Part shown: positions 1 through 64,000 of the stretch, one piece after another
Numbering within the stretch: the first letter of the stretch is position 1
Layout: each line of letters starts with the position of its first letter
NCBI GenBank assembly: GCA_965222235.1
Contig: OZ244939.1
Coordinates: 184,585-248,584 of the forward strand
Direction of reading: 5' to 3'
Origin: Minisyncoccota bacterium
Lineage (GTDB): Bacteria; Patescibacteriota; Minisyncoccia; Phycocordibacterales; JABAAK01
DNA length: 64,000 nucleotides
The notes under the pieces: model-generated
The model's database searches: none
What the model was told of the DNA's origin: nothing
Seen by the model: only the letters and a program-made list of their open reading frames with translations
Translations under genes and position numbers: made by a program

Positions 1-40
1 CGTCAGCGTCCTGCAGCACAGCGAAGGAGCGTAGGCAGGC

Positions 41-1402
41 TTACAGACGCTCCTGAATATAGCCGGCAAGATCGCTGATAGACACGCGCTCCTGCTCCAT
101 TGAATCACGGCGGCGGACGGTCACGGTATTGTCATTCATCGTGTCATAATCCACGGTCACCGCAAACGGTGTGCCGATTTCATCAGCGCGGCGATACCGT
201 TTTCCGATCGTCCCGGTGTCGTCATAATACACATTGAAATGAGGGGCAAGTGCGGTATATATCTCACGAGCTTTTTCCGGATGCCCGTCTTTTCGCATGA
301 GAGGAAGAGTAGCCGCGGTCATCGGTGCAATGGACGGTTTCAGGCGCAGTACAGTCCGCTCACTGCCGTCGGGCAGTTCTTCAACGGCATATGCATCGCA
401 GATAACAGCAAGGAACAGGCGGCCGACGCCGATTGATGTTTCAATAATATGAGGGAGGATATGCTCATTGGTGTCCCGGTCAAAGTAGGTTAACTGAACG
501 CCGGATTCCCGCGTGTGCTGCGTCAGATCATAGTTTCCCCGGTCATGAATACCCTCCAATTCCTTCCAGCCGAACGGATACCGATATTCAATATCTTCCG
601 CCGCTGCGGCATAGAATACCAGCCGCTCATGCGGCACCGACCGCAGAAAATCTTTCCGTATGCCGAGTCCCCGCAGGCTTTCCAGGCGAAGAGTGCGAAA
701 TTCCTCAAAAAATCTTTTTCTGTCTGATTCATTGATAAAATACTGCATTTCCATCTGTTCAAACTCCCGGGTGCGAAACAGAAACTGCCGGGGCGATATT
801 TCATTGCGGAACGCCTTGCCAATCTGCGCAATACCGAACGGCAATTTCATATGCATACTATCAAGCACCTGCTTAAAGTTCACATATATCCCCTGACAGG
901 TTTCGCCGCGCAGATAGACCTGATCAGCACCGTCCGCAGATCCTACATCTGTCGTCACCAGTAAATTTTGAAATTCCGGCTCGCTCAAATCTTTAGAATT
1001 GCAGCCCTCAACAGATATATCTTTTCTGTGCTGGGCGAATATATCACGGAATTCATCGGGCGCCATGCGCTCATCCGCTGCCACACCGATCGCTTCAAGC
1101 AGATGATCCGCGCGGAACCGTTTACCTGTTTTTGTGCAGGTGACGACGGGATCCGAGAAATTCTTCGTATGTCCCGAAGCATCCCACACATTCGGGTGCA
1201 TAACAATTCCGGCATCAAGACCGATAATGTCGGGGCGCGTACGCACCATCGTATTCCACCAGTCACGCTTCAGATTATTCGCCAGTTCAACGCCGAGAGG
1301 TCCGTAATCATACACACCGCCGAAACCGCCGTATATCTCAGACGACGGGAATATAAATCCCCGCCGTTTTGCAAATATCACTATATCCTCAAGGCTGTGC
1401 AT
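41..1402 (-). CDS. glyQS: glycyl-tRNA synthetase, class II homodimeric (alpha2) type
   Basis: Translation contains GlyRS-typical FAKRRGFIFPSSEIYGGFGGVYDYGPLG and class II motifs. The start is placed at the internal Met (MHSLEDIV) to avoid overlap with the upstream gene. The ORF track extends to 1480. Confidence 0.88.
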   Translation of the reverse strand: MHSLEDIVIFAKRRGFIFPSSEIYGGFGGVYDYGPLGVELANNLKRDWWNTMVRTRPDIIGLDAGIVMHPNVWDASGHTKNFSDPVVTCTKTGKRFRADHLLEAIGVAADERMAPDEFRDIFAQHRKDISVEGCNSKDLSEPEFQNLLVTTDVGSADGADQVYLRGETCQGIYVNFKQVLDSMHMKLPFGIAQIGKAFRNEISPRQFLFRTREFEQMEMQYFINESDRKRFFEEFRTLRLESLRGLGIRKDFLRSVPHERLVFYAAAAEDIEYRYPFGWKELEGIHDRGNYDLTQHTRESGVQLTYFDRDTNEHILPHIIETSIGVGRLFLAVICDAYAVEELPDGSERTVLRLKPSIAPMTAATLPLMRKDGHPEKAREIYTALAPHFNVYYDDTGTIGKRYRRADEIGTPFAVTVDYDTMNDNTVTVRRRDSMEQERVSISDLAGYIQERL

Positions 1403-1454
1403 GCCGCCAGTATACCATCCGGCGGCGGAATAAAGGGTCCGAGAATCAGACACG

Positions 1455-2399
1455 CTACAATGACCGGGGAGGAGAGGCATAGATGCCCCCGCTGTATGAA
1501 AGCAGCATCTTCTTCATGTCTTCAAAACGGCCGGAGCGGGTTGACCCGAGCACAACAAATGCAAGTTTGACACCCCCCTGCTCCGTGACCATGATAAGTG
1601 TGCCGGCGGCGATGTCGGTATATCCGGTCTTAGAGAGCAGTATCCGTTCAGGCACCCGGCCGAGCAGTATATTCGTATTCTCCGCGCCGTACCGAACACC
1701 GTGCCGGGAATAGAAGACCTTTTCTTTCTGCGTTGTCAACGCCGCAAAATCGGGCTGTGTCGCGACAATAATTCCTGCCAGCTTCGCAAGATCAAGTGCG
1801 GAACTTTCCGAACCCGCAAGCGTACTGTGCGTGTCTAATCCGGTCGGATTGATGAAGTGGGTCTGTACCAATGCGTTCTGCCGGGCAAATGCATTCATGA
1901 GAGTGACGAGAGAAACGCCGGTTTTTTCTTCAATGGTGCGGCCGACTGCGTTAATCCCCCGGTTTGAAGAGGTCATGATTGAATATTCAAGCAGCTGCGC
2001 GGTACGCCATGTATCGCCGAGCTGCAGCGGTGTATTTGCCGTCACCCGAAAGTCAGTCTCATCAAGTGTGGTGAGATCATCATCATTGAGGCGCGGATAC
2101 GCAAGCAGTGCCGCAGTCAGTTTTGTTATCGACGCAATTGATTTCAGTTCATTAATGTTTTTTCCCGCGACAACCGAATCATCGGTGATATTGTACACGA
2201 TAGCCGCATCAGCGGTCACTTCATCAGTGATGCGGTAATATTCCTCCTTCTCATGTGGCTTAATGACAAAATCCTCCCTGGTGAACAGGCTGACGGAAAA
2301 AACCAGCAAACTCGCAACGACAAAAAACAGACAGACAAGACGGCACACTGTCGTTTGATTCATGCTCATTATGCGCAGTATACCACGCCCATATTTCAC
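1455..2399 (-). CDS. D-alanyl-D-alanine carboxypeptidase (serine-type, PBP5/6 family)
   Basis: N-terminal signal/TM segment. Contains the SxxK (ASITK), SxN (SSN) and KTG motifs of penicillin-binding serine peptidases. Confidence 0.75.
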   Translation of the reverse strand: MKYGRGILRIMSMNQTTVCRLVCLFFVVASLLVFSVSLFTREDFVIKPHEKEEYYRITDEVTADAAIVYNITDDSVVAGKNINELKSIASITKLTAALLAYPRLNDDDLTTLDETDFRVTANTPLQLGDTWRTAQLLEYSIMTSSNRGINAVGRTIEEKTGVSLVTLMNAFARQNALVQTHFINPTGLDTHSTLAGSESSALDLAKLAGIIVATQPDFAALTTQKEKVFYSRHGVRYGAENTNILLGRVPERILLSKTGYTDIAAGTLIMVTEQGGVKLAFVVLGSTRSGRFEDMKKMLLSYSGGIYASPPRSL

Positions 2400-2938
2400 T
2401 CATTCATTTTTTCTTTGGTCGTACGGATGCCGTTTTGAATTGAGCGGCGAATTGTTTCATAGTCCGGCAGATCCCCCGCGCTTCGGAGACCGAGATGCGC
2501 CAAAAAATCGGTTGTCACGGCGAACAGTTTCCGGCCGCCTTCCTTTTTCTGTTCCTGTATCAGACCGCGCATGGCGAGGCGGCGTACTGCGTACTGCGCG
2601 TTCACTCCGCGAAGAAAATCAATATCAACCTTTGCGATCGGCCCGGCATACGCGATGATAGCGAGGGTCTCCTGCGATGATTTGGAGAGCGGTATGGTAC
2701 GATCTTCCTTCTGCGCCCGTTCTATAAACTCCGCGAGTGCGGGACCGGTCGCAAGCGTCACCTGTGCCCCGTCATCAATGAGTGTCACGCCGCTGCCCTC
2801 GCACAGATCTGCAAACTGTTTGAGCAGCTGCTCAATCTTTTCGCCCGAACAATTCATATGCGCCGCCAGACGCTTCTTCGGCACCGGCGCACCGCTGATA
2901 AAAAGAAGTGCCTGTAATTGTGCAAGTGCGGTGTTCAT
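2396..2938 (-). CDS. scpB: segregation and condensation protein B
   Basis: ScpB-like winged-helix protein of about 180 aa with a 4-bp overlap to upstream scpA. The classic scpA-scpB pair. Confidence 0.8.
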   Translation of the reverse strand: MNTALAQLQALLFISGAPVPKKRLAAHMNCSGEKIEQLLKQFADLCEGSGVTLIDDGAQVTLATGPALAEFIERAQKEDRTIPLSKSSQETLAIIAYAGPIAKVDIDFLRGVNAQYAVRRLAMRGLIQEQKKEGGRKLFAVTTDFLAHLGLRSAGDLPDYETIRRSIQNGIRTTKEKMNE

Positions 2939-3678
2939 GTGTTCTGTTCCTCCTTCACCAACAGAATATCATCAAATTGTCCGTCCTGCCGTGCCAGCAG
3001 CAGGTCTTTCCGCATGAGCTCAAGGATTGCGAGAAAGGAAAGAATCTTTTCCTCTTTATTCCTGCCCGAAGAAAACTCCCGGAATGATGTCCTGATCCGT
3101 TCGCTGACAGTCGTAAGCACATTCTCTATCACCTCCCCCAGCGATATCACCCTGCCCACATTCCTGCGGGGCGGCGTTTTGAGAAACGAAAGATCATTGA
3201 TGACCGCCCGGGCGTTCCGCTGCAGACCCTCAACCGTACACGACGCATCGGGAGAAAATATAACGTTCCGAACCTGCCGGGGCGGACAGACGGGGAATGA
3301 CCGCCGTCTCCAGGTACTCAGTGCGGGTATTGCGTGCGTCCGGATATAATCAAACAGTTTCATTCGCTCCTCCAGTATGACCACATCTCCTTCCTCCTCT
3401 TTAGTGTATTCAAGGAGCGGCAACAGTGATTTTGATTTGATAAATATGAGAATGGAGGCAATGTGCACGAACCGGGCAATTTCTTCCGCTGGCACGGCGG
3501 ACATTTTCTGTATATGGGCGATATAGTCAGCAGTAACTTTTGCCAATGAAATGGTGTTAATCTGCAGCTTTCTCTTTTCCACTAACTGATGCAGCAGATC
3601 AAGCGGTCCCTGAAACTGATCAAGGGAAATGATATACTCAGTGTCCGTTGTGCTATTCATCATACAGTCGTGTATCAA
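2935..3678 (-). CDS. scpA: segregation and condensation protein A
   Basis: N-terminal FQGPLDLLHQLV kleisin motif typical of ScpA. Immediately upstream of scpB. Confidence 0.82.
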   Translation of the reverse strand: MIHDCMMNSTTDTEYIISLDQFQGPLDLLHQLVEKRKLQINTISLAKVTADYIAHIQKMSAVPAEEIARFVHIASILIFIKSKSLLPLLEYTKEEEGDVVILEERMKLFDYIRTHAIPALSTWRRRSFPVCPPRQVRNVIFSPDASCTVEGLQRNARAVINDLSFLKTPPRRNVGRVISLGEVIENVLTTVSERIRTSFREFSSGRNKEEKILSFLAILELMRKDLLLARQDGQFDDILLVKEEQNT

Positions 3679-4990
3679 TGCGTCCGCGGTCGCGGGGAAA
3701 CATCGCCGCCTCTTTGACGTTTACAATGCCGACCATTTTCGCGGTGAGGCGCTCAAGCCCGATCGCCATGCCTCCGTGCGGCGGCATGCCGTATTTGAAT
3801 GCCTGAAGGTAAAAGGCGAAAGTCTTTTCCGGATCCACGTCCGGCAGTTTCTGCCGAATCTTTTCCGTCAGAGTGCCGTAGTCATGTATGCGCTGTCCCC
3901 CGCTGCTGATCTCCACACCCCGAAACAGCAGGTCAAAACTTTTGGTATACCCCGGATCATCGCGGTCCTCATAGACATACATCGGTCGTTTCTCAACCGG
4001 ATAGTGAGTGATAAAGATGAAATCGGAGGAGTGTGTTTTGAGCGCATATTCGCACAGCATCCGTTCATGCTCCGGTGCGAGGTCCGGCTCCCCTTCGCAC
4101 GAAGTGCCGTACTCCCGTTCAAGAATCTGCTGCGCCTCACGCAGCTTCATGACCGGAAACGGCTTTTCCGGGAGCACCGGGAATTCGGCGTTAAGAACCG
4201 CGTACTCCTTCGCCGCATGCCGCTTCAGCATTTCAACAATGTGCCGCATACATCCTTCAAGCATGCGCATGACATCGGTGTGGTCGGTGATATATCCCAT
4301 TTCAAAATCAAGACTGGTGTATTCATTGAGATGGCGGGACGTGTTATGCTTCTCCGCCCGGAACGCCTCGGCAACGCAAAAAACCCGCTCAAAGACGCCG
4401 ACTAATAATTGTTTGTAAAGCTGCGGGCTGGTCGCCAACGATGCCTGTTTGTCAAAATAGTTCACTGAAAAAACCTCGGCGCCGCCCTCGGCATCCCCGC
4501 CGACAATGCTCGGCGCTTGAAATTCTACAAAATCCTGCCCGTTCAGATATTCCCGAAACCCTCTGAGAATCTGCGCCTGCACACGAAACAGGGCGCGATC
4601 CGTCTGACGACGCAGGGTAATCGGACGGTAGTCAAACTTGGTGTCAATGTTAATATCCGCCTCTATATCAAACGGCAATTCATCGGCGCGGGCAAGTACG
4701 GAAAACGATTCAATGACAAATTCAATCATGCCGTTTTCCTCCTCGGTCCTGTTTTTTTCCGGCCGCTCTTTGACTGTGCCGGTAATGCTCATGACGCTTT
4801 CCGGGGACAATTTCTGCGCCTCGGCAAAATCACCGTGCGAAGCGGCAATGAAACACTGAACGGCGGCGGAGCGGTCGCTGAGCGTTATGAAGACAATTTT
4901 TCCGTGATCCCGCAGGGCGGCAACCTTCCCCGCCACGGTAACCGTCGACCCAATGTGATCTTTCAATGTTGCGATAAGATGTCGTTCCAT
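3653..4990 (-). CDS. aspartyl/asparaginyl-tRNA synthetase (class IIb; AsnRS or archaeal-type AspRS)
   Basis: N-terminal OB-fold anticodon-binding domain. Class II motif 2 FRAEKHNTSRHLNEYTSLDFEM and motif 3 GGMAIGLERL. Asp versus Asn specificity cannot be decided by eye. Confidence 0.8.
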   Translation of the reverse strand: MERHLIATLKDHIGSTVTVAGKVAALRDHGKIVFITLSDRSAAVQCFIAASHGDFAEAQKLSPESVMSITGTVKERPEKNRTEEENGMIEFVIESFSVLARADELPFDIEADINIDTKFDYRPITLRRQTDRALFRVQAQILRGFREYLNGQDFVEFQAPSIVGGDAEGGAEVFSVNYFDKQASLATSPQLYKQLLVGVFERVFCVAEAFRAEKHNTSRHLNEYTSLDFEMGYITDHTDVMRMLEGCMRHIVEMLKRHAAKEYAVLNAEFPVLPEKPFPVMKLREAQQILEREYGTSCEGEPDLAPEHERMLCEYALKTHSSDFIFITHYPVEKRPMYVYEDRDDPGYTKSFDLLFRGVEISSGGQRIHDYGTLTEKIRQKLPDVDPEKTFAFYLQAFKYGMPPHGGMAIGLERLTAKMVGIVNVKEAAMFPRDRGRIDTRLYDE

Positions 4991-5023
4991 ATATGTCAGT
5001 GTAGCATGGGCGCGGTTTGAGAT

Positions 5024-6037
5024 TCATCCGAATAATCCCCTGTTGTGCACCGCAAGACCGAGCAGATTGCGGATGTCATTGAGCCGACCGGTGAGCATCG
5101 TGTCAACCTTTTTCCGGTGCCGGCCTATGACACGGTCAATATATGCCGTATCTTTTTCCATAGCCGCGTATCGTTTCCGCTGCGTCTTAAAGTATGCAAA
5201 GTAGGTGTCGGCAAGCAGATCTTTCAGTTCCTGATAGGTTATTGATCCGTTCAGACATTTGTTCTCCACATCGCCGTATTCTTCCGACGACATAAGCAGT
5301 TTGAGATATGTGCATATGATGCAGTCATCAGCCGGTATGGGGCTGCCTGCGGGCGTTGAGTCCGTCACGATGGCGGATATCTTTTTCCGTACAGTGTCTT
5401 CGCTGCCGAAGATGGAGAGCGTGTTATTCTTTGACTTGCTCATTTTCTCTCCGTCAATGCCGGGAACAACCGCCGTTTCTTCTATAACTTTTTCCTGCGG
5501 TTCCTTGAAATACTGAGTTCCGGTAAGAAGGTTGAACTTCCGGGCAATCTCCCGGGTAATTTCCACATGCTGTATCTGATCTTTGCCGACCGGCACAATC
5601 TCTGCGCCGGGCAGGAGAATATCAGCCGCCATCAGCACCGGGTACATAAATATGCCGAGTCCGACCTGCTCTTCGCGCTGCTGCGCATCCTTGTATGCGT
5701 GCCCGATGGTGAGAAACTGATGTTTCAGCAGACAGCTGAATATCCAGGTCAGCTCGGCAATCTGCGGAAATTCCGACTGCCGGTATATAATCGTTCGCTT
5801 CGGATCTATGCCGAGGGCGATATATGCCCGAATAGTGTCATATGACATCCGCGCAAAGGTTTCGGCGCTGTGCCGTTTATTGTCATCACTGAAATCAGTG
5901 AGTGCATGCAAATCTGCGAGGAACATAACGAGATTTCCCTGCTCCTGCAGATCAACCATCTGGCGAATGGTACCGAAATAGTTGCCGAGATGGATGCCCC
6001 CCGTCGGCTTAATTCCGGTGAGTGTGAGTTCCGTCAT
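5024..6037 (-). CDS. trpS: tryptophanyl-tRNA synthetase
   Basis: Class I Rossmann signature TGGIHLGNY (HIGH-like) and KMSKS (GEKMSKSKNN). Start taken at the internal Met (MTELTLTGIKPTG). Confidence 0.88.
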   Translation of the reverse strand: MTELTLTGIKPTGGIHLGNYFGTIRQMVDLQEQGNLVMFLADLHALTDFSDDNKRHSAETFARMSYDTIRAYIALGIDPKRTIIYRQSEFPQIAELTWIFSCLLKHQFLTIGHAYKDAQQREEQVGLGIFMYPVLMAADILLPGAEIVPVGKDQIQHVEITREIARKFNLLTGTQYFKEPQEKVIEETAVVPGIDGEKMSKSKNNTLSIFGSEDTVRKKISAIVTDSTPAGSPIPADDCIICTYLKLLMSSEEYGDVENKCLNGSITYQELKDLLADTYFAYFKTQRKRYAAMEKDTAYIDRVIGRHRKKVDTMLTGRLNDIRNLLGLAVHNRGLFG

Positions 6038-6058
6038 ATATACGGCAGTGTAGCACAC

Positions 6059-6469
6059 CTATCGTTTGCTCCATTGCGGCGCACGGCGTGCTTTGCGGAG
6101 TCCGAACTTTTTACGCTCCTTCTTCCTCGGATCCCGGGTCAGAAAACCGAGATTCTTGAAATACTTCCTGTCTTCCGGATTATGCGCGACAAGTACGCGC
6201 GTCAGTCCGTGACGGATTGCTTCGGCATGCGATGCGATACCGCCGCCCTTCACCACAACAGTTGCGCCGAGCTCCTGATATTCGTCCTTCTCCCGCAACG
6301 GCTGCAGCGCTTTTGTAATAAGCTCAACGGTGGGCAAATACTGTTCTATGGGTCTGCCGTTTACGGTAACCCCCTTCACAATTTTGGAGACGCGCACGCG
6401 GGCGACGGCGGTCTTGCGCCTGCCGACTGCTTCTATATATCCCCCCCGCTGTATCTGATTCTCCGCCAT
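6059..6469 (-). CDS. rpsI: 30S ribosomal protein S9
   Basis: Conserved S9 sequence with the typical C-terminal ...RRAPQWSKR. Confidence 0.95.
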   Translation of the reverse strand: MAENQIQRGGYIEAVGRRKTAVARVRVSKIVKGVTVNGRPIEQYLPTVELITKALQPLREKDEYQELGATVVVKGGGIASHAEAIRHGLTRVLVAHNPEDRKYFKNLGFLTRDPRKKERKKFGLRKARRAPQWSKR

Positions 6470-6472
6470 ATG

Positions 6473-6832
6473 TTATCCCTGTATCTGTATTTTCTTCATT
6501 TTTTCCGTCCGAAGCCGGTTGTCCGGTAGCATACCATACACCGCCCTGCGAAGCACCTCGCCGTATCCTTTCTTTGTAATGACCTGGGCAAGCGTTTCCT
6601 CACGCCGCCCGCCGAAGTAGCCGCTATAACGGTCATACACCTTCTCTTTCTTTTTCTTTTCACTGATGTGCATACGGGATGCATGTTCAACCTTCACCCG
6701 GACATTCGGCGCCTGATTCGGTGCGTACACGACAGTATCCTTGCCGTTGACTATGTCGGCGATCTCCGAAGCAAGCCGGCCCGGTCGCTTTCCTGTTGCA
6801 TCAAGAGTAATTGTTCGCATTTCATTTTTCAT
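6473..6832 (-). CDS. rplM: 50S ribosomal protein L13
   Basis: Conserved L13 sequence forming the rplM-rpsI pair. Confidence 0.93.
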   Translation of the reverse strand: MKNEMRTITLDATGKRPGRLASEIADIVNGKDTVVYAPNQAPNVRVKVEHASRMHISEKKKKEKVYDRYSGYFGGRREETLAQVITKKGYGEVLRRAVYGMLPDNRLRTEKMKKIQIQG

Positions 6833-6834
6833 AC

Positions 6835-7188
6835 TTATACAAATTCAATGACGGCGGCGGTACGCCCTGATCCCTGCCGCGGTTCAACCTTTATCACCCG
6901 TGTATACCCGCCTTTTCTGTCTTTATACTTCGGCCCCAGTTCGTCAAGAAGATTCTTCGCCACCGCCTTGTCATTGTTAAACCGGGCAAGTATCATTCTT
7001 CGCGTTATCAGATCATTGTTTGCCGATCTTGTTACCAGTTTTTCAATATACGGACGGAGGCTTTTTGCCCGCGCTTCGGTTGTTGCAATGCGCTTATGCA
7101 GTATTATTGACCGCGCGAGAGAACGCATCAGCTGCCGACGCTGACCCTGTTTTCGTCCGAATTTTCTTCCTGTGTTCTGGTATGCCAT
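6835..7188 (-). CDS. rplQ: 50S ribosomal protein L17
   Basis: L17 signature (RKFGRKQGQRRQLMRSLARSII...) placed downstream of rpoA as in the alpha operon. Confidence 0.93.
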   Translation of the reverse strand: MAYQNTGRKFGRKQGQRRQLMRSLARSIILHKRIATTEARAKSLRPYIEKLVTRSANNDLITRRMILARFNNDKAVAKNLLDELGPKYKDRKGGYTRVIKVEPRQGSGRTAAVIEFV

Positions 7189-7194
7189 ATATAT

Positions 7195-8133
7195 TTACTC
7201 GTCCTTCAGTACGATTCCCTTATCCTCCAGACGGCTCTTAATCTCCTCAACAGCCTTTGAACCGATGCCCGGTATATCCCGAATGCCGATTACCCCCTTC
7301 TTCAGAATGTCCATAACAGTCTTAATATTGTTTCTTTCAAGAATAGTGACCACGCTCGCACTCAGCTCAAGATCTTTGATGTCAATCACTCTCATGCTGT
7401 CCTCAACCTCTTTCTGCATTTTCTTTTCTCCCGTATCCGCCTGAAAACTGAGCATTGCCTCAAACTGGGAAATCATCGTTCGAATTGCCTTTTCCAGCGC
7501 TTCGCGCGGCGTAATAGTACCGTCTGTTTCAATAAATATGCTGAGACGGTTAAAATCGGTCCGGTCGCCCACGCGCATGTTCTGCACTTCATATGATGAA
7601 CGCTTCACCGGGGAGAAAATTGCGTCAACAACAATTGAGCCGATGGATGCGTCCTCGCCCAATTCCTCGCGGGGACGAAAGCCGATCCCCGTGTGAACAT
7701 CCGCTTCAATGTGCAATTCTCCCCTGTCATCGGTAATTTCGGCAATGACCAAATCCTTGTTCATAATTTCAAGCTGTGACGGGGCCTCAAAATCATTCGC
7801 GGTGATAACACCCTTCCCTTTCTTCTTCAGAGTAATGGTCTGAGGAAATACATCGGTATTCGCTCTCACCCGTATATTTTTCATATTGATGATAATGGTG
7901 AGAACATCCGGCTGAACGCCGTCTATTGTTGAGAACTCGTGCGGTGCGCCCTGAACGCGGATAGTGGTGATAGCGGCACCGGGTATTGATGAGAGCAGCA
8001 TGCGGCGAAGCGCGTTGCCGAGCGTGTTGCCGTATCCGGGGTAGAGTCCGGATATTTCATAGGTACCTTCCATTTCCGTTTCATGAAGCATCTCCGGTTT
8101 TGAGGGGATTGCAATGGTTATATACTCTGTCAT
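7195..8133 (-). CDS. rpoA: DNA-directed RNA polymerase subunit alpha
   Basis: Alpha-subunit N-terminal dimerisation domain (GYGNTLGNALRRMLLSSIPGAAIT) and C-terminal domain, in alpha-operon context. Confidence 0.95.
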   Translation of the reverse strand: MTEYITIAIPSKPEMLHETEMEGTYEISGLYPGYGNTLGNALRRMLLSSIPGAAITTIRVQGAPHEFSTIDGVQPDVLTIIINMKNIRVRANTDVFPQTITLKKKGKGVITANDFEAPSQLEIMNKDLVIAEITDDRGELHIEADVHTGIGFRPREELGEDASIGSIVVDAIFSPVKRSSYEVQNMRVGDRTDFNRLSIFIETDGTITPREALEKAIRTMISQFEAMLSFQADTGEKKMQKEVEDSMRVIDIKDLELSASVVTILERNNIKTVMDILKKGVIGIRDIPGIGSKAVEEIKSRLEDKGIVLKDE

Positions 8134-8165
8134 ATGGTTTCTTGTGAAGTAGTAATAGTATTGAG

Positions 8166-8765
8166 CTAACGGGAGTAGTACTCAAGAATGATGGGGAGTG
8201 AAAAAATATCATCGTCAGTGGCGGGTTTGTCCGCCACACCCCCCTGGTGTGTTTTGCTGTCCCAGGACACCCATCCCACTCGCGGACGCACACCGCTCCC
8301 TGCAAGCATGGTGCGGAACAGGGTGGTTGTGGTGCTGCCTTCGCGAATGCCGACCACATCACTGTTGCGTACCTGATATGACGGAACGGACACCTTCCGT
8401 CCGTTGACCGTGAAGTGGCCGTGCGACACCATCTGACGTGCCATGCGCCGGGTGGGCGCCAGCCCGAGCTGATAGACAACATTATCCAGACGCCGCTCTA
8501 ATATCTCCGCAAGCGCCCCTTCCGCGGATGCTCCCGTCGTCGCGAGCGCTTTTTTGACATACTTCTTCAGAACCCGCTCCGAAATACTGTACAGGTACCG
8601 CACTTTCTGCTTCTCGACAAGCTGTTTACCGTAGTCAGAAATGCCGCGGCGTCGGTGTTTCGGCGGACGACGCTGTTCGCGGAGGATAAACTTCTGCGAT
8701 TGGCATTTCTCGAACAAAGGTGCTTTCAGACGGCGACTGATTTTATATTTCTTTACCTGTTTCAT
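8166..8765 (-). CDS. rpsD: 30S ribosomal protein S4
   Basis: S4 N-terminal and S4 RNA-binding domain sequence in the alpha operon. Confidence 0.93.
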   Translation of the reverse strand: MKQVKKYKISRRLKAPLFEKCQSQKFILREQRRPPKHRRRGISDYGKQLVEKQKVRYLYSISERVLKKYVKKALATTGASAEGALAEILERRLDNVVYQLGLAPTRRMARQMVSHGHFTVNGRKVSVPSYQVRNSDVVGIREGSTTTTLFRTMLAGSGVRPRVGWVSWDSKTHQGGVADKPATDDDIFSLPIILEYYSR

Positions 8766-8768
8766 ATG

Positions 8769-9206
8769 CTATACACGGCGTGGTTTCTTTCTGCGGGGAC
8801 CATTGTGCGGCACCGGCGTCCTGTCCCGTATGGAATGAATGGCAAACCCGCGGTTCAGGAATGAGCGGATTGCGGATTCCCGGCCGCCGCCGACACCTTT
8901 GACAACAATGTCAATATCCTTAACGCCGACAGCAACCGCCTTTTCAGCTATCGCATCAGCGACTTTTGCCGCTGCGTACGGTGTTGCTTTTTTAGCACTA
9001 CTGAAACCGAGTGTGCTGCTGGTTACCCACATCACCACATTCCCGTTCGTTTCGGTGAACAATACTCGTGTATTGTTGAATGTCGCCTCAATGAAGACAA
9101 TACCCTTGCTGATTTTTTTCTTGGGTATTTTTGAGAGCACCCGGGACCGCTTCCCGGAATCATTCCTATTCTGCTCAACCTTATTTGCCGTCCGTTTCTT
9201 TCCCAT
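8769..9206 (-). CDS. rpsK: 30S ribosomal protein S11
   Basis: Conserved S11 core (GIVFIEATFNNTRV...SSTLGFSSAKKATPYAA). Confidence 0.95.
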   Translation of the reverse strand: MGKKRTANKVEQNRNDSGKRSRVLSKIPKKKISKGIVFIEATFNNTRVLFTETNGNVVMWVTSSTLGFSSAKKATPYAAAKVADAIAEKAVAVGVKDIDIVVKGVGGGRESAIRSFLNRGFAIHSIRDRTPVPHNGPRRKKPRRV

Positions 9207-9212
9207 ATATCA

Positions 9213-9590
9213 CTATTTCTTCTGCAGCTTCACTCGTCCTGATCCCATGGTCTTTCTCGGTCCCTTGCGGGTGCGCGCATTGGTCTTAGTTTTCTGACCG
9301 CGCACCGGCAATCCCGCACTGTGGCGGCTGCCGCGCAATGTTCGCATGTCTTTCAGACGCTTGATGTCCTGTGCGACTGAACGGCGGAGGTCGCCCTCAA
9401 TGAGGAATGATTCCATCTTTTTTCGTACGGCGGTTTCCTGATCCGCCGAGAGGTCGTGCACCGTTGATGACGGGGCTATGGTAAGATCCTGCAGAATTGT
9501 CGCGGCACGTGGACGACCTATCCCGTACACAACGGTTAACGCTACTGATAGGTGTTTTTTTTCAGGTATATTTATTCCGGCAATACGCAT
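9213..9590 (-). CDS. rpsM: 30S ribosomal protein S13
   Basis: S13 N-terminus MRIAGINIPEKK. Start adjusted to that Met. Confidence 0.93.
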   Translation of the reverse strand: MRIAGINIPEKKHLSVALTVVYGIGRPRAATILQDLTIAPSSTVHDLSADQETAVRKKMESFLIEGDLRRSVAQDIKRLKDMRTLRGSRHSAGLPVRGQKTKTNARTRKGPRKTMGSGRVKLQKK

Positions 9591-9595
9591 ATATA

Positions 9596-9712
9596 TCATT
9601 TCTGCCGCATCTTTCTGCGGGGGTTTACTTTATTAATGAGATACAAACGCCCTTTTCGACGCACAATCTTATCATGTCTGTCTCGTTTTTTAATGGAGGT
9701 TCGTACCTTCAT
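9596..9712 (-). CDS. rpmJ: 50S ribosomal protein L36
   Basis: Found by hand translation, not in the ORF track because it is under 60 aa. Reads [38 protein letters not shown] between infA and rpsM. Confidence 0.85.
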
Positions 9713-9736
9713 GTGTTTCTTTCTTTATGTATCTAA

Positions 9737-9952
9737 TCAAAGGCGGGAAACGATACGTGCTCGTTCGCTTTGTGCATCTAAAACCAACGAAACTTTATCT
9801 CCTACAAGAACCTTGATGTGGTTCTTGCGCATTCGCCCTGACAGGTAAGCAAGTACTTGATTATCTGTTCCTTCCACGGTAACGCGAAAAAGCGTGTTCG
9901 GGAGCGTTTCAGTAACACTGCCTATGACCTCATCTTGTGTTCTCTTTTTCAT
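9737..9952 (-). CDS. infA: translation initiation factor IF-1
   Basis: S1-like OB fold (GSVTETLPNTLFRVTVEGTDNQVLAYLSGRMRKNHIKVLVGDKV). Start at MKKRTQDE. Confidence 0.9.
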   Translation of the reverse strand: MKKRTQDEVIGSVTETLPNTLFRVTVEGTDNQVLAYLSGRMRKNHIKVLVGDKVSLVLDAQSERARIVSRL

Positions 9953-10039
9953 TGTTACAATGGATAGATAAATCATACCATACATAACAAATATCGTGCA
10001 AGACAGGTGGAAAATAGACAGAATAAAAAATAGATTATA

Positions 10040-10672
10040 TTACTGTTTTATCCTGAACGCATCTATCTTGGCATGGTGTCCTGATCGAAGCACCTCCGGT
10101 ACGGTATACTCCTTCCCGTCATACCTGACCGTTTCGGGGCGGGTATATACCCTGCTGCCGGCAATCCGGGCATCCTCACATGAGTGTTCGTTGCCCAACA
10201 CGCCGACCAGCCGACGCGCTACCGCGTCGGCAATCAACATTGCCGGAATCTCGCCACCGGTGAGCGTATAGGGGCCTACAGAAATTCTATCGGCCCCGGT
10301 TGCTTCCGCAACCCGCTCATCCATGCCTTCGTAGTGTCCACAAAGAAAAATGAGATTATCATACGTTGCATATGCTATCGCCCTTTCCTGCGTGAACAAA
10401 TCGCCTCCAGGAGTGAAGAATACCGCCTTCTTTGTTCCGGAGTGCATCGCCGCCTTATCATACGCACGCAACAGCGGCTCTGCCTGCAGAACCATGCCTG
10501 GGCCGCCGCCGTACGGACGGCTGTCGACCCGCTTAAGTTTCGGTACCTCATCAATGGGGTTATAGTAATGCACATCCAGAATACCGTTTTCTACCGCACG
10601 ACCTATAATGGAATGCTCAAAATACGGTTTGCAGATATCAGGAAACAGTGAAATGATGTGCACGGCTACCAT
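10040..10672 (-). CDS. trmD: tRNA (guanine37-N1)-methyltransferase
   Basis: SPOUT/TrmD signature RPYGGGPGMV plus the GG/GE motifs. Confidence 0.9.
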   Translation of the reverse strand: MVAVHIISLFPDICKPYFEHSIIGRAVENGILDVHYYNPIDEVPKLKRVDSRPYGGGPGMVLQAEPLLRAYDKAAMHSGTKKAVFFTPGGDLFTQERAIAYATYDNLIFLCGHYEGMDERVAEATGADRISVGPYTLTGGEIPAMLIADAVARRLVGVLGNEHSCEDARIAGSRVYTRPETVRYDGKEYTVPEVLRSGHHAKIDAFRIKQ

Positions 10673-10679
10673 ACGGCTG

Positions 10680-10940
10680 TTATGCGCCTTCTTTGTCCGG
10701 TTCGTCTATAACTACGCTGACCTTAGCCTCGTGCTGACCGCCGTATGCGTGCATAATCGTTCTGATCGCGGTTGCCATACGACCCTGAGCGCCGATAACC
10801 TTTCCCATATCTCTCTTGTCAACGCTGAGAGTCAATTTGACACCCTGTTTATCAACCTCATGTTCAACGGTAACGTTGTCGGGGTTGTCTACAACTTTTT
10901 GAACAATCTCTTTCAGAAATTGTGCCTCTTCTTTTTCCAT
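10680..10940 (-). CDS. khpA: KH-domain RNA-binding protein (KhpA/YlqC, UPF0109 family)
   Basis: Protein of about 86 aa with a KH GxxG motif (IGAQGRMA), sitting between rpsP and trmD as in many bacteria. Confidence 0.7.
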   Translation of the reverse strand: MEKEEAQFLKEIVQKVVDNPDNVTVEHEVDKQGVKLTLSVDKRDMGKVIGAQGRMATAIRTIMHAYGGQHEAKVSVVIDEPDKEGA

Positions 10941-10963
10941 ATTTTTTTGTACAAATTACTATT

Positions 10964-11470
10964 TTATCCTTCTTCGGAAGGATTTTTTTCGGGAGTCGGG
11001 GCGGCAACATCTGCCGGAGCCGCGTCTTCCTGCTGCTGTTTGGGTTCGGGAGCACCCGCCTGATCGGCAGACTCGTCTTTCCGCTCTTCGGCTGCCGGAG
11101 TCACATCTTTCTGCTCTTCGGGTGCGGGAGCATCTTCCTGAGCGGCGGTTTCATCCGACGGTGCTGTCGGTTGCTGCTCTTCGGTCGCCGATGCTATGGG
11201 ATGTTTCTTCGGTAGCGCATTTCTTTTTCTGCCCTCCAGCACATTGTTGGTAATAAGAATATTGTGCACCGTGTCAGACACCTGTGCTCCCTGAGACATC
11301 CAATAGAGTACCCGATCCTTGTCAATGGTTGTCTTTTTCCGAATCGTGTCACAGGTGCCGAGCAGGGCAACCGGATTCCCTTTTTTTGCTGCCGAGCGTG
11401 AGTCTACTGCCACAATTCTATACGATGGATTGTTCCTCCTCCCGATACGCTGTAATCGAATCTTTAACAT
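10964..11470 (-). CDS. rpsP: 30S ribosomal protein S16 with a C-terminal Pro/Ala/Glu-rich acidic tail
   Basis: N-terminal MLKIRLQRIGRRNNPSYRIV is the canonical S16 sequence. The C-terminal extension of about 80 aa is low-complexity. Confidence 0.9.
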   Translation of the reverse strand: MLKIRLQRIGRRNNPSYRIVAVDSRSAAKKGNPVALLGTCDTIRKKTTIDKDRVLYWMSQGAQVSDTVHNILITNNVLEGRKRNALPKKHPIASATEEQQPTAPSDETAAQEDAPAPEEQKDVTPAAEERKDESADQAGAPEPKQQQEDAAPADVAAPTPEKNPSEEG

Positions 11471-11524
11471 ACTACCTATATACGGACATACTACCTATGG
11501 ATATGATATTGTCAACCGACCGCC

Positions 11525-12865
11525 TCAGTAGCTTTCCAATTTCTTCATAACCTGATTGGAGCGGAGCTTTTCAAGCGCCCGCGCCTCTATCTGCCGAACC
11601 CGCTCCCGGGTAACCCCCATTCTGTTCCCTATCTGCTCCAGAGTGTACTGAATTCCGTCAGTCATCCCGTGCCGCAATTCAATAACTTCACGTTCTCTCG
11701 GTGAAAGATTTTTAAGGATTGTCTGCACCTGATTTTTGAGAATATCCTGCGCGACAATTGTATCCTGGGTTTCAGTTTCATGATCTTCTATGGTTTCGGA
11801 TATGGTAGTTGAACTGCCCTCATCCGTTCCGTCCAATGTCTGTTCAAGCTGCACGATATCCTGGGATATTCTCCGTATGGTGTGTATCTTTTCAGACTCA
11901 ACACCGAGCTCATCTGCAATTTCCTGTATGGTCGGCGTACGGCCCAGACTTTTTTCCAGCTGCACGGTGATCTTCTGATATTTCTGCGCCGTCTCCGACA
12001 TATGAACCGGTATGCGAATGGTGCGGGATTTATCCGCCAGTCCGCGGACGATTGACTGCCTGATCCAGTGCGTCGCATAGGTTGAAAACTTGAAGCCGTA
12101 TCCCGGATCAAACTTATCCACAGCCCGATACAGCCCTTCTGCGCCCTCCTGCACCAGGTCCAGCAGACTCAAATCCCGATTCCTGCTTCTGCCGGCATAG
12201 TTTTTTGCAATTGAAACAACCAGGCGAAGGTTCGCGAGGGCGAGCCTGCTTCTCGCCTCGGCGCCTTCCGCAAGTATTTTCCTCCGTTCGCCCGGCGTGA
12301 GTTTCCTTCTGGTTTTTTTCTCAAGCAGTTTCTTTCGTTCAATAATTTTCTGCCCGAGCTCCTGCTCCTCTTTTGCGCTCAAAAGCGGATATTTACCGAT
12401 ATCGCGCAGATACATTTGGACAGAGTCATAGGCACTCGGATCAAGCTCGGGGAATCTCGGATCCGATGCTATTGCAACCTCCTTAAGCAGACCTTCGGTC
12501 TCAACGACATCAATACAGTTATTCTTAAGGATATCGTAGATACATCGCCATATGTCATTGCTTTCATCGCATTCGTCCATCGTGACATGCTCCAGGATAA
12601 TATCAGAAGTGGCATATCCGAGCCCCTTACATTTCTTCACCATATCCCGTATACCGCGTCTGTACTTAATGGGAATTGCGCTGTACAACTCCTTTTCTTG
12701 TTTTGCGGTGTCAATAATTGCCTCCACACTTTTCTTTGTGCCTCTTTTTTTGGATGCTGCCCTCTTCTTAACTGCCGTTTTCTTTTTTACAACTTTCTTT
12801 GTCGTTTTCTTCTTTGCCTTCACGGCAATCTTGCTTTTTTTTACAGAAGTTTTTTTACTAACCAT
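11525..12865 (-). CDS. rpoD: RNA polymerase sigma-70 family primary sigma factor with an N-terminal Lys-rich tail
   Basis: Sigma-70 regions 2 to 4 are present (YATHWIRQSI; LEQIGNRMGVTRERVRQIEARALEKLR). Sits immediately downstream of dnaG. Confidence 0.88.
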   Translation of the reverse strand: MVSKKTSVKKSKIAVKAKKKTTKKVVKKKTAVKKRAASKKRGTKKSVEAIIDTAKQEKELYSAIPIKYRRGIRDMVKKCKGLGYATSDIILEHVTMDECDESNDIWRCIYDILKNNCIDVVETEGLLKEVAIASDPRFPELDPSAYDSVQMYLRDIGKYPLLSAKEEQELGQKIIERKKLLEKKTRRKLTPGERRKILAEGAEARSRLALANLRLVVSIAKNYAGRSRNRDLSLLDLVQEGAEGLYRAVDKFDPGYGFKFSTYATHWIRQSIVRGLADKSRTIRIPVHMSETAQKYQKITVQLEKSLGRTPTIQEIADELGVESEKIHTIRRISQDIVQLEQTLDGTDEGSSTTISETIEDHETETQDTIVAQDILKNQVQTILKNLSPREREVIELRHGMTDGIQYTLEQIGNRMGVTRERVRQIEARALEKLRSNQVMKKLESY

Positions 12866-12979
12866 AAAAGAGAGTACGGCACGCGGGAGTGCAGTGATAT
12901 ATAAAAAGAATCATACCATACATTCCTCCTGTACGGCAATGGTATGGGGATAGCGTGAAAACATGCCGATATATACACC

Positions 12980-14611
12980 CTATCCCATATCGCTTTCCCT
13001 GATTTTCTTGAGTTCAAGGCTTTTGTTAATCTCCCGTTCCAGCCGCGACAGCATATCGCGCAATTCATCCTGTATGCATGTAAAGCGGGTGTCCGGATTG
13101 GAAAACCCTTCTTCATACTCAACCGCAAGAATCCGCTCATCACTCTCCGGAAGATGCACGTTGTCAGCAACGGCGGCAATCCGCTCCTGAAGAGATTCGT
13201 CAACAGTGATGTTGTGCAGCACGAGATAGTCGCGCGCGCCGGCAACGCTCGTCGCCAGTTCCGCCAGTCGTTTCTCGCTGTTTTTCCGTTCGGACCGCTT
13301 CTGTTCTTGGCGCTCTTTCACCGCCTTCACCTGTTTCGGACGGCGCGCAGGAACTTTCTGCTGCGCCAGCTGCACACTTTCCTCAATTGCTTCCCGGCTC
13401 ACCGAACAAAACGAGGCGGTTTCCTGTATTGTCCTGTCGCGAATGAGCGGATCCTGTATGTGAACAATGATCGGAATCAGTTCCTCTTTAACACCGCGGA
13501 GCGTGTCTTCGGGAAGTTTCCCGTACGTGTCCGTAATGTGCTTAAAGATGAACGCCACGGACGGCATGGCATCCTTAACTGCCGCCTTAAACTCCCGCGG
13601 ATCCCGGGCGATGATGTCGGCGGGGTCCATGCTCTCGGGCAACACCACAACTTTAACATCCATACCGATACTAAACGCCAGCGTGATGACACGAAGTGTC
13701 GCCCTGACCCCCGCACCGTCGCTGTCAAGTGCGATGAGAAGGCGGTTTGACAGCCGCTGAAGCTGCCGGAGATGGTTCTGGGTTACGGCGGTGCCGGAAG
13801 ACGCAACGGCAACGGGATATCCCGCCTGATGTACCATGACTGTATCAATGACACCCTCGGTTAATATTGAAAAATTGTTTCTGCGGATATGCTGCTTTGC
13901 CGTGTGCAGGCCGTAGAGAAATGTTGACTTATGAAACAGCGGCGACTCCGGCGAGTTTATATACTTTGCTCCCGTTTCTTTCTTATATTCCCGGCCGGAA
14001 AAGCCGATGACTCTATGTTGCGTGTCATGGAACGGAAAGACAATTCTGTCGCGAAACCGGTCATAGATGTTTTTTTCCTTTCGGATACACATACCTGTCT
14101 GTATATGATTCTCCATATGAGCTGTCTGCGGCGTGCAGATGGTGTGCCAGGCATCAGGCGCGTAACCGATGCCCCACTGCTTGATTGAGGCTGCTGATAT
14201 GCCACGCGTTGTCAGATGACTGACAACATCATCGCTCATTTGTTCGCGATACAGCGCTGCCGCGTGTTCTAAAACATGGTACAGTGAAGCGGTGTGCTGT
14301 TTGGGCGTATGTCCGGCGGTAATATCTATCCCCGCCTTCTCCGCAAGAATCTTGAGTGCCTCTCTGAAATCAACCCCCTCCATTTCCTGAACGAATGAAA
14401 ACACATCGCCGCCTTTCTGTGTTGAGAAACAGTAGTACACACCGCCCTCGGGATCTACAAAAAAGGAGGGGGTCTTTTCGTTACTGAACGGAGAGAGCCC
14501 CTTCATCCTCCTGCCCGCGGACTGCAGAGTCGTATATTGCGACACTAAGCTGACCATGTCCGTAGCCTCCCGGACTGATTCTTTTACCGTATTCGAATCC
14601 ATCACCCCCAT
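12980..14611 (-). CDS. dnaG: DNA primase
   Basis: N-terminal CHC2 zinc-finger region (YYCFSTQKGGDVFSF) followed by TOPRIM-type sequence. The conserved dnaG-rpoD pairing supports it. Confidence 0.88.
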   Translation of the reverse strand: MGVMDSNTVKESVREATDMVSLVSQYTTLQSAGRRMKGLSPFSNEKTPSFFVDPEGGVYYCFSTQKGGDVFSFVQEMEGVDFREALKILAEKAGIDITAGHTPKQHTASLYHVLEHAAALYREQMSDDVVSHLTTRGISAASIKQWGIGYAPDAWHTICTPQTAHMENHIQTGMCIRKEKNIYDRFRDRIVFPFHDTQHRVIGFSGREYKKETGAKYINSPESPLFHKSTFLYGLHTAKQHIRRNNFSILTEGVIDTVMVHQAGYPVAVASSGTAVTQNHLRQLQRLSNRLLIALDSDGAGVRATLRVITLAFSIGMDVKVVVLPESMDPADIIARDPREFKAAVKDAMPSVAFIFKHITDTYGKLPEDTLRGVKEELIPIIVHIQDPLIRDRTIQETASFCSVSREAIEESVQLAQQKVPARRPKQVKAVKERQEQKRSERKNSEKRLAELATSVAGARDYLVLHNITVDESLQERIAAVADNVHLPESDERILAVEYEEGFSNPDTRFTCIQDELRDMLSRLEREINKSLELKKIRESDMG

Positions 14612-14631
14612 TCTACCATCCGGCGGTCATT

Positions 14632-17600
14632 TCACTTTTTTACAGCCGCATCGTCGGCCTCCTCTTTCTCCGCTATCCGCTGTGCGATATCATCACGAAT
14701 CTCCTTTACAATGTCATATTTTTTACTCCCCTCAAAGCCGCTGCCGATCGGAACCAGGCGGCCGACAATAACGTTCTCCTTCACGCCGTCCAACGTGTCC
14801 TTTGTGCCGTTCATCGCCGCCCTGATGAGCACACTGGTGGTATTCTGGAATGATGCCGCTGAAAGAAAATTACTGCGCGACACGGCGATGTTGGTGATAC
14901 CCGACACGACATCTTCCGCCTTAATCAGCTGTTTACTCGTTTTTTCAAGTTGCTCGTTCATTTCAAAGAGTTCCCCGAATGCAATATATTCGCCGGCGGT
15001 ATAAGTGCTGTCGCCCGGATCGGTAATACTCAGCTTGCTGAACATTTGGCGGATCATGATTTCAAAATGCACGGATGCGATGCTGATGTTCTGCAGTTCA
15101 TACACCTTTGTTATCTCCCGAAAGATATACTCACGGGTCGCCTCTTTTCCGGCATACTTCAGAAGTTCCTGCAGATTGGCGGTTCCGTCAGTCAGAAACT
15201 GCCCTTTCTTCACTTCATCACCAACCGCAACTTCAATATACCGGAACGGAGCGACCGTGTATTTTTTGTCGGCCGCTGAAGCTTTCTTGGAGCCGGGGTT
15301 GATATATATCGTGTGGCTGCCGTTGCTGTGCGATTCAATCTTTTCAACCGTGCCGTCAACATGTGATATAGCTACGGGAGTTTTCGGCATACGACATTCA
15401 AACACCTCCGTCACCCGGGGAAGCCCGGATGTAATATCACCGCCTGCGACGGCACTTCCCCGGTGAAATGTACGCATAGTGAGCTGTGTACCCGGCTCGC
15501 CGACCGACTGAGCTGCGATAGTGCCGACCGGCTCGCCGATATCAACAACCTTGCCCGTTGACTTGTCCTCGCCGTAGCACCTCACACACACACCCTGCGC
15601 ATACTGGCAGGACACCGGAGAACGCACCTTGACGGACACGATACCCTCATCCTGATCTATTGTATTCGCCAGATCAAGATCAATATATTGATTTTTCTTC
15701 ACCACGACCGCACCGTCTGTCCCGGTAACTTCTTCCGCGGCATATCTGCCGCGTACGCGCTCCCCGAACGGAATAACAATGCCCGACGCAGTCTCACGAT
15801 ACAGGCGGAAACCGCGCGTTGTACCGCAATCGCTTCTTTCAATCTTAATCTCATGCGCAACGCTGAAAAGTTTCCGCGAAAGGTAGCCAGCCTCCCCTGT
15901 TTTGAGCGCGGTATCCGCAAGACCCTTACGCGCGCCGAATGAAGCGTTGAAATATTCAATTGAGGTGATGCCGTCTTTGAGACAGGATACCACCGGCTGC
16001 TCAATTGATTCGCCGGACGCCGATTCAACAATGCCGAACATGGAGGTCATATCACCCAAATCATCAAAAGAACCGCGCGCGCCCGATCGAATCATGTATC
16101 CTATGGATGAATCTTCGGAAATTTCCTTCTTCACCACATCTGAAAGATCGGCCTTGATTCTTTGCCACAAATCAATAGTTTTGCGTTTCCGTTCATCAAG
16201 CGATATATATCCCTCATCATATTCACCACGGACACGGTCCGCTTCAGCATATCCTTCCCGTATTTTTGCACCACGATCAACCGGCTGTTTCATGTCATCC
16301 CATGAGAATGTGATGCCCGACTTAGACGCGTATTTGAATCCGAAATCCTTAATAGGGTCAAGATGCTGCACCAGCACATCTCTGCCGAGCGTGTTGATAA
16401 TATTCTGAACAATTGCATTCAGGCCCTTTCTGGTAATTACCTCATTAACATACGGATATATCTTCGGCAGCCGCACATTAAAAAGCAGCCGACCGACTGT
16501 TGTTTCAAGCATTGTTCCTCCAAACCCTTTATATTTTTCTTTCTTTGACAAATACACTTTTACTTTTGTATGCAGGTCAACAATACCGAAGTCATATGCG
16601 GAGATAGCCTCGCTGGGGCTGCTGAAGTATCTGCCTTCGCCTTTTCCTCCTTCCTGCACCGTCGTTGCCCAGTGACAGCCGAGCAGAATATCCTGTGTCG
16701 CCGGTGAAATGTTAATATCACCGGATGCGGGTGTAATGATATTGTTCAGTGACGTCATAATATTCCTGGCCTCCGCCTGCGCCTCATCAGACAGGGGCAA
16801 ATGCACCACCATTGCATCGCCGTCAAAGTCCGCATTGTATGCCGAACACACCAGCGGATGCAGCTCTATGGCGAGTCCTTCAATGAGAATCGGCTTAAAT
16901 GCCATGATACTCTGCCGGTGCAGTGTGGGCGGACGATTGAGCAGCATATATTTCCCTTCAACAACTGATTCCAGTATCTCCCAGACGATCGGCGCCTCTG
17001 TTTCAATAATGCGCTGTGCGCCGCGGACATTGTACGCCAGTTCCCGGCTCAGTATTTCACTTATGACAAACGGGCGAAATATTTCCAGCGCCATACTCTT
17101 CGGCAGGCCGAACTCATCCAGCTTCAGATGCGGTCCGCTGACAATAACTGTTCGTCCGGTAAAGTCAACCCGCTTTCCGAGCAGATTTGTCCTGAAGTAG
17201 CCGGTCTTGCCGCCGAGATACTCTGATATTGATTTCAGCTGCCGTGACTGCCCGCGCCCGGAAAAGGTACTCCGGTTGAGCGTATTTTTCTCAAACAACG
17301 CGTCAACTGCCTCCTGCAGGAGCCGTTTTTCCGTATTGATAAATATCTGAGGCGTTTTGGTGGCAATAAAATCTTTCAGGCGATTGTTTCTGATGATGAC
17401 AGTGCGGTAAAGGTCGTTAAGATCGGAGCTTGCCGGCTGACCGCCGTCAAGCAGAAGAACGGGACGGATACCCGGAGGTATCACCGGCAGCCGCGTCAGA
17501 AACATCCACTCAGGGCGGTTGCCCGACTGAATGAACGAACGGATGAGCAGCAGCTGTTTCTGCAGCTTCTCCTGCCGCATTTTGGTCGTATCTTTCAGCT

Positions 17601-18315
17601 CCTTTATGATTTCTTTTTCCTTCGCCTTCAGATCAAAATTCTTCAGCAGATTATAGACAACCTCGCCGCCCTTCTCCGCCTTAAAAAGTCCGGGAAATTG
17701 TTTGCTGAACCGTTCATATTTCACCTCCTCAATAATGGAATCCCGCTGAACAAGCTTGAGCTCCTGAACACGGTCGGCATACAGCGTTCCGAGCATGGTG
17801 CGGGTCTCGTCCCGCTCCGCCTTCTTAATCTTTTCATCAAATTCTTTTTTGATATCCGATTCCAGGTTCTTCCTCTTTGCCTCGTTCACCTCGGTGATGT
17901 AGTACGATGAAAAGTACACCACATTCTGCACCTGCTGGGGCGGCAGACCGAGCAGCGTCGCAACGCGTGACGGAACCTTGCGCAGATACCAGAAGTGTGC
18001 AATCGGAACGGCGAGATCAATATGTCCCATCCGCTCGCGCCGCACCAATGCCCGGGTCACCTCAACACCGCAGTTGTTGCATTCTATACCCTGATACTGC
18101 ATCCCCTTATACTTGCCGCAGCTGCACTGGAAATCGGCCTCAGGTCCGAATATTTTTTCACAAAAGAGACCGTCCCGTTCGGATTTCTGCGTCCGATAGT
18201 TTATCGTCTCGGATTTCTTCACTTCGCCGAATGACCACGACAGCACGTCCTCAGGAGAGGCAAGATGAATGTTCAATGAATCAAAGCGCTGCGTTTTTTT
18301 GATTACTTTTTTCAT
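14632..18315 (-). CDS. rpoC: DNA-directed RNA polymerase subunit beta'
   Basis: Protein of 1227 aa with the catalytic NADFDGD motif and zinc-binding Cys clusters. Confidence 0.97.
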   Translation of the reverse strand: MKKVIKKTQRFDSLNIHLASPEDVLSWSFGEVKKSETINYRTQKSERDGLFCEKIFGPEADFQCSCGKYKGMQYQGIECNNCGVEVTRALVRRERMGHIDLAVPIAHFWYLRKVPSRVATLLGLPPQQVQNVVYFSSYYITEVNEAKRKNLESDIKKEFDEKIKKAERDETRTMLGTLYADRVQELKLVQRDSIIEEVKYERFSKQFPGLFKAEKGGEVVYNLLKNFDLKAKEKEIIKELKDTTKMRQEKLQKQLLLIRSFIQSGNRPEWMFLTRLPVIPPGIRPVLLLDGGQPASSDLNDLYRTVIIRNNRLKDFIATKTPQIFINTEKRLLQEAVDALFEKNTLNRSTFSGRGQSRQLKSISEYLGGKTGYFRTNLLGKRVDFTGRTVIVSGPHLKLDEFGLPKSMALEIFRPFVISEILSRELAYNVRGAQRIIETEAPIVWEILESVVEGKYMLLNRPPTLHRQSIMAFKPILIEGLAIELHPLVCSAYNADFDGDAMVVHLPLSDEAQAEARNIMTSLNNIITPASGDINISPATQDILLGCHWATTVQEGGKGEGRYFSSPSEAISAYDFGIVDLHTKVKVYLSKKEKYKGFGGTMLETTVGRLLFNVRLPKIYPYVNEVITRKGLNAIVQNIINTLGRDVLVQHLDPIKDFGFKYASKSGITFSWDDMKQPVDRGAKIREGYAEADRVRGEYDEGYISLDERKRKTIDLWQRIKADLSDVVKKEISEDSSIGYMIRSGARGSFDDLGDMTSMFGIVESASGESIEQPVVSCLKDGITSIEYFNASFGARKGLADTALKTGEAGYLSRKLFSVAHEIKIERSDCGTTRGFRLYRETASGIVIPFGERVRGRYAAEEVTGTDGAVVVKKNQYIDLDLANTIDQDEGIVSVKVRSPVSCQYAQGVCVRCYGEDKSTGKVVDIGEPVGTIAAQSVGEPGTQLTMRTFHRGSAVAGGDITSGLPRVTEVFECRMPKTPVAISHVDGTVEKIESHSNGSHTIYINPGSKKASAADKKYTVAPFRYIEVAVGDEVKKGQFLTDGTANLQELLKYAGKEATREYIFREITKVYELQNISIASVHFEIMIRQMFSKLSITDPGDSTYTAGEYIAFGELFEMNEQLEKTSKQLIKAEDVVSGITNIAVSRSNFLSAASFQNTTSVLIRAAMNGTKDTLDGVKENVIVGRLVPIGSGFEGSKKYDIVKEIRDDIAQRIAEKEEADDAAVKK

Positions 18316-18341
18316 ATACTATACGGTGTTGTTATTAAATG

Positions 18342-21300
18342 CTATGCCGTCAGTTCAGATCGTCTCCTTCCCCGTGGTGTCGGACGCCCTTCCCGCTCGG
18401 GAATTTCCAGGTGCACATTGAGACCGAGACCGCGCAGATGGTACAGCAGCACATTAAATGTTGCGGGAATGCCCGTCTGAACGATGGGTTCGTTATGTAT
18501 AATTGAGCGGTATGCGGCGTTTCGCCCCTGCATATCATCCGACTTTATCGTCAGCATCTCCCGCAGCGTATACGCGGATCCGTGACCGAGAAGCGCCCAC
18601 ACTTCCATTTCCCCGAGACGGTTTCCGCCGAAGCGCGCGCGTCCGCCGGGGGGCTGCTGGGTAATGAGCGAATATCGGCCGGTTGAACGGGCGTGCACTT
18701 TGTCCTCCACCATGTGCTCCAGCTTCATAACATACATCCAGCCGATGGCGACATCACTGGCAAACTTTTCCCCCGTCTTGCCGTCAAAGAGCTCAATGCG
18801 GCCGTTTTCCGGATACCCGGCCCGCTTCAGTTCTTCGCGCAGTTCTTCGTCAGTGACAGAAGTCATAGTCGGCACAATCGCCTGATAGTTCAGGGAATGT
18901 GCGGCGAGACCCAGATGCATTTCCAGAATCTGCCCGAGATTCTTTCGGGACGGGACACCGAGTGATGAAAGAATGATGTCAATGGGTTCACCGTCATTGG
19001 TGAACGGCATATCCTCCACGGGCGCAACACGAGATATGACTCCCTTGTTTCCGTACCGGTTCGCCAGCTTGTCGCCTATCTGAATGCTGCGCAAATCGGC
19101 GACGGTAATATTAATCTGTTTCAGCACCCCTGTTTTTATATGATGGCCGTCTTCACGATTCCGCACCTGCACGGAAACAACCTTTCCTTTCTCGCCCGGT
19201 GGCAGCACCTTGGAGGTGTCGCGCATATCCTTCGCCTTGTCGCCGAATATTGACTGCAGCAGACGCTCCTCGGCCGACAGTTGCACCTCGCTTCTCGGCG
19301 TCAGCTTGCCGACCAGAATATCACCCGTCGTCACTTCCGAGCCGACGCGGACGATGCCCTCAGCGTCAAGATTTCTCAGCTTCCGGTCGGACACGTTCGG
19401 TATATCCGCGGTCATCACATCCGGACCGAGCTTGGTTTCGCGAATCTCGGCGACATATTCCTCAACCTGCGTAGAAGTGAGCACATCATCCCGCACCAGC
19501 CGTTCGGAAATAATAATTGAGTCCTCAAAGGTTCCGCCGTCGTACGGAAGGAACGCAACGCGCAGATTTTTTCCGAACGCCATCTGTCCGTTCTCCGTTG
19601 ATGCGTTATCCGCAAGCACATCCCCCTCCTTTACCCTGTCCCCCGGCCGCACCACCGAACGCTGATGGTTGGCAAATGAATGTGCCAGACCCGCGGGTGT
19701 AAACACCTCAAGGTCATAGCGTTTTGTACCCTGTTTGGTTTTCAAAGTGACATGGTTCGCGTCAGATTCAACAATCTCACCGGCCTCTTCCGCGTAAATC
19801 AGCCGGCCGGATGCCTGAGCGAAACCGGATTCAAGACCTGTTGCAACAAGCGGCGGCTCCGGATGGAGGCACGGCACCGCCTGCTGCTGCATTCGCGTTC
19901 CCGTTGCGGCACGGACCGGCAGCGTGTTGTGCAGAAACGGAATAAGCACGGATGACACGGAAAACATCTGGGCGGTAGAGACATCAACGTAGTCCACCAT
20001 TTCCGCGTGCACACGCTCGTACTGACCGTTATGCCGCACCAGAACGACATCCTGGGTAATGACCGTCTTGTCGTTCACCGCCACATCCGCGCCGGCAATG
20101 TGATACTGCCCTTCTTCAATCGCGGTGAAGTACTGAACTTCATCGGTAATCTTCCCGTTATCCACCTTAAAATACGGACATTCCAGAAGCCCGTACTGGT
20201 TAATGCGGGCATACAGGGCAAGGTGCAGCACCAGTCCGATGTTCGGCCCCTCGGGAGAGTGGATCGGGCAGATACGACCGTAGTGGGTATGATGAATATC
20301 ACGCACCGAAAGGCTGGCATGCTCGCGGGATACGCCGCCGGAGCCGAGCGCGGACACCGTCCTTAAATGATCCAGCTCGGTCAGAATATTTTGCTGTTTC
20401 AGCTGCTGCGAGAGCTGGTTGGTATTAAAAAACCCGTAGACCGTTGACTGAAATGTGCGCATGTACAGCGCGTTCGTCGGAAGATCAAGCGACTTCGGAT
20501 CCAGGGTAAGCATCCGGTCACGGGTATTTTTGCACATTCGCATAAAGCCGGTGCGTGCATATTCATACGCTAACTCGCCGACTGACCGCACGCGCCGCAT
20601 ACCGAGATGATCAATATCGTCATCAGCGGCATCCGGCGTGTTATTCAGCCGCACGATTTCCTTGATGATAACGGTGATATCATCCAGAGTGAGTATCCGC
20701 TGTTTCAGCGCCTGTGCATCGGTCGGTCGATTAAACCGCTTGTTAAAACTCATTCTCCCCAGCTCGGTTAAGTCATACCACTCGGGAGAAAACCTCGTCT
20801 GCACCAGCTGCTTGGCCCGCTCGGCGCTCACCGCACTGCCCGCCCGCAGAAACTTATAGAACGACGTCCATACTTCATTCATGATTTTGGCGTCATCAAC
20901 GGCGAATGTTTTCTTGACAGCCGCTAACGCAAGTTCGTCATCCTTAAAAAGGTTAAGAACCGCCTCCTCCGTCTCAGGACCGAATGCGCGCAGAAAAAGT
21001 GTGATCGGCATTTTTCGGTTCCCCTGATCAACCCGAACGAAGATGCGGCCGCTCGGATCGCTTTCAAATACAATCCATATACCGCGACCTTTTTGAGGTA
21101 TTATCTGGGCACCGAACGTTCGCGCCTTGCCGGTGCTGACGCTTGAGAACCGGACTCCGGGCGCCCGGACCAACTGCGAGATAACGGTACGTTCAATGCC
21201 GTTGATGATAAAGGTGTGCTGCGGGGTCATAATCGGTATATTGCCGAACAGTACCTCCTCATCTTTTTTTACTCCGGTTACTTTGTTTTCCAGACTCAGG

Positions 21301-21566
21301 TGTACCTTGAAAGGCGCGGTGTAACTGGCGAACTTCTCTTTCACCTCCTGCACTGACACGCGGGGTTCCTCCATTTTGCAGGATTTGAAGTGTATGTAAA
21401 AGCGTTCGTTTGAATCAACAATCGGGAAAAACTCCTGAAACAGCTTCTGGAGATCTGTTTTCAAAAACGTATCGTACGACTTTTTTTGGAACGACAGTAT
21501 GTTCCCCGGTGCCAGGGGCGACATACGATAACTCGAAAAAGTTTTTTGTGGCCGTGTTTCCTTCAT
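18342..21566 (-). CDS. rpoB: DNA-directed RNA polymerase subunit beta
   Basis: Protein of 1074 aa carrying conserved beta-subunit blocks. Immediately upstream of rpoC. Confidence 0.97.
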   Translation of the reverse strand: MKETRPQKTFSSYRMSPLAPGNILSFQKKSYDTFLKTDLQKLFQEFFPIVDSNERFYIHFKSCKMEEPRVSVQEVKEKFASYTAPFKVHLSLENKVTGVKKDEEVLFGNIPIMTPQHTFIINGIERTVISQLVRAPGVRFSSVSTGKARTFGAQIIPQKGRGIWIVFESDPSGRIFVRVDQGNRKMPITLFLRAFGPETEEAVLNLFKDDELALAAVKKTFAVDDAKIMNEVWTSFYKFLRAGSAVSAERAKQLVQTRFSPEWYDLTELGRMSFNKRFNRPTDAQALKQRILTLDDITVIIKEIVRLNNTPDAADDDIDHLGMRRVRSVGELAYEYARTGFMRMCKNTRDRMLTLDPKSLDLPTNALYMRTFQSTVYGFFNTNQLSQQLKQQNILTELDHLRTVSALGSGGVSREHASLSVRDIHHTHYGRICPIHSPEGPNIGLVLHLALYARINQYGLLECPYFKVDNGKITDEVQYFTAIEEGQYHIAGADVAVNDKTVITQDVVLVRHNGQYERVHAEMVDYVDVSTAQMFSVSSVLIPFLHNTLPVRAATGTRMQQQAVPCLHPEPPLVATGLESGFAQASGRLIYAEEAGEIVESDANHVTLKTKQGTKRYDLEVFTPAGLAHSFANHQRSVVRPGDRVKEGDVLADNASTENGQMAFGKNLRVAFLPYDGGTFEDSIIISERLVRDDVLTSTQVEEYVAEIRETKLGPDVMTADIPNVSDRKLRNLDAEGIVRVGSEVTTGDILVGKLTPRSEVQLSAEERLLQSIFGDKAKDMRDTSKVLPPGEKGKVVSVQVRNREDGHHIKTGVLKQINITVADLRSIQIGDKLANRYGNKGVISRVAPVEDMPFTNDGEPIDIILSSLGVPSRKNLGQILEMHLGLAAHSLNYQAIVPTMTSVTDEELREELKRAGYPENGRIELFDGKTGEKFASDVAIGWMYVMKLEHMVEDKVHARSTGRYSLITQQPPGGRARFGGNRLGEMEVWALLGHGSAYTLREMLTIKSDDMQGRNAAYRSIIHNEPIVQTGIPATFNVLLYHLRGLGLNVHLEIPEREGRPTPRGRRRSELTA

Positions 21567-21681
21567 TTGTCGCGTTTGACTATCGCACGCAGCACAATAA
21601 TAAACACGGACAGATGGTCAAATCCTGAGTGCCTTGTTACAGAACGCATGCTACCAAATCACTATAATTTGTCAACCCATC

Positions 21682-21707
21682 CTTAATGGTTCAATACATT
21701 TGCACAT
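21682..21707. repeat. IS481-family terminal inverted repeat, left copy (26 bp)
   Basis: Exact reverse complement of 22618-22643. Confidence 0.85.
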
Positions 21708-22597
21708 GAGTGTACCACATCTATGGGTTTCTTAAGGTCAATGCCGAAATGCGGTCTCTCATGGTTGTAATGATGGAGGTATTGGGCGTATTGTTCTCTG
21801 AGATCGTCATATTCTTTGAAAGGAGCCTTGTAGTAGATGAACTCCTCCTCATCAGTCCTGAACGATCGTTCAATGACGGCATTCTCGTTAGGACTTGATT
21901 TGTGAATATAGTGGTGTTTTGTACAGAGAGCAGTTACATGGGTATGGAATCTTTTTTGAAATTCAAGACCGTTATCCGTTTGGATGAATACTGTTCTGAA
22001 GGGTAGACGGTTCACTATTTCCGTCATAGCTGAAATGGCATTATTCTGATTCAGATCATTGTATATGACGGCATCCTTGTATCGGGAGTAAATGTCTATG
22101 ATGGCATACTCGAAACAGGTCCAGGGCAATCCTGTCAATTCAGGGGTGAGGTACTTCACATCCATCTGGAGGTAGCCGACGGTTTCAGCGTTCTTTGCGT
22201 GCATATGTACTGTATTCTGACACAAGGGACGACGATGTCGCTTCTTCTGTCGTATGTAGCCACGGGCTATCAGGAACCGTTTCACCGTACTTACTGATAC
22301 CGCTATACCGGTTTCCTCCCTGAGTTTCTCGGCACACCATCCCCGTTTCTGCCTCATTGCCGCAATGACTACTCTTTCCTCCCCGGAGAGTGCCGGTTCC
22401 CTCAGTCTCTTCGGTCTCGTGCTCTTCCGCTGCAGTCCCCGCATGACATACCGCGGTTCCCCGTAGGGATACGGTGACCGTGCCCGTCTCAGCCACCGGG
22501 ATACCGTGGTTCTGTGGATACCGAGCAGTTCAGCAGTATGCTGTATATCTCTTGTTTCTTTGTATATTTGAATGATTTTCTTGGGATGTTGTCTCAT
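21683..22597 (-). CDS. IS481-family DDE transposase (N-terminal HTH plus rve integrase core)
   Basis: N-terminal helix-turn-helix (LLGIHRTTVSRWLRR). DDE core with QTDNGLEF and HYNHERPHFGI motifs typical of IS481/IS3-superfamily integrases. A single ORF of 304 aa. Confidence 0.82.
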   Translation of the reverse strand: MRQHPKKIIQIYKETRDIQHTAELLGIHRTTVSRWLRRARSPYPYGEPRYVMRGLQRKSTRPKRLREPALSGEERVVIAAMRQKRGWCAEKLREETGIAVSVSTVKRFLIARGYIRQKKRHRRPLCQNTVHMHAKNAETVGYLQMDVKYLTPELTGLPWTCFEYAIIDIYSRYKDAVIYNDLNQNNAISAMTEIVNRLPFRTVFIQTDNGLEFQKRFHTHVTALCTKHHYIHKSSPNENAVIERSFRTDEEEFIYYKAPFKEYDDLREQYAQYLHHYNHERPHFGIDLKKPIDVVHSCANVLNH

Positions 22598-22617
22598 ACA
22601 TCTGCAGTATCGCTGCT

Positions 22618-22643
22618 ATGTGCAAATGTATTGAACCATTAAG
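22618..22643. repeat. IS481-family terminal inverted repeat, right copy (26 bp)
   Basis: Exact reverse complement of 21682-21707. Lies about 20 bp upstream of the transposase ATG. Confidence 0.85.
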
Positions 22644-22793
22644 CCCATCATATACCATACACCCGAAAAGACGAACGCATCATGATGCCCACGGCACATT
22701 GTCGGAAAAAGTAATCACCAGAAGCGCTCCAATCAGCACGAACACCAGCATTGTGAACACGCGGTAATTATCCATACACCCACTATATCACAA

Positions 22794-24185
22794 TCAGGAT
22801 TGTAGATATTCACGGGGATCTAATTTCGCCTCCGTGGCGGCAACCGGCACCAGCAGACCGCGGCATCGGGCACTGGCGGAAACCTGCTCGTACGGCACCA
22901 CCCGGATACCGTTTGAATCGTACACGCCGAAGTGCAGATGCGGACCCGTGCTGAAACCGGTATTGCCGCTGTAGCCGATGAGATCGCCCATCTCAATCCG
23001 CTGTCCCAGACGCACCTTGGTAAGCGACAGGTGTGCATAGAGCGTGGTAAGACCGAAGGCATGCCTGATAAGCACCCACTTACCCCATGACTGACAGCTC
23101 GGAACAAGATCCGTGTTCCCCGTACCGATAATGATACCCGCAGCGCTTGACAGCAGTTCCGTCCCTGACGGCAGGGCGAAGTCAATTCCGTCGTGGAACG
23201 GCCTGCCGTATCGCCGCGCGTTCGCCTTGGCAAAGCTGGTTTCGCCGAAGTTCTGTGTCACCCGCGCCACAGGATTAAACGGTCGGCGCAGCAGCCCCCG
23301 CCGCGGTTCCGGCACCGCGTCAGGATCATACAGATATTCAATCCGCGACTCATATTCATATATCTCCTGCTGCAGTTCCAGCCGCTCCTCCTGCTTATCC
23401 CGCAGTAGCTTCTGATACACCGCTTCATCATTTTTAGTCCTATCAACCAGCCGCTGCTTCGCCACAATTGAGAACTTGTATATTTTCTTTCTGTCCTCGA
23501 GCGCGCGTTGTTCCCGCGTCAGTGTAATCTGCTCATCAGCGACTTCGCCTTTATTCTCCTCCAGATACTTCGTCTCCTGTTCAAGCAACTGCAGCTGATT
23601 CCGCAATGATGTGGAATACCGCTCCAGCTCCTCAAGCGAGCGGAGTACTTCAAAGAGCGACGGATTCAGAAAAATTGACATCTCACTGTCCTGCAGCTCA
23701 AATTCATTCGCCCGCTGATAGTTGTTGACAAGAATGCGGTGGAGCGTTTCAATATTCCCCTCGTTCGTGCCGATTGAGCTGTCAAGCGATGTGACCCGAA
23801 GTTTCCCCTGCTGTATGCGCCCCTCCGTCACCCGAATTTGCGCCTCATTCCTTCTGTTCGTCAGCGACAGACTCTCCAGCTCGGACTCCAGGGTATCCTT
23901 CTTCTTGTATATCTCGCGCAGATCCTCGTTGATGCTGTCAATTTCCTCCTCCGTTTGTCTGATGTGATTCTCCCGTTTGTCCAGCTCCTGTTTCAGATTC
24001 GCAATCTCGGGATTTTCACGCACAAGAACAACACCGCTATCAAGCTCCGATCCGTTCTGCGTCGGCACATACGCCCCCTCCTGCTCGGAAGGGCGTACCA
24101 GCGTCTCCTGCGCAAAGACACCGAAGACCGAAACGGCGATACACAGCCATGAGAGAATATATACAGCATAGATGGATACGCGCAT
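22794..24185 (-). CDS. M23-family peptidoglycan metalloendopeptidase with an N-terminal coiled-coil region (EnvC/LytM-like)
   Basis: Signal/TM segment, then about 250 aa of heptad-rich coiled coil. The C-terminal M23 domain has intact HxxxD (HDGIDF) and HxH (GPHLHF) zinc motifs. Confidence 0.8.
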   Translation of the reverse strand: MRVSIYAVYILSWLCIAVSVFGVFAQETLVRPSEQEGAYVPTQNGSELDSGVVLVRENPEIANLKQELDKRENHIRQTEEEIDSINEDLREIYKKKDTLESELESLSLTNRRNEAQIRVTEGRIQQGKLRVTSLDSSIGTNEGNIETLHRILVNNYQRANEFELQDSEMSIFLNPSLFEVLRSLEELERYSTSLRNQLQLLEQETKYLEENKGEVADEQITLTREQRALEDRKKIYKFSIVAKQRLVDRTKNDEAVYQKLLRDKQEERLELQQEIYEYESRIEYLYDPDAVPEPRRGLLRRPFNPVARVTQNFGETSFAKANARRYGRPFHDGIDFALPSGTELLSSAAGIIIGTGNTDLVPSCQSWGKWVLIRHAFGLTTLYAHLSLTKVRLGQRIEMGDLIGYSGNTGFSTGPHLHFGVYDSNGIRVVPYEQVSASARCRGLLVPVAATEAKLDPREYLQS

Positions 24186-24193
24186 ACCTTAGT

Positions 24194-25570
24194 TTATATA
24201 ATACCGCTCTTTTTTCCGCCGAGCACGGCAATCGCACGCGTAATCCGTGAGAGCGTCCGTGTCCGACCGAGCGCAGCCGCGATAAAAAAGGAATCGGGGC
24301 TCTGTTCCCTGCCGGAGAGCGCAACGCGCAGCGGCCAGAGCACCGCCGAGCGTCCCTGTTTCTCGGCATGGCTCCACACCGCGTCGCGAATCGCTTCGGC
24401 ATACCACTGCCGGTATGCGCCGAGCGCGCTCAAAAGATCATGGGTTGTCTCAAGCCCCCGCAGCACCGCCACGCGGTCAACCGCTTTCGGGATAAGCAAA
24501 TCAGCCGGGTACACCGGAGTGATAAACAGAAAATCATACGCTCCGTCCTTAATCGCATCACGATCCCGGGCAAGCAGCCCCCCCCGTTCGCGCACCGCGG
24601 CAAGCACCGCCCGTACCGAACGCGGATACAGCCGCGACCGCAGCGGAAACCTGCGCGTCAACTCCGGCACAATCTCCCCACGCAGCCTGGTTTCGGACAG
24701 CGAACGAATGTATTGTTTATTGAACCACTGCATCTTCTGCTCATTGAACACGGCCTCCTTTTTCTGCAGACGACCGGGATCAAACGCATCAATCAGATCA
24801 TCAAGCGTGAACAGTTCACGATCATCACCCGGCGACCAGCCGAGCAGCGCGATGGTGTTCAGTACCGCCTCGGGAAGGTACCCCCGATTTCTGAAATCCG
24901 TGACGGATGCCGCATCCTTCCGCTTGGACAGTTTGCCGCCGGACGGCGAATGAATGAGCGGGATGTGCGTATACACCGGCAGCGCCGCGCCGAGCGCCCG
25001 CAGAAGAAGTATCTGCCGCGGCGTGTTCACGATATGGTCGTCACCGCGCAGGACATGCGTAATACCCATCTCACTGTCGTCAATCGCCGTTGCAAGGTTA
25101 TAAAGCGGATCGTCAGAACCGCGGGCAATGACGAAATCCCCCAAATCAGATGTGTCAATAGTGATATCGCCGCGTACCGTGTCGGTGAACGAAACAACCG
25201 GATCACGGTTACGGAACCGGATGACCTCAACGGTATGCTCGGGATCTTTCTTTGACGGCTCACGCGACACGTACGCCCGGTCAGATTCAAGAAGGTGTCT
25301 GATATGCCGCTCATAGATCCGCCGCCGCGCCGACTGCCGGACAACGGCGTCCGGACGGATACCGAGCCAGTACAGGGAAAACAGTATCTCCTGTTCATGC
25401 CGTCGTTCGCTCCGCTCCCGGTCGGTGTCGTCAAACCGGACGATATATGTGCCGTTATGCTGTTTCGCGAATACATAGTTAAACAGCGCGGTACGCGCGG
25501 TGCCGACATGAAATGAGCCGGTCGGAGACGGTGCGACGCGGGTAACGATACGGGGTGCGGAACTGTTCAT
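24194..25570 (-). CDS. gltX: glutamyl-tRNA synthetase
   Basis: Class I signature PSPTGSFHVGTART and a KMSKS-type KLSKRK motif. Confidence 0.9.
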   Translation of the reverse strand: MNSSAPRIVTRVAPSPTGSFHVGTARTALFNYVFAKQHNGTYIVRFDDTDRERSERRHEQEILFSLYWLGIRPDAVVRQSARRRIYERHIRHLLESDRAYVSREPSKKDPEHTVEVIRFRNRDPVVSFTDTVRGDITIDTSDLGDFVIARGSDDPLYNLATAIDDSEMGITHVLRGDDHIVNTPRQILLLRALGAALPVYTHIPLIHSPSGGKLSKRKDAASVTDFRNRGYLPEAVLNTIALLGWSPGDDRELFTLDDLIDAFDPGRLQKKEAVFNEQKMQWFNKQYIRSLSETRLRGEIVPELTRRFPLRSRLYPRSVRAVLAAVRERGGLLARDRDAIKDGAYDFLFITPVYPADLLIPKAVDRVAVLRGLETTHDLLSALGAYRQWYAEAIRDAVWSHAEKQGRSAVLWPLRVALSGREQSPDSFFIAAALGRTRTLSRITRAIAVLGGKKSGII

Positions 25571-25573
25571 ATG

Positions 25574-26731
25574 CTATGCCTCATGGGATTTAAGAATATC
25601 GGCGAGTGTGCGCGCCACCTTTTTTGCCGCATCGGGCTTTGCGAACTCCTTCGCCTTCTGTGAGAGCTGATCGCGCATCGCGGAATTGTCAAGCACCGCG
25701 TTAATCTGCGAAACCAGCAGATGCGGCGAGAGGTTCTGCTCTTCAATGACAATGCCTGCCGCGGACCGGGCATAGGCATAGGCGTTCTTTTTCTGATCAT
25801 GCGACACCTCCTCGCGGATGGGGATGACAATAGCGGGGATACCCCACGCCGCTATCTCAAACAGCGTTCCCGAACCGGCGCGGGTGATGATGATATCTGC
25901 GACAGAATACAGAACACGCATATAGTAGGCGTTCAGAAAAGAGAGCGGGCGGTAGATATGCGCTCCTTCAAACATACGCAGGTAGCTCTCCGTCTCATGC
26001 TCAATATCCTTAATGTTCCGCTTACCCGTCTGATGCACCACCTGATACTGCTTCAGCAGATTCGGCAGCGCGTCCACCACATTGTCGTTAATATATGTCG
26101 CGCCGGATGATCCTCCCAGCACCACGACCGTCGGCACATTCGGATCCAATTTCAGCAGATCATGCGCTTCAGGATTCGGATTATACAGCACTTCCCGCCG
26201 GAGCGGCACGCCGATGAGGGCGGTGCGCTGCCGCTCTTTTTCTTTCAGTTCCTGCTCCGCCTCGGGGTACGCGACGGCGATATACTTCGCGAACGACGCC
26301 GACCACTTCGTCACTCTGCCGAGCGCGGCGTCGGATTCGTGAATGACCACGGGAATGCGCAGCAGGCGGGCGGCGAAAAGCACCGGAAAGCTCGCGTACC
26401 CGCCTTTGCTGAACACCGCATCGGGAAAGATAAGGTAGAGATTGACCGTCGCCTTGAATATGCCGAAGACAATCGGAAAAAAAGCGAACAGGTTTCTGAT
26501 CCGCGACCCGATATCCCGGGTTCGGCGTATCTTGCCGGCGGAACAGTACACATACCGCATGCCCGCATTGTAGAGCGCCTTCTCGTCATACTTTCCCGGC
26601 CCGAAATAATATTTTTTGGGCTGAATCAGCTGATGCTCCTGGGCATAAGTGTCAATTTCCTGCGCTACGGCTATGAGAGGATAAAAATGGCCGCCGGTAC
26701 CGCCGCCGGTAAAGACTACTTTCATATGCAT
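25574..26731 (-). CDS. murG: UDP-N-acetylglucosamine--N-acetylmuramyl-(pentapeptide) pyrophosphoryl-undecaprenol N-acetylglucosamine transferase
   Basis: N-terminal GGTGGH motif and a GT-B fold glycosyltransferase of about 380 aa. Confidence 0.88.
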   Translation of the reverse strand: MHMKVVFTGGGTGGHFYPLIAVAQEIDTYAQEHQLIQPKKYYFGPGKYDEKALYNAGMRYVYCSAGKIRRTRDIGSRIRNLFAFFPIVFGIFKATVNLYLIFPDAVFSKGGYASFPVLFAARLLRIPVVIHESDAALGRVTKWSASFAKYIAVAYPEAEQELKEKERQRTALIGVPLRREVLYNPNPEAHDLLKLDPNVPTVVVLGGSSGATYINDNVVDALPNLLKQYQVVHQTGKRNIKDIEHETESYLRMFEGAHIYRPLSFLNAYYMRVLYSVADIIITRAGSGTLFEIAAWGIPAIVIPIREEVSHDQKKNAYAYARSAAGIVIEEQNLSPHLLVSQINAVLDNSAMRDQLSQKAKEFAKPDAAKKVARTLADILKSHEA

Positions 26732-26782
26732 ACAGTATATACCATCCGCCGAACGGCACGTTTCATGGTTACACCGAAACCC

Positions 26783-28423
26783 CTATCCCCGCAGCTGCCG
26801 CAGAATCCGGAATATCTGCTTCCGCACAATATTACACTCTTCATTCGCAACGTGACACAGTATCCCGTACCACAACAGAAAACCGACCAGTGTCATGCAG
26901 GCGAGCGCAATCATGCCGTCAAAGGTGTTGTACGCCACATCAGCGAAAAACAGGTTCTTCGTGATAATGATTCCCGCGGCGAGTATAACGGCGGCAACGG
27001 TATGCTGCACCAGCGAACTCAGTATTGAAACGGAATTGCACCCGACGGTTCGCACGAGTATCCTGAACAGCACCAGCGCGGCGATGGTTTCAAGAAAGAC
27101 AATTGTTATAACCGTCGCAAACAGCATGCCGAACCCGCCGGAAGTCAGTCCGGTATACTCAAGTATCACGAGCAGCGGTTCACGATGCGTTTTGAGAAAA
27201 GCGGTCACGCCGTACACACCGGCGACCTCGGCAACAGCAAGGGAGAAGAACACGAGAAAAGGCAGCAATGATTTTCCGTAGGCATACATAGCGCGGGCGC
27301 AGAGCACCAACACGCTCATGGTAAGGGCACTGAATACAAATATACCGAGAATGGTCGCGGTGATGATGGTGGTCTCCGGCGTGAACAGTCCGGACTCAAA
27401 AAAGAAACTAATCAACGGCTCACGGAGCGCGAAGATATAGGCGATAAGAGGGAGAATGAAGAAAAAGAGGCGACGGAATGATGATTCCAGCACGTCACGA
27501 AACCGCCCCATGTTATGTTCAGTAACATAATTGACCAGTATCGGGAATGTCGCGACCGAATAGGCGGTGCCGACGATAACCAGCGGCACCGCCTTCAGAT
27601 TGTCGGCGAAATAGTACACGCTGAGCACCCCTTCGGAGATGGAGACAATGAGACCGAAAATAATAATATTCGCCACACCGATTGAGAGCAGTGCGGATGC
27701 CCGCGGCACCGACATCTTGACGGCGTGCCAGGTTTCAATCATCATGCTCCGTGTCGGCACCGGCACCGGAACAATACCGTCGCGAATAATAATAGGCAGC
27801 TGTATACCAACGCTCATAACTATACCGATGAGTACGCCGAGTGCCAGACCGATTGAACCGTAGGCAGGATAGAGAACGATAACACCGAATATAATACCGA
27901 CATTGTAGATAATCGGGAGAAGCGAGTAGAGAAAAAATTTCCGCTTCAGCTGCAGCAGCGCGGTGAAAAAACTTGACACGGCAAAAAGGAACGCCTGTAT
28001 AATAAATACACGGCTGAACAGCACGAATGTCTCAAATGCTTCCGGCGAAAAACTGGAAAAGAAGTACGCGGCGATAGTCGGCATTGCCATGAAGAGCACT
28101 GCGGCACCGAGAACGAGAAAAATAAGAAGGAGGCAGAAGGTGGTGTTGATAAATTCCCGCAGCTCCCGTCGGCCCTGTTTTTGTTTTTTCTCAAACATGG
28201 GGAGTAACGCATAGACTGAGATAAAGGCGGTAGTGGCAATAAATAGCAGGTCAGGTATGCGAAAACTGGCGATATAGACATCAAGCATCTCGGTCGCGCC
28301 GAAATGATGTGCAAAGATTCTGTCCCTGAGGAATGAAATAACATACCCGAATATACTGACTGTTCCGAGAATGTACGCTATGGTATGTACATTGGTGTGC
28401 GACCTGCCTAATATCTTCCACAT
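26783..28423 (-). CDS. murJ: lipid II flippase MurJ (MviN family)
   Basis: Polytopic membrane protein of 546 aa with a MurJ-like N-terminus (ASFRIPDLLF, GATEMLDVY). Adjacent to murG. Confidence 0.82.
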   Translation of the reverse strand: MWKILGRSHTNVHTIAYILGTVSIFGYVISFLRDRIFAHHFGATEMLDVYIASFRIPDLLFIATTAFISVYALLPMFEKKQKQGRRELREFINTTFCLLLIFLVLGAAVLFMAMPTIAAYFFSSFSPEAFETFVLFSRVFIIQAFLFAVSSFFTALLQLKRKFFLYSLLPIIYNVGIIFGVIVLYPAYGSIGLALGVLIGIVMSVGIQLPIIIRDGIVPVPVPTRSMMIETWHAVKMSVPRASALLSIGVANIIIFGLIVSISEGVLSVYYFADNLKAVPLVIVGTAYSVATFPILVNYVTEHNMGRFRDVLESSFRRLFFFILPLIAYIFALREPLISFFFESGLFTPETTIITATILGIFVFSALTMSVLVLCARAMYAYGKSLLPFLVFFSLAVAEVAGVYGVTAFLKTHREPLLVILEYTGLTSGGFGMLFATVITIVFLETIAALVLFRILVRTVGCNSVSILSSLVQHTVAAVILAAGIIITKNLFFADVAYNTFDGMIALACMTLVGFLLWYGILCHVANEECNIVRKQIFRILRQLRG

Positions 28424-28534
28424 AGTTTAGTAACCGTCACAGTGTACCATCATATCCGCAGCCTGGTACCTGCTGTTAATTAAAGCGGCATGTCGGCACG
28501 AAAAAAGACACCGCAAGGCGCCTTTTTTCATGTA

Positions 28535-28870
28535 ACCCGAGGTATAAGCCGGATTCTGTATCTGCAAAGCAGACGGTAATCATTTATCTTGAGATGCTGT
28601 TACCAGCACCTTCAATGCGGCACTCCGCATAACGCGGCACGGCCTTGCACCCAGGTAGGAATTTAGCCGTTTCACTGCTGCGTCGCCGCAGCATTTGCCT
28701 CAGAGAGGCACTCTCGCCTTTCGGTCTGAGCGTCACTGTTCGCATCCCTCGCCTTTCGGCGGACGGGCGTTACCCGCTACCCTGCTCCGTGAAACACGGG
28801 GGTGTCCGGACTTTCCTCCCGCAGAACATATATTCCGCGGGCGATTACCCGCTCGGGTGTGCGCAGTATA
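28535..28870 (-). ncRNA. rnpB: RNase P RNA, bacterial type A
   Basis: The minus strand contains the universally conserved P4 strands GGAGGAAAGUCCGGAC (plus coordinates 28806-28816) and ACAGAAUCCGGCUUA (plus 28555-28569). A P3 hairpin GCGGGUAAUCGCCCGC and a P2 pairing ACCCGAG/CUCGGGU are also present. An A6/T6-flanked hairpin follows the 3' end. The end coordinates are approximate. Confidence 0.78.
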
Positions 28871-28906
28871 CACCACTGCACCCTGTATACACAACAACGA
28901 ACGCCC

Positions 28907-29608
28907 CTATGCCGTAACAAGCGCGCCGGTATACTCAACCAGCAGTGCCTGCAGCTTCGTCAACATCCGATCTATCTCAGCCCGAATATCGACGGCGGTA
29001 CGTTTCCGGGGCTGCTTCTGCTCCTGGGAATGATCGGAATCCCGCGACTGTCCGAATGCAACATGCTTCTTCTCCGGTGTCGTGGACGCGGTCTGCTTGG
29101 TTTCCTCTCCCCAGTGCCAGGTCGGCGCGCGCACCTCTCCGCGGCGGTGAGCGTTTGAGCTTCCTCCTGCGTCATCTCTCAGCTTCCGAAGGTCGCGACG
29201 GAAATCCTGAATAATATCGTCAATATATCTGCGCAGATCGTCCGCACGATCGCTCACCTCGGCGCGGCAGTCCTCATACTGTGAACGGTCGCGCAGATCA
29301 CGAAAACTATCATACCGCCGATCACCCTCCCGATCCGCATCGTCAATGTCACTGTCCAGACCCCGCAGCGCGGCGTCAACCGCCGAACTGCTTCCTCCAC
29401 GACGGATTTCATCGCGAATATCACGAACGGTGTCTGTAATATCCAGATCATCAACCTCATCATCAAAATCAGCAACCGCATTGTCATACTTCCGCTCAAT
29501 GCTCCGATCATCGGACCTGCTGCAGGAAGCCGCATGCACCGGCACTGCTGCCACAAACAGTGCGGCGATGAACAAAACGGCGGCGGCGTGAAAACGGATT
29601 GATACCAT
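28907..29608 (-). CDS. hypothetical secreted protein, Asp/Arg-rich low-complexity
   Basis: Start taken at MVSIRFHAAAVLFIAALFVAAVPVHAASC, a signal peptide. The remainder is a highly charged D/R-rich sequence with no recognisable domain. The ORF track extends to 29773. Confidence 0.4.
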   Translation of the reverse strand: MVSIRFHAAAVLFIAALFVAAVPVHAASCSRSDDRSIERKYDNAVADFDDEVDDLDITDTVRDIRDEIRRGGSSSAVDAALRGLDSDIDDADREGDRRYDSFRDLRDRSQYEDCRAEVSDRADDLRRYIDDIIQDFRRDLRKLRDDAGGSSNAHRRGEVRAPTWHWGEETKQTASTTPEKKHVAFGQSRDSDHSQEQKQPRKRTAVDIRAEIDRMLTKLQALLVEYTGALVTA

Positions 29609-29694
29609 ATATGTATAGAGAATACCATATAGCGGAGCGGTCAGGGCATTTCGGTGTAAAAAGATGGCAGCGGAAGGGTGGTATAGTACTATCC

Positions 29695-30195
29695 ATGAAA
29701 TACCTTGCAGGAGAGCAATTGCGGGAGGCAATGCGCTTCCTGTCTGAGGCGGAACAGATGGCGCGACAATCAACCTGCCTTCGGCGGCGGTGCGGTGCGG
29801 TCATTGTCTCAGACGGACAGGTTGTCGGCGCGGGATACAACAGCCCGGCGGGCGGAGAACGGCACCGGTGCACCGTTGAGAAACGGACATATGATGCTAA
29901 AGTGACGGACAAAACATGCTGTATGCACGCAGAACAGCGCGCTGTTCTGGATGCGCTCCGGCGGCATCCGGATTACATCGCCGGATCAACCATCTTTTTT
30001 GTTTCCGTTGATGTAAACGGTATCAGAGAGTTCGCCGGCGAGCCGTACTGCACCGTCTGCAGCAAACTATGTGTGGATACCGGCATAGCGTTCTTTATAC
30101 TCGCGCATGAGCGCGGTGTCTGCTCATACCCCGCCGCACGATACAATACTCTTTCATATCATTACTCTCCGGCCGCCGATACATCACACGGATGA
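29695..30195 (+). CDS. cytidine/deoxycytidylate deaminase family zinc enzyme (dCMP deaminase/ComEB-like)
   Basis: The HAE...PCxxC zinc-binding signature is present (CMHAEQRAV ... PYCTVCSKL). Start chosen at MKYLAGEQ. Confidence 0.65.
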   Translation: MKYLAGEQLREAMRFLSEAEQMARQSTCLRRRCGAVIVSDGQVVGAGYNSPAGGERHRCTVEKRTYDAKVTDKTCCMHAEQRAVLDALRRHPDYIAGSTIFFVSVDVNGIREFAGEPYCTVCSKLCVDTGIAFFILAHERGVCSYPAARYNTLSYHYSPAADTSHG

Positions 30196-30777
30196 TGCGG
30201 AAGACTGTCCGAGTATGTTTCCCAAAAATGATTGCCGGTGTGCCGGACATGCGCCGTGCGTACACACCGCATCCCGGTGCTCCTGCGTGCCGTATCCTTT
30301 GTTCCGCTCAAATCCATAGACGGGAAACTGCTCAGAGAGATTGACCATGGCGGCGTCCCGGGTGACCTTCGCAACAATGGAGGCAAGTGCGATGAGCGGA
30401 TGCTGCTCATCCCCTTTTATAATATGCGTCGCGGTGTATACATCGGGCAGCGGCAGGCCGTAATCTGAATACACATGCGACACATCATGCAGGCCGATCA
30501 GCGCCCGGTCGGCGGCACGGTAGAGGGCCTGTGAAATTCCTGCCTCGTCTATTACCCGAGCATCAACTGAACACACCTGATACCGAAGCATGCGACCGAG
30601 CGTCACGGCATATTCCGCCCAGGATAACCGCTTTGCGGCGGACAACTTTTTGGAATCCCGAATGCCCGAAAGAAATGCATCGGGCGGTTCGTCGGAAAGC
30701 CACTGCACCGCGCACACCGTTACCGGACCGGCAAGCGGTCCCCGTCCGACTTCGTCAATGCCGACCGTATATTTCAT
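30184..30777 (-). CDS. rnhB: ribonuclease HII
   Basis: N-terminal GIDEVGRGPLAGPV catalytic motif of RNase HII. Confidence 0.9.
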   Translation of the reverse strand: MKYTVGIDEVGRGPLAGPVTVCAVQWLSDEPPDAFLSGIRDSKKLSAAKRLSWAEYAVTLGRMLRYQVCSVDARVIDEAGISQALYRAADRALIGLHDVSHVYSDYGLPLPDVYTATHIIKGDEQHPLIALASIVAKVTRDAAMVNLSEQFPVYGFERNKGYGTQEHRDAVCTHGACPAHRQSFLGNILGQSSASSV

Positions 30778-30845
30778 ATATACACACTATACCCGGTCAT
30801 ACGCTGATACGGGTAAACATCAAAACTCCGCATGCGCTTCCCTCC

Positions 30846-32129
30846 CTACGACCCCATGACGGTACAAAATGATTCGGTAATATCCGCCGGTACATCGGTA
30901 TTGCCGACATAGCACAGTGCCATCGCCTTCGGATTGAGTATGGCACGCGCAACACGACGCACATCCTCCGGTGTCACCGCTTTCAATTGTTTTTCATACT
31001 CCTCCTCGTCCACTATTGTCCGTATCCGTGCGAATGTCTGCATATTCCTCATAGCCACGGTTGCCGCACTCTGCTGCTGTATCGCCCTGACACCGAGAGC
31101 ATATTCCCGCGCTTTCCGTACTTCATCATCAGTAACCGGTGCGTTTTTGACTGCCGCACATTCTTCGGCAATCGCTTCCGTCACCTCCCCGACCCGTTTT
31201 CCGTTAATGCCGGTGTGTATATAAAAGGTGCCGTAGGTGGTGGCTGAGCTGACACTACTGCGGATAGAATAGCAGGCGCCGAGATGTTCACGCACCCGCA
31301 GGAACAGGCGCGAGCTCATTGATCCGCCGAGCAGCACGGAGAACAGTATCGCCGCATACCTGTCCGTATCAGTGAATGCCGGCGCATAGCCGGCGATGTT
31401 AATATGTGCCTGTTCCAGATTCGCGCGCACAATGCTTGTATGCGCGTTCTTCACCCCCCGCGGTGAAACGGCGATCTGATCACTGCGCGTGCCGTTCGGC
31501 GCGACGGCATATATTTCTTTCAGCGCGGCAAGCACCTCCTCCGCATCAAACCCTCCGGCGACCGAGATAACGGTATTGCCGGCGGTATAGTGTTTTCCCA
31601 GGAAACGGATGAAATCGTCGCGGGAGAATGAGTGCACGGAATCAACTGTTCCGAGAATGTCATGCTCAACAGCGGTACCGTGAAACAGTGACTGTTCAAC
31701 CTCACTCGCCGCTTTCGCTTCCGGATCATCTTCATACATCGCTATCTCCTCAACGATGACTCCCTTTTCTTTTTCCAAATCTCTTTCCGGAAAGAGCGAG
31801 CGAAGAAAAATTTCGGCGGTGAGTTCAATCATGTCGGCAATCCGTTCGGACCTGCCGAGCAGATAATAGCCGGTATATTCCCTACCCGTGTACGCATTGC
31901 CGACGAGACCCGATTCATCCATGCGCACGGCCAGCTGTGTATGGTCGGGGTAATGTTCAGTTCCTTTGAAACACATATGCTCAAAGAAATGGGCGAGGCC
32001 GTGTTCCCGGTCCGTTTCATGGTTGGCGCCGACAGCAACACCGACCGTGACACACACTGTTTTTATATGCACATCCGGCGCGAGTATGACGGAAACACCG
32101 TTATCTAATGTATGTACTTCCGCTTTCAT
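30846..32129 (-). CDS. M16-family (pitrilysin/insulinase-like) zinc peptidase
   Basis: Inverted zinc motif HxxEH (HFFEHM) near the N-terminus. Length about 430 aa. Confidence 0.78.
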   Translation of the reverse strand: MKAEVHTLDNGVSVILAPDVHIKTVCVTVGVAVGANHETDREHGLAHFFEHMCFKGTEHYPDHTQLAVRMDESGLVGNAYTGREYTGYYLLGRSERIADMIELTAEIFLRSLFPERDLEKEKGVIVEEIAMYEDDPEAKAASEVEQSLFHGTAVEHDILGTVDSVHSFSRDDFIRFLGKHYTAGNTVISVAGGFDAEEVLAALKEIYAVAPNGTRSDQIAVSPRGVKNAHTSIVRANLEQAHINIAGYAPAFTDTDRYAAILFSVLLGGSMSSRLFLRVREHLGACYSIRSSVSSATTYGTFYIHTGINGKRVGEVTEAIAEECAAVKNAPVTDDEVRKAREYALGVRAIQQQSAATVAMRNMQTFARIRTIVDEEEYEKQLKAVTPEDVRRVARAILNPKAMALCYVGNTDVPADITESFCTVMGS

Positions 32130-32142
32130 ACGCTGCTGTGTA

Positions 32143-33138
32143 TCATATCACATCGCTGTTCCGCAGTGTATCCCGAAGTGCCTCTTCGGCTTTTTCTGTA
32201 TCATTTTTCTCCTGCCACTTTTCCTCCTTCTGCGGAACATACCGATGCCAGAGCAAAAGCAGTGACGGACCGAAAAAGAGCGATGAATAGGTACCGGCCA
32301 CAACACCGACGAAGAGTGCGATGCCGAACCACTGGACGACCGGGACGAACGATACTAAAAAGATGAGCGGTATGACGGTTGAAAGCGAGGTGTACACCGA
32401 CCGCCTGAAACTGGTACGGACACCGCGGTCAATAACCGCGGCAAAATCCTCTTTTCTCTTTTTTGCCGCATTGTCCGTAAGGCGGTCGCGAATGCGGTCA
32501 AACACCACGATGGTGTCGTTGATGGAGTAGCCGAGCGTGGCGAGAAGTGCGGTCACAAATAATGTGTCAACTGCGGCATCAGTGAACGGAGCGAGAAGTG
32601 CGAACACACCGAGCGGCGCAATGACATCATGAAACAGCGCGAGAATTGCAACCGTACCGTACTTCCACGAAGCAAGCGGATATGACACCCCCCTGAAGAC
32701 AAATGATATATACAGAACAATAACGATAGAGGCGATGATAAGGGCGATGACCGCCTTGCGTATCAGCTCCCTGCTGATTGAGGGAGAAAATGACTGATAC
32801 TCCGTAATAGTATGCACGCCGATTGTATCCGTAATATGGCTGAGCAGTGAGATATATTCCTTGTCACCGAGCGCGCGGGAGGTGAAGCGGTACGCCGTTT
32901 CCGAGAGCGGCTCTGCGGCAACGGCGTACGGCAGCGGTGAAAGAGCCGCAGCAACCTCGTCGGAATGCTGCTCGCTCTGGAATACCACCTGCAGATGAGC
33001 GCTGCCGCTGAACTCCGGGGCGACATTCGGACTGATGGCGATGACGCTCAGCAGAAACACGACGACAAGCGCTATGCCTGCCCCCATGTGTATGTGTGCG
33101 TACTTGCTGATGCTGTTGTGTAAAAAATTCTGTATCAT
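32143..33138 (-). CDS. secF: protein translocase subunit SecF
   Basis: SecF C-terminal signature GYSINDTIVVFDRIR. Six-TM architecture. Downstream of secD. Confidence 0.85.
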   Translation of the reverse strand: MIQNFLHNSISKYAHIHMGAGIALVVVFLLSVIAISPNVAPEFSGSAHLQVVFQSEQHSDEVAAALSPLPYAVAAEPLSETAYRFTSRALGDKEYISLLSHITDTIGVHTITEYQSFSPSISRELIRKAVIALIIASIVIVLYISFVFRGVSYPLASWKYGTVAILALFHDVIAPLGVFALLAPFTDAAVDTLFVTALLATLGYSINDTIVVFDRIRDRLTDNAAKKRKEDFAAVIDRGVRTSFRRSVYTSLSTVIPLIFLVSFVPVVQWFGIALFVGVVAGTYSSLFFGPSLLLLWHRYVPQKEEKWQEKNDTEKAEEALRDTLRNSDVI

Positions 33139-33142
33139 ATAT

Positions 33143-34426
33143 CTAACGAATGTACCACTGTTTCATGCCGCGCTGAAACACGCCGGCGGTCGTTCTAAGC
33201 AGCAGGCGTGTCAGCAGATACGCCGAGAGCATGCTGAGCAGCACGCCGATGATAAACGCGAGAGCGAACCCCTTGATGATGGAGGTGCCGAACCAGAACA
33301 GCAGAAAGGCAATAATGATGCTGGTGAAATTCGCGTCACGGATAGCCAGCCACGCGCGTCGGCATCCGCGCTCTATTGCCTCGTCCCGGGCGATGCCGTT
33401 CCGTATTTCCTCCCGCATGCGCTCAAATATGAGCACATTCGCGTCAACGGCAAAACCGAGTGACATGATGAATCCGGCGAGGCCGGCGGCGGTCAGCACA
33501 ATCGGTATACCCTTAAACACCGCGAGGATCACCGCGATATATACCGCGAGAGCGGCGAGAGCCACCAGGCCGGCGAAGCGGTAGACGACCAGGAACATAA
33601 GGGCGATGATCAGAAACGCGGCAAACGCGGCCGTGGCGCTTTTCTCAACCGTCTCGGCGCCGAGCGTCGGGCTGACCGTGCGGGTTTCAGCGAGCGCGAT
33701 GGGAATGGGCAGCGCGCCGAGGCTCAGGCTGTCCGCAAGATCGGTCGCCGACTCCAGTGTAAAATTACCTTCTATCTGTGTCGTTCCGCTGAGTATTGCC
33801 GTTCTGATAACCGGCGTTGATATGGGTGTGCCGTCTAGGAATATGCCGAGTGCATTACCGACATTGGCTTTGGTGAGGTCCGCGAATAATTTTGCCCCCT
33901 CGCGGTTAAAGTTCAGTATCACCACCGGTTCGCTTGTCAGCGAACCGCCGATTCCCTGCATGAACTGTACGCCCGCCGATGTGACATGTCCTCCCTGCAG
34001 CCCCGTCGGTTCAAACCGCTCGCGTGCTTTGCTGAATATCTGAAATTCAAGGTACGGCGTGCGGCCGATCGCTTTCGTCGCCTCCTCTATGTCCGTAACG
34101 CCGGGCAGCTCAACAACGAGCCGGTATTCGGTCGGCAGGCCCGTGAATGCGGATGTTTGCGCCGTATATACTCTGGGTTCGGATACCCCCAGCGCGTTCA
34201 CCCGCCGCTCAATCACCTGCTGCAGCGCGTCCATGCGTCCGCCTATCTCACTTTCAGGCACCCCGTCCATATCGGCTGTGTATGTTACCTGCGTGCCGCC
34301 CGCGAGATCAAGACCGAATGAAAACGGATACCGATCCGTGTCATACACATACAGCACCGACAGCATTGCGCTGATCGCCAGTACCGCTACACTGCCGGCC
34401 GTTAACATCAGTTGCCGTCTCTTCAT
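33143..34426 (-). CDS. secD: protein translocase subunit SecD
   Basis: Periplasmic domain followed by an RND-like TM bundle, with the SecD-typical FERMREE motif. Confidence 0.85.
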   Translation of the reverse strand: MKRRQLMLTAGSVAVLAISAMLSVLYVYDTDRYPFSFGLDLAGGTQVTYTADMDGVPESEIGGRMDALQQVIERRVNALGVSEPRVYTAQTSAFTGLPTEYRLVVELPGVTDIEEATKAIGRTPYLEFQIFSKARERFEPTGLQGGHVTSAGVQFMQGIGGSLTSEPVVILNFNREGAKLFADLTKANVGNALGIFLDGTPISTPVIRTAILSGTTQIEGNFTLESATDLADSLSLGALPIPIALAETRTVSPTLGAETVEKSATAAFAAFLIIALMFLVVYRFAGLVALAALAVYIAVILAVFKGIPIVLTAAGLAGFIMSLGFAVDANVLIFERMREEIRNGIARDEAIERGCRRAWLAIRDANFTSIIIAFLLFWFGTSIIKGFALAFIIGVLLSMLSAYLLTRLLLRTTAGVFQRGMKQWYIR

Positions 34427-34493
34427 ATGTCATTACAGTATACACACTCAGCGCGCAATACCAAAAACACCATTGTTAGAAACCGAAACCGTC

Positions 34494-35639
34494 TCATACC
34501 CGCCGCTTTCTCCCGGAAAGCAGTTCATCAAAACTGCCGGCAAACTGCATCTTTGCCATACCGAGCACCAATGCAATTGCGATCGCCTCAGCGAGAAGAT
34601 GCGATCCGCCGTAACTCATAAACGGCAGCGTGATGCCGGTAACCGGAATGATGCCGGAATTCACGCCGATATGCAGCAGCACATGCGAGAAGATTAAGAC
34701 CATAACGCCGATGGTACAGAGTATCTCAAAATTTGTTCTCCCCTGAACGGCATGTATAAGCAGCCGCCAGCCGATGACAATATAGAGCATAAAGAGCACC
34801 AGTACACCGGCAAATCCCCATTCCTCGGCGAACGCGGCGAACACAAAATCGGATTCATAAAGCGGCAGAAAGCCGAGCTTGGACTGTGTTCCCTCACCTA
34901 TCCCCCTGCCGAACAGCTCGCCCGATCCGATCGCTATCTTCGACTGATGCGCCGTGTACCCTGATGACTGAAGATTTTCAAGCGGTGATATGAACGCGAG
35001 AACCCGCTCCTGCTGATACTGGGGGACGAACTGCCAGCCGATAACCGCGACCAGCACAGCGAACAGAATGAGAGCGGCGATGTGTTTTTTTGACACGCCG
35101 GAGACAAAAATCATACCTCCCCATATCATAAGAAAAATAACTGATGATCCGAGATCGGGCTGCTTAAACACCAGAAAAAACAGTGCCAGCGTAATGCCCA
35201 GTGACACGGCGACATGTCTCAGGTGCCGTATATGTATATGCCGGGTGGCGAAATACCGCGCAAGGATGATAATCAGGAATATTTTGATAAATTCAACAGG
35301 CTGCACAGCCACGACATTAAAAAAGATAAACCAGCTGTGTGCCCCGTTTATCTCCGGCGCAAACAGGAGCAGTGAGATCAGCACAACCAGGGATACCAGA
35401 AACAGTACCAGGGAAACGAGCGGCCCTTTCAGCACGGCGTACGTGTTCATTGATCCGAACAGTATGATGCCAATGCCGAGCAATACGAATATCACCTGTT
35501 TGAAGAACAGCGAATCAAATGAAAATCCGTCAAGCGGAAAATTTGTCGTGAGCCCTATCGCCATGATGAGGATAACAGGCGTCACCAGCAGCCAATCAAT
35601 TGTCTGCAGATGTTTCAGCAAAGAATTCATACCTACCAT
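34494..35639 (-). CDS. SEDS-family peptidoglycan glycosyltransferase (RodA/FtsW)
   Basis: Polytopic membrane protein of 381 aa with the FtsW/RodA/SpoVE-family C-terminal conserved region. Confidence 0.78.
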   Translation of the reverse strand: MVGMNSLLKHLQTIDWLLVTPVILIMAIGLTTNFPLDGFSFDSLFFKQVIFVLLGIGIILFGSMNTYAVLKGPLVSLVLFLVSLVVLISLLLFAPEINGAHSWFIFFNVVAVQPVEFIKIFLIIILARYFATRHIHIRHLRHVAVSLGITLALFFLVFKQPDLGSSVIFLMIWGGMIFVSGVSKKHIAALILFAVLVAVIGWQFVPQYQQERVLAFISPLENLQSSGYTAHQSKIAIGSGELFGRGIGEGTQSKLGFLPLYESDFVFAAFAEEWGFAGVLVLFMLYIVIGWRLLIHAVQGRTNFEILCTIGVMVLIFSHVLLHIGVNSGIIPVTGITLPFMSYGGSHLLAEAIAIALVLGMAKMQFAGSFDELLSGRKRRV

Positions 35640-36430
35640 CTCCGTATGACCGGGATAATTTCAATTTTCTTCACCTGCTGCAGGCATGTGCCGCCGGGAC
35701 AGGTGTCCCTGCGCAGGGTGAACGGATGTATCCAGGAAAATTCCAGATGCCGCTCCTCATTCGGATTTACATATGTTTCAAATGTCCGCGAGGCGGCGAT
35801 TGCGACACCGCCTTCGTCATAGACAATGACGACAAAATCAACCTCCGGCACCGTTTCAGAGCCGATATTTCTCACCGTCGCGCTCACCCGGGGCGCTCCG
35901 CGCTCCGGTACGTGTGTCGCAATATCCGAGACGGAAAATGCTGCATCGTTCGGTTTGGGAACAAACACCGACTCATTCACAAAACGGAATGACGCGCCCG
36001 CCACCTTTGATTCTCCGGTGAGAATAGCAGAAACAAAAATCGGCGTGATGCTGTTCGGCATGATGGATGTCTTTTCCGAGTGCCGCGAGATCACAGATCC
36101 GTTTTTGTCGTAGAGCAGTATTTCGTACTGCACTGACGGCACATACAAATCACTGTTCTGATTTTCAATATAGGCCACCGCCGAATAGATGCCGTTAACA
36201 ACGGGAAAGTACCGGGTCCACAGATCCAGGAGTTTCTTCGGTGTCTCCGGACAGGCGTTCGGACACGCTCCGCCGCAGTCAACACCGACCTCCAGACCGT
36301 TCCGAATACCGTCATCACAGGTGACCGGGTTATAATATATGACGAAAATGATGCTGCTGACCGCAAATGAGGCGACCACAAAAAAGGTAAGGAGCAGATT
36401 AATTTTTCTTTGTGTGCTCCATGCCGACAT
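35633..36430 (-). CDS. hypothetical membrane-anchored extracytoplasmic protein with a Cys-rich segment
   Basis: N-terminal TM anchor followed by CDDGIRNGLEVGVDCGGACPNACPE. No recognisable family. Confidence 0.4.
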   Translation of the reverse strand: MSAWSTQRKINLLLTFFVVASFAVSSIIFVIYYNPVTCDDGIRNGLEVGVDCGGACPNACPETPKKLLDLWTRYFPVVNGIYSAVAYIENQNSDLYVPSVQYEILLYDKNGSVISRHSEKTSIMPNSITPIFVSAILTGESKVAGASFRFVNESVFVPKPNDAAFSVSDIATHVPERGAPRVSATVRNIGSETVPEVDFVVIVYDEGGVAIAASRTFETYVNPNEERHLEFSWIHPFTLRRDTCPGGTCLQQVKKIEIIPVIRRW

Positions 36431-36467
36431 ACCGCCATCAGTATACCATTCGCCCGGAGTGTGTTAT

Positions 36468-38981
36468 TTAAAATGACGAAACATACGTGAGAATAATATC
36501 CCGTGTCGCCTTGTCCAGTGCCCCGGTGACCTCAATGCCGTTCACCAGCTGAAAGATTCTCAGTGCCCGTTCGGTCGCGGACCCGAATACCGCGCTCTCG
36601 TTGCCCGGACTTCCCGGTCCTTCACGCGCAATTGTGTAGCCGTTTTCATTAAGGAACACCTGCAGCCGGTAAATATCATCGTGCTTATCGCCAACATGCA
36701 GCGCCTTTATCTCAACGGGAACCACGATGCCGATATCCCGCCGCGTTTCATCAACCACCTCCTCCCGTGACCGAACCGAATCGTCAACGACCGGCGGCGC
36801 AGCACCGATGATAATATCAATCTCAACTTTTTTGGGTATGCCCGGTGCGGTTATCCCACGCAGCTCGGCGGCGCGGCGTTGGGCATCCGTGTTTGCAACG
36901 CGCTCATCGTAGACAACAATCCGATCCTGTTTTTTGATAATGCTCTCCTGATCCCGCTTGATGCCGGCTGTTAATGCCGACATGATGTTCCGCGTGTGCC
37001 CTATCAGTTTTTCCAGTACTGATTTTCTCTCTTCAAGCAGATCAACGGCACTCTTGTCTGAATATTTCCCGTCTGTTACCGGCAACACCGGCGGCTTTTC
37101 CTCTGGGCAGTCGCCTGATCGTACCTGATACACATACACCGCGCCCGCATCTGACACCGCCGCGTCATCATGATCCGCTCCCACAGCGAGATAGGTGCCG
37201 TCAAATGATATGCTGCCGCCGAACTTGTCTCCCCGCTTCGTCGCGCCTTGAATGACATCCCCCGCGGGCTTCCAGAGACCGTTCTCCATGCTGTAGGCGT
37301 ACACCGCGCCGGTTCTCTCTTCAACGACACTGTCGCTGTCAGGTGCACCGATCAGAAGCAATCCTCGTTCGTATGCGATTGACGAGCCGAACAGACGCGC
37401 CCGCCCCTCCCCGGAAAACACTATTTTCTGAGTCGGTTGCCAGAAGCCGCTGTTGAGCGTGTATGTATATACCGCGCCTTCCATATACTTTGTGGCGGCA
37501 ATAAACAGAGTGCCGTTTCTGAGAAGAACTTCACTGCCGAAGCTGCCGTGCGGACCGGTTTCTTTCGGAGCCGGAATCTTTTGCATAACCTGCTGCGAAT
37601 CCTGATTCTGATATACATACACCGCGCCGCCGCTGTCTCCCGGAGCACCGACCGCCACTATCGTGCCGTCTACCGATACACTGTATCCGAAACGCTGCTT
37701 CTTTCGGCTGTCGGGAGGCACCAGCCGAATCGGCGCAATCCAATGATCGCCGGAGCGGGAATAGGTATAGACCGATCCGCTGGAATCACGCTCCTCAACC
37801 CCGACCGCGAGAAGTGTATCGCCCGCGTCAATACTGATGCCGAAACCGCTGTATGCGGCGAGTGTACGCGGCAGCAGTATATGCTGATGTGCCCACTGTC
37901 CGGCACTCATAGCGTAGATATGCACGCTGCCGGAATTAATGCCGGTGTAATTGGTGTTCGGAATACCGAGCATAACCGTGTTCCCTTCGGAGAGCACTGA
38001 TGTTTCGCTTACACTGGTATCGGTATAGTCCGCTTCTGTTATGGCAATATCCTGTTTCCATACCCCGTTGCCGTCGCGATATATATAGCTCTGATAATCG
38101 CCGCCGCTTACAACGAGCGTCCCCCCGTCAATGCTCACCTCCCTGCCGAAGTATGTTTTTGATTCGCTGTCCGGACGGTGAATTTTCTGCACAAGTGTGT
38201 ATGCGGGACAAGCAATGTCCGCCTCACCGCTGTCAGTGCGTTCGGGAACGATTGTTTGTTTCGGCTTGGGTTTCGGCTTGGGTACGGACTCAGCGACGGA
38301 AACTGACATTGATCCCATTCTGCTTTCGGTCGATCCTCTTTTAATCTGCGCTTCAAATATATTCCTGCCGATGTTCAGCTGCTGCACGGGAATCGGATCC
38401 GACACCACGGTCTGCTGTGCCGCCTCCTCTTCCGTCAGATCTTTTTCCTGTTTTTTATTCTTGTTCACAAAGAAGACAATGGTGTCCCCGACCTTAAACG
38501 CACCTGATGCCGTGATGATATACTGATCGCCGTCTTCTTTCACCGTTACTGACGGCCTGTCCGGCGGGGCTTTCGGTGTGTCCCGTACCTGTAATACCAG
38601 GGGCGCCGTTTCGCTGACGACCCTGCCGCGGCGCTCCAACTTGGCGACGATGTTGTTATCCCCGCTTTCAAAGGTGTCCGTGGAAATATTAGAAATGAGA
38701 ACCTCGCGCCCGTCCTCGCTCGCGTCGTCGGACCGTATCACTTTCCCTTTGAGAAACTTGTCGTTGGTGTACAGCGAAATGACATCCTGATCGAGGAACG
38801 CGCCGAATACCTTTATCCCGACAACCGCGCTGTTCTCCTGATTCTGAAGGATGTCCAGCACCCGAAACGAGTCTCCCTGTGCAACGGCTTTGAACGCGGC
38901 CAGCCATAGCAGAATACAGACACCCGTGAGAACGGCAAGATGCGCAAACCTTTTTCTGAAGGAATATTCCCGTGTTTTCAT
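36468..38981 (-). CDS. large membrane-anchored FG-GAP (integrin-alpha-like beta-propeller) repeat protein with a C-terminal peptidoglycan-binding domain
   Basis: N-terminal TM and a PKPKPKPK linker. Multiple FG...GD...G repeats, for example FGYSVSVDGTIVAVGAPGDSGGAVYVY. The C-terminus resembles PG_binding_1 (GSATERALRIFQLVNGIEVTGALDKATRDIIL). Confidence 0.6.
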   Translation of the reverse strand: MKTREYSFRKRFAHLAVLTGVCILLWLAAFKAVAQGDSFRVLDILQNQENSAVVGIKVFGAFLDQDVISLYTNDKFLKGKVIRSDDASEDGREVLISNISTDTFESGDNNIVAKLERRGRVVSETAPLVLQVRDTPKAPPDRPSVTVKEDGDQYIITASGAFKVGDTIVFFVNKNKKQEKDLTEEEAAQQTVVSDPIPVQQLNIGRNIFEAQIKRGSTESRMGSMSVSVAESVPKPKPKPKQTIVPERTDSGEADIACPAYTLVQKIHRPDSESKTYFGREVSIDGGTLVVSGGDYQSYIYRDGNGVWKQDIAITEADYTDTSVSETSVLSEGNTVMLGIPNTNYTGINSGSVHIYAMSAGQWAHQHILLPRTLAAYSGFGISIDAGDTLLAVGVEERDSSGSVYTYSRSGDHWIAPIRLVPPDSRKKQRFGYSVSVDGTIVAVGAPGDSGGAVYVYQNQDSQQVMQKIPAPKETGPHGSFGSEVLLRNGTLFIAATKYMEGAVYTYTLNSGFWQPTQKIVFSGEGRARLFGSSIAYERGLLLIGAPDSDSVVEERTGAVYAYSMENGLWKPAGDVIQGATKRGDKFGGSISFDGTYLAVGADHDDAAVSDAGAVYVYQVRSGDCPEEKPPVLPVTDGKYSDKSAVDLLEERKSVLEKLIGHTRNIMSALTAGIKRDQESIIKKQDRIVVYDERVANTDAQRRAAELRGITAPGIPKKVEIDIIIGAAPPVVDDSVRSREEVVDETRRDIGIVVPVEIKALHVGDKHDDIYRLQVFLNENGYTIAREGPGSPGNESAVFGSATERALRIFQLVNGIEVTGALDKATRDIILTYVSSF

Positions 38982-39036
38982 GACTATTGGCAGTGTACAG
39001 CACTATTTCCCGGATGTGCCGCGCTTTCCACCGCCG

Positions 39037-39969
39037 TTAATCGTCCAGATACCGCATGGTCGAGAGGTAGCTTGAAATGATGCCGACGAGCACGCCGATG
39101 AGAATGAGGACAAGAATGAGGACGGGAAATTCGGAGGTATAGTAGTCAATGAGCCCCTTGCCGGCAAAGAACCGCTCCACCTGCGGAGACAGCAGCTCCG
39201 ATGCCGGATACAGCAGCATGACCGCGATAACAGAGCCGATCAGACCGTAAATACCGCCGGACACCAGGAACGGCATGCGGATGTACCAGTCCTCCGCACC
39301 GATGAGGCGCATGACCTGAATTTCTTCCCTGCTGAGATAAATAATGAGGCGGATGATGTTAAAGATAATGATGAACGATATGAGCGTCAGGAGTATAATA
39401 ATAAACCAGGAGAATGATTTGGTCGTGGTGATAACCGAATTCAGGCGCTGGATAATTTCCCGATTCTGATAGTAGTCATTCTTTTCAATGACGGTGGTGC
39501 GGTTCTCCGAAAAGATATCGTTTTCCGTCAGAAAGTCAGATATCCGCTTGTACACCACTTCGCTCGGCTCATGCGCGCGTATGGAAAGACGGGCGCGGAA
39601 CGGATTTTCATTAAGAATGTCCAGACCCTTAAGAATATCAATATCGTTCTCATGCCGCTTCCGGTACTCCTCAAGCGCGGTGAGCTGGGAGACATAGGTG
39701 ACCTCACGGACATATGACAGCTTCTTGATGTGGTCCCGGAATTCAAAAATCTGATCTTCCGATGTGCCGGGAACGAAGTACACCGTCATGTCCGCTTTGT
39801 TGCCGAGCTCCTCAACGACACCGCCCATTACCTGCACAAAGAGAAGAGAGAAACCGACAATGAAGAGAGTCACCGTCATGACAAGTATGACTGAGAACGA
39901 CACAAACGAATTGCGAACGACATTCACCAACCCTAAATAGAATACTCTTTTTATCTGCGAATAGGTCAT
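39037..39969 (-). CDS. ftsX: cell division ABC transporter permease FtsX
   Basis: Four-TM topology with a large first extracytoplasmic loop. Immediately downstream of ftsE. Confidence 0.85.
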   Translation of the reverse strand: MTYSQIKRVFYLGLVNVVRNSFVSFSVILVMTVTLFIVGFSLLFVQVMGGVVEELGNKADMTVYFVPGTSEDQIFEFRDHIKKLSYVREVTYVSQLTALEEYRKRHENDIDILKGLDILNENPFRARLSIRAHEPSEVVYKRISDFLTENDIFSENRTTVIEKNDYYQNREIIQRLNSVITTTKSFSWFIIILLTLISFIIIFNIIRLIIYLSREEIQVMRLIGAEDWYIRMPFLVSGGIYGLIGSVIAVMLLYPASELLSPQVERFFAGKGLIDYYTSEFPVLILVLILIGVLVGIISSYLSTMRYLDD

Positions 39970-39971
39970 AA

Positions 39972-40655
39972 TTATAGAATATACTTCCCCCCAGTATCGT
40001 CAAGGGCAATCTCACCGTTTGCAAGCGTGATAACCCGGCCTTTCACCTTTTCAACAACGGACCGGTCGTGCGTTGTGAGCAGGACCGTGGTGCCCAGCTT
40101 GTTAATCTGTTTGAGAATACTGACGACCTCGTGGGCGTTCACCGGATCCAGATTGCCGACCGGCTCATCCGCCAGCAGCAGCTCCGGCTGATGTACTATA
40201 GCGCGGGCAATCGCCACCCGTTGCTGCTCACCGCCGGAGAGTTCGGCGGGAAACGACCAGACCTTATGCTGTAGATCAACCAGTTCAAGTGCGTACGGCA
40301 CATCGCTTTCAATCTGCTCCTCATCGTAACCGAGCGCCTCCATGGTGAACGCGATATTTTCGTAAACCGTTTTCCGGGACAGCAGACGGAAACTCTGAAA
40401 GATAACACCGGTCTTTCTCCGGTGTTCAAGCAAATCGTCCTCCGACATCTCAGCGACATCAAGACTGCCACGACAGACGGCACCGCTGTACAGATATTCC
40501 TCGCCGAGGATAACCTTGAACAACGTGCTTTTTCCTGACCCGGAATGACCGATAAAGGTGACAAAGTCACCGTAGCCGACATCAAAAGACACATTTTGCA
40601 GTGCAATTGTGTCGCCGTAATATTTGGTCGCATCTTTGAAAGAAATGATATCCAT
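39972..40655 (-). CDS. ftsE: cell division ATP-binding protein FtsE
   Basis: Walker A (GHSGSGKST), ABC signature (LSGGEQQRVAIARA) and Walker B (LLLADEP). Start placed at MDIISFKD. The ORF-track extension to 40784 is judged spurious. Confidence 0.9.
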   Translation of the reverse strand: MDIISFKDATKYYGDTIALQNVSFDVGYGDFVTFIGHSGSGKSTLFKVILGEEYLYSGAVCRGSLDVAEMSEDDLLEHRRKTGVIFQSFRLLSRKTVYENIAFTMEALGYDEEQIESDVPYALELVDLQHKVWSFPAELSGGEQQRVAIARAIVHQPELLLADEPVGNLDPVNAHEVVSILKQINKLGTTVLLTTHDRSVVEKVKGRVITLANGEIALDDTGGKYIL

Positions 40656-40698
40656 CGGTACCGCCAGTGTAGCACATACAATCGGGGGTAGTGGACAA

Positions 40699-41562
40699 TT
40701 ACCCGTCGTATCCCCGGAGCGCCTCAATGAAGCCGTCAATCGCACCGTCAAACACACTGTCCGGATCCCGTTCCTCATAGTCAACCCGCATATCTTTCAC
40801 CAATTTATACGGATGCAACACATACGAACGGATCTGATTGCCCCATTCAATACTTGTCTGTTTATCAAATGAAAGATCCTGCAGCTGCTGCACCCGTTTC
40901 CGCTGCATGAGGGAAAAAAGTTTTCCGCGGAGAATCTCAAGTGCCGCTTCCCGGTTCTGCGCCTGTGACCGTTCCTGCTCAACACGGACAATGATTCCCG
41001 AGGGAACATGTTTGATGCGCACCGCCGTCTCCCGCTTGTTCACATTCTGTCCGCCGGGTCCGCCGGCATTGGTAAACGACACCTCCAGATCGCTTTCCGG
41101 AATGTCCACCCTGCTGACCGGCGGCAATTTCGGAACAACATCCACCAATGCAAACGAGGTGTGCCGCTGCTGCTTTGCGTTGAACGGCGAAATACGCACC
41201 AGGCGGTGCACGCCGGTCTCGCGGCGCAGCAGCTCATACGCCCGCCTGTCGGCGATTTCAATCGTAATATTTTTATACCCCCCGTGCTCGTTCTCATGCT
41301 TCTCCACCTCATATACCGGAAATCCTTTCTGTTCGGCGTACCGGCGGTACATAGTCGCGAGCATGCCGGCGAAATCTTCCGCATCATCACCGCCACTGCC
41401 GGCGATGACCTGCACGACCGCGGGGAATGACGATGCGACGCCGTCCGAGGCCTTAAGCTCGCTGTATTCCTGCACGATATCCTGCGCCTGTTCCTTGTTA
41501 TCCCAGAATCCCGGCGACGCCATAATCGCTTCAAGCTCCTTTTTTCTTTCTTCAGTATCCAT
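40699..41562 (-). CDS. prfB: peptide chain release factor 2, short form lacking the +1 frameshift segment
   Basis: GGQ motif (GGPGGQNVNKRETAVRIKH) and RF2-like SPGFWDNKEQAQ at the N-terminus. The ATG abuts the tRNA-Thr gene, leaving no room for the N-terminal frameshifted exon. Confidence 0.82.
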   Translation of the reverse strand: MDTEERKKELEAIMASPGFWDNKEQAQDIVQEYSELKASDGVASSFPAVVQVIAGSGGDDAEDFAGMLATMYRRYAEQKGFPVYEVEKHENEHGGYKNITIEIADRRAYELLRRETGVHRLVRISPFNAKQQRHTSFALVDVVPKLPPVSRVDIPESDLEVSFTNAGGPGGQNVNKRETAVRIKHVPSGIIVRVEQERSQAQNREAALEILRGKLFSLMQRKRVQQLQDLSFDKQTSIEWGNQIRSYVLHPYKLVKDMRVDYEERDPDSVFDGAIDGFIEALRGYDG

Positions 41563-41563
41563 G

Positions 41564-41636
41564 AGCCACCTGTCGGATTCGAACCGACGACCTACGCGTT
41601 ACGAGTGCGTTGCTCTACCGACTGAGCTAAGGTGGC
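41564..41636 (-). tRNA. tRNA-Thr (anticodon CGU)
   Basis: Manually folded cloverleaf. A 7-bp acceptor stem GCCACCT/AGGTGGC, D-arm GCTC/GAGC, anticodon loop CTCGTAA with U33 and A37, and T-loop GTCGG-TTCGAAT-CCGAC. There is one A:C mismatch at the base of the anticodon stem. Confidence 0.8.
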
Positions 41637-41690
41637 GTAGTACTGGTGTATAGTAGCATGCGGAATAATATACTACACTATATATATTCA

Positions 41691-41761
41691 GCGGGTATAG
41701 TTCAGTGGCAGAACGTAGCCTTCCCAAGGCTAAAACGAGGGTTCAATTCCCTCTACCCGCA
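41691..41761 (+). tRNA. tRNA-Gly (anticodon CCC)
   Basis: GCGGGTATAGTTCAGTGGCAGAAC...TAGCC-TTCCCAA-GGCTA...GAGGG-TTCAATT-CCCTC-TACCCGCA. A typical tRNA-Gly acceptor and D arm with a short variable loop. Confidence 0.8.
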
Positions 41762-41861
41762 CTTAAGTGTAAAAGAAGGATGGTACCCAGTTCCCCATTG
41801 ATGCCCCGAACTATAGACGGAGTGCTTATATTGCATTGTTATGCCTAATCATCAACAGGAC

Positions 41862-44144
41862 CTATTTTTGACCGGTTGAAATTATTTTATCCAGAATTTC
41901 AATCTCTCGCCGCATACTACTATCTCCAATACTATCAATTTCATCAGCAAGATACTCTCTCAACGTGGTCATGATTGAGCGGTATTCGTCTGATAATGCG
42001 AGACGATTGGATGTTCGTTCCCACCTGCCCAGTTCGGTAATAACCTCGATAACCGGTATACCTTCCTCACGGTAGCGAATGATCGGGATTTCTATTTGTG
42101 CTTCCGGAGCAAGCTCCGCTTCGTGCACAATCCAATCCTTCATTACATTCACATACCGTGACAAAACCACCCCTTTGTGAATGCCGGAGTTTGCGAAATA
42201 TTCCTCGTCGTCAGCACTGTCAAATTGAATATCTTGTTCATTTGTAAACTCTTCTCCCGAACGATTTTCATAGCTGACTCCGAGCTTCAGTTTTGCATCG
42301 TTGGTTAGCTTGCTGAGATGGAGGAGCACCAACCCACCTCTTGTTTCCTCGTTTATTCGTTCTGACGGGAAGAGGGTGCTCACTTTCATGAGTTCGCCGG
42401 TTGACAAATCTGCTTCGGGAGAGCCGTATACAGCATGAATGTCATACCCTTCTGATTCTAGGTTCAGTGTCAGGTCAAATACCAATGGAGTAACCATGTA
42501 GTCAAATCCGTCATCCATACGGTCTGTAAAGCCCTTTGCTGAGTGTACAGAGTAATAGTTTGCCCCTTTGGTCTTGGTGATTTCATTAATAAGTTCAGTA
42601 TTGAAATCAACACCTATACCAATAAAAGTGGTGTAAATGCCGTCATCAGCATTTTGCTTTGTAAGTCCAAATAAACCTTCCTCGCTGATTTGGCCCGTAT
42701 TAGGCATGGCATCAGTCAAAAAGATAATCCGGTTTTCATACTCGCTCCGATCCGAATCCTTAAATCTCTGGAAAAGTGCGGTGCCGGCCTGATACCCCGC
42801 TTCCATGTAGGTGCCGCCCGTCGGTATTATCTCAAGAATGTGGCTTTTGATTGCGTTCATATCAGTGCTTTCAACGCTGCGAAGACCCTTCGCGACATAG
42901 GCGCTACTCTCAAACAGAACCATTGCAAATCTATCTTTCAATTCAAGATGATCTAAAAGAGTTACAACCGATTCATTGGCGATTTTCATTTTTGACCGAT
43001 TATCAAACTCTTCCGCTGTACCAACGACATTCTCATGGTCTGTTCTGAATCGGTCATAGTAATAGCGATTAAACGATGAACCCATTGAACCAGATATATC
43101 AAGTACCACCACCAGGTTGAGCTTTTTTCGCCTAAAGTCATCCTGCCTGATGTCGGAGTTCAGACCGACCGATAAGAAGTGCTCCGTACTGCCGGAGAAC
43201 GGATCTCTTGAGACCGCGGTAGTGTATGAAGGACAAAATAAGTCAGTGCATGCCGCCTGAAGACCGGTATCAAATGTGTAGTCATAGAAGATACCTTCGT
43301 GAGTGATATCAGTTGGCACCGGAAGGTACCCATTGTTGATGTTTTCACGGAAGTTGTTTATATCGTTTGCTCCGCCCACCGCCAAACCGATTGTGTCAGA
43401 TTGGCTAAGCTTGACCGCCTGAAAAGAAAGACTGTCCAACGTAGCGTGCTGCACAAAACGAGATACGCCTTGCGCCATGAACTGAGTAACCATCCAAACA
43501 ACTAACAGCGGAACAAGCAATAAAATGTAGTAAAGGGAGAACAAAAACTTATTTCTGCCTGTTCGTCTGGTTATATCGTCCCCGCGATTACGAATCCAGT
43601 TGTATATGCCGCCGAAGAACAGGCATGCTATAAGCAGCAGAAAGGCAATGCCGATAGCACCGAATATCCAGAGCACAAGCGCTTCATTATTCTCAAAAAA
43701 AGCGAGCAAACTTCCGTGCAGGTTAAAAGCAAAAACCACCAAAACGACATAGAGCAGGACAACAAAACAAACAGCCGGCGCGCCCAACCAAAGGCGATGC
43801 TTTTTCCATACAGAGCTGCTATATTCACTTCGTGTCTTATCTGACCCACGCTTATGCTCTTTTGATATGAGTCCTTGGGAGAATTTGTATAACGGGAACC
43901 CAATGTAGGCAACAAAAAGAACTGCAAGTAAAACAACAATGATTTTGCCACCCAGTCCCGATTCTGCCCAAGATGTGGTTAAGCCCGATATGAGCGAAAA
44001 GCCTCCGTCATACATCCAATCGTCTACTTTACTGACACCAAAATCGTTGAATATATTTCTTATGACTGAAATAATTGATGGCAGCAATGGAATTGCTAAA
44101 AAAATACCCAGTGTTGTCCAAAAAGTTTGCTTTTTCATGATCAC
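41862..44144 (-). CDS. multi-TM membrane protein with an extracytoplasmic von Willebrand factor A (VWA) domain
   Basis: About six N-terminal TM helices. The VWA MIDAS motif DISGSMGSS is followed by the conserved downstream T and D. It is the first gene of the AT-richer island. Confidence 0.65.
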   Translation of the reverse strand: MIMKKQTFWTTLGIFLAIPLLPSIISVIRNIFNDFGVSKVDDWMYDGGFSLISGLTTSWAESGLGGKIIVVLLAVLFVAYIGFPLYKFSQGLISKEHKRGSDKTRSEYSSSVWKKHRLWLGAPAVCFVVLLYVVLVVFAFNLHGSLLAFFENNEALVLWIFGAIGIAFLLLIACLFFGGIYNWIRNRGDDITRRTGRNKFLFSLYYILLLVPLLVVWMVTQFMAQGVSRFVQHATLDSLSFQAVKLSQSDTIGLAVGGANDINNFRENINNGYLPVPTDITHEGIFYDYTFDTGLQAACTDLFCPSYTTAVSRDPFSGSTEHFLSVGLNSDIRQDDFRRKKLNLVVVLDISGSMGSSFNRYYYDRFRTDHENVVGTAEEFDNRSKMKIANESVVTLLDHLELKDRFAMVLFESSAYVAKGLRSVESTDMNAIKSHILEIIPTGGTYMEAGYQAGTALFQRFKDSDRSEYENRIIFLTDAMPNTGQISEEGLFGLTKQNADDGIYTTFIGIGVDFNTELINEITKTKGANYYSVHSAKGFTDRMDDGFDYMVTPLVFDLTLNLESEGYDIHAVYGSPEADLSTGELMKVSTLFPSERINEETRGGLVLLHLSKLTNDAKLKLGVSYENRSGEEFTNEQDIQFDSADDEEYFANSGIHKGVVLSRYVNVMKDWIVHEAELAPEAQIEIPIIRYREEGIPVIEVITELGRWERTSNRLALSDEYRSIMTTLREYLADEIDSIGDSSMRREIEILDKIISTGQK

Positions 44145-44346
44145 ATTGTGCCAAGAAAATCGGCATTTATACTACATTTTTATAATACCACCATCTTCCA
44201 ACTACGACTAAAAGAATCCACACAATGTAAAATAGCTGTATATGCTGCGGATTCCCGAGTCAAATTCCTACCGTATGAAAACGCTGCCGGCTGCCACAAC
44301 ACAAGTACGGAAACAAGACATACCGCCAACATGCTATACTGCCAGT

Positions 44347-44511
44347 ATGAAAAAAGATAATGAACATAAAGTACACGACGTACAAAAAAAGGTTCCTATC
44401 CTTAAAGCGCATGAGGTGCGCGACAAGTTCACTGATAAAGAATTTGAAGTGTTTGCTAAAGATATTCGGGATCGTTTCTTACCTGCGTTTAAAAAACTCG
44501 CTAAAGAATAG
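44347..44511 (+). CDS. candidate antitoxin (small charged protein immediately upstream of doc)
   Basis: ORF of 54 aa (MKKDNEHKVHD...) ending 3 bp before the doc start. Position and size fit a Phd-like partner. There is no sequence-family evidence. Confidence 0.4.
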   Translation: MKKDNEHKVHDVQKKVPILKAHEVRDKFTDKEFEVFAKDIRDRFLPAFKKLAKE

Positions 44512-44514
44512 TGT

Positions 44515-45006
44515 ATGGATTTTACCTATCCGCCGAAAGATGAGATGAGGGTGCGTATTGAAAAAATCAAAAATCTCTGCGAAAAAGAAAAAGATTCTTT
44601 CCTTGCAAGGATGTTCGCTTCACCCGACCCGCATGATAAGACAGTGGTGTTTGACTACATTGACGATGAATGGATAGACACGGTACACGGAAAGATTCAG
44701 TCGGTCGCTGAAAGCAGTATGTATAACGGTGACGGTACCGTTGAGCACCGAATCGCCTATATCTGCGTTGACATTAACACAGCGCATCGTTTCGGCAACG
44801 GTAACAAACGTTCAAGCCTGTTGACCTTACTTTTACTCCTCATCTACAACGATATGTGGGAGCGAATTCGCATGACAAATGATACAGACATCTACAACCT
44901 CGCCAAAAAGATCGCACGGGAGGGCTCAGCGGGGAGAGATAACAATATCATTGCTCTTCGTGAATGTCTCAAACACGGCAACTTTAAAAAATGTACCGAG
45001 ATTTAA
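44515..45006 (+). CDS. doc: Doc (death-on-curing)/Fic-fold toxin
   Basis: Doc-type Fic motif HRFGNGNKR (consensus HxFx(D/N)GNKR) in a protein of about 160 aa. Confidence 0.7.
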   Translation: MDFTYPPKDEMRVRIEKIKNLCEKEKDSFLARMFASPDPHDKTVVFDYIDDEWIDTVHGKIQSVAESSMYNGDGTVEHRIAYICVDINTAHRFGNGNKRSSLLTLLLLLIYNDMWERIRMTNDTDIYNLAKKIAREGSAGRDNNIIALRECLKHGNFKKCTEI

Positions 45007-45176
45007 TTCAATTTAAATAATCACATACCTAGCTCTACGGGTACAACGAGTCATGGACTTTGAGATTACCGAGATGTACGCGTGTCGTGTCTGTGACTAC
45101 TCTGTCTGCGTATGTAGTGTCTCATATCCCGCCGAACGCTGTGTCTGCCACGCCACAGAGCATCCTTGTTTTTTAC

Positions 45177-45644
45177 TCATCTTCCGGTGTAGGGGCGCAT
45201 TATACCGTTGTCTTCATTGATCCAGAATCTCTTGCCGGCATTCGGACCAGTGAAGTATATTCTACCGCACTCGCACTGCTCTCCCGTCTTATCCGGCTTG
45301 CAGATTCCGAATCTATCGTAGCGATAATTGTTTTCATCGTAAAGTACTGATGCAACCGACGGAATGATCGGACACACCAGCGGTTGTTTTGATGGGGCGG
45401 ATGTTTTCTCAGCTGAGATGTTTTTGAGCGCTTCCGTTACTTCCTGAAACCCCCGGTCAATTTGCTCCAGAATTTCTTCTATTGCTTTGTTGTCTTCATA
45501 CCGGGAAAATGTCTCAACAGGATTAATCGCACCGGTGCTACGCAATAGCGGGCTGTACGAGCCGGTTACAAAGCCGAGTATGAACAGCGCAAGCCCAACA
45601 ACCAACATACTGCAGATAATTTTGTGTTTTTGGCTCATATGCAC
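45177..45644 (-). CDS. hypothetical membrane-anchored protein
   Basis: N-terminal TM (IICSMLVVGLALFILGFV) and a C-terminal region with four Cys. No recognisable family. Confidence 0.35.
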   Translation of the reverse strand: MHMSQKHKIICSMLVVGLALFILGFVTGSYSPLLRSTGAINPVETFSRYEDNKAIEEILEQIDRGFQEVTEALKNISAEKTSAPSKQPLVCPIIPSVASVLYDENNYRYDRFGICKPDKTGEQCECGRIYFTGPNAGKRFWINEDNGIMRPYTGR

Positions 45645-45789
45645 CCATCATTATACTTTATATGTCATTAAGTTTCAGATTGAATTCGCACCTGAAGTGC
45701 AACAAAAAGAAAAAACACATACGCCCGCTTGGTACTATGGATATGTTACTAACCATAACCAAACAGGCGTATGTACACTCATAGTACCA

Positions 45790-46407
45790 TTACTAAGTGG
45801 TATACACCACCAGAGAATCTATGACCGGGTAAGAAGAGAGCGACCGGATCTCAAAGACAGGTTGCCGAGAAAAGGAAGGAAGAAAAGAAAGAAAACAGGA
45901 AAGAGGACAGTATGGGTCAGTACAACACGGTCAATACACAACAGACCGGAGACAGACGGGCTCTCCCGGGAGGGAGACACACTGGTGGGGCCGACAAAGA
46001 CAAGAATACTCACCCATGTGGAGAGGAAAAGCTTGTATCTTGATGCCAGAGTCATACGAGACGGTTTGTCCTACACCGTACATGAGACACTGCAAAAGAG
46101 ACCGCTGCAGGGACAAATCACCTATGACTGCGGTTCTGAATTCACCCTATGGAAATGGATAGAAGAGGATACGGGAGCGACTGTCTACTTTTGTGATCCT
46201 CATTCCCCGGGACAGCGGGGCAAGAATGAGAACACTACCGGCAGGCTCAGACGAGTCTACCCCAAGAACACTGATCTCAGCACGATAGCACAACAGAATC
46301 TCAACAATATTGTCCACCTCATGAACAACACCCCGAGGAAGTCCCTTAACTGGAAAACTCCCGCTCAGGTGTATACTGCACTTGTTGCATCTCAGTCGAG
46401 AGTCTAA
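45790..46407 (+). pseudogene. IS30-family transposase, 5'-truncated remnant (catalytic DDE domain only)
   Basis: The C-terminal 200 aa match the IS30 catalytic region (EGDTLVG ... YDCGSEF ... YFCDPHSPGQRGKNENTTGRLRRVYPKNTDL ... NNTPRKSLNWKTPAQVY). The N-terminal HTH domain is absent and no terminal inverted repeats were found. Confidence 0.65.
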
Positions 46408-46497
46408 TAAACGCAAAGGAAAACACATATCAGGAAAATATACAGCAAAATCAAGAAAAAGGAGGGCATTTCATTATTTCAACAAATTATCCGGAAT

Positions 46498-46602
46498 ATG
46501 ATGCTTTTTCCCACAATGTTTGTGTTACAATGCAATACATATGAAGGAGGGAAAAGAGTACATCCCGAGGTCGCAGGAACCAAAACCTTTCATGGAAGGA
46601 GC
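46498..46602 (+). repeat. direct repeat, left copy of the pair bracketing the RHS locus
   Basis: The 97-bp stretch at 46506-46602 is identical to 57499-57595, verified base by base. It carries ...ttgtgttacaatgcaatacat ATG AAGGAGG..., so it includes a start codon and an SD-like purine tract. This copy is followed by only a 29-codon ORF. Confidence 0.85.
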
Positions 46603-47247
46603 AAGGAAGAGGGAGGCGAAGTGGTGAGGGGAGAGCGAGGGCGAAGCGAAGCACAGCCCGAACTGACCCGAGCCCTGAGGCGATCGATGACGAAGTGAAC
46701 TCGCGAAGCAAAAGGACGGAAGGGGGAATACTGTACCTGCCGCGCCTTTCACCGACGACATTTTCTTTTTCCTTTGCCCCGTCGTGCGAGACGCAGTTCT
46801 GTCAAAGACATGATGACTGTCCACTCTCCATACCGTACCGGTACCTGGCTGTCTCGAGCACGCGGGGTGCGGGGTGCGGTTGAATTGCAAAAGAAAATGA
46901 CGACGGTGATTGGCGCGGGGAGCGGCGCGGAACACTTTGCGCGTTGCGAGCTTGCGAGTGGCGCTCCTTTGTTGGTTAAAGTGTTTACTGTGCGTACGGA
47001 GCGTATGGTTTGGTTTGGAGCTATGGGGCGAGTGGAGCGTGCGAGTTGGGAGTGTTTAAATTACACTGTTTCCGGAGTTCGTGGACAATGTAGGTTACTG
47101 TACTTTTGGGTAGTGTTTTGGAACTCTCTGAAGTTTGAGCACAATCTCCTAAACGGCACTTAGAGGTAAAAGATAGCACTATGCGATTGTTTATTCAGCT
47201 CTGCTGATCCTACTCGGCATAGTATATATTTTCTTTTAAAAACCTTT

Positions 47248-47892
47248 TCAATCCCATGGTATTTTATTTTCGTTTTCATCTACCGGGTAGTAATCTAAGA
47301 TAACACCATTTCTAAGAAAAGGAGATAGGGGCAGGTGATGGAAGTAGTACCTTTGACCTTCTTTGGGTCTGTGAGGTTGAAGGAATAAGTAGGTGTTTAG
47401 ACTGTTTTTTGCGCGTGCACTCCCACCGATATTAAATTCCGGATCCGCGATATTTATATGAGTACTCCAACCGAATGCACCCTGATTATAACTTTCAACT
47501 GTGTATATCTTTTTAATAGAAACATCCCCATAGATTAAAGAGATCATAGTATATTTTATGGCGGGGAATAAATAAAATAATAGGAAGATTCCTACAAAAA
47601 ACCCCATAAAATGGAGTGTGACTGCCATCTTGTTTGGTTTTCTGCGGGGAGAGATAAAATTGTACAACCCCTTTTTATTTCTTTTGTACAAAAAATAGTC
47701 TGTTTTGTACATTTCAAATAGAAGTAAAAGGGACACTGCACTGTAGAAGGAAAAATAAAAAATCCAGCTTGCCAACCATTCCGGTAGAAAAAATTGTGAT
47801 ATGGAAATAGTCACAAAAAAAACAGTACCGGTATATTTATAAATAGGATTTCCCTTGAAAAATTTAATGATTTTCTTTAGAATGTTCTTCAT
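47248..47892 (-). CDS. candidate immunity protein for the orphan RHS C-terminal toxin (3-TM membrane protein, paralog of 49369-50013)
   Basis: Protein of 214 aa. Its start overlaps the orphan toxin stop by 4 bp. It is roughly 50-60% identical by eye to the protein following the full-length RHS gene. Three predicted TM helices and a roughly 100-aa C-terminal soluble part. Confidence 0.55.
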   Translation of the reverse strand: MKNILKKIIKFFKGNPIYKYTGTVFFVTISISQFFLPEWLASWIFYFSFYSAVSLLLLFEMYKTDYFLYKRNKKGLYNFISPRRKPNKMAVTLHFMGFFVGIFLLFYLFPAIKYTMISLIYGDVSIKKIYTVESYNQGAFGWSTHINIADPEFNIGGSARAKNSLNTYLFLQPHRPKEGQRYYFHHLPLSPFLRNGVILDYYPVDENENKIPWD

Positions 47893-49400
47893 CTTCCTGA
47901 CTGTAACTCTGCTATTTGTCTTTTTATTCGTGTTATCTCTCTTATTAAGTAAGAGATTTTTTCTCTTTTTGCTCGCGCAGCCTGATAGGTTTCTATGTGT
48001 CTCCCTACTCCGCTATAAAAGGATTTTGGAAACGATCTTGTTGTCTCAGCAACAAAGCCTTTCAATCCTGTTGTAGCACTTACACCAAATATAGAAACGT
48101 TTCCGTTGCTAAGTTTTGTGAGTGTTGATGAGTACACTGCAGAAAAACTGTTGGAACCACTTGTAATGCCAGATATTTTTATATATTTGCCAATACCAGA
48201 AAAAACAGCACTCTCAAAAAATCTTGAACTAAGTCTTGCAAAATTAAACTCCTGATTCGGGTCCTTATGCATCTCCCATCCTTGCTCAATTGAATCTCTG
48301 ACTACACCACCAGCAGTGCCTGCAATGATAGCAGCTAGTAAAGAAGTACCTACTACCAGCCCTCCGGTAGTAGCACCTCCGGCTGTAGCTGCAATATATT
48401 TATACCCTTCAGAAACCTCACCGGCAATAACATCAGTAATCACCTGAGAACCTGCCCCTACTAATACACCAACTGTGACACCAATCGCTATATGCGCCAA
48501 CTCCCCATCCCTATCCTCATAGCGCAGAGGATTATTCATAGCATACGCATAGGTATGGTGTGCCTGAGGATTGGTAAGGTAGTCAAGAAACGATACGCCT
48601 GTTGCTGCCTCAAACGCCACCGGACCTCCTATGTATTCTATTACCGGATCTTTGGAGATAAACAGTCCTTTATTCGGATCGTAGTATCGAGCATTTCTGT
48701 AGATAAAGTCTGTTTCATCCGTTATATTCCCCGTATGGGTATAGAGTGAATCTGTTGTGGCTGTTTCCGTATGTTTTTCTCCGTAGGGGTAGTAGTCTAT
48801 TGTTTGGGTTACCGTTCCTTCTTTATTTATTCCCGCAATGGTACTTCCCAGTGCATCAGTGTAGAGATGGGTGTGCTGTGTTTTCTTGCATCGGGTGTCT
48901 TCTGTATTCGGGGATACAGTGACTGCTGTTTCATTTCCTCTTTTTACTACGATATTACCGTTTTCCGTTACCTTTGTATACTCTGTCTCCGGTGTGAGAG
49001 TGAAGAGGAGACTGGTTTGTGTGAGGAGACAAAGATCACTTACCCCGCTTACATTCTTGATACTTCCTATCACTTCTCCTTCGGCGAAGATGTGTGTTTC
49101 AATAGTACCGTTTTCAAGGGTGTAGTACGGATTTACAAAAACTGTACTACCTGTCCCCTTTGTTTCTTTCACCCGATTACCTTCATGATCATAGAGATAG
49201 GTGTAGGTGTCAGCTCCTTCGGTGATTGTTTTTACTCTGCCTTTGTAGTCCCAGGTAAGGGTGTTGGTTCCGTCTGTCAGGAAGTTTCCGTTTGTGTCAT
49301 AGGTCTGTGCCGCTGTGCCTACTGTAGTGGGCATGTGGGGGGTGGTGAAGGTTGTCTCATCGATTGTTCTACTCATCATATATCCTATTTCTATTTTCAT
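47889..49400 (-). CDS. orphan RHS C-terminal module: the last YD repeats, the RHS core (...RYYDPNKGLFISKDP...) and a diverged C-terminal toxin domain
   Basis: Residues from DETTFTTPHMPTT to NNPLRYEDRDGELAHIAIG are near-identical to the C-terminal part of the 50010-57374 protein. The last 200 aa diverge (VTVGVLVGAG... versus AAIGAAIGAL...). It has its own ATG (MKIEIGYMMSR). Expression is uncertain. Confidence 0.7.
   Translation of the reverse strand: MKIEIGYMMSRTIDETTFTTPHMPTTVGTAAQTYDTNGNFLTDGTNTLTWDYKGRVKTITEGADTYTYLYDHEGNRVKETKGTGSTVFVNPYYTLENGTIETHIFAEGEVIGSIKNVSGVSDLCLLTQTSLLFTLTPETEYTKVTENGNIVVKRGNETAVTVSPNTEDTRCKKTQHTHLYTDALGSTIAGINKEGTVTQTIDYYPYGEKHTETATTDSLYTHTGNITDETDFIYRNARYYDPNKGLFISKDPVIEYIGGPVAFEAATGVSFLDYLTNPQAHHTYAYAMNNPLRYEDRDGELAHIAIGVTVGVLVGAGSQVITDVIAGEVSEGYKYIAATAGGATTGGLVVGTSLLAAIIAGTAGGVVRDSIEQGWEMHKDPNQEFNFARLSSRFFESAVFSGIGKYIKISGITSGSNSFSAVYSSTLTKLSNGNVSIFGVSATTGLKGFVAETTRSFPKSFYSGVGRHIETYQAARAKREKISYLIREITRIKRQIAELQSGR
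48479..49362. repeat. duplicated RHS core segment, orphan copy (about 884 bp, near-identical to 50615-51498)
   Basis: The ORF track shows identical antisense ORFs at 48492 and 50628. Only a handful of mismatches were seen. The boundaries were read from where the alignment breaks: above 49362/51498 and below 48479/50615. Confidence 0.85.
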
Positions 49401-50013
49401 CTACTGGGTAGTAATCTAGTATGACCCCTACTCTAAGAAAAGAAGAAAGGGGTAAGTAATGAAAATAATATTCTTGATCTGGTTTCGGTCTGAACGGGTG
49501 TAAAAATAAAAAGGTGTATAAACTGTTCCTTTCGCTTGCACTACCACCGATATTAAATTCGGGGTCTTTAATATAAATATGTGTTATCCAACCAAACCCA
49601 CCCTGACCAGACTTTTCAACCGTGTATACCTTTTTAATAGAAACATCTTCATGAGCTAAGGAAACAACAGTGTGTTTAATGACAGGAAGGACAGAGAATA
49701 AAACAAGAATAATCATAAGAGATTCTAAAATACGTAGTACGAGTAATGTTTTGGTTGGTTTCTTATTAAAATAAAGATAGGCATGTAATCTTTTTTTATT
49801 TTTTGTATATAGAAAGTAAATCGGTTTGCATAACTCAAACAAGCAAACAAAAAACATGGCAGTATAGAAATAGAAGTAGAAAATCCACGTTGATAGCCAT
49901 ATTGGTATGAAGTATTTCGGTACAAAGAGGACAATGAAAAGACCGATGCCGATATAGGTATAGATAGGGTGTTTCTTAAAAAATCTGATAATTTTTTTCA
50001 AAATGTTCTTCAT
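49369..50013 (-). CDS. candidate immunity protein for the full-length RHS toxin (3-TM membrane protein)
   Basis: Its start codon overlaps the RHS stop in an ATGA arrangement at 50010-50013. Protein of 214 aa, paralogous to 47248-47892. Confidence 0.55.
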   Translation of the reverse strand: MKNILKKIIRFFKKHPIYTYIGIGLFIVLFVPKYFIPIWLSTWIFYFYFYTAMFFVCLFELCKPIYFLYTKNKKRLHAYLYFNKKPTKTLLVLRILESLMIILVLFSVLPVIKHTVVSLAHEDVSIKKVYTVEKSGQGGFGWITHIYIKDPEFNIGGSASERNSLYTFLFLHPFRPKPDQEYYFHYLPLSSFLRVGVILDYYPVDENRNRIYDE

Positions 50014-53000
50014 CTTCTTGATTGTAGTGCTCTGATCCTTCTTTTTAATCTTGTTATTTCTTTTCGTAAGTAAGAGATTCTTTTCCTGATGCTTTGTGTC
50101 GTTATGTTGCTGTTATGTACACGTCTCTGAGTTCCTTCAAAAAAAGATTGAGGAAGTGATCGTGTTGTTTCAGCAACAAAGCCTTTTAATCCTGTTTTAG
50201 CACTCACATTAAGTATGGAAGCAGTGCCCCTACCAACTCGTGTGAGTGTTGATGAGTATGTTGAAGAAAAACTATGAGAACCTTTTGTGACATATGGAAT
50301 TTTTACAAATTTGCCGGCACCAGAAAGAAGAGAACTTCCTATTGTCCTAAAACCAAATCTCACAAAATTAAATTTCTGATCCTCGTTTTTATGCACCTCC
50401 CAACCTTGCTCAATTAAATCTCTCGTTGCCCCACCGGCACCTCCTGCAAGAAACAAACTGGCACCTCCTGTACCCGCTGCTATTGTCCCGGTAGTAGCAC
50501 CTCCAACCCCGGCAGCAACATAGCGGTAGGGATCAGAAACCTCTCCTGCGATGACATCAGCAACTACTTGAGAACCTATTCCTGCTAGTGCACCAATCGC
50601 AGCACCAATCGCAGCACCAATCGCTATATGCGCCAACTCCCCATCCCTATCCTCATAGCGCAGAGGATTATTCATAGCATACGCATAGGTATGGTGTGCC
50701 TGAGGATTGGTAAGGTAGTCAAGAAACGATACGCCTGTTGCTGCCTCAAACGCCACCGGACCTCCTATGTATTCTATTACCGGATCTTTGGAGATAAACA
50801 GTCCTTTATTCGGATCGTAGTATCGAGCATTTCTGTAGATAAAGTCTGTTTCATCCGTTATATTCCCCGTATGGGTATAGAGTGAATCTGTTGTGGCTGT
50901 TTCCGTATGTTTTTCTCCGTAGGGGTAGTAGTCTATTGTTTGGGTTACCGTTCCTTCTTTATTTATTCCCGCAATGGTACTTCCCAGTGCATCAGTGTAG
51001 AGATGGGTGTGCTGTGTTTTCTTGCATCGGGTGTCTTCTGTATTCGGGGATACAGTGACTGCTGTTTCATTTCCTCTTTTTACTACGATATTACCGTTTT
51101 CCGTTACCTTTGTATACTCTGTCTCCGGTGTGAGAGTGAAGAGGAGACTGGTTTGTGTGAGGAGACAAAGATCACTTACCCCGCTTACATTCTTGATACT
51201 TCCTATCACTTCTCCTTCGGCGAAGATGTGTGTTTCAATAGTACCGTTTTCAAGGGTGTAGTACGGATTTACAAAAACTGTATTATCTGTCCCCTTTGTT
51301 TCTTTCACCCGATTACCTTCATGATCATAGAGATAGGTGTAGGTGTCAGCTCCTTCGGTGATTGTTTTTACTCTGCCTTTGTAGTCCCAGGTAAGGGTGT
51401 TGGTTCCGTCTGTCAGGAAGTTTCCGTTTGTGTCATAGGTCTGTGCCGCTGTGCCTACTGTAGTGGGCATGTGGGGGGTAGTGAAGGTTGTCTCATCGGA
51501 GGTAAGATAAGTATAGTTGCCGACACCCGTTTTTGAGGTTATATTCCCTATCGCGTTGTATGTATAGCTTCTTGTGTAATTGTTTGATCCGTTATTGGTT
51601 ACTGTTGCACTAATGAGACGATTCATATTGTCATACGTGTATGCTTTGTTTACCGCTGTACCCGATGTGTTAGTATCAATCGTAGCAGTTATGTTACTGT
51701 CTCTGTCGTAGGTGTACTCAAGTTTTCTCGCAACAGCGATACTATTCCCCTTCACTTCCCTTATTGTCAGTCTTCCCGATGAATCGTATGTGTTTGTTTC
51801 TTTTGATCCGTTTGATCCGGTTTTTGTGTCAACCAGACCGAATACGTTGTAGGTAAGGGTTGTAAAGGGAGTATCGCTCACGGATACCGAAGAAACTCTG
51901 CCATTTTTTCCGTAGATGTTTTTAATAACAGTGCTGTTCGGAAGTGTTGTGGTGACTATGCCATTCTGTAAATTATGTGTATAGGTTGTTGTGTATGCGG
52001 TGCCGCTGATTGTTTTCACCTCTTCTTTCAGATTTCCTTCTTTATCGTATTTATAGGTCGCATTAACACTATCCGCTGAGGTAACAGAACAGATGCTTCC
52101 TTTTCCGTTCTCACAGGAATCGTATGTATACTGATAATCCGTTCCTGTAACAGATGCTCTGTCCTCCGTTAATGCCCTGCCGAGTGCATCATAGGTATAT
52201 GCTATAGCGGTTCCGTCCCGCTTTGTTTTTGATGTCAGGTACTCCTTGTTATACGCAAATTGCAGTGTCTTGTATGTCGTATCACTCGTGTGATGTAAAT
52301 CCTCAATGCTTGTGGTTCGTCCTATCATGTCATACTGTATACCACGGACATTATTCAACGCATCCTTCACTTTAATAATGCGATCCAATGGATCGTAGGT
52401 ATAGGTGGTGGTATGGGTGGAGGCACCGTCTATTTCATGCACCCTGTGCAGACGCCCGTAGCTGTCGTGTTCCAAACGTTTTTTCCTGTCCTCCGCCGAG
52501 GTAATTTCAACCGTATGCCCGTCATATGATGAAGTTGTTGTTCCGACCGGATTAACCACAGATACTATTCTGTTCAGCCCGTCATAGGTTGAGGAAGTGT
52601 TTGACGTGCCGGTTGGTGTTGTTGCATATGAACTTGTTGATGACTGGTACGGCATGTATTTTTTCTCAATCAGTCCCCGCTCGGTGTATGTTACATCCTC
52701 AGTATCAAACTTCGTGCCGTTAGATGTTTTTGTCTGTATTGTTCTGCCCAGACCGTCCATGTATGTCTGTCCGATTCTGGTTGCTGATCCGAAGTGCTCC
52801 CTCCTTTGCACTGAGTACGGACGATTTGTAAAGTTATACGAATAATCCGCCACTGTCTCTTTTGTACTTGCCCGTTTTTTCTTTATCGCCGTTATTCTGT
52901 CAATTCCGTCAAATTCGTAGTATATCTCAAAACCGTTCGGGTCTGTTATTTTTGTTACCTCTCCTGATGTTTCGTCGTATTCATACTGTGTGACATGTGA

Positions 53001-56000
53001 GAGTGGGTTGGTTTCCTGTGTCAGACGCAGTGAGTTGGTGTCATACGTATAGGTTGTTGTGTTGTTCAGGGAATCATTTTCCGTCAGCACCCGCCCTCTC
53101 GTGTTGTATGTGTAGGTTCTTTTTTGCTTTGTCGTGCCGTCTATCTTTCTCTTTTTTGTGAGCATATTCCCATTTGAGTCGTAGGTATACTCATTTTCAA
53201 CAATAATCACATCCGATGCATTTTTTATCGTTTCCTCGGACAGCAATGAAACTATATAATTGGTCGTGTCCGGCGTTTTGTAGGTGTACACTACCTTGCG
53301 CAATACGGCGGTTCCGCTCTTTTTTGTCTCAGTGAGCACATTACCGTATGTGTCGTAAGTGTATTCCGTGCTGTTTGAGTAGTCATCACCGAATGTTACA
53401 TTGCCGCTGCCGTATACCGTCTTTTTCTCTTTTGTCAGGTACATGTATGTGCTGTTTGTGCCGTTGCTGGTTTCCCCGTATGTGTATTCAATCTTTTCAA
53501 GAAGAATGTTCGACTCGCCTTCATTTACTGCCGCTTGGTATATTTCTTTCTTGTACGGAAGTCCTATTTTTGCATACGAGTCAGTCGGTTCCGCATTGGT
53601 GCTATTCTGCCCATTTCCCTGGTGGTAGTATATTTTTTCTTTTCTGTTTCCCCGTGTTCTCTCCACTGTTTCAAAACCGGCGAACTTTTTGTCAGACGGA
53701 CCGTTAAAGTAGTAATACCCGCCTGTGTACCCGAGAGTTTCCGTGTTGTCCGTGGCATATGTATCCGTATATGCAATTGAGGAGACGATGCGGAGGGGAA
53801 ACGGCACCCTGTTGGTTGTATCATGCACTCCGGCACCGGTGTACGATATATCAAAACTGCCGCCGTATTTGGTAGTGATTGTGTCTAATTCAAACGTGTT
53901 GTCAGCAATGAAGTATTTGTAGTCATATCCAAAATTTCTTCTCCCCACTCTTTGCTTTTTATAGTACACATCATTTATTCCGTCGCCGTTTACATCTATC
54001 ATGGCATTTACATATATATTTCCGTTTGAGTTTGATCCGGCATGTTCTAATATACCTGCATTCCTGAGAGCGTCGGTATATTTCTTACTGTATTGATACC
54101 CATCAATACCCTTACTCAAATAGACTCGGTATCCGTAGTTATGTGTTTTGGTTATATCTTTGATATTTCGATCAATATCTCTATCGTTATAAATATCGGT
54201 GACAATGAGGTCATACATACCATCCGTGTTTATATCCTTCCATGATCCGGCATATCTGTCAGTACTGAAGTTATTGTTTCCGTCGGCAAAATAAATTGTG
54301 GGGTAATTCAAGTAATCAATGTCCGCCGACCAGCCGAACCCATTATTGATTTTAGATCTACTTATATCAGCAAGACCGTCACCGTTGTAGTCAATAAGGA
54401 AGTTCGGAACTCGTAACCCGTAATAGGGACCGTGATAGGGATCCCCCCTGTTGTAGTACAGAATATACGGTACTGATATGGTGCTTGACTGTACCGGATT
54501 AAATCCGTCGGCGTTTAGAAACACAAGTGTTGTAGTGTAATCCCTCCATCCGCCACCACGAGTATGCCTATCATACCTCTTTGGAAATACATCCAACGTC
54601 CCATCTCCGTTTATATCACCCAGACCGTCAGCCCATGAGGAATGAAAGTCCCTGTTAATAGAGGTTCTGCTGAAGGTGTTGAGTGAGCCATTATTCTTGT
54701 ATATATAACTGTTAGTACTGCACCTCTTACATCTTCTTGTTATGACCTGAAGAAAATCAGGGTAATAATCGCCGTTCATATCAAACTTACCCTGAACGCT
54801 ATCAAATGTCGGAAACATATCGATTGCGGAGTTAAAACCGTTACCATTGTTCACCTGAGTATCATTTGTCGCCCCCAAGGAAACAACATCAGGCATACCA
54901 TCCCTTGTCGCATCTGCAAGACCTGACGGACCGGTAGATCCATAACTGCTGTTTTCCGTGTATGAAATAGTGTCAGTGTATCCAAACGTTGTTTTCGGTT
55001 CGGTTGTCCAATTGCCGTCTGCATCCTTGCCGTATTTGTACAACGCTTTGATAACATACGTGTATTTCAATTCATTGACAAGTTCAAGATCCTGTTTGTA
55101 TGAAAATAGTTTTTCCGTACCTTTGTAAAAGTCAATGCCGTTTATTATGTACTTCGTTTTTACCGGAAATCCTGTATTGAAAAGTTTTGTCTTATCATTT
55201 CTCCCCTGTTTGGTGAATTGGAGCGAATACACATATGATCCTCCGGAAGTATTTACATACTCTATCTTCTTCGGGTATATCTGCCCGTGGTCTTTGGTGT
55301 ATGTGTACTCTATCGTGTTGCCATTTGTATCTTCTATCTTTTCAAGCATCCATTTGAACGTTTCTGTTTCCCACTGTACCGTGCCGTCCTGACGCGCCTG
55401 CAGAGTTTCACCGAAGTAATACTTCGTACCGACGGTATCAGTTACTACCCAATAATCACCAATTTTCTCGTATTTTCTGAATGCTCCTTTTTCTGTCCTC
55501 GGCTTATACATCTCCGACTGTGTGGTACTCTTTGTTGTTGTTTCACTTATTTTGTATGTGTATACCTCACCCCCATCGTACCACCGGTTTCGGCGACTGT
55601 CAAACCTGGTAACTCCCGCAGCGATATATCCTCCGTCAAGAGATATTGATCGCGCAGAAAAATCACCTGTGATGTCGGGGGGAATTACTTTTCTCTCAAA
55701 TCCCCAGGTGCCGTCACTTTTCTCTTTATACACATAAAACATATACTTTCTATGTTCTGTATCCCTTGCGCCCACTGTTAAGGTGTCTCCGTCGAGCAAA
55801 ACACCCCATGAACCGAAAACAATGTTCGAGTGGCTGTCTGACGCTTTCAGTTTCACCGGATTACCCCATGTTCCGTCTGATTCTCTCGTGTATACATACA
55901 CCGCACCAGAGGATTCAATACCGGTACTCTCCCCACTCATACCGATTGCCAAGGTGTTTCCGTTGATTGCAACAGATGTGCCGAATGGGGTTTTTCCTAT

Positions 56001-57374
56001 TATGACTTGATTTTCATATTTTGTAGTATTGCCGGGCTTGCTTGCATTACCCCACCCTCCGTTCACATCCTCTTCGTATATAAATACTGCCGGACCGTTG
56101 CCTGTAGTAACTACAAGACGATTTCCTGCTAATGAAATACGATCTCCGAACTCTCCTGAAGTGTTGCGATTCCCATATCTGGCGCTCGGATACAGTGACT
56201 CTTTTTTTATCCACGAACCCGCATCATTCCGTTTATATACCTCAATATACCACCATGACTGTCTATCCCTCGCCTTCACCGCCAGTATGTCATCATCAAG
56301 GTATACGGTATCAGCAGACCGAACCTGAATTTCCGTTCTGTTTCCCCACACATCATTCGTCCCCCTTTTATACACAAATACCTTGTTACTTGAAACCGTG
56401 ACAGCCAAATAATCTCCTGATAGGGAAATATTTTCTCCGAAACTGGAATATGTGGCATCCGACAATCGTTGTAAAAAAGCCCACGAGCCGCTACTCTGCC
56501 TCTTGTATATATACACCACACCGTCTGCTCCATTTCTTTCGTTGTCGTCTAAGTCGTATGTAGGGGCACTCATAGCAAGGTAGTCCCCGTTTAGTGAAAC
56601 CCTTTGTCCGAACCGGCTGCTTGCTTTCCAATCGGTCGGCACAATTTTCTGTTTACTACCGATGGCATACTCCTTTACGGGATATGATGTAGACGATATA
56701 CTTGCCGTATTTTGTTTTACTATTTCACCGTCCAGTGATGAAATATAATCATCGTTTGTATATATTTTATTTGAACCCTTTTTTGTTGATCGCTCTATAT
56801 ATGGTATATCCACTTCCCAACCGTACCCGAATATGCCGTTATTCTTTTTGTTGGAACTCTTGAAAACAAGATTGTGCTGAGGAGTAAACCCGTTTCTCCC
56901 TTCGGGGACGGTAAGAGAGTATGAATAGGTGAGTGATCCGTCTAAATTGTCTATCAATGGGTGAATAACATTCCCTGATGATTTTATTGTTCCCGTTGTC
57001 CCGGATGAAGAGCCCGATGCCCCTGATGCCCCATCTTCAGTATCCTGATTATCAACATAATCGTCAGGCAACTCAAAGGACGGGTGAATGGGGCCCCCGC
57101 TATCAACAGAACCCTGAGCGGGAGGTTCCGGCAAATCACCGATTCCGTCATCCTCATCCGGCGATACGGTACCGCTCGGTCCGTCCTCTATCTGCCCTGA
57201 CGGTCCCGAAGTTTCACCCTGTGCATAAGAAACCAACGGGTTAAGGACAAGGAGCAGTGAAAGTGTAAAAGAAAGGAGTACCGATGATATTGAATGATAT
57301 CTCTTATTGCGAAACGGTACAATAGTATCAAGTGAACTATACGAACTGGTTACCATATTAAAGAAACGGTACAT
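50010..57374 (-). CDS. giant RHS/YD-repeat polymorphic toxin, a fused TcB/TcC-like cocoon protein: signal peptide, SpvB-like N-terminal domain, FG-GAP/VCBS beta-propeller repeats, YD repeats, RHS core and a variable C-terminal toxin domain
   Basis: Start set at MYRFFNMVTSS, 57374. The ORF-track extension to 57731 runs through the divergent promoter region and is judged artefactual. Signal peptide ISSVLLSFTLSLLLVLNPLVSYAQG. SpvB-like block GSLTYSYSLTVPEGRNGFTPQHNLVFKSS...GYGWEVDIPYIERST. DxNGDGxxD repeats (DINGDGTLDV, DYNGDGLADI, DVNGDGINDV). Dozens of YD repeats (YTYDTNGN, YEYDETSG, YTYDALGR...). RHS core RYYDPNKGLFISKDP ... NNPLRYEDRDGE, followed by a 208-aa C-terminal domain rich in glycine-zipper motifs. 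Confidence 0.85.
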   Translation of the reverse strand: MYRFFNMVTSSYSSLDTIVPFRNKRYHSISSVLLSFTLSLLLVLNPLVSYAQGETSGPSGQIEDGPSGTVSPDEDDGIGDLPEPPAQGSVDSGGPIHPSFELPDDYVDNQDTEDGASGASGSSSGTTGTIKSSGNVIHPLIDNLDGSLTYSYSLTVPEGRNGFTPQHNLVFKSSNKKNNGIFGYGWEVDIPYIERSTKKGSNKIYTNDDYISSLDGEIVKQNTASISSTSYPVKEYAIGSKQKIVPTDWKASSRFGQRVSLNGDYLAMSAPTYDLDDNERNGADGVVYIYKRQSSGSWAFLQRLSDATYSSFGENISLSGDYLAVTVSSNKVFVYKRGTNDVWGNRTEIQVRSADTVYLDDDILAVKARDRQSWWYIEVYKRNDAGSWIKKESLYPSARYGNRNTSGEFGDRISLAGNRLVVTTGNGPAVFIYEEDVNGGWGNASKPGNTTKYENQVIIGKTPFGTSVAINGNTLAIGMSGESTGIESSGAVYVYTRESDGTWGNPVKLKASDSHSNIVFGSWGVLLDGDTLTVGARDTEHRKYMFYVYKEKSDGTWGFERKVIPPDITGDFSARSISLDGGYIAAGVTRFDSRRNRWYDGGEVYTYKISETTTKSTTQSEMYKPRTEKGAFRKYEKIGDYWVVTDTVGTKYYFGETLQARQDGTVQWETETFKWMLEKIEDTNGNTIEYTYTKDHGQIYPKKIEYVNTSGGSYVYSLQFTKQGRNDKTKLFNTGFPVKTKYIINGIDFYKGTEKLFSYKQDLELVNELKYTYVIKALYKYGKDADGNWTTEPKTTFGYTDTISYTENSSYGSTGPSGLADATRDGMPDVVSLGATNDTQVNNGNGFNSAIDMFPTFDSVQGKFDMNGDYYPDFLQVITRRCKRCSTNSYIYKNNGSLNTFSRTSINRDFHSSWADGLGDINGDGTLDVFPKRYDRHTRGGGWRDYTTTLVFLNADGFNPVQSSTISVPYILYYNRGDPYHGPYYGLRVPNFLIDYNGDGLADISRSKINNGFGWSADIDYLNYPTIYFADGNNNFSTDRYAGSWKDINTDGMYDLIVTDIYNDRDIDRNIKDITKTHNYGYRVYLSKGIDGYQYSKKYTDALRNAGILEHAGSNSNGNIYVNAMIDVNGDGINDVYYKKQRVGRRNFGYDYKYFIADNTFELDTITTKYGGSFDISYTGAGVHDTTNRVPFPLRIVSSIAYTDTYATDNTETLGYTGGYYYFNGPSDKKFAGFETVERTRGNRKEKIYYHQGNGQNSTNAEPTDSYAKIGLPYKKEIYQAAVNEGESNILLEKIEYTYGETSNGTNSTYMYLTKEKKTVYGSGNVTFGDDYSNSTEYTYDTYGNVLTETKKSGTAVLRKVVYTYKTPDTTNYIVSLLSEETIKNASDVIIVENEYTYDSNGNMLTKKRKIDGTTKQKRTYTYNTRGRVLTENDSLNNTTTYTYDTNSLRLTQETNPLSHVTQYEYDETSGEVTKITDPNGFEIYYEFDGIDRITAIKKKRASTKETVADYSYNFTNRPYSVQRREHFGSATRIGQTYMDGLGRTIQTKTSNGTKFDTEDVTYTERGLIEKKYMPYQSSTSSYATTPTGTSNTSSTYDGLNRIVSVVNPVGTTTSSYDGHTVEITSAEDRKKRLEHDSYGRLHRVHEIDGASTHTTTYTYDPLDRIIKVKDALNNVRGIQYDMIGRTTSIEDLHHTSDTTYKTLQFAYNKEYLTSKTKRDGTAIAYTYDALGRALTEDRASVTGTDYQYTYDSCENGKGSICSVTSADSVNATYKYDKEGNLKEEVKTISGTAYTTTYTHNLQNGIVTTTLPNSTVIKNIYGKNGRVSSVSVSDTPFTTLTYNVFGLVDTKTGSNGSKETNTYDSSGRLTIREVKGNSIAVARKLEYTYDRDSNITATIDTNTSGTAVNKAYTYDNMNRLISATVTNNGSNNYTRSYTYNAIGNITSKTGVGNYTYLTSDETTFTTPHMPTTVGTAAQTYDTNGNFLTDGTNTLTWDYKGRVKTITEGADTYTYLYDHEGNRVKETKGTDNTVFVNPYYTLENGTIETHIFAEGEVIGSIKNVSGVSDLCLLTQTSLLFTLTPETEYTKVTENGNIVVKRGNETAVTVSPNTEDTRCKKTQHTHLYTDALGSTIAGINKEGTVTQTIDYYPYGEKHTETATTDSLYTHTGNITDETDFIYRNARYYDPNKGLFISKDPVIEYIGGPVAFEAATGVSFLDYLTNPQAHHTYAYAMNNPLRYEDRDGELAHIAIGAAIGAAIGALAGIGSQVVADVIAGEVSDPYRYVAAGVGGATTGTIAAGTGGASLFLAGGAGGATRDLIEQGWEVHKNEDQKFNFVRFGFRTIGSSLLSGAGKFVKIPYVTKGSHSFSSTYSSTLTRVGRGTASILNVSAKTGLKGFVAETTRSLPQSFFEGTQRRVHNSNITTQSIRKRISYLRKEITRLKRRIRALQSRR
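50615..51498. repeat. duplicated RHS core segment, copy inside the full-length gene (about 884 bp)
   Basis: See 48479-49362. The offset between the copies is 2136 bp. Confidence 0.85.
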
Positions 57375-57488
57375 ACATGCAAACACTAATATTACTATGA
57401 TACCTTTTAAATTAACCCGCGACTCACTTTCCCACTTTGGAGGCGCCGACCCGGCGCGGTTGCGCCGCATATGATGCGGAGAAAAGAC

Positions 57489-57595
57489 ATGATGTTCCTT
57501 TTCCCACAATGTTTGTGTTACAATGCAATACATATGAAGGAGGGAAAAGAGTACATCCCGAGGTCGCAGGAACCAAAACCTTTCATGGAAGGAGC
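57489..57595 (+). repeat. direct repeat, right copy, including the promoter/RBS/start of the 57533 gene
   Basis: The 97-bp stretch at 57499-57595 is identical to 46506-46602. It lies in the divergent intergenic region between the RHS gene on the minus strand and the 57533 gene on the plus strand. Confidence 0.85.
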
Positions 57596-58094
57596 GGCGT
57601 ATAGGCCTGGGGAAATCATACATTTTGACCAGGCAACCAAAGAGGAGGTTGTGGAGATTTTGAACAATCAAGATTTGTCTCAAAACGAGCGGGAGAAACG
57701 TGTTTTCACATATCTTAAAAATCATCCGCAAGATCAGCTAGTTATTGAGGGACAGATAGATGAAGTAACCTACGACGGCATTGAGAACCTGCCCCTTCCG
57801 GAGAAATATGTACTATTCTCGCATCTAATGCGAAAGTGGGATGAAAATAAATCCGTAAAAATGGAGTTAAGGAAAACCGTTGAAACCATATTTAAACGGG
57901 AGGATATCAGTGAGACAGAACAGGATGCCCTCATATCCAAGTATGTGCAAGAACAAGGTTTATCGGCAACAGATACCGATCTTCTTATACAGAAAATTGT
58001 AACCCGAGGAACCGGCAGTTTGAGCAGAAAAGAAAATGTCGCTCTTTACACAGCCCTTGAAGAGAATTGGAAACAACAGCATCACCCGCACTAA
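57533..58094 (+). CDS. hypothetical soluble protein, AT-rich, divergently transcribed from the RHS gene
   Basis: Start chosen at ATG AAG GAG GGA (MKEGKEYIPRSQ...). No recognisable family. AT-rich composition like the rest of the island. Confidence 0.4.
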
Positions 58095-58126
58095 TCCGCG
58101 GTATCATACACATTCTATAGGAATAT

Positions 58127-59092
58127 TTGAACAAAACTTTCGCGCGCATGGCGTATTTCGCGAATCAAACGAAAAACATTTATGACGGGCTGGCGTGCAT
58201 TTTTTGTGTGGTACCATACCGTACAGTTATGGATGTTCGTACCAAATTCATTCTCAGCATGTTCATCCTTGCCGGTGCGGTCGGCGCAGTCAGCGTATTT
58301 GTATACATCTCCGCAACCTCGGACCCATTCGCTGACGGCGGACAGGAAATACCCCTCCGTCCGACATCCATAGAGGACGGCGGCACGGGAGGAGTAGATC
58401 CCCTGTTCCCCATAGGAGGCGGAGAGAATAACGAGACTCCGGAAAGAAAACCGGTCGGCACCATATCTCTGGAGACTCCCGAAACGCCCGAATACGAAGC
58501 GGAAAAAGATCCCGGCAGCAGATCAAACAGGGCGCGGTATCGGGTCCGCATGCATGCCCCCTGGAGCCAGCTGCAGCACGGTACTTTCTACCCGGCAGGC
58601 GCGCACCTCTCACCGATGGTTGCCTGGGCGCACCGGCTGAAAAATACGGTGTTCGCCACCGGGACGCTTGCAAGCGACGGCATGGAAATCATGGCGGAAA
58701 CGGGAGCAACCAAAACGCTCGCCGGGGAACTGCAGGAACTCGGAAAAGAGGGACGACTCCACAACTACAACATCGGGAAGCGTATTGACGCGCCCGGCGA
58801 AGACAGCGTGATTATCGTTCTCTCCAACACCGCCCCGTTTGCGAGCGTCGTGAGCATGATAGCCCCGAGTCCGGACTGGTTCATCGCAGCACATAATGTA
58901 CGACTGTTTGAAAATAATCAATGGGTGAAAAAGAGTTCGGTTCCCGCCGTTCTGTATGACTCCGGCACCGACAGCGGAACGACCTTCACCGCGAAAGACG
59001 CGGACACCGCACCGCCCGAACCCATCCACCGGTTTGCGAAAGCGCCCGTCGTACCGATTGCCACATTTGATTTCATACGCATTGAGGATTAG
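58127..59092 (+). CDS. secreted/membrane-anchored protein with a spondin_N-like domain
   Basis: TM/signal segment (FILSMFILAGAVGAVSVFVYI). Motifs reminiscent of the F-spondin N-terminal domain (YRVRMHAPWS...FYPAGAHLSPMVAWAH...SPDWFIAAHNVRLFENNQW). The assignment is tentative. Confidence 0.45.
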   Translation: MNKTFARMAYFANQTKNIYDGLACIFCVVPYRTVMDVRTKFILSMFILAGAVGAVSVFVYISATSDPFADGGQEIPLRPTSIEDGGTGGVDPLFPIGGGENNETPERKPVGTISLETPETPEYEAEKDPGSRSNRARYRVRMHAPWSQLQHGTFYPAGAHLSPMVAWAHRLKNTVFATGTLASDGMEIMAETGATKTLAGELQELGKEGRLHNYNIGKRIDAPGEDSVIIVLSNTAPFASVVSMIAPSPDWFIAAHNVRLFENNQWVKKSSVPAVLYDSGTDSGTTFTAKDADTAPPEPIHRFAKAPVVPIATFDFIRIED

Positions 59093-60417
59093 CGTTCGCT
59101 ATGCACACGGCGCAGCACATCGCGGATAATCGCTCTCTCATCCCACGGCAACGATTTCCCCCGCACCTCCATGGTCACTTCGGCTCCTTTGCCGGTGATA
59201 ATCACCACATCCCCCGCACGCGCCATGGCAACCGCTGTATGTATCGCCTTACGACGGTCGGGCTCTGTATGCCACTTCGCACGCTCAACCCGCCTCGCGC
59301 CGGCGGCAACTGCTTCTATAATCTCTTGAGGATTATCAAAAAACGGATCAACATCCGTGATGACGATGATATCGGCTGAGCGGGCGGCCGCCTCCCCTAT
59401 CGCCTCGGCATTGTACCGCCATCGGGACGCGCCGACGCCGCCGACCACGACAATGACCCTGCCGTCCGGTTTCGCATACGCCCTGAGCGCTTCGCATACA
59501 CTTTTTATACTGAGCGGTTCATGCGCATAATCGCAAAAGACCCTGAACGACTGCCCTTCGTCAATGCGTTCCAGCCGACCGGGCAGTGTCAGCGACCCGA
59601 TGCCGTGATTAATCTGCTCCGCCGTCGCCCCGCAGTATCGCTGTGCGAGGATGATTGCGGGCAACACATTTCGCACCGTCAGCGATCCGGGATACGGAAC
59701 GGTATAGGCCTCGTCCGCGACGGTAAATGATACGGCGGTACTGTCCTGATACAGCCGCGCCCGCACATCGGCGCGACCGCCCAGGCCGAACCGAATCGTT
59801 TCATATCGGGACGACGCGCACGCCGCTATATAGTCGGCATTGTTATCGTCCGCGTTAATCAGCACGAGACGTTGTACCGCCGTGCCCCGAATCTTTTTCA
59901 CACCGCTCCGGGCATGTCTTCGGAACAGCCGACACTTGGTGTCGCGGTATCGTTCAAACGTTTTGTGCGTAACCAGATGTTCGGGAGAAAGATTGGTAAA
60001 CACAACCGCGTCATACCAGACACCGAGGTCTCTGAACTGGCGTATACCCTCGGAGGGTGTTTCAATAACGGCATGAGTGCAGCCGGCATCCGCCATAGTT
60101 TTAAGATACCGCTGCACAAAACCGCGGCCGGGCATCGTCATGTGCCGGGCGTTTGCATGCACGGTGTCCCCCACCCGTATCTCGGCAGTTGAGAGCAGTC
60201 CTGTCCGGGTGCCGGCAGCTGAGAGCGCCGCATGTATATAGAGAGCGGTTGATGTCTTGCCTTTCGTTCCGGTAACACCGATAACAATCAGCCGGCGCGA
60301 CGGATGCCGATACAGCACCAGTGCGACGATGGCGAAAAAACAATGGTAGGCGAGCAGCGCGCATTCGGGAACACAGTGTTTCAAAGCCCGCTTGATTGTC
60401 GCTGCAACAGTGCGCAT
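59089..60417 (-). CDS. Mur ligase family protein, MurE-like (UDP-MurNAc-tripeptide synthetase) with a short N-terminal domain
   Basis: ATP-binding P-loop GVTGTKGKTST. Mid-domain ...EHLVTHKTFERYRDTKCRLF. DYAHEP, and C-terminal DNPQ / GKGAE resembling the MurE DNPR / GKGHE motifs. Only about 45 aa precede the P-loop. Confidence 0.58.
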   Translation of the reverse strand: MRTVAATIKRALKHCVPECALLAYHCFFAIVALVLYRHPSRRLIVIGVTGTKGKTSTALYIHAALSAAGTRTGLLSTAEIRVGDTVHANARHMTMPGRGFVQRYLKTMADAGCTHAVIETPSEGIRQFRDLGVWYDAVVFTNLSPEHLVTHKTFERYRDTKCRLFRRHARSGVKKIRGTAVQRLVLINADDNNADYIAACASSRYETIRFGLGGRADVRARLYQDSTAVSFTVADEAYTVPYPGSLTVRNVLPAIILAQRYCGATAEQINHGIGSLTLPGRLERIDEGQSFRVFCDYAHEPLSIKSVCEALRAYAKPDGRVIVVVGGVGASRWRYNAEAIGEAAARSADIIVITDVDPFFDNPQEIIEAVAAGARRVERAKWHTEPDRRKAIHTAVAMARAGDVVIITGKGAEVTMEVRGKSLPWDERAIIRDVLRRVHSER

Positions 60418-60435
60418 AGATTCAGTATACCCCCT

Positions 60436-61506
60436 TCATCCTTCACGCAGTTCAACCATGACGGCGCGGTATGACCGCGCCGCAACACGGCGGGCCACGG
60501 TAACCGGATACAGGCGCATAAACCTGAAAAGCCAGTATCGCCACATACTCACGACAATATCCCGCGGATGTCCGTGATCAACGACCGCACCCCCGAATTT
60601 TTCCTTGAATAATGACTGGCTCTTTAAGCTGCGCTGCGCGTACGAACCGGATGACACCACCCCCAGGTTATACCGCCTGAGTCCCTGCTTCTTTGCCTCG
60701 CGTATCGCCAGATACATGGCAAATGTCGGCATGCCCGCATTGTAGCCCCGTACATCATTGCCGGAGATAAGCTGATAGGCCTCCGTTCCCGTATACATCG
60801 TCAGCACCGCGGATACCGGTTTCTTATCGTCAGGCAGGTAGCCGAGTACCAGCGATCCGTACTCGGGATTTTTTGTCAACGTATCAAACAATGTTTCATA
60901 ATACGCATACGGATGCGGCGAAAATCCTTTGAGCAACGCCGCCTGCATGAGCAGATCATGCACCGCAGAGAGATGCGTGCGAAAATCCGTTGTTTCAATA
61001 TGAAACCGAATGCCTTGTCGATTCCGTTCAAAGTTCCGCACCATACGCTTGGTGTTTTTCGCGAACCGGTTGACAATATCATCCATATCTCCGTCAAGCT
61101 GAACAATCTGTTCCGCGGACGGCTGATTAAACGAACCGGGCGTCTGCTCTGCCGGCACTGTTCTCTGCGCGGACGGCGGGTACTGCACTCTGATATGCGA
61201 TGTCCGCGGCTCCGCCTCAACGCACAGCCGGCGCAGTTCGCCATAGAAGGCAATTTCAATATTGCGGTCGCTGAAAGATCCGACGGGGCCGCGCACAGCA
61301 ACCCAGAGCGTACCCGTGAGCGGTACGCGGTACGCGATGCATTGAATATATACTTTCGGCGTGCCGGACGGATCACTGACCACAAGGGAAACGGTCCTGT
61401 GGCCGCACGCCTCCTTCCAGTTCCGGAAACACAAACTCTGATTCAACGACACATTTCTGAAATGCTTCTCGGGATCAAAGGTGTGCGGCGGCGCATATAT
61501 CAGCAT
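60436..61506 (-). CDS. FemAB-family peptidoglycan branch peptidyl transferase (FemX/MurM-like)
   Basis: GNAT-like duplicated fold of about 350 aa with the FemAB-type C-terminal region (MYLAIREAKKQGLRRYNLGVVS). Adjacent to the Mur ligase. Confidence 0.68.
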   Translation of the reverse strand: MLIYAPPHTFDPEKHFRNVSLNQSLCFRNWKEACGHRTVSLVVSDPSGTPKVYIQCIAYRVPLTGTLWVAVRGPVGSFSDRNIEIAFYGELRRLCVEAEPRTSHIRVQYPPSAQRTVPAEQTPGSFNQPSAEQIVQLDGDMDDIVNRFAKNTKRMVRNFERNRQGIRFHIETTDFRTHLSAVHDLLMQAALLKGFSPHPYAYYETLFDTLTKNPEYGSLVLGYLPDDKKPVSAVLTMYTGTEAYQLISGNDVRGYNAGMPTFAMYLAIREAKKQGLRRYNLGVVSSGSYAQRSLKSQSLFKEKFGGAVVDHGHPRDIVVSMWRYWLFRFMRLYPVTVARRVAARSYRAVMVELREG

Positions 61507-61521
61507 TACACCTATTCTACC

Positions 61522-62751
61522 CTATCCCAGCATGCTTCGTGTCCGTTTCCTCCGGTGCCTACCGATTGCGAACCGGTGCGCCTCGGCGTTCGCCCGAATG
61601 ATATCTCGCTCCCGGACGGATACATGCCCGGCACTGCCGAGAATATCCCGCGGCGCATGTTTCTCGTTTTTGACAACCGATACCACGGGCACCGCAAGAC
61701 CGTATTTCTCCAGTATCCGCTCCGCCGCCGATAACTGCGCCTTCCCTCCGTCCACAACCGCAAGATTAGGAAAGCGCCATTCTGCATGCCGAAGGCGGCG
61801 CTCCAGTATCTCCCGCAATGCACCGATGTCATCGCCCGCTTTCGCGTCGCGAACAGTGAAAGTGCGATACTCGGCGGGCGCAGGCTCGCCGTCAAGAAAA
61901 ACAACCATGACGCCGACGGTATCCGTGCCGGCGAGATGCGCGACATCATACGCTTCAATGCGGAATGTACTGTTGTCCGTTTCATCGGAAATGTTTTCCT
62001 CCTTGATGAGCGCGACATCCTGTATGTGCGTCAGCGCGAATATTCTCTTCCGTATGTCTTCCGCTTTTTCAAATTCCCGCTGTCGTGCATACCGCTTCAT
62101 TTCCCGCTCAAGCACAGTCAACAGCTGTTTTTTTCTGCCGCTGAAGAATAGGACCAACTCGCGCACCCGCCCCGCATATTCCTTCCGGTCAATCAGGCCG
62201 GCGCACATGCCGGGACAGAGTCCCAGCTGCGCACGGAAACATTTTTTTCCGTTCGGTGCCGGAGAGCAGGTGTCGCGGTACGGCAGAATGCGCCTGAGTA
62301 TCTTCAGCGCCTCTTTCAGCGTACCGCCGCGGGGGAACGGACCGAAGACATATTTGAATGCCGTGCCGGGAACGCCCTGTTCAAGATTTCTGCCGCGCAC
62401 CGTCACAACGCGCGGGAATGCCTCGTCGGTGATACCGACAAACTGAAAGCTTTTGTTGTCCTTGTCCGCGACATTGTACGGCGGTTCGTGCTGTTTAATA
62501 TATTTCGCCTCCAATATATATGCCTCAAGTACGCTGTCGGTCGGAATGGCCTCTATCCGCTTCGCCTGCTCCAGCACTTCGGACAGCCGCGGGCCGCGGT
62601 CGGCCTCAAGACGGGAGGAGAAATAGCTGCGCACCCGGGACCGCAGATCGGTCGCCCGTCCGACATACAGCATCCTGTTCCGCGCGCCGCGGAATATATA
62701 TATACCCGGTTCCTCGGGCAGCGTCCTGAAATCTATATCGTCCCGCCGCAT
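61522..62751 (-). CDS. uvrC: excinuclease ABC subunit C, short form
   Basis: N-terminal GIY-YIG nuclease (GIYIFRG...LYVGRATDLRSRVRSYF), a UvrBC-interaction region and the start of the RNase H-like endonuclease domain. At 409 aa it lacks the usual C-terminal HhH. Confidence 0.8.
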   Translation of the reverse strand: MRRDDIDFRTLPEEPGIYIFRGARNRMLYVGRATDLRSRVRSYFSSRLEADRGPRLSEVLEQAKRIEAIPTDSVLEAYILEAKYIKQHEPPYNVADKDNKSFQFVGITDEAFPRVVTVRGRNLEQGVPGTAFKYVFGPFPRGGTLKEALKILRRILPYRDTCSPAPNGKKCFRAQLGLCPGMCAGLIDRKEYAGRVRELVLFFSGRKKQLLTVLEREMKRYARQREFEKAEDIRKRIFALTHIQDVALIKEENISDETDNSTFRIEAYDVAHLAGTDTVGVMVVFLDGEPAPAEYRTFTVRDAKAGDDIGALREILERRLRHAEWRFPNLAVVDGGKAQLSAAERILEKYGLAVPVVSVVKNEKHAPRDILGSAGHVSVRERDIIRANAEAHRFAIGRHRRKRTRSMLG

Positions 62752-62787
62752 ATATATGCATGATACCGAAAAACAAATTCGGTGGCA

Positions 62788-62964
62788 CTATTCGGGACGG
62801 TTGCGGTGTTTCTGTTTCCGGTTGTACTTCGTCCGGTCCCGTTCAACACGGTGCCCGTACTGGCGATTGGTCGTGAGTTCCTTGGCAGTGGCGTTCCCCT
62901 TCTTTTTCTGTTCCAGGTTCTGAATAGTGTTGCGCAACCGCCTGGGCAGTCCTTCTAACTTCAT
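62788..62964 (-). CDS. small basic protein (58 aa), hypothetical
   Basis: Hand-translated: MKLEGLPRRLRNTIQNLEQKKKGNATAKELTTNRQYGHRVERDRTKYNRKQKHRNRPE. Lies in the 257-bp gap between uvrC and uvrA. No family recognised. Confidence 0.3.
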   Translation of the reverse strand: MKLEGLPRRLRNTIQNLEQKKKGNATAKELTTNRQYGHRVERDRTKYNRKQKHRNRPE

Positions 62965-63007
62965 ATATGCAGTATGCCGTATAAAATTGCGGTTGAGGAG
63001 CGCTCCG

Positions 63008-64000
63008 CTATCTTTTCAGCACCTTTTTCAGATACGTGCCGGTATGGCTGCCGGCGCACTTCGCCACCGTCTCCGGCGTGCCCTCGGCGATAATAGTGCC
63101 GCCGCGCAGTCCCCCTTCCGGACCGATGTCAATGATATGATCGGCGCTCTTGATAACATCAAAGTTATGCTCAATGAAAAGCACCGTGTTGCCCCGGTCC
63201 ACCAGCCGGTTCAGTATATCTATCAGTCTCCTGACATCGTCATAGTGCAGACCGACCGTCGGCTCGTCCAGCAGATACACCGTCCGACGGGTATTCGGAC
63301 GGTAGAGCTCGGAAGCAATCTTCACCCGCTGCGCCTCCCCGCCCGAGAGCGTGGTGGATGACTGTCCGAGCTGCAAATATCCCAGACCGACGTCAACCAA
63401 TGTGCTGAGACGATCATGCACTGTGGGTATATGTTTAAAAAATGTCACCGCTTCTTCCGTCGGCATCGCAAGTATCTCGTGAATGTTTTTGCCGCGGTAT
63501 GTCACATCCAGTACTTCCTTGCTGTATCGCCTGCCGAAACATTCGTCGCAGGTCACATATACCGTCGGCAGAAAGTGCATTTCAACGGCGATGGATCCGT
63601 TCCCCTCGCATTTCTCGCACCGGCCGCCGCGGACATTGAACGAAAACCTGCCGGCCTTCCAGCCGCGGTACCGCGCCTCCTCGGTCGCCGCGAACAGGTC
63701 GCGGATATGCAAGAACGCGCCGACATAGGTGACGGGAGTGGAACGGGGTGTGCGGCCGATGGGCGACTGATCAACCAGAATCACCCTGTTCAGGTCGGTG
63801 TATCCTTCAAACCCGCTCACATTGAAGTTCTTTTTCACTGTCAGCCGCCGTTCAAGTTTGTGACGGAGATTTTTGTAGATGACATCATGAAGGAGTGTGG
63901 ACTTTCCCGATCCGGACACGCCGGTAATGCCGACCATCTTCCCCAGCGGCACCGTAACGGTGCTGCCTGTAATGTTATTCACATTGATGCCGCGGAGCAC
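63008..64000 (-). CDS. uvrA: excinuclease ABC subunit A, C-terminal part (gene continues beyond the window)
   Basis: Second ABC ATPase module of UvrA with Walker A (GVSGSGKSTL), ABC signature (LSGGEAQRVKIASEL) and Walker B (YLLDEPT), plus the zinc-finger Cys pattern CEKCEGNG...CDEC. Confidence 0.9.
   Translation of the reverse strand: MLRGINVNNITGSTVTVPLGKMVGITGVSGSGKSTLLHDVIYKNLRHKLERRLTVKKNFNVSGFEGYTDLNRVILVDQSPIGRTPRSTPVTYVGAFLHIRDLFAATEEARYRGWKAGRFSFNVRGGRCEKCEGNGSIAVEMHFLPTVYVTCDECFGRRYSKEVLDVTYRGKNIHEILAMPTEEAVTFFKHIPTVHDRLSTLVDVGLGYLQLGQSSTTLSGGEAQRVKIASELYRPNTRRTVYLLDEPTVGLHYDDVRRLIDILNRLVDRGNTVLFIEHNFDVIKSADHIIDIGPEGGLRGGTIIAEGTPETVAKCAGSHTGTYLKKVLKR

Follow-up and report, generated by a model that had tools for sequence, protein, structure and literature searches.

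A full-length RHS toxin gene followed by an orphan tip and putative immunity gene in a small-genome Patescibacterium

Introduction

Why is a full-length RHS toxin gene followed by the headless end of a second one, and how did the two come to share a nearly identical core? The question is raised by a locus on the minus strand of the 64,000-nt stretch of DNA analysed here (the window). An earlier note took it for an orphan module of RHS C-terminal tip and immunity gene, lying downstream of a full-length RHS gene, that arose by a recent duplication and could replace the deployed toxin. Comparable arrangements are on record. In Salmonella Typhimurium LT2 (STM0291-STM0292; PMC3967940), recombination through a shared segment has been shown to place the orphan tip on the main gene. 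For the orphans of CDI systems (PMC3150448) two roles have been proposed, as a store of immunity and as spares for recombination, with a swap deleting the old immunity. The layout found here supports the first part of the earlier reading: the locus is a textbook orphan rhs-CT/rhsI module. The account developed below, of a main-plus-orphan RHS polymorphic-toxin locus on the chromosome of a small-genome Patescibacterium, we consider probable as a whole.

Results

The host is a Paceibacterota/Kaiserbacteria-like bacterium: its rpoB shares 60-77% identity with that of closed genomes from this group, which measure 0.5-0.7 Mb, and the contig from which the window comes is 641 kb long. Reading along the minus strand, a 2454-aa RHS protein with its C-terminal tip (CT1) is followed by imm1, an 884-nt core fragment, a second tip (CT2) and imm2. 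For the main gene (50010..57374) the start codon was taken from the sequence, as the first ATG in frame that precedes the signal peptide. Its product comprises a Sec-type signal peptide, SpvB, an FG-GAP propeller, a YD/RHS shell, the Rhs-associated core and CT1, with matches in Pfam (RHS_repeat 1e-23, FG-GAP_2 8e-21, SpvB 7e-15) and NCBIfam (TIGR01643 5e-18, TIGR03696 1e-11). Hydropathy places a hydrophobic h-region at residues 29-47 of the N-terminus, followed by ...SYA/QGE, and the Pfam scan found no wall-binding domain in the protein. Both putative immunity genes encode 214 aa and begin, as had been noted, in a 4-bp ATGA overlap with the preceding stop codon: the ATG of imm1 (49369..50013, minus strand), assigned to CT1, overlaps the TGA of the main gene, and imm2 (47248..47892, minus strand), assigned to the orphan, overlaps the stop of the orphan ORF.

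The two units share a long direct repeat. Copy A (50615..51498, minus strand) covers the main gene's last YD repeats and Rhs-associated core, ends ...NNPLRYEDRDGELAHIAIG and matches TIGR03696; copy B (48479..49362, minus strand) is a 5'-truncated RHS core fragment that heads the orphan (TIGR03696, 2e-13). The claim that these segments are almost identical at an offset of 2136 nt holds: self-alignment gave 3 mismatches over 884 nt, in register, and both a repeat search and self-blastn recovered the same pair. The latter found no further fragments of the RHS locus in the window. The mismatches of copy B against copy A, all transitions, lie at 49147 (C/T), 49150 (C/T) and 49344 (G/A). In the codons of copy B versus copy A on the coding strand they read GGT/GAT (G/D), AGT/AAT (S/N) and ACC/ACT (silent), so that two of the three are A in the main gene and G in the orphan.

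The borders of the repeat are abrupt. In-register identity is 30/30 per 30-nt block within it and 5-19/30 outside. On the coding strand copy B starts at 49362, 6 nt past the imm1 stop TAG (49371-49369), the intervening spacer (49363..49368, minus strand) reading AACAAT. It ends at 48479, at ...GCG ATT GGT G, 6 codons past the core motif PLRYEDRDGEL, which agrees with the proposal that identity breaks at the end of the conserved core. Within the 503-aa orphan ORF, TIGR03696 (Rhs_assc_core) matches residues 203-299 and identity to the main protein stops at about residue 307.

Beyond that border lie two tips of one family, CT1 (about 200 aa; 50013..50614, minus strand) and CT2 (about 195 aa; 47892..48478, minus strand). 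Their amino acid identity is 55% (107/195), somewhat below the 60% or so first estimated, with dN 0.34 and dS 0.8-1.2; imm1 and imm2 are 57% identical (121/211), with dS of about 1.4. The core copies, in contrast, are 99.7% identical (0.34% divergence), and divergence rises more than 100-fold within a few nucleotides at the repeat edge. Creation of the module by a recent duplication is not supported by this comparison (CT/imm dS about 0.8-1.4 and dN about 0.3, against 0.34% in the core). Judged by these divergences, only the core is of recent date or has been homogenised, and the tips are either old paralogues or imported; the locus is therefore not a simple recent duplication.

The tip family has no match among Pfam, NCBIfam, PDB sequences or PDB folds. 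Its profile found only unrelated Gly-rich helices among PDB sequences (E>0.006), Foldseek returned nothing better than E>1, and a weak compositional match to NDUFA11 is counted in favour of membrane action. CT1 begins with a 12-nt tandem duplication (AAIG AAIG). Its sequence shows a glycine zipper (GxxxGxxxGxxxG), another hydrophobic helix rich in Gly and Ala, the conserved motif KIP.VT.GS.SF and a basic tail of coiled-coil type. An AF2 model of moderate confidence (pLDDT 73) is all-helical, and hydropathy supports hydrophobic helices. An exhaustive profile search recovered 182 cluster representatives at E<=1e-3. The domain directly follows a D.xG core motif and is C-terminal in 117 of 150; 19 lie in proteins of at least 1000 aa. 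RHS repeats were present in all five full-length or large carriers scanned, and in one further locus (L021) the domain ends a non-RHS toxin adjoining EssC-type ATPases. By this distribution, CT is a real and widespread toxin module.

For Imm1, hydropathy and an AF2 model predict three transmembrane helices and a small beta domain at the C-terminus. Its gene has a GC content of 32%, the protein has no Pfam or NCBIfam match, and the family is very rare, with only 4 members among 5.8 billion clusters. The immunity function of imm1 and imm2 is putative, assigned from position and by analogy. The genes downstream of five out of five CT-family members encode 1-3 predicted transmembrane helices, against none in the gene after a DNase tip. 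Since the tip, helical by prediction, starts with a glycine zipper and a small membrane protein is paired with it in every example examined, membrane action is the likeliest activity, and the tips of this unannotated, glycine-zipper-rich family are probably membrane-acting. CT1 would most likely insert into the target cell membrane and cause leakage or depolarisation, which Imm1 would block in the producer's own membrane.

Discussion

[quoted passage not shown] The shared segment is longer and much more alike here, 884 nt with 99.7% identity as opposed to 522 nt with 95% in LT2 (PMC3967940). Unlike in LT2, the orphan's tip and immunity gene are each paralogous to their counterparts in the main pair; orphans in many classical arrays are unrelated, whereas CT1 and CT2, like imm1 and imm2, are of the same family. 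LT2 is also an enterobacterium with T6SS-linked delivery, whereas delivery in the Patescibacterium is predicted to be Sec-dependent. The orphan arrays of cdiA-CT/cdiI (Poole et al. 2011, PMC3150448) similarly consist of headless tips, homologous up to a demarcation motif and followed by an immunity gene, and mostly have no translation start of their own. The motif there is VENN, in place of the core motif used here, and the tip is borne by a CdiA filament exported by Gram-negative two-partner secretion, not by an RHS shell.

Architecturally the main protein resembles the TcB-TcC cocoon (BC component) of Tc toxins, in that a single chain holds an SpvB N-terminal region, a propeller of FG-GAP type and a YD/RHS shell. 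Fused B-C cocoons of this kind encapsulate and self-cleave their tip. The main protein would be exported by Sec, and is predicted to fold into an SpvB/propeller-capped YD shell around CT1 and to free CT1 by self-cleavage at ...DRDGEL. That motif departs from the canonical DPxGL, which counts against our account. The window showed no TcA-like partner, and the immunity genes of the locus argue for an antibacterial rather than an insecticidal role. A Sec-exported, wall-associated RHS toxin in a bacterium with no T6SS is reportedly found in Bacillus subtilis, where WapA, as here, is said to start with a signal peptide, continue in YD/RHS repeats and end in a polymorphic toxin, with an immunity gene (WapI) downstream. 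WapA reportedly has wall-binding repeats and tRNase tips, whereas the protein described here has SpvB, an FG-GAP propeller and a predicted membrane-type tip. Within the candidate phyla radiation, a Saccharibacteria genome encodes a secreted RHS/YD polymorphic toxin of similar size (about 2500 aa) next to an immunity gene (Starr et al. 2018, PMC6031116). Its description mentions no orphan module, and the protein has other accessory domains (PA14, galactose-binding).

For the tips themselves, the closest functional analogy is probably with membrane-acting toxins whose immunity proteins sit in the membrane. Examples are Tse5 (RhsP1)-CT/Tsi5 of Pseudomonas aeruginosa, the CDI ionophore toxins and EsxX of S. 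aureus, with pore formation documented for Tse5 and a glycine zipper for EsxX (PMC9637101, PMC10684867, PMC11630599, PMC12744356). CT1 and CT2 have no detectable sequence or fold homology to these toxins.

Copy B has no signal peptide, no propeller and little of the shell, so the orphan as it stands cannot export CT2. It can supply Imm2, and with it protection from CT2-armed neighbours, given read-through transcription and ATGA-coupled translation. The repeat is, as had been suggested, an obvious substrate for homologous recombination. RecA-type exchange anywhere within its 884 nt would yield an in-frame main::CT2 gene whose product differs from the parent shell by at most 2 residues. Because the copies are direct repeats, a single crossover would delete the intervening 2136 nt, and with them CT1 and imm1. 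The expectation that old immunity is retained after the swap is therefore not borne out unless the locus is duplicated first, and prior duplication has indeed been invoked to keep the old immunity in the comparable systems (Poole 2011, PMC3150448; Koskiniemi 2014, PMC3967940). With imm1 deleted, a switcher would become vulnerable to siblings that deploy CT1, unless Imm2 gave cross-protection or the locus had been duplicated beforehand. As the two pairs are of the same family, cross-immunity could make the switch selectively neutral. Neither recombinant main::CT2 contigs nor close relatives of the RHS core were found in the public collections searched.

How the module arose is a separate matter. 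Given anciently diverged tips beside a core that is 99.7% identical, either a foreign core-CT-imm unit was inserted through the conserved core, or an old tandem duplication has had its core copies held identical by gene conversion. The second option, in its plainest form a tandem duplication of the terminal 2.1-kb unit within the lineage, with diversified tips, a converted core and no import, has a real chance of being right, though we lean against it. The core-CT-imm units are collinear end to end with periods of 2136 and 2124 nt, have the same order of gene families and the same ATGA overlaps, and GC is similarly low in all parts of the locus. Such a history would, however, demand continuous and sharply bounded gene conversion to produce the divergence jump, which a recent insertion through the core explains equally well. 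This alternative bears on the origin of the element only, not on its nature.

It is also conceivable, if rather doubtful, that the orphan serves as an immunity reservoir only, with Imm2 guarding against CT2-armed neighbours and CT2 and its core as a hitch-hiking remnant that is never redeployed. In its favour, imm2 is intact, its start is coupled as in imm1, and no terminator-like site precedes it within the orphan. In the CDI precedent the orphan toxin is not produced, whereas an orphan CdiI is expressed and protects (Poole 2011, PMC3150448). A stand-alone immunity homologue (P0002, 68% identical) in another metagenome contig has no CT-like sequence upstream, so immunity genes of this family are kept on their own. 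Against a mere remnant, the CT2 ORF is complete over 195 codons with no stop or frameshift, and the 884-nt core is likewise intact and in frame. The dN/dS of CT2 versus CT1 (about 0.3-0.4) indicates purifying selection along both lineages but is silent on the period since CT2 was orphaned.

Use of CT2 and Imm2 inside the cell, as an addiction or growth-control module translated from the orphan's own ATGs or an internal start, seems to us distinctly unlikely, although Salmonella rhs orphans offer a precedent (Starsta et al. 2020, PMC7043789). Three in-frame ATGs (49400, 49379 and 49376; 49376..49400, minus strand) open the 503-aa orphan ORF. They overlap the end of imm1 in a different reading frame, 5-29 nt upstream of its stop, so that termination-reinitiation is possible, and a 496-aa protein beginning at 49379 (P0005) is among the public gene calls. 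No promoter or ribosome-binding signal stands out, however: the ATGs have no Shine-Dalgarno sequence, as is true of most genes of the window, and promoter-like sites are not enriched (11 found against 11.0 expected). A tip that has to reach the membrane from outside might or might not work when made in the cytoplasm.

That the locus was stitched together from two strain variants with different tips through their shared core is very improbable. The contig does come from a metagenome assembly, and short-read assemblies are broken at the repeat borders. The junction of the imm1 stop, AACAAT and a mid-gene core is nevertheless novel, with no similarity there to mislead an assembler, and allelic tips would give imm1 and imm2 the same flank, whereas their flanks differ. 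The junction is also reproduced base for base in another run: a short-read contig from an independent Logan assembly (L002, run ERR13605531) is 100% identical to window positions 50644-49314, spans the passage from imm1 to the core fragment and carries at 49344 the base specific to the orphan. This makes the junction a real one and no scaffolding artefact. CT2 and imm2 both lie on a further independent contig (L001).

A template/variable repeat pair of a diversity-generating retroelement, which the earlier note had already discounted, is effectively refuted: although two of the three mismatches pair A in the main gene with G in the orphan, the third is T/C, three differences, all transitions, are few for 884 nt, the repeat lies in conserved shell and core and not in a variable ligand-binding tip, and no reverse transcriptase turned up when about 38 ORFs of the window, of which all but one were at least 155 aa long, were scanned against Pfam. 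The supporting argument that the mismatches are not adenine-specific was loosely stated, two of the three being A against G on the coding strand.

The main-plus-orphan locus as a whole is bracketed by a 97-nt perfect direct repeat, one copy (46506..46602, plus strand) downstream of imm2 and the other (57499..57595, plus strand) containing a TACAAT box together with 21 codons from the start of a plus-strand gene of 186 aa (57534-58094) that is divergent from the RHS gene. These copies flank the entire 10,993-nt RHS locus and could be a substrate for its deletion or tandem duplication. A remnant of an IS30-family transposase ends about 100 nt upstream of the first copy.

Layout of the two RHS units and identity of the orphan module

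The full-length RHS toxin gene (hereafter the main gene; 57374 to 50010, minus strand) encodes 2454 amino acids and ends in a C-terminal toxin tip of ~200 amino acids, CT1. Its stop codon overlaps, in an ATGA, with the start of imm1 (50013-49369, minus strand), the putative cognate immunity gene. Immediately 3' of imm1 lies a headless core fragment fused in frame to a diverged tip, CT2 (48478-47892, minus strand), and directly 3' of this orphan, also with an ATGA overlap, is its own putative immunity gene, imm2 (47892-47248, minus strand). The segment common to the two units spans 50615-51498 in the main gene and 48479-49362 in the orphan. On direct comparison, these copies differ at three positions (49147 C/T, 49150 C/T and 49344 G/A), with codon effects between main gene and orphan of GAT/GGT (D/G), AAT/AGT (N/S) and ACT/ACC (silent). 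The same pair was recovered by a repeat search and by self-blastn, and pairwise self-comparison gives 99.7% identity across 884 nt, which bears out the near-identical duplicated segment described in the earlier note.

The borders of the repeat are sharp. Compared in register, blocks of 30 nt are identical at 30/30 positions within the repeat and fall to background level beyond it. On the coding (minus) strand the orphan copy opens at 49362, 6 nt (AACAAT) past the imm1 stop codon TAG (49371-49369), and its counterpart in the main gene is mid-sequence, between YTYLTS and DETTF. The repeat ends at 48479, six codons past the RHS core motif (...NNPLRYEDRDGEL-AHIAIG); beyond those six codons after DRDGEL, identity drops from 99.7% to ~67% at the nucleotide level and 55% at the amino acid level. 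Within the 503-aa orphan ORF, the match to the Rhs-associated core model (TIGR03696) ends at residue 299 and the identity at around residue 307. The identity break had been placed at the boundary of the conserved core, and this is indeed where we find it: homology to the main gene is confined upstream of the core-end motif and is followed by abrupt divergence. The two units are nevertheless collinear throughout, with a period of 2136 nt and then 2124 nt. This shift reflects a 12-nt tandem duplication (GCTGCGATTGGT x2, encoding AAIG AAIG; 50578-50612, minus strand) at the very start of CT1, which adds one glycine-zipper turn relative to CT2. Nowhere else in the window did self-comparison reveal a remnant of an RHS or immunity gene.

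The fragment is headless, sits behind a full-length gene, shares homology with it only before the core-end motif and has a putative immunity gene of its own, which together make it an rhs-CT/rhsI orphan module in the sense of Poole et al. 2011 and Koskiniemi et al. 2014. Its anatomy, the homology boundary and the adjacent imm2 thus support the kind of interpretation proposed at the outset, in which an orphan tip and immunity module would serve as a recombination substrate. The orphan ORF lacks a signal peptide and a propeller, and aligns only to main-gene residues 1962-2456 (in a query numbering that begins upstream of the start codon). In-frame ATG codons at 49400, 49379 and 49376 all fall within the 3' end of imm1, the last of them 5 nt before its stop codon, and the public gene call for the ORF is a 496-aa protein. 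None of these ATGs is preceded by a Shine-Dalgarno sequence, a trait shared with rpoB, rpoC and the majority of genes in the window. Promoter and terminator scans returned promoter-like sites that were not enriched and not above chance. Gene starts without a Shine-Dalgarno sequence include those of rpoB (21566) and rpoC (18315) and those at 60417, 38981, 34426 and 24185, among others, while a TAnAnT box stands 6-12 nt ahead of the ATG at several genes in the window. The missing Shine-Dalgarno sequences and the TAnAnT boxes suggest that leaderless or short-leader mRNAs are widespread in this Patescibacterium.

Old tips, a recent or homogenised core and the predicted consequences of a crossover

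CT1 and CT2 are 55% identical (dN 0.34, dS 0.8-1.2) and the two immunity genes 57% identical (dN ~0.3, dS ~1.4), while the core copies differ by just 0.34%. The divergence of the tips is therefore old, and only the core is recent or homogenised. The array therefore did not arise as a fresh copy of the tip of the main gene, and the suggestion of a recent duplication was imprecise, given the synonymous divergence of both the tips and the immunity genes.

A crossover anywhere within the 884-nt repeat would generate an in-frame fusion of the main gene to CT2 (main::CT2). Because the repeat copies are direct repeats, the same crossover would remove the 2136 nt bearing both CT1 and imm1. The earlier note had assumed that immunity to the old toxin would be retained after a swap; for a single crossover this is wrong, as the deletion includes imm1. 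The caveat is stated explicitly by Poole et al. 2011 (PMC3150448) and Koskiniemi et al. 2014 (PMC3967940), and the latter authors propose duplication of the locus beforehand. The corresponding segment in Salmonella measures 522 bp, at 95% identity (PMC3967940). The segment here is longer and nearly perfect, and so should be at least as good a substrate for recombination.

Two independent short-read (Logan) contigs carry CT2-imm2 and CT1-imm1, and both end at the borders of the repeat. One of them, L001, matches the window without a difference between 48508 and ~46962 and diverges after that in a GC-rich non-coding stretch; this is variation between strains downstream of imm2 and has no bearing on switching. 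The region concerned (46603-47247), which is GC-rich (52%) and without a convincing ORF, lies between imm2 and a 97-nt repeat considered below, and it varies between strains given that L001 diverges past ~46962. We found neither a recombinant (main::CT2) nor a sister locus in the collections searched, in which the short-read contigs break at the repeat. The orphan protein has no match among 185,579 species-representative genomes, a search with the 294-aa core fragment returned the orphan itself and relatives at no more than 38% identity, and an exact 49-mer of the core end gave 0 matches in the JGI metagenomes.

A diversity-generating retroelement is rejected as the explanation of the repeat pair, as had already been argued: Pfam scans of ~38 ORFs in the window (with one exception, none shorter than 155 aa) detected no reverse transcriptase domain, and the 884-nt copies are separated by only three transitions, two A/G and one T/C on the coding strand, all located in the shell region. 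An assembly artefact is ruled out because the junction between imm1 and the orphan core recurs in the independent contig L002, which is 100% identical to 50644-49314, covers imm1, the spacer and 49 nt of orphan core, and has the orphan-specific base at 49344; an assembler cannot create a junction without sequence similarity, and so the junction is real.

Domain architecture of the main gene

The main gene encodes a Sec-type signal peptide, an SpvB region, FG-GAP propellers, YD/RHS repeats and an Rhs core. The shell repeats match PF05593 (1.2e-23, three stretches) and TIGR01643 (4.7e-18), and the Rhs-associated core matches positions 1-75 of the 76-position TIGR03696 profile (1.2e-11), with the variable tip following. 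Its core-end motif, PLRYEDRDGEL, is a variant of the PxxxxDPxGL-type cleavage motif (DRDGEL versus DPxGL) and is preceded by YRNARYYDPNKGLFISKDP. A homologous protein, P0016, is 40% identical along the entire length of the main protein and has PMRYEDRNGEL at this point; it comes from the same sample as P0004, a homologue of the immunity proteins. The SpvB (7e-15), FG-GAP_2 (8e-21) and RHS_repeat matches are parts of the Tc-toxin BC cocoon type, and a further FG-GAP_3 match (5e-5) scores 24.2, under the Pfam gathering threshold of 26.9. Thus the SpvB N-terminal region, beta-propeller and RHS shell are like those of the Tc-toxin BC cocoon, but no TcA-type translocation partner was found among the window ORFs scanned.

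A toxin-tip family on different delivery systems

Neither the tips nor Imm1 and Imm2 match any Pfam or NCBIfam model. A word-indexed homology search with CT1 alone yielded 8000 candidates of which 0 were significant, missing even the CT1 protein itself, probably because Gly/Ala-rich words saturated the index. We therefore compared a profile exhaustively with 1.84 billion cluster representatives and identified 182 relatives at E<=1e-3, which defines a family of at least 182 clusters at 50% identity. Among the best 150 relatives, a D.xG core-type motif stands just upstream of the CT domain in 117, the domain is C-terminal (a median of 14 residues follow it) and 19 are proteins of at least 1000 aa. 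All five of the large carriers that were scanned have RHS repeats, and two, one of which is P0016, have the SpvB/FG-GAP/RHS architecture.

The full profile proved too diverse to locate loci with, and a 6-sequence subset led to six loci. In a gazelle-gut contig (L021, 491-9353), two ORFs for EssC-type FtsK/SpoIIIE ATPases are followed by two toxin genes. These toxin genes have 409 nt of 5' sequence in common at 94% identity; the first ends in a colicin-DNase/WHH tip and its sister, a 354-aa non-RHS protein, in a tip of the CT1/CT2 family, and each has its own small downstream gene. The CT family is therefore common to RHS and T7SS-like delivery systems. In two further loci (L017 and L018), an RHS gene with a CT-family tip is followed, 68 nt on, by a copy of its own upstream part at 93-96% identity. 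Arrays with shared 5' parts thus recur, and the CT tip is, judged by its sequence relationships, a genuine polymorphic-toxin module of different delivery systems.

Putative immunity partners and probable action at the membrane

The Imm1/Imm2 family is very rare, with four clusters among 5.8 billion. One member, P0002, is a 68% identical imm1 homologue in another metagenome contig (L003, 2394-3032). It sits behind an unrelated 233-aa signal-peptide protein, nothing resembling a CT precedes it, and it has the look of an orphan immunity gene that is maintained by itself. Hydropathy and an AF2 model predict three transmembrane helices in Imm1 and two to three in Imm2, plus a small beta domain. The Imm1 model has no significant match to an immunity protein among PDB folds, and weak OB-like matches for the beta domain. 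The genes 3' of five other CT-family members encode one to three predicted transmembrane helices, and the gene that follows the DNase tip in L021 encodes 0.

Both tips start with a glycine zipper of the (GxxxG)n type (IAIGAAIGAAIGALAGIG in CT1 and IAIGVTVGVLVGAG in CT2), which is followed by a second Gly/Ala-rich hydrophobic helix. Hydropathy peaks at 1.8-1.9 in the tips, and these segments are helices in an AF2 model built from 34 family sequences, which is all-helical (pLDDT 73, pTM 0.50). Searches of PDB sequences gave no match of the tip to any toxin, the sole weak match being to the Gly-rich membrane helices of NDUFA11, and a Foldseek comparison of the CT1 model with the PDB returned none with E<1. 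By analogy, the tip most likely acts on a target membrane. Tse5, the CDI ionophore toxins and EsxX resemble the present system in that glycine-zipper hydrophobic helices are found here together with a predicted membrane immunity partner; however, we detected no sequence or fold homology of CT1 or CT2 to the characterised members described there (Tse5-CT, the CdiA-CT ionophores and EsxX). For this reason we regard the tips only as likely functional analogues of glycine-zipper membrane-depolarising or pore-forming toxins, rather than as members of that group.

Genomic setting, flanking repeats and significance

The RHS locus lies in a low-GC island (~41.8 to 58.1 kb; GC 43-45%, with 32-35% in the immunity genes and 50-56% in the flanks). 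The flanks encode housekeeping functions, including aminoacyl-tRNA synthetases, rpoA, sigma-70, dnaG, rpoB (1074 aa), rpoC (1227 aa), murG, murJ, RNase P RNA, secDF, ftsW, ftsEX, a Mur ligase and uvrC. RpoB is 60-77% identical to that of closed Candidatus Paceibacterota/Kaiserbacteria genomes of 0.51-0.72 Mb and the source contig is 641 kb, which identifies the organism as a Patescibacterium whose genome is very small. The island adjoins tRNA-Thr (41563-41636) and tRNA-Gly (41691-41762), and a comparison of its tRNA side with its opposite end gave no att-like repeats of at least 11 nt. Rfam and tRNA scans detected nothing in the RHS locus and RNase P and two tRNAs elsewhere. Besides this locus, the island harbours a membrane protein of 760 aa with a VWA domain, a Doc/Fic-like gene (44515-45006, with a small ORF before it at 44242-44511) and a remnant of an IS30-family transposase (45487-46407, plus strand; NF033563, E 2.4e-38). 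The remnant matches profile positions 72-267 only, so that it is truncated and missing its N-terminal HTH.

The whole main-plus-orphan locus is bracketed by a perfect 97-nt direct repeat (46506-46602 and 57499-57595, plus strand; period 10,993 nt), the first copy of which begins ~100 nt after the end of the IS30 remnant. The repeat combines a TACAAT box with the first 21 codons of a divergent 186-aa gene (57534-58094, plus strand), and the 46.5-kb copy opens just a 24-codon dead-end ORF. On the plus strand, that copy would point antisense into imm2. A structured RNA was considered for the repeat and rejected (z-score 0.07). We speculate that the 97-nt repeats could allow the locus to be deleted or duplicated in tandem, duplication being the step that the Salmonella model needs; they may equally be the scar of its insertion.

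On a more far-reaching reading, the 97-nt repeats would promote tandem duplication of the 11-kb unit; if main gene and orphan then recombined in one of the copies, the resulting cell would have both glycine-zipper toxins to deploy while retaining the two immunity genes. Such a system, in an episymbiotic Patescibacterium whose genome is ~0.64 Mb, could be directed at rival epibionts or at the membrane of the host bacterium. The complete scenario, in which the locus is built to switch toxins while keeping immunity through this duplication and is used in antagonism among epibionts or with the host, strikes us as quite improbable. If true, RHS tip-switching would be part of how candidate phyla radiation bacteria compete for or exploit their hosts.

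The arrangement itself is textbook and adds an example rather than a principle, and a Saccharibacterium was described earlier with an RHS toxin and an accompanying immunity gene (Starr et al. 2018, PMC6031116). Interest lies in the Patescibacterial host, in a glycine-zipper tip family that lacks annotation, in a very rare family of predicted membrane immunity proteins and in the 97-nt repeats on either side of the locus. The presence of orphan-module architecture in a Paceibacterota/Kaiserbacteria-like bacterium implies that tip exchange by recombination probably extends to such hosts, and the commitment of ~1.7% of a ~0.64-Mb genome to one RHS locus points to real antagonism in organisms that are probably episymbiotic. 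The CT family is also widespread, being carried by RHS proteins and by a toxin of an EssC-type locus, with partners predicted to be membrane-embedded immunity proteins. The combination of the 884-nt repeat with flanking 97-nt repeats offers a clean natural test case for the 'duplicate first, then swap' model.

Elsewhere in the window, a second insertion sequence (21682-22643) separates rpoB from an M23 peptidase gene; its transposase (21683-22597) has rve_3 and HTH_32 domains and is bounded by perfect 26-nt inverted repeats (21682-21707 and 22618-22643). Two predicted surface proteins are encoded near the island, one of 837 aa with FG-GAP and peptidoglycan-binding domains (36468-38981, minus strand) and the other with a spondin_N domain (58127-59092, plus strand).

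Follow-up and report, generated by a model that had tools for sequence, protein, structure and literature searches.

Two alternative toxin/immunity cassettes of a probably Sec-exported RHS polymorphic toxin with a putatively membrane-depolarizing C-terminal domain

Introduction

Membrane-acting RHS toxins have a single well-studied representative, Tse5 (RhsP1) of Pseudomonas aeruginosa. In Tse5, as proposed here, the RHS shell encloses a hydrophobic or amphipathic C-terminal fragment of 150 to 200 aa (PMC9637101, PMC10684867). The fragment carries no enzymatic motif, like the C-terminal domain (CT) described here, and is freed by the Rhs aspartyl protease, which cuts between L1168 and I1169 (PMC10684867). 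Directly downstream lies the gene for its small, membrane-located immunity protein, Tsi5, an arrangement shared by Imm1 in the present locus. The first-pass annotation of this locus had suggested a possibly new pore-forming toxin/immunity family; with Tse5/Tsi5, RHS-encapsulated pore-forming toxins with membrane immunity were already established (PMC9637101, PMC10684867). The kind of system is known; the CT family itself is uncharacterized.

How RHS-released toxins enter or cross the inner membrane of the target is a key question (10.1101/2025.10.28.685041). The glycine-rich half of the CT described here is portable and able to precede a DNase, and it bears on this inner-membrane entry. The locus also carries two diverged toxin/immunity pairs and is suited to a cross-immunity comparison.

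Results

The RHS gene. The window, i.e., the whole stretch of 64,000 nucleotides that was analyzed, contains a full-length RHS polymorphic toxin gene on the minus strand (50010..57356). The mechanical ORF extends from 50010 to 57731 on that strand; the start at 57356 was chosen by visual inspection, on the basis of the signal peptide and the matching N-terminus of the homolog P0018. Counted from this probable start, the protein has 2448 aa. Its probable Sec signal peptide (57222..57356, minus strand), read from the sequence as MVTSSYSSLDTIVPFRNKRYHSISSVLLSFTLSLLLVLNPLVSYA followed by QGE, corresponds to CNPVVGYA followed by QESG in P0018, and the RHS protein is probably Sec exported. The gene encodes SpvB, FG-GAP (Pfam FG-GAP_2/3), RHS repeats, and an Rhs-associated core. 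The shell-forming RHS/YD repeats matched PF05593 (RHS_repeat) in 8 stretches (E 4.8e-23) and TIGR01643 (E 8.8e-18). WapA of Bacillus subtilis, another RHS/YD protein, is exported by Sec, ends in a variable CT, has its immunity gene downstream, and mediates contact-dependent competition without a T6SS; its CTs, however, are tRNases with soluble immunity proteins and not membrane toxins.

The Rhs-associated core domain (50640..50930, minus strand) matched TIGR03696 over ORF residues 2268-2364 (E 1.3e-11) and ends in NPLRYEDRDGEL. Because the core ends at ORF residue 2364, the start of CT1, the 207-aa C-terminal domain of the RHS protein, was set at 50633, right after NPLRYEDRDGEL. The PxxxxDxxG core motif thus directly precedes the variable CT, and among the family matches described below a core motif (P....D..G/D.xG) lies just upstream in 123/150. 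This motif conservation and the analogy with Tse5, RhsA, and Rhs1 (PMC10684867) suggest that NPLRYEDRDGEL is an autoproteolytic boundary at which the CT would be released.

Two CT/immunity cassettes. CT1 is followed by the gene for the 214-aa putative immunity protein Imm1 (49369..50013, minus strand), the start of which overlaps the toxin stop codon. Downstream of CT1/Imm1 lies a displaced orphan CT2/Imm2 cassette (47248-49400). It consists of an orphan RHS C-terminal fragment (47889..49400, minus strand), recognized as an ORF with identity to the main gene, which ends in the orphan toxin domain CT2 (47892..48497, minus strand), and of the gene for the 214-aa Imm2 (47248..47892, minus strand), which would confer immunity to CT2. 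Both toxin/immunity junctions have a 4-nt ATGA overlap. CT1 and CT2 share 55% identity (E 5e-71), and Imm1 and Imm2 share 57% (E 3e-88). Positions 48485-49362 of the orphan fragment are 99-100% identical to positions 50620-51498 of the main gene. Where the shared RHS core gives way to the CT, DNA identity falls from this level to about 70%, and the break coincides exactly with the end of the Rhs-associated core at NPLRYEDRDGEL. The entire RHS island is bracketed by an exact 97-nt direct repeat, with the left copy at 46506..46602 and the right copy at 57499..57595, where it overlaps the 5' end of a plus-strand gene starting at 57534.

By sequence, the locus therefore shows the features of an RHS polymorphic toxin, namely, RHS/YD repeats, a core with a variable CT, an adjacent downstream putative immunity gene, and orphan cassettes. 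The ORF listing agreed with the first-pass annotation in coordinates and gene content, and its assignment of these genes to toxin/immunity modules of an RHS locus was supported.

Structure of the CT. The AlphaFold model of CT1 is all helical (pLDDT 86.4), and the domain consists of three parts, a module A of ~105 aa, a module B of ~65 aa, and a basic heptad coiled coil of ~45 aa; CT2 has the same three modules. Module A (CT residues 1-109; 50307..50633, minus strand) was delimited by AlphaFold, hydropathy, and charge and comprises four Gly/Ala-rich, nearly uncharged helices (residues 2-29, 35-55, 60-82, and 90-109). Among 126 family members, helices 1-3a are 1-8% charged. Module B (residues 110-170; 50124..50306, minus strand), delimited by conservation and AlphaFold, is Ser/Thr/Lys rich with helices 122-134 and 145-158. 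The coiled coil (residues 171-207; 50013..50123, minus strand) was assigned from AlphaFold and the heptad register; the terminal helix, 160-206, has a pLDDT of 94-98, and its a/d positions follow a regular heptad (I,I,L,I,L,I,L). This pattern suggests a coiled coil and not the membrane-surface helix of the earlier proposal, in which a basic amphipathic terminal helix was a membrane-inserting feature; the coiled coil occurs in only 10/150 family representatives.

The first-pass annotation had also described the domain as dominated by small-xxx-small repeats. The underlying composition is real, with G+A+S+T making up 63% (CT1) and 53% (CT2) of the first 70 residues; the spacing is not significantly above the expectation from each domain's own composition (shuffle p = 0.08 for CT1 and 0.39 for CT2). 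CT1 and CT2 did not match the Pfam glycine-zipper families Gly-zipper_Omp, Gly-zipper_YMGG, and Rick_17kDa_Anti at the gathering threshold. Gly-zipper_YMGG was matched by 2/50 family members with E down to 1.7e-4, and one member had sub-threshold matches.

The expectation that the CT would lack a known enzymatic motif was confirmed by the Pfam/NCBIfam searches and by fold. Foldseek with the CT model gave no match at E<1, and the fold searches yielded no enzyme; all that matched, and only in part, were helix bundles of integral membrane proteins. The colicin pore-forming domain was not matched by sequence or fold. No conserved catalytic-type set of H/C/E/D was present; conservation falls on G, S, T, K, Q, Y, and a single Asp of helix 1. 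Neither a soluble enzymatic toxin fold for the CT nor a housekeeping membrane family for the 214-aa proteins was found.

Distribution of the CT family. The family was defined by a profile over both modules (G14, D26, Y38, G44-G45, G118, S121, T131, and K150). An exhaustive search with this profile (positions 10-170, E<1e-3) retrieved at least 178 clusters at 50% identity, mostly after RHS cores and from many phyla, with Pseudomonadota and Bacilli among the taxa. The family has no model in Pfam or NCBIfam (50 members searched), and no experimental study of it was found. CT1 and CT2 matched the profile over positions 3-167 (E 6e-47 and 2e-48), which places them in a large, uncatalogued cross-phylum family that is not private to this RHS locus. 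Across the family, G14, G44, and G45 are conserved at 94-100%, and D26, Y38, G118, T131, and K150 are conserved as well. Sequence conservation is strongest in the polar module B (G118, S121, T131, K/R132, and K150); CT1 deviates from the consensus at R119S and N120H.

Module A, or most of it, was joined to tails unlike module B in 7/150 family representatives. In locus L022, module A alone matches profile positions 2-108 (103 bits) and is followed by an HNH DNase with homology to Serratia Rhs2CT (E 9.5e-17), the one example found of module A with an enzyme. The immunity gene of L022 is soluble and weakly SUKH-like, and a membrane immunity gene is absent there. Because module A occurs alone or fused to the DNase, it is read as a portable membrane-insertion module and not necessarily the toxin itself, and the arrangement in L022 indicates that module A alone is probably not a lethal pore-former. 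Module A may be a translocation device. The type of immunity tracks the C-terminal module rather than module A, and module B is specific to cassettes with membrane immunity proteins.

Immunity proteins and partner genes. Three TM helices and a soluble C-terminal domain had been proposed for both 214-aa proteins. Hydropathy analysis gave clear second and third hydrophobic segments (about 40-62 and 86-121) in Imm1 and Imm2; the first segment (about 17-37) exceeded the 1.5 threshold in Imm1 only. The Imm1 model, weak at a pLDDT of 66, has three long helices followed by a beta-strand domain that, judged only by the positive-inside rule, would lie outside. Imm1 has only 4 homologs among 5.8 billion proteins. 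Orphan Imm homologs without a toxin exist, and one retains a remnant of the toxin 3' end, as is expected of immunity genes. Pfam gave no match for Imm1, Imm2, or nine other downstream partners; DUF5085 (TipE/ExiAB) was thus not found among them.

The pairing with membrane immunity proteins, first drawn from gene position and composition, held up in comparison: in 16/17 evaluable related loci (Pseudomonadota, Verrucomicrobiota, Acidobacteriota, and Bacilli; CT-to-next-gene offset of -16 to +129), the product of the gene that directly follows the CT has 1-4 TM segments by hydropathy. These partners are mostly 69-194 aa (one has 287 aa) and belong to several hypervariable families unrelated in sequence. 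Those of L006, L008, and L009, at 69-75 aa, have no soluble domain and must therefore act only inside the membrane. Channel-forming effectors are as a rule countered by membrane immunity proteins (PMC12744356).

Discussion

The most likely role of the CT family is damage to the membranes of competing bacteria. The best reading of the locus is a membrane-depolarizing RHS toxin that would be analogous, not homologous, to Tse5/Tsi5. For the full interpretation, namely, that the two cassettes are alternative toxin/immunity units of an RHS polymorphic toxin exported by Sec, with a CT that depolarizes the target membrane, we estimate a probability of about 0.5; we infer depolarization and pore formation from composition, predicted fold, and gene neighbors. 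As RHS structures suggest, the shell would enclose the roughly 207-aa CT, and the Rhs core would free it by cutting between DRDGEL and AH. At the target cell, module A would insert into the cytoplasmic membrane, and modules A and B, oligomerized by the coiled coil, would form an ion-conducting lesion that depolarizes the cell. The coiled coil, present in the CT1/CT2 subfamily only, could drive this oligomerization. In the producer and its kin, the 214-aa immunity protein would block insertion or assembly of its own toxin. Recombination within the core tract, which is 99-100% identical between the two copies, could put the orphan cassette in place of the active one.

The earlier equation of a glycine zipper with a pore-forming toxin is too simple because the Gly-rich module is separable and elsewhere stands before an HNH DNase. 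Module A might instead serve only to bring the polypeptide into the target membrane or through it. The real toxin would then be module B, alone or together with the coiled coil; it would have a non-pore activity in the cytoplasm or at the inner side of the membrane and be captured by the soluble domain of the immunity protein. We regard this as possible, at rather low odds. It would account for L022, where module A comes with a DNase and a soluble immunity gene, for the other tails elsewhere, for an immunity type that follows the C-terminal module, and for the peak of conservation in module B, and it has precedents in the Tde1 glycine zipper (PMC10240207) and the CDI entry domains (PMC11630599). 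It fits poorly with a module B that is helical, only ~65 aa long, and devoid of conserved catalytic-type residues, and with its polytopic membrane partners, some of which (L006, L008, and L009) offer no soluble domain for capture; moreover, there is only the single A-plus-enzyme example. Tentatively, module A may also be viewed as a membrane-translocation domain that is autonomous, widespread, and placed directly behind the Rhs cleavage site. Through it, RHS cargos (the L022 HNH DNase, module B, and other tails) would enter or cross the cytoplasmic membrane of the target with no need for a T6SS prePAAR TM domain or for hijacking a receptor; in that case, module B would be a new toxin that is counteracted from inside the membrane.

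It appears improbable that the toxin is anchored in the membrane and, instead of forming a pore, acts on an envelope target linked to the membrane or to lipid, such as lipid II, undecaprenyl carriers, or phospholipids. The toxin has membrane helices of its own, and the predicted external beta domain of the immunity protein could act at the external side of the membrane, as in the colicin M immunity protein; but motif and fold searches found no hydrolase, lipase, or phosphatase, a conserved acidic/His set is absent, and many immunity proteins of the family lack any such domain. That the locus encodes no toxin at all, the C-terminal helices serving a surface RHS protein as a membrane anchor or in its assembly and the 214-aa protein acting as a partner or chaperone, is very hard to credit. 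Hydrophobic helices at the C-terminus of a secreted protein would suit such a role, but it is contradicted by the sharp identity break with the displaced orphan cassette, the core motif immediately upstream in 123/150 relatives, the hypervariable partner genes, the orphan immunity genes elsewhere, and the DNase fusion of the same module in one relative.

The membrane-depolarizing RHS toxin proposed here differs from Tse5 in several respects. Tse5 is a PAAR-type T6SS effector, whereas the present RHS protein combines a Sec signal peptide with a TcB-like SpvB/FG-GAP N-terminus; Tsi5 has 2 TM helices, and Imm1 has 3 plus a beta domain; and the CT, unlike Tse5, is modular with a terminal coiled coil. 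A 50-sequence CT profile run against all PDB chains retrieved no Tse5 chain at E<=10, although the Tse5 entries 8cp6 and 9i9y, which may lack the full CT, are present there.

By description, further parallels are the T7SS LXG glycine-zipper toxins TelE, EsxX, and TspA, whose C-terminal domains with Gly-rich helices depolarize membranes, as proposed here, and which have polytopic membrane immunity proteins (ExiCD and TsaI) and orphan immunity genes in nonproducers (PMC12744356). Their carrier is LXG/T7SS, not RHS, their zipper lies near the C-terminus, whereas the Gly-rich helices of the present locus lie at the N-terminus of the CT, and the DUF5085 cytoplasmic immunity protein of the TelE/EsxX type is absent here (Pfam). 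The CDI ionophore toxins (CdiA-CT EC93 family), also compared by description, likewise have a two-part CT with a variable entry part and a helical membrane-spanning bundle, very hydrophobic and hypervariable membrane immunity proteins (CdiI), and a wide distribution without a database designation (PMC11630599). They differ in delivery by CdiA/CdiB in Proteobacteria, and the domain order is reversed relative to theirs (entry domain, then ionophore). Finally, Agrobacterium Tde1 joins a Gly-rich membrane-active segment to a separate toxic domain, and translocation of its DNase needs the glycine zipper (PMC10240207). In Tde1, a short segment stands before an Ntox15 DNase that has soluble immunity, whereas in the present locus module B and a membrane immunity protein come after module A; the Tde1 arrangement matches that of module A with the HNH DNase in L022.

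Organization of the RHS locus

Analysis of the RHS locus confirmed the coordinates and gene content reported in the first-pass annotation. The RHS protein was read from a minus-strand ORF (50010-57731) in which Pfam identified SpvB, FG-GAP, and RHS repeat domains and NCBIfam identified YD repeats and the Rhs-associated core TIGR03696, ending at ORF residue 2364. The gene likely starts at 57356. From this start, the predicted N terminus is a long Sec-type signal peptide whose end was read by eye as ...NPLVSYA followed by QGE, and it matches the N terminus of a 2380-aa homologue (P0018). The C-terminal end of the core, NPLRYEDRDGEL, is followed by the C-terminal domain CT1 (50013-50633, minus strand), the final 207 residues. 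The gene of the putative 214-aa immunity protein Imm1 (49369-50013, minus strand) starts inside the toxin stop codon, forming an ATGA overlap. Downstream of Imm1, an orphan RHS fragment (47889-49400, minus strand) ends in a second C-terminal domain, CT2 (47892-48497, minus strand), which is followed, with the same ATGA junction, by Imm2 (47248-47892, minus strand). CT1 and CT2 are 55% identical, and Imm1 and Imm2 are 57% identical. Comparison of the orphan with the main gene revealed 99 to 100% DNA identity over ~880 nt of the core (49362-48485 versus 51498-50620), falling to ~70% from the core/CT boundary to the ends of the immunity genes. Such a pattern classically marks a displaced rhs toxin/immunity cassette, which recombination would keep available.

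The RHS island of ~10.9 kb is bracketed by an exact 97-nt direct repeat (46506-46602 and 57499-57595). The 5' end of a plus-strand gene (start at 57534) falls within the right copy, and the left copy duplicates this gene start in truncated form. The pair resembles the scar of an insertion or duplication, and no integrase was observed in the vicinity. A plus-strand ORF at 45487-46407 has at its end, as judged by eye, the tail of an IS30-type transposase (HSPGQRGKNENTTGRLRR...TPRKSLNWKTPAQVY), and another at 44515-45006 (plus strand), preceded by a small ORF (44242-44511), contains a Fic/Doc-like HRFGNGNKR motif; neither had a Pfam match at E ≤ 1e-5. Together with tRNA-Thr and tRNA-Gly (41563-41762), these ORFs suggest a variable, mobile-element-rich region adjoining the island. 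Other surface or secreted proteins were predicted around the island by Pfam (36468-38981, 41862-44144, and 58127-59092), their types being an FG-GAP and PG_binding_1 protein, a VWA-domain membrane protein, and a Spondin_N protein. The window also contains a bacterial class A RNase P RNA (28529-28860, 142.8 bits), rpoB, rpoC, dnaG, and murJ.

The C-terminal domains belong to a large uncurated family

CT1, CT2, Imm1, and Imm2 had no match in Pfam or NCBIfam. When 1.84 billion representatives were searched exhaustively with a profile, a CT family of 178 clusters emerged at E < 1e-3, 12 of which were at E < 1e-10. The matches span profile positions 10 to 170, far past the Gly-rich part, and 50 members scanned singly gave no curated family. 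The RHS core-end motif is located directly upstream in 123 of the best 150 representatives; 18 of the 150 are N-terminally truncated fragments, and a few are on other carriers, e.g., an Ig-domain protein of the He_PIG type and short proteins that have one additional TM helix. On the basis of these profile matches, the CT is assigned to a large, uncurated family that is uncharacterized.

The CT was divided into a Gly-rich half of ~105 aa (module A), a Ser/Thr/Lys-rich part of ~65 aa (module B), and a terminal basic helix. A profile search with module B matched only N-terminally truncated fragments. Conserved family columns are G14, Q22, D26, S33, Y38, G44, G45, G118, S121, T131, K132, and K150, without the His/Cys/acidic set expected of a nuclease, deaminase, or ADP-ribosyltransferase. 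The first 70 residues consist of 63% (CT1) and 53% (CT2) G+A+S+T. Small-xxx-small repeats had been proposed as a glycine-zipper feature of the CTs; the composition and the family-wide conserved glycines are solid, but the spacing is no more common than in shuffles of the same domain (P = 0.08 for CT1 and 0.39 for CT2), and the periodicity was rejected as a special feature. The terminal basic helix, originally described as amphipathic, shows a regular a/d heptad (I,I,L,I,L,I,L) and therefore looks like a coiled coil, a better reading than a helix lying on the membrane surface. It is present in only 10 of the 150 relatives. The endings after module B differ among P0155 to P0167, P0009, and P0014 (family members): some have a Gly/Ala stretch followed by a Cys motif (...SCGCH, ...DCGCN, ...GCGGCP, or ...SCECK), and others have a conserved ...GGFVLYPSKPNxNMMxRVYSK peptide, in the place taken by the coiled coil in the window subfamily.

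An AlphaFold model of CT1, generated with a 50-sequence alignment as input, was confident and all-helical (pLDDT 86.4), with helices at residues 2-29, 35-55, 60-82, 90-109, 122-134, 145-158, and 160-206. Over 126 family members, charged residues make up 1 to 8% and Gly+Ala 36 to 55% of helices 1, 2, and 3a; the later helices are amphipathic. Foldseek returned no match to the CT model at E < 1, and the family profile searched against all PDB sequences gave NDUFA11 as the sole, weak match (E = 1e-3). The initial statement that the CTs match no recognized enzymatic toxin motif agrees with the Pfam, NCBIfam, and Foldseek results.

Predicted membrane proteins are encoded next to the CT

Hydropathy analysis revealed hydrophobic segments 2 and 3 clearly in both Imm1 and Imm2 and segment 1 above the threshold in Imm1 only. 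The Imm1 model, which is weak (pLDDT 66), consists of three long helices and then a domain of five strands. With six K/R residues at the N terminus and nine in the loop of residues 63-87, the positive-inside rule would place the Imm1 C-terminal domain outside the cell. The likeness of the beta domain to an OB fold is only a lead because the model is weak.

The Imm1/Imm2 family comprises four proteins among 5.8 billion. The two homologues from other genomes are both orphan immunity genes that lack a neighboring toxin, and one (locus L002) has kept in front of it the last codons of a toxin (ILQSRR and stop) and the ATGA junction. Such behavior is typical of genes for immunity to secreted toxins; ExiCD is a comparison case (PMC12744356). 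At L002 (1-815), copies of the orphan gene apparently lie in tandem, each preceded by this toxin 3'-end remnant; as this 815-nt contig has almost the same sequence at both ends, the arrangement could be an assembly effect.

Loci of CT relatives were collected by searching with a degenerate DNA motif that represents the conserved module (17 loci) and by looking up an encoding contig (1 more). The 17 motif-found loci come from MAGs assigned to Pseudomonadota, Verrucomicrobiota, Acidobacteriota, Bacilli, and other groups. Hydropathy predicts one to four TM segments in the product of the gene directly after the CT, which lies at an offset of -16 to +129 and often overlaps, in 16 of 17 evaluable loci. 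The pairing of CT and predicted membrane immunity protein, originally proposed from position and composition, recurs at these loci. The partners are mostly small (69 to 194 aa), many consisting of two TM helices and ~100 aa, and fall into several groups that share no detectable similarity with one another or with Imm1. The Imm profile had no match among the partners at other loci, and an hhalign comparison of Imm1 with the 3-TM immunity protein of locus L017 aligned a YLP motif without significance (E = 0.18). Two loci (L004 and L011) have near-identical toxin/immunity sequences in a Pseudomonadales MAG and an Oscillospiraceae MAG of the same study (SRP263991), which suggests a binning error or a very recent transfer.

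Modularity and possible mode of action

Seven of the 150 representatives retain only the first ~105 to 125 profile positions and have tails without a module B match. The tails of P0068/P0116/P0126, P0087, and P0104 had no Pfam match, and those of P0116, P0087, and P0104 had no PDB sequence match; a PD-(D/E)xK reading of the P0104 tail made by eye is unsupported. Scanning of metagenome contigs with one variant-tail group located an RHS C-terminal fragment (L022; 119-1581 of contig Ga0315905_10092479). Its Gly-rich module matches family profile positions 2 to 108 (103 bits), where the match ends, and its tail matches the Serratia marcescens Rhs2 C-terminal domain (Rhs2CT; PDB 8cm0) with an E value of 9.5e-17. 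The latter is an HNH-type DNase of solved structure (10.1101/2025.10.28.685041). The PDB match confirmed the tail, which Pfam by itself did not (HNH, E = 0.04; SMI1_KNR4, E = 0.013). The next gene, joined by an ATGA overlap, encodes a protein in which no membrane helices were seen by eye and which matches SUKH/SMI1_KNR4 weakly; it may be a soluble, weakly SUKH-like immunity protein. From L022, the only example found of module A with an enzyme, module A is read as a portable unit, able to stand ahead of an enzyme that acts in the cytoplasm. Immunity protein type tracks the second half (module B or DNase), not module A.

We favor, with a probability of about 0.5, the reading that the CT is a toxin producing an ion-conducting membrane lesion, countered by a membrane immunity protein. 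By analogy with Tse5, RhsA, and Rhs1 (PMC10684867), the CT would be freed from the RHS shell. Module A would then enter the cytoplasmic membrane of the target, and modules A and B would jointly form a lasting ion-conducting lesion, probably with oligomerization via the coiled coil in the window subfamily. The cognate immunity protein would stop insertion or assembly. Module A might instead serve delivery only, with some other activity residing in module B. This second reading draws support from the architecture of L022 and from how strongly module B is conserved, but module B is small, catalytic-type residues are missing from it, the searches gave no enzyme fold, and some immunity proteins of the family, at 69 to 75 aa, are barely more than two TM helices. 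Delivery alone is the main rival and clearly less probable than the lesion. An envelope-lipid target is improbable, and a role other than that of a toxin is very improbable.

Comparison with known systems

BTH_I2691/colicin-like effectors (TseMt and Tke5) were considered as relatives and belong to a different family. T7SS glycine-zipper toxins (TelE, EsxX, and TspA; PMC12744356) and CDI ionophores (PMC11630599) pair a helical membrane toxin with a hypervariable membrane immunity protein, as is proposed here for the CT, and Tde1 sets a precedent for translocation aided by a Gly-rich segment (PMC10240207). The closest system in function and layout is Tse5/Tsi5, an RHS-encapsulated pore-forming CT with a 2-TM immunity protein (PMC9637101, PMC10684867). 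No sequence relation between Tse5 and the CT was found: the family profile matched no Tse5 chain among all PDB sequences, although Tse5 entries are present. The carriers also differ, Tse5 being linked to PAAR/T6SS and the window protein having a Sec signal and a TcB-like N terminus. These precedents indicate that the kind of system is already known. Of the new pore-forming toxin/immunity family envisaged in the first-pass annotation, the uncharacterized, uncurated CT family stands, the pore is what we infer, and the kind is that of Tse5/Tsi5.

Follow-up and report, generated by a model that had tools for sequence, protein, structure and literature searches.

The class of TcdB/TcaC-type polymorphic toxins was defined by Zhang, de Souza, Anantharaman, Iyer and Aravind in 2012, in a survey outside which the CPR lineages lay (PMC3482391). 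Natural B-C fusions are known among the Tc toxins, and the PxxxxDxxG autocleavage motif has been defined for TcC (PMC7861908). Tse5 of Pseudomonas aeruginosa is an Rhs protein with an encapsulated pore-forming C-terminus (PMC10684867), the C-terminal domain of the B. inaquosorum teneurin-like protein (BiTLP) is membrane-active only from outside (PMC13018210), and the Gly-zipper-rich C-terminal toxins of the T7SS LXG effectors TelE and EsxX, which have cognate immunity proteins, depolarise or perforate membranes (PMC10434224, PMC12744356).

Ultra-small episymbiotic bacteria have yielded very few effectors for attack or for interaction with a host, and the rhs locus described here is a testable candidate. 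The immunity proteins of TelE and EsxX are embedded in the membrane. Enterobacteria reportedly carry orphan rhs-CT/immunity arrays, for which Jackson in 2009 and Koskiniemi in 2014 are said to have presented a model of C-terminal displacement. Our locus lies in a 64-kb stretch of DNA, hereafter the window, and we think it somewhat better than an even bet that it is a horizontally acquired, TcA-independent 'TcdB/TcaC' (BC-type RHS) antibacterial polymorphic-toxin module, the Sec-exported product of which would deliver a membrane-depolarising C-terminus.

Architecture of the main rhs gene

The main rhs gene (50010..57374, minus strand, as are all its domains) encodes a candidate fused TcB/TcC-like (BC-type) RHS polymorphic toxin. 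The single intact gene of about 2450 aa in the original prediction was borne out: the frame starts with an ATG at 57374 and runs through 2454 codons to a TGA with no internal stop, and all the peptide strings quoted in that prediction are present in the translation. The longest open frame reaches back to a TTG at 57731, and either ATG 57374 or ATG 57356 could be the start codon. A putative Sec signal peptide, likewise expected from the original prediction, covers residues 1-51 (57222..57374) and consists of RNKR, 20 hydrophobic residues and a predicted cut at SYA|QGE; this call is heuristic, made by eye and from a hydropathy peak only.

The Pfam matches of the protein (RHS_repeat 1.4e-23, FG-GAP_2 7.8e-21, SpvB 7.3e-15, FG-GAP_3 5e-5) and its NCBIfam matches (YD_repeat_2x 4.9e-18 and Rhs_assc_core 1.2e-11, both exceeding curated cut-offs) are far beyond chance. 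The profile searches proposed as a check returned strong matches to SpvB, FG-GAP, RHS/YD and RHS core, in keeping with the SpvB-like N-terminal domain, FG-GAP/VCBS propeller repeats, long YD-repeat shell and RHS core that had been described. Full-length homologues are P0002 (40% identity) and loci of Saccharibacteria and Parcubacteria (~30% identity).

An extra FG-GAP_2 beta-propeller, an insert of ~390 aa (55515..56672, aa ~235-620; PF14312 2.2e-24), interrupts the SpvB domain. The first part of this SpvB domain lies at 56694..56945 (aa 144-227; PF03534 profile positions 3-84) and its second at 55281..55511 (aa 622-698), a stretch that Pfam also reports and where SpvB residues 112-192 of PDB 6p0x were aligned. 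The insert is common only to P0001 and P0002, the other homologues spanning only 66% of the query; it is all-beta in the AF2 model, where blocks of ten residues mostly have a pLDDT of 41-84, and shares 27% identity with the propeller in a core-genome surface protein at 36468-38981. An integrin-like FG-GAP/VCBS propeller, equivalent to the TcB 'gatekeeper', follows (53955..54932, aa ~815-1140; PF13517); its six DxNxDGxxD motifs are invariant in ten homologues, and it is poorly modelled (pLDDT ~40-55). The YD/RHS-repeat shell itself (50931..53777, aa ~1200-2148; PF05593 and TIGR01643) has sequence matches in the PDB to RhsA (7Q97) and, weakly, to Tse5 (8CP6).

When the model of residues 130-1250 was compared by Foldseek, TcB/BC chains took all of the first 12 places among the PDB matches and 13 of the first 14 (6H6E_F, 9C4K_P, 4IGL_A, 4O9X; E 4e-17 to 7e-13). 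The model is moderately confident (pLDDT 60.6) and its TM to these chains is only ~0.25, and it supports a TcB-like fold for the N-terminal half of the protein. Taken as a whole, the domain content supports the product being an RHS/YD cocoon-type polymorphic toxin, which has SpvB at the N-terminus, then an integrin-like propeller, and an RHS core ahead of a variable C-terminus. Such a double-propeller cocoon is unusual, and should work without a TcA injector.

Predicted autocleavage and the C-terminal domain

The RHS-associated core, a predicted aspartyl autoprotease plug, occupies 50637..50930 (aa 2149-2246); TIGR03696 matches aa 2149-2245 with 44.9 bits against a cut-off of 32.5. The search for autocleavage residues that had been proposed turned up the motif P2237-LRYE-D2242-RD-G2245 (PxxxxDxxG), and R2184, D2197, D2242 and G2245 are invariant across 10 homologues. 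Motif and invariant Asp residues were compared with the published TcC/Rhs catalytic residues; the second motif reads DRDGE, not DPxGL. Cleavage is predicted between E2246 and L2247.

The C-terminal toxin domain would then comprise 208 residues (50013..50636, aa 2247-2454). Pfam gave no match to it, and a profile search recovered 202 representatives, all C-terminal to RHS cores. By sequence these form a family of ~200 clusters that is RHS-linked, glycine-rich, apparently all-helical and uncharacterised; because it has no Pfam family, a single characterised member would annotate many RHS toxins. The AF2 model (pLDDT 75.8) has six helices, three of them of TM length (2-30, 36-56 and 61-83), and the domain is Gly/Ala-rich, with the zipper G-AAI-G-AAI-G-ALA-G-I-G and a second Gly-rich helix, so that GxxxG-type zippering falls within the modelled TM-length helices. 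One family member matches Gly-zipper_YMGG. Comparison with the PDB by sequence and by fold gave no significant match, characterised pore formers included. The family conserves polar positions (D27, Q77, G-[RSK]-N-S, T-K and K151) that could equally mark an enzyme, and our domain departs from the consensus in having GSHS for GRNS and TRV for TKL. The gene after a C-terminal domain of this family encodes a small polytopic membrane protein in five of the six distinct contexts that have downstream sequence. The C-terminal domain is most likely a membrane-attacking toxin.

Paired putative immunity genes and an orphan cassette

Putative immunity gene 1 (49369..50013, minus strand) encodes a 214-aa protein with three hydrophobic, presumed TM segments and a C-terminal domain. 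Its ATGA overlap with the rhs gene, part of the original prediction, was verified in the sequence (...AGAAGATGAAGAAC...), as was the small membrane protein itself. This family has only 4 members among 5.8 billion proteins.

The stretch directly downstream, 47248-49400, carries two features that did not appear in the original prediction: a 3' fragment of rhs, here called the orphan, and another putative immunity gene. The orphan (47889..49400, minus strand) consists of the last ~290 shell/core codons and an alternative C-terminal domain, and is itself matched by Rhs_assc_core (1.9e-13, 50.7 bits); immunity gene 2 (47248..47892, minus strand, 214 aa) is ATGA-coupled to it. Over the 861-nt core the main gene and the orphan differ at 3 sites, and their divergence begins exactly at the predicted cleavage site, a sharp break that fits the variable C-terminal domain expected of the gene. 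Homology (54-57% aa identity) links the two C-terminal/immunity pairs: the C-terminal domains have a dS of 0.78 and a dN/dS of 0.43, while the immunity proteins are 57% identical, with a dN of 0.29 and saturated dS. Purifying selection acts on the C-terminal domains and on the immunity genes alike. A Saccharibacteria MAG (L068) repeats the main-immunity-orphan-immunity order and has a C-terminal domain homologous to ours. We infer that the downstream 214-aa membrane proteins are immunity proteins. The candidate toxin domain is of a size that lends itself to expression, and two naturally diverged toxin/immunity pairs suit specificity tests.

Foreign composition and recent transfer

The locus is part of a low-GC island of ~16 kb (41863..58100; 40-48% GC versus 50-58% in the core) that adjoins tRNA-Gly(CCC) at 41691-41762. 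The island contains a Doc toxin and the remnant of an IS30-family transposase (45487..46407, plus strand; NF033563 2.4e-38, profile positions 72-267) from which the N-terminal 71 profile positions are missing; island and mobile-element debris had both been overlooked before, as had the near-identical copy described below, the extra propeller and what kind of domain the C-terminus is. The proposed comparison of GC and codon usage found the rhs gene compositionally foreign, GC3 being 0.33-0.43 in the rhs locus and 0.57-0.69 in core genes. A direct repeat brackets the transferred segment, copy A (57489..57595) abutting its 5' edge and copy B (46498..46602) lying ~650 nt past immunity gene 2.

A copy of the locus that is 98.6% identical (L005) has flanks of 37-45% GC, and homology to it ends at 57499. 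The genomic background of this copy is a different one, low in GC, so the transfer was recent, and it documents an exchange of such weapons within one community. Judged on its sequence, the ~11-kb weapon locus is horizontally acquired. Parts of the locus are reproduced in separate assemblies (L004 and L088) at 99.5-100% identity; a short-read contig (L093) starts within copy A, and the right-hand island junction rests on the present assembly.

The nearest relatives of both the RHS protein and the C-terminal domain are in Saccharibacteria and Parcubacteria MAGs. Homologues of the main protein were already annotated in Saccharibacteria and Paceibacterota MAGs, and the gene is not out of the ordinary in organisms of this kind. 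RpoC and six other proteins of the window fall into 90%-identity clusters of one or two sequences, all on one 641,294-bp contig, and no rRNA was found within the window. A CPR origin of the window, for which the 641-kb source contig and the nearest relatives speak, is plausible.

Proposed mechanism and alternative explanations

Export, cleavage, membrane attack, immunity function and target organism are inferred, as follows. The 2454-aa protein would be exported via Sec, and a closed shell would form from its SpvB segment, the integrin-like propeller and the YD repeats. Inside, the aspartyl protease of the RHS core would cut after E2246 and so detach the 208-residue C-terminal domain. Once the shell touches a neighbouring cell, perhaps by way of the extra FG-GAP_2 propeller, it would release this hydrophobic, all-helical and glycine-zipper-rich domain, which would enter the target cytoplasmic membrane and dissipate the membrane potential, while the coupled 3-TM protein would shield the producer's own membrane. 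The orphan, with the same core, a diverged C-terminal domain and its own immunity gene, would be a spare cassette that could replace the expressed toxin through homologous recombination, its immunity gene protecting against kin bearing that variant. Membrane-depolarising toxins that are encapsulated or polymorphic and have membrane immunity proteins offer precedents for this as the best explanation (Tse5, TelE, EsxX and the BiTLP C-terminal domain). A bolder version, which we hold to be distinctly doubtful, is that the ~11-kb TcA-independent BC-type cocoon cassette moves between small-genome (CPR-like) lineages, that the lineage-specific FG-GAP_2 propeller docks onto a host bacterium and that the new glycine-zipper toxin family permeabilises this host; if true, the locus would be an episymbiont feeding or killing device, beyond kin competition alone.

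The layout could be as proposed and the C-terminal domain nevertheless be, instead of a pore former or ionophore, a membrane-associated enzyme with a substrate such as lipid II, phospholipid or some other envelope precursor. We consider this unlikely: the near-invariant polar positions and the G-[RSK]-N-S...T-K...N-G-T motif kept in the family would suit an enzyme, and a membrane-embedded immunity protein also suits envelope-targeting ones, but the prediction for the domain is wholly helical and includes Gly/Ala-rich helices of TM length, neither Pfam nor the PDB gave a match to an enzyme family, and the copy of the window has lost several consensus residues, yet is under purifying selection. 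That the protein serves as B-C subunit in a genuine ABC Tc toxin, with a TcA pentamer encoded elsewhere and a C-terminus injected into eukaryotic or host cells, seems to us highly improbable. Its best structural matches, modelled as they are, are TcB subunits of holotoxins, B-C fusions occur naturally, and the SpvB domain and propeller form the TcA-docking side of TcB. However, no ORF of TcA size or family was found in the 64-kb window and no TcA gene beside five Saccharibacteria/Parcubacteria homologues (L008, L009, L011, L036 and L068); TcdB_toxin_midN/midC (PF12256/PF12255) gave no match on aa 700-1250 and 1100-1500 even at a maximum E of 1, PF12256 being present in several more distant homologues; a genome of ~0.64 Mb would be heavily burdened by a tcA gene of ~7.5 kb; and interbacterial polymorphic toxins are typified by just such features as a Sec leader, dedicated immunity genes and an orphan cassette. 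Of the fused TcB/TcC-like toxin originally predicted, the TcB-like fold and BC architecture are supported, and a role as a Tc-toxin component is not.

It is very unlikely that the segment was joined artificially in assembly, from a lower-GC organism like that of L005, via the 105-nt repeat. In composition the rhs segment does resemble what flanks it in L005 and not the core of the present genome, the repeat brackets the segment, short-read contigs break at it, and L005 itself ends in an obviously foreign stretch of 66% GC. Yet an independent assembly (L001) has the left part of the island in one piece with ftsX/prfB, the two read sets that yield contigs with the immunity and C-terminal genes also yield the core-gene contigs, the records place the immunity proteins, RpoC and others together on one 641,294-bp contig, and L005 lacks the repeat at its junction. 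Slighter still is the chance that the protein is mainly a teneurin-like surface adhesin or receptor attaching an episymbiont to its host, with a C-terminal domain that anchors it in the membrane or is a structural tail. In favour of this are the presence of two propellers, one of which is related to a peptidoglycan-binding surface protein that this genome also encodes, and a hydrophobic C-terminus that could serve as an anchor; against it are the conserved cleavage motif and, downstream, the co-diverging paired membrane proteins and the orphan with its identity break at the cleavage site, a pattern that toxin/immunity diversification explains and an anchor does not. A TcA-independent antibacterial module with a membrane-depolarising C-terminus remains our preferred reading.

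Comparison with known systems

At the level of sequence, every defining element of the TcdB/TcaC type (PMC3482391) is present in the locus: a signal peptide (heuristic here), SpvB, an integrin-like beta-propeller, RHS repeats, a variable C-terminal toxin, a downstream immunity gene and stand-alone cassettes. It differs in the additional ~390-aa FG-GAP_2 propeller that splits SpvB and in C-terminal and immunity domains without a match in Pfam, the catalogue compared. With the Tc BC cocoons (TcdB2-TccC3, PDB 4O9X/6H6E; YenB-YenC2, PDB 4IGL), its top fold matches, it shares the SpvB N-terminus, FG-GAP propeller, YD shell, an RHS core aspartyl autoprotease with PxxxxDxxG and a presumably encapsulated C-terminal toxin; unlike them it has no TcA nearby, no detected TcdB mid-region families, a Sec leader, and immunity and orphan genes, and its expected target is bacterial, not insect.

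In Tse5 (PMC10684867) an aspartyl-autocleaved RHS shell frees a small hydrophobic toxin that inserts into and depolarises membranes, with tsi5 as immunity gene, a likeness that is predicted here. The sequence likeness is confined to the shell (a weak match) and the C-terminal domains are likened by their described action; Tse5 is delivered by the T6SS through PAAR/VgrG and is without an SpvB domain or propeller. Bacterial teneurin-like proteins (PMC13018210) and WapA of Bacillus and Streptococcus are also stand-alone YD shells exported by Sec, and they too have a propeller, a PxxxxDPxG cleavage motif, a polymorphic C-terminus of ~15 kDa and a downstream immunity gene, but theirs is an FN-plug and NHL propeller, not SpvB and FG-GAP, and they are often wall-anchored. 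TelE and EsxX, whose C-terminal domains are likened to ours by description, differ in LXG/T7SS delivery.

As in the orphan arrays of Enterobacteria, a 3' fragment with core homology, an alternative C-terminal domain and an immunity gene come right after the full gene, whereas the C-terminal/immunity pairs are homologous here and unrelated there. The locus is a known kind of bacterial weapon, of a class already described, with some new parts.

The rhs gene and its domains

The minus-strand frame from ATG 57374 to TGA 50010 is uninterrupted and encodes a product of 2454 aa, whose translation contains all the peptide strings quoted in the original prediction; upstream of this ATG the frame stays open to TTG 57731. 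The domains named there were recovered by profile searches, namely SpvB (Pfam SpvB, 7.3e-15, in two stretches), FG-GAP repeats (Pfam FG-GAP_2, 7.8e-21, plus FG-GAP_3), YD/RHS repeats (Pfam RHS_repeat, 1.4e-23; NCBIfam YD_repeat_2x, 4.9e-18) and the RHS core (NCBIfam Rhs_assc_core, 44.9 bits against a cut-off of 32.5, aa 2149-2245). In an alignment with nine homologues, none of the protein's six calcium-type DxNxDGxxD motifs varies. By eye and hydropathy, the N-terminus runs from RNKR through about 20 hydrophobic residues to SYA/QGE, and looks like a putative Sec leader. Exact look-up of the RHS protein and of its orphan relative (see below) returned no match, the gene calls differing, and promoter and terminator scans performed no better than chance level. 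We rejected a pseudogene reading of the main rhs gene, because its frame is intact and purifying selection acts on the C-terminal and immunity genes.

In the protein, the SpvB domain is interrupted by a propeller. Profile positions 3-84 fall on aa 144-227 and the second part lies at aa ~622-698, where residues 112-192 of PDB 6p0x match too; a ~390-aa FG-GAP_2 propeller separates the two. This inserted propeller is all-beta in the model (pLDDT mostly 41-84 in blocks of ten) and common only to the two closest homologues, P0001 and P0002; the relatives at ~30% identity span just two thirds of the query. Within this genome its nearest relative, at 27% identity (E 2e-12), is the propeller of a surface protein encoded 11 kb away at 36468-38981, a core-genome protein of 837 aa whose five FG-GAP_2 repeats are accompanied by a PG_binding_1 domain at the C-terminus. 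The TcB-type propeller is the second, integrin-like one (aa ~815-1140). Modelled with AlphaFold, the N-terminal part (aa 130-1250) reaches only a modest quality (pLDDT 60.6); among its PDB matches the best 12, and all but one of the best 14, are TcB/BC cocoons (6H6E_F, 9C4K_P, 6L7I_F, 4IGL_A, 4O9X and others; E 4e-17 to 7e-13; ~950 aligned columns), T6SS Rhs shells ranking later. Since TM-scores are low (~0.25), the model backs the domain order and fold rather than detailed geometry. The TcdB mid-region families of Pfam were not detected in the main RHS protein.

Predicted autocleavage

In TccC3 the catalytic residues are D651 and D674, and a conserved PxxxxDxxG precedes the cut (PMC7861908); in Rhs1 the second DPLGL motif supplies the catalytic aspartate (PMC8636562). 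In the window protein the corresponding motif is P2237-LRYE-D2242-RD-G2245-E2246/L2247. R2184, D2197, D2242 and G2245 are invariant in a ten-sequence alignment, and the same relaxed form of the motif occurs in CPR-clade relatives (DRNGE, DKQGE, DPDGQ). On the strength of the motif, the invariant residues and this relaxed form in relatives, cleavage is predicted after E2246.

The C-terminal domain and its membrane partner

Residues 2247-2454 match no Pfam family, neither the C-terminal domain nor the immunity proteins belong to a family in Pfam or NCBIfam, and a word-indexed search with the domain found nothing. An exhaustive profile search with both C-terminal copies of the window recovered representatives of 202 clusters, 24 of them at E <= 1e-10. 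In every case the match sits at the protein's C-terminal end and, among the matches listed and checked, it comes after a PxxxxDxxG motif in 92 of 149. A Pfam scan of 45 members gave RHS repeats in 20, DUF6531 in eight and SpvB in four; no Pfam domain covered the C-terminal region in any of the 45, and one member touches Gly-zipper_YMGG. A narrower alignment of the domain found only four loci in metagenomes. Viral contigs yielded no relatives.

The family consensus reads GAxxGAxVGxxxQxISDxxxGxxSxWxxYxGAAVGGAVGG...AGAxGG...GITxGRNSFxAVxKQxxTKLxNGTI, and the window copy starts with LAHIAIGAAIGAAIGALAGIG, by its residue pattern a textbook glycine zipper. AlphaFold, given 24 sequences, folded the domain into six helices (2-30, 36-56, 61-83, 91-110, 123-135 and 146-207; pLDDT 75.8). 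A PDB profile search with the domain gave NDUFA11 as its best, non-significant hit (E 0.26), and Foldseek found no match of the model in the PDB below E = 1.

The proposed translational coupling to a small membrane protein holds: the rhs stop codon shares an ATGA overlap with the start of a 214-aa ORF (putative immunity gene 1, 49369-50013, minus strand) with three hydrophobic segments. This partner has just four relatives among 5.8 billion proteins, and its charge distribution suggests an N-in topology with three TM segments and the C-terminal domain outside. Where downstream sequence exists, the gene 3' of this C-terminal family usually encodes a small polytopic membrane protein, as at both window copies, the Saccharibacteria locus L068 and two further loci of the family (L091, L092), but not at L089 and L090. 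L068, whose C-terminal domain matches that of the window at E 9e-15, has the full main-immunity-orphan-immunity layout; its orphan (3382-5314) carries a different Gly-rich C-terminal domain and a 170-aa membrane partner. At another Saccharibacteria locus, L009 (5727-6383), the C-terminal domain is HExxH metallopeptidase-like.

An orphan module

Directly downstream of the main rhs and immunity genes lies a 503-aa ORF (47889-49400, minus strand) absent from the original prediction. Its first part repeats the final ~290 codons of the main rhs shell/core, and a different C-terminal domain follows; the ORF has an ATGA overlap with a second gene for a 214-aa membrane protein (putative immunity gene 2, 47248-47892). 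The main and orphan genes differ at three positions over their common 861 nt (dS 0.005), and identity collapses exactly after ...NNPLRYEDRDGE; their C-terminal domains stand at dS 0.78 and dN/dS 0.43, and the two immunity genes at saturated dS and dN 0.29. Both C-terminal/immunity pairs are under purifying selection. Judged by its gene layout, the orphan with its putative immunity gene is a classic orphan rhs-CT/immunity arrangement, and the other C-terminal domains in Saccharibacteria homologues show that CPR RHS proteins display toxin polymorphism of the typical kind.

A low-GC island and recent transfer

The comparison of composition with the core genes (rpoB, rpoC, secD, ftsX, uvrC and others tested) sets the locus apart: GC3 is 0.57-0.69 in the core genes, but 0.43 in rhs and 0.33-0.37 in the immunity genes. 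The locus lies inside a ~16-kb stretch of 40-48% GC (41863-58100), the remaining window being at 50-58%. This island begins directly after tRNA-Gly(CCC), no tRNA-derived att repeat was found at its far end, and its further cargo comprises a VWA membrane protein, a toxin of the Doc family and an IS30 transposase lacking its 5' end. The Doc (death-on-curing) toxin gene (44242-45006; TIGR01550 1.7e-7, with a weak Fic/DOC Pfam match) is preceded by an 89-aa ORF, an antitoxin candidate.

L005, a contig of 78 kb and 3x coverage from a sister sample, carries rhs at 98.6% nucleotide identity over window positions 57499-50871, there split into three ORFs. Because its neighbours in L005 are unrelated to those in the window and have the GC of rhs itself (37-45%), rhs has recently passed from one genomic background to another; the simplest direction is out of a lower-GC lineage and into this genome. 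The 183-aa gene upstream of the window rhs was compared with the gene upstream of rhs in L005 and a relation was rejected. At 16597-17578 of L005, rhs breaks off near codon 2168, immediately ahead of the RHS core, and is joined to unrelated DNA of 66% GC encoding a Tat-signal Gfo/Idh/MocA-like oxidoreductase; the break is a genuine truncation or else marks the end of the contig as chimeric.

A direct repeat of 105-107 nt, 97-100% identical, flanks the whole rhs module (copy B, 46498-46602; copy A, 57489-57595), and the homology with L005 stops at the inner edge of copy A. Within the repeat lie TGTTACAAT, which resembles an extended -10, and the opening ~18 codons of the plus-strand gene 57543-58094 (183 aa); copy B is therefore a duplicated promoter and 5' gene stub reading into unrelated sequence. 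The repeat looks like the recombination footprint of rhs insertion. L093, the sole other contig at the right-hand junction of the island, begins inside it.

Downstream of immunity gene 2, the spacer 46603-47240 is GC-rich (~55-60%) and non-coding, with CCGCTCCGC-like motifs. It shows weak, mostly collinear reverse-strand patches of similarity to the L005 sequence that lies 5' of rhs (9400-9970), and a contig from another sample, L088 (1589-1654), departs from the window within it at ~46921. The patches reach only E 0.01-0.6, and we therefore did not adopt a circular-permutation relation between the 46.6-47.2 kb spacer and the L005 upstream region; the pattern may reflect a circular intermediate or a variable region.

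The host genome

Housekeeping genes are dense in the window (aaRS genes, scpAB, rpoA/B/C/D, dnaG, secD, ftsEX, prfB, murJ, uvrA/C, RNase P). Seven core proteins were matched exactly, RpoC (14632-18315), FtsX, UvrC, a Mur ligase, MurJ, RF2 and the 837-aa FG-GAP_2 surface protein; RpoB, SecD and a spondin-domain protein had no match in the exact look-up under the start codons tried. Since the matched proteins all lie on a single 641,294-bp contig and each sit in a 90%-identity cluster that holds just one or two sequences, out of ~15 billion proteins, the genome is likely small and rarely sampled.

Directly adjoining rpoB, a ~960-bp element (21682-22643) with perfect 26-bp terminal inverted repeats (21682-21707 and 22618-22643) encodes a 304-aa rve_3/HTH_32 transposase ORF, and looks like an intact IS element within the core gene cluster. 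The RF2 homologue (40699-41562) has only 287 aa, its prfB profile match beginning at position 117 of 353; as a tRNA-Thr abuts the gene start, the frameshifted N-terminal part that is usual would have no space, and this RF2 seems to be without most of domain 1.

Proposed mechanism and its rivals

Of the mechanism, the sequence shows no more than the features described above; we infer the remaining steps by analogy with Tse5, teneurin-like proteins and the glycine-zipper depolarising toxins TelE and EsxX. Tse5 is an Rhs shell whose encapsulated pore former binds membranes interfacially (PMC10684867), and bacterial teneurin-like proteins are Sec-exported, the C-terminal domain of that of B. inaquosorum harming membranes only from outside (PMC13018210). 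The RHS protein would be exported by Sec, and once its aspartyl protease had cut the chain, the SpvB/YD shell would close around the C-terminal domain. Contact with a neighbouring cell would then free the hydrophobic helical domain into the target membrane, whose potential would collapse, and the coupled membrane protein would shield the producer. The orphan pair may provide for recombinational switching and extra immunity.

The main rival concerns the last step, which would be done by an enzyme acting at the membrane, since the C-terminal family keeps near-invariant polar positions. Classical TcA-dependent injection, the delivery route of Tc toxins, is unlikely, because neither the window nor the surroundings of five CPR homologues contain a TcA-like gene, and because immunity and orphan genes belong to the locus.

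Comparison with known systems

MAGs of Candidatus Saccharibacteria and Parcubacteria/Paceibacterota are the main source of the full-length relatives (~30% identity), which also occur in Proteobacteria, Nitrospirota and others; the closest relatives of the RHS, C-terminal and immunity proteins point to Saccharibacteria, and the flanks of related loci have no informative genes in common. One relative already carries the name [quoted passage not shown], and thus an RHS protein in a CPR-type genome is not unprecedented in databases; our literature searches found no paper on such systems in CPR-type phyla (Saccharibacteria, Parcubacteria/Paceibacterota). The gene is real and correctly placed and its core interpretation was right, but the original prediction over-reached in its Tc-toxin framing and in its CPR framing of the genome, and it passed over informative features, among them the orphan module, the island, the second copy in L005 and the bracketing repeat. 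We do not file the protein as a Tc-toxin component, because a TcA partner (in the window and at five CPR homologue loci) and the TcdB mid regions were looked for and not found.

The extra propeller, the uncharacterised C-terminal and immunity families and the recent transfer are new here. The polymorphic-toxin class "TcdB/TcaC" is defined by a signal peptide, SpvB, an integrin-like propeller, RHS repeats, a variable toxin and an immunity gene (Zhang et al. 2012, PMC3482391), and because all of these features are found in the RHS protein and its locus, the signal peptide and immunity function being putative, we file it there. In its working mode the protein may be likened to the Tc BC cocoon, of which natural B-C fusions exist (PMC7861908).
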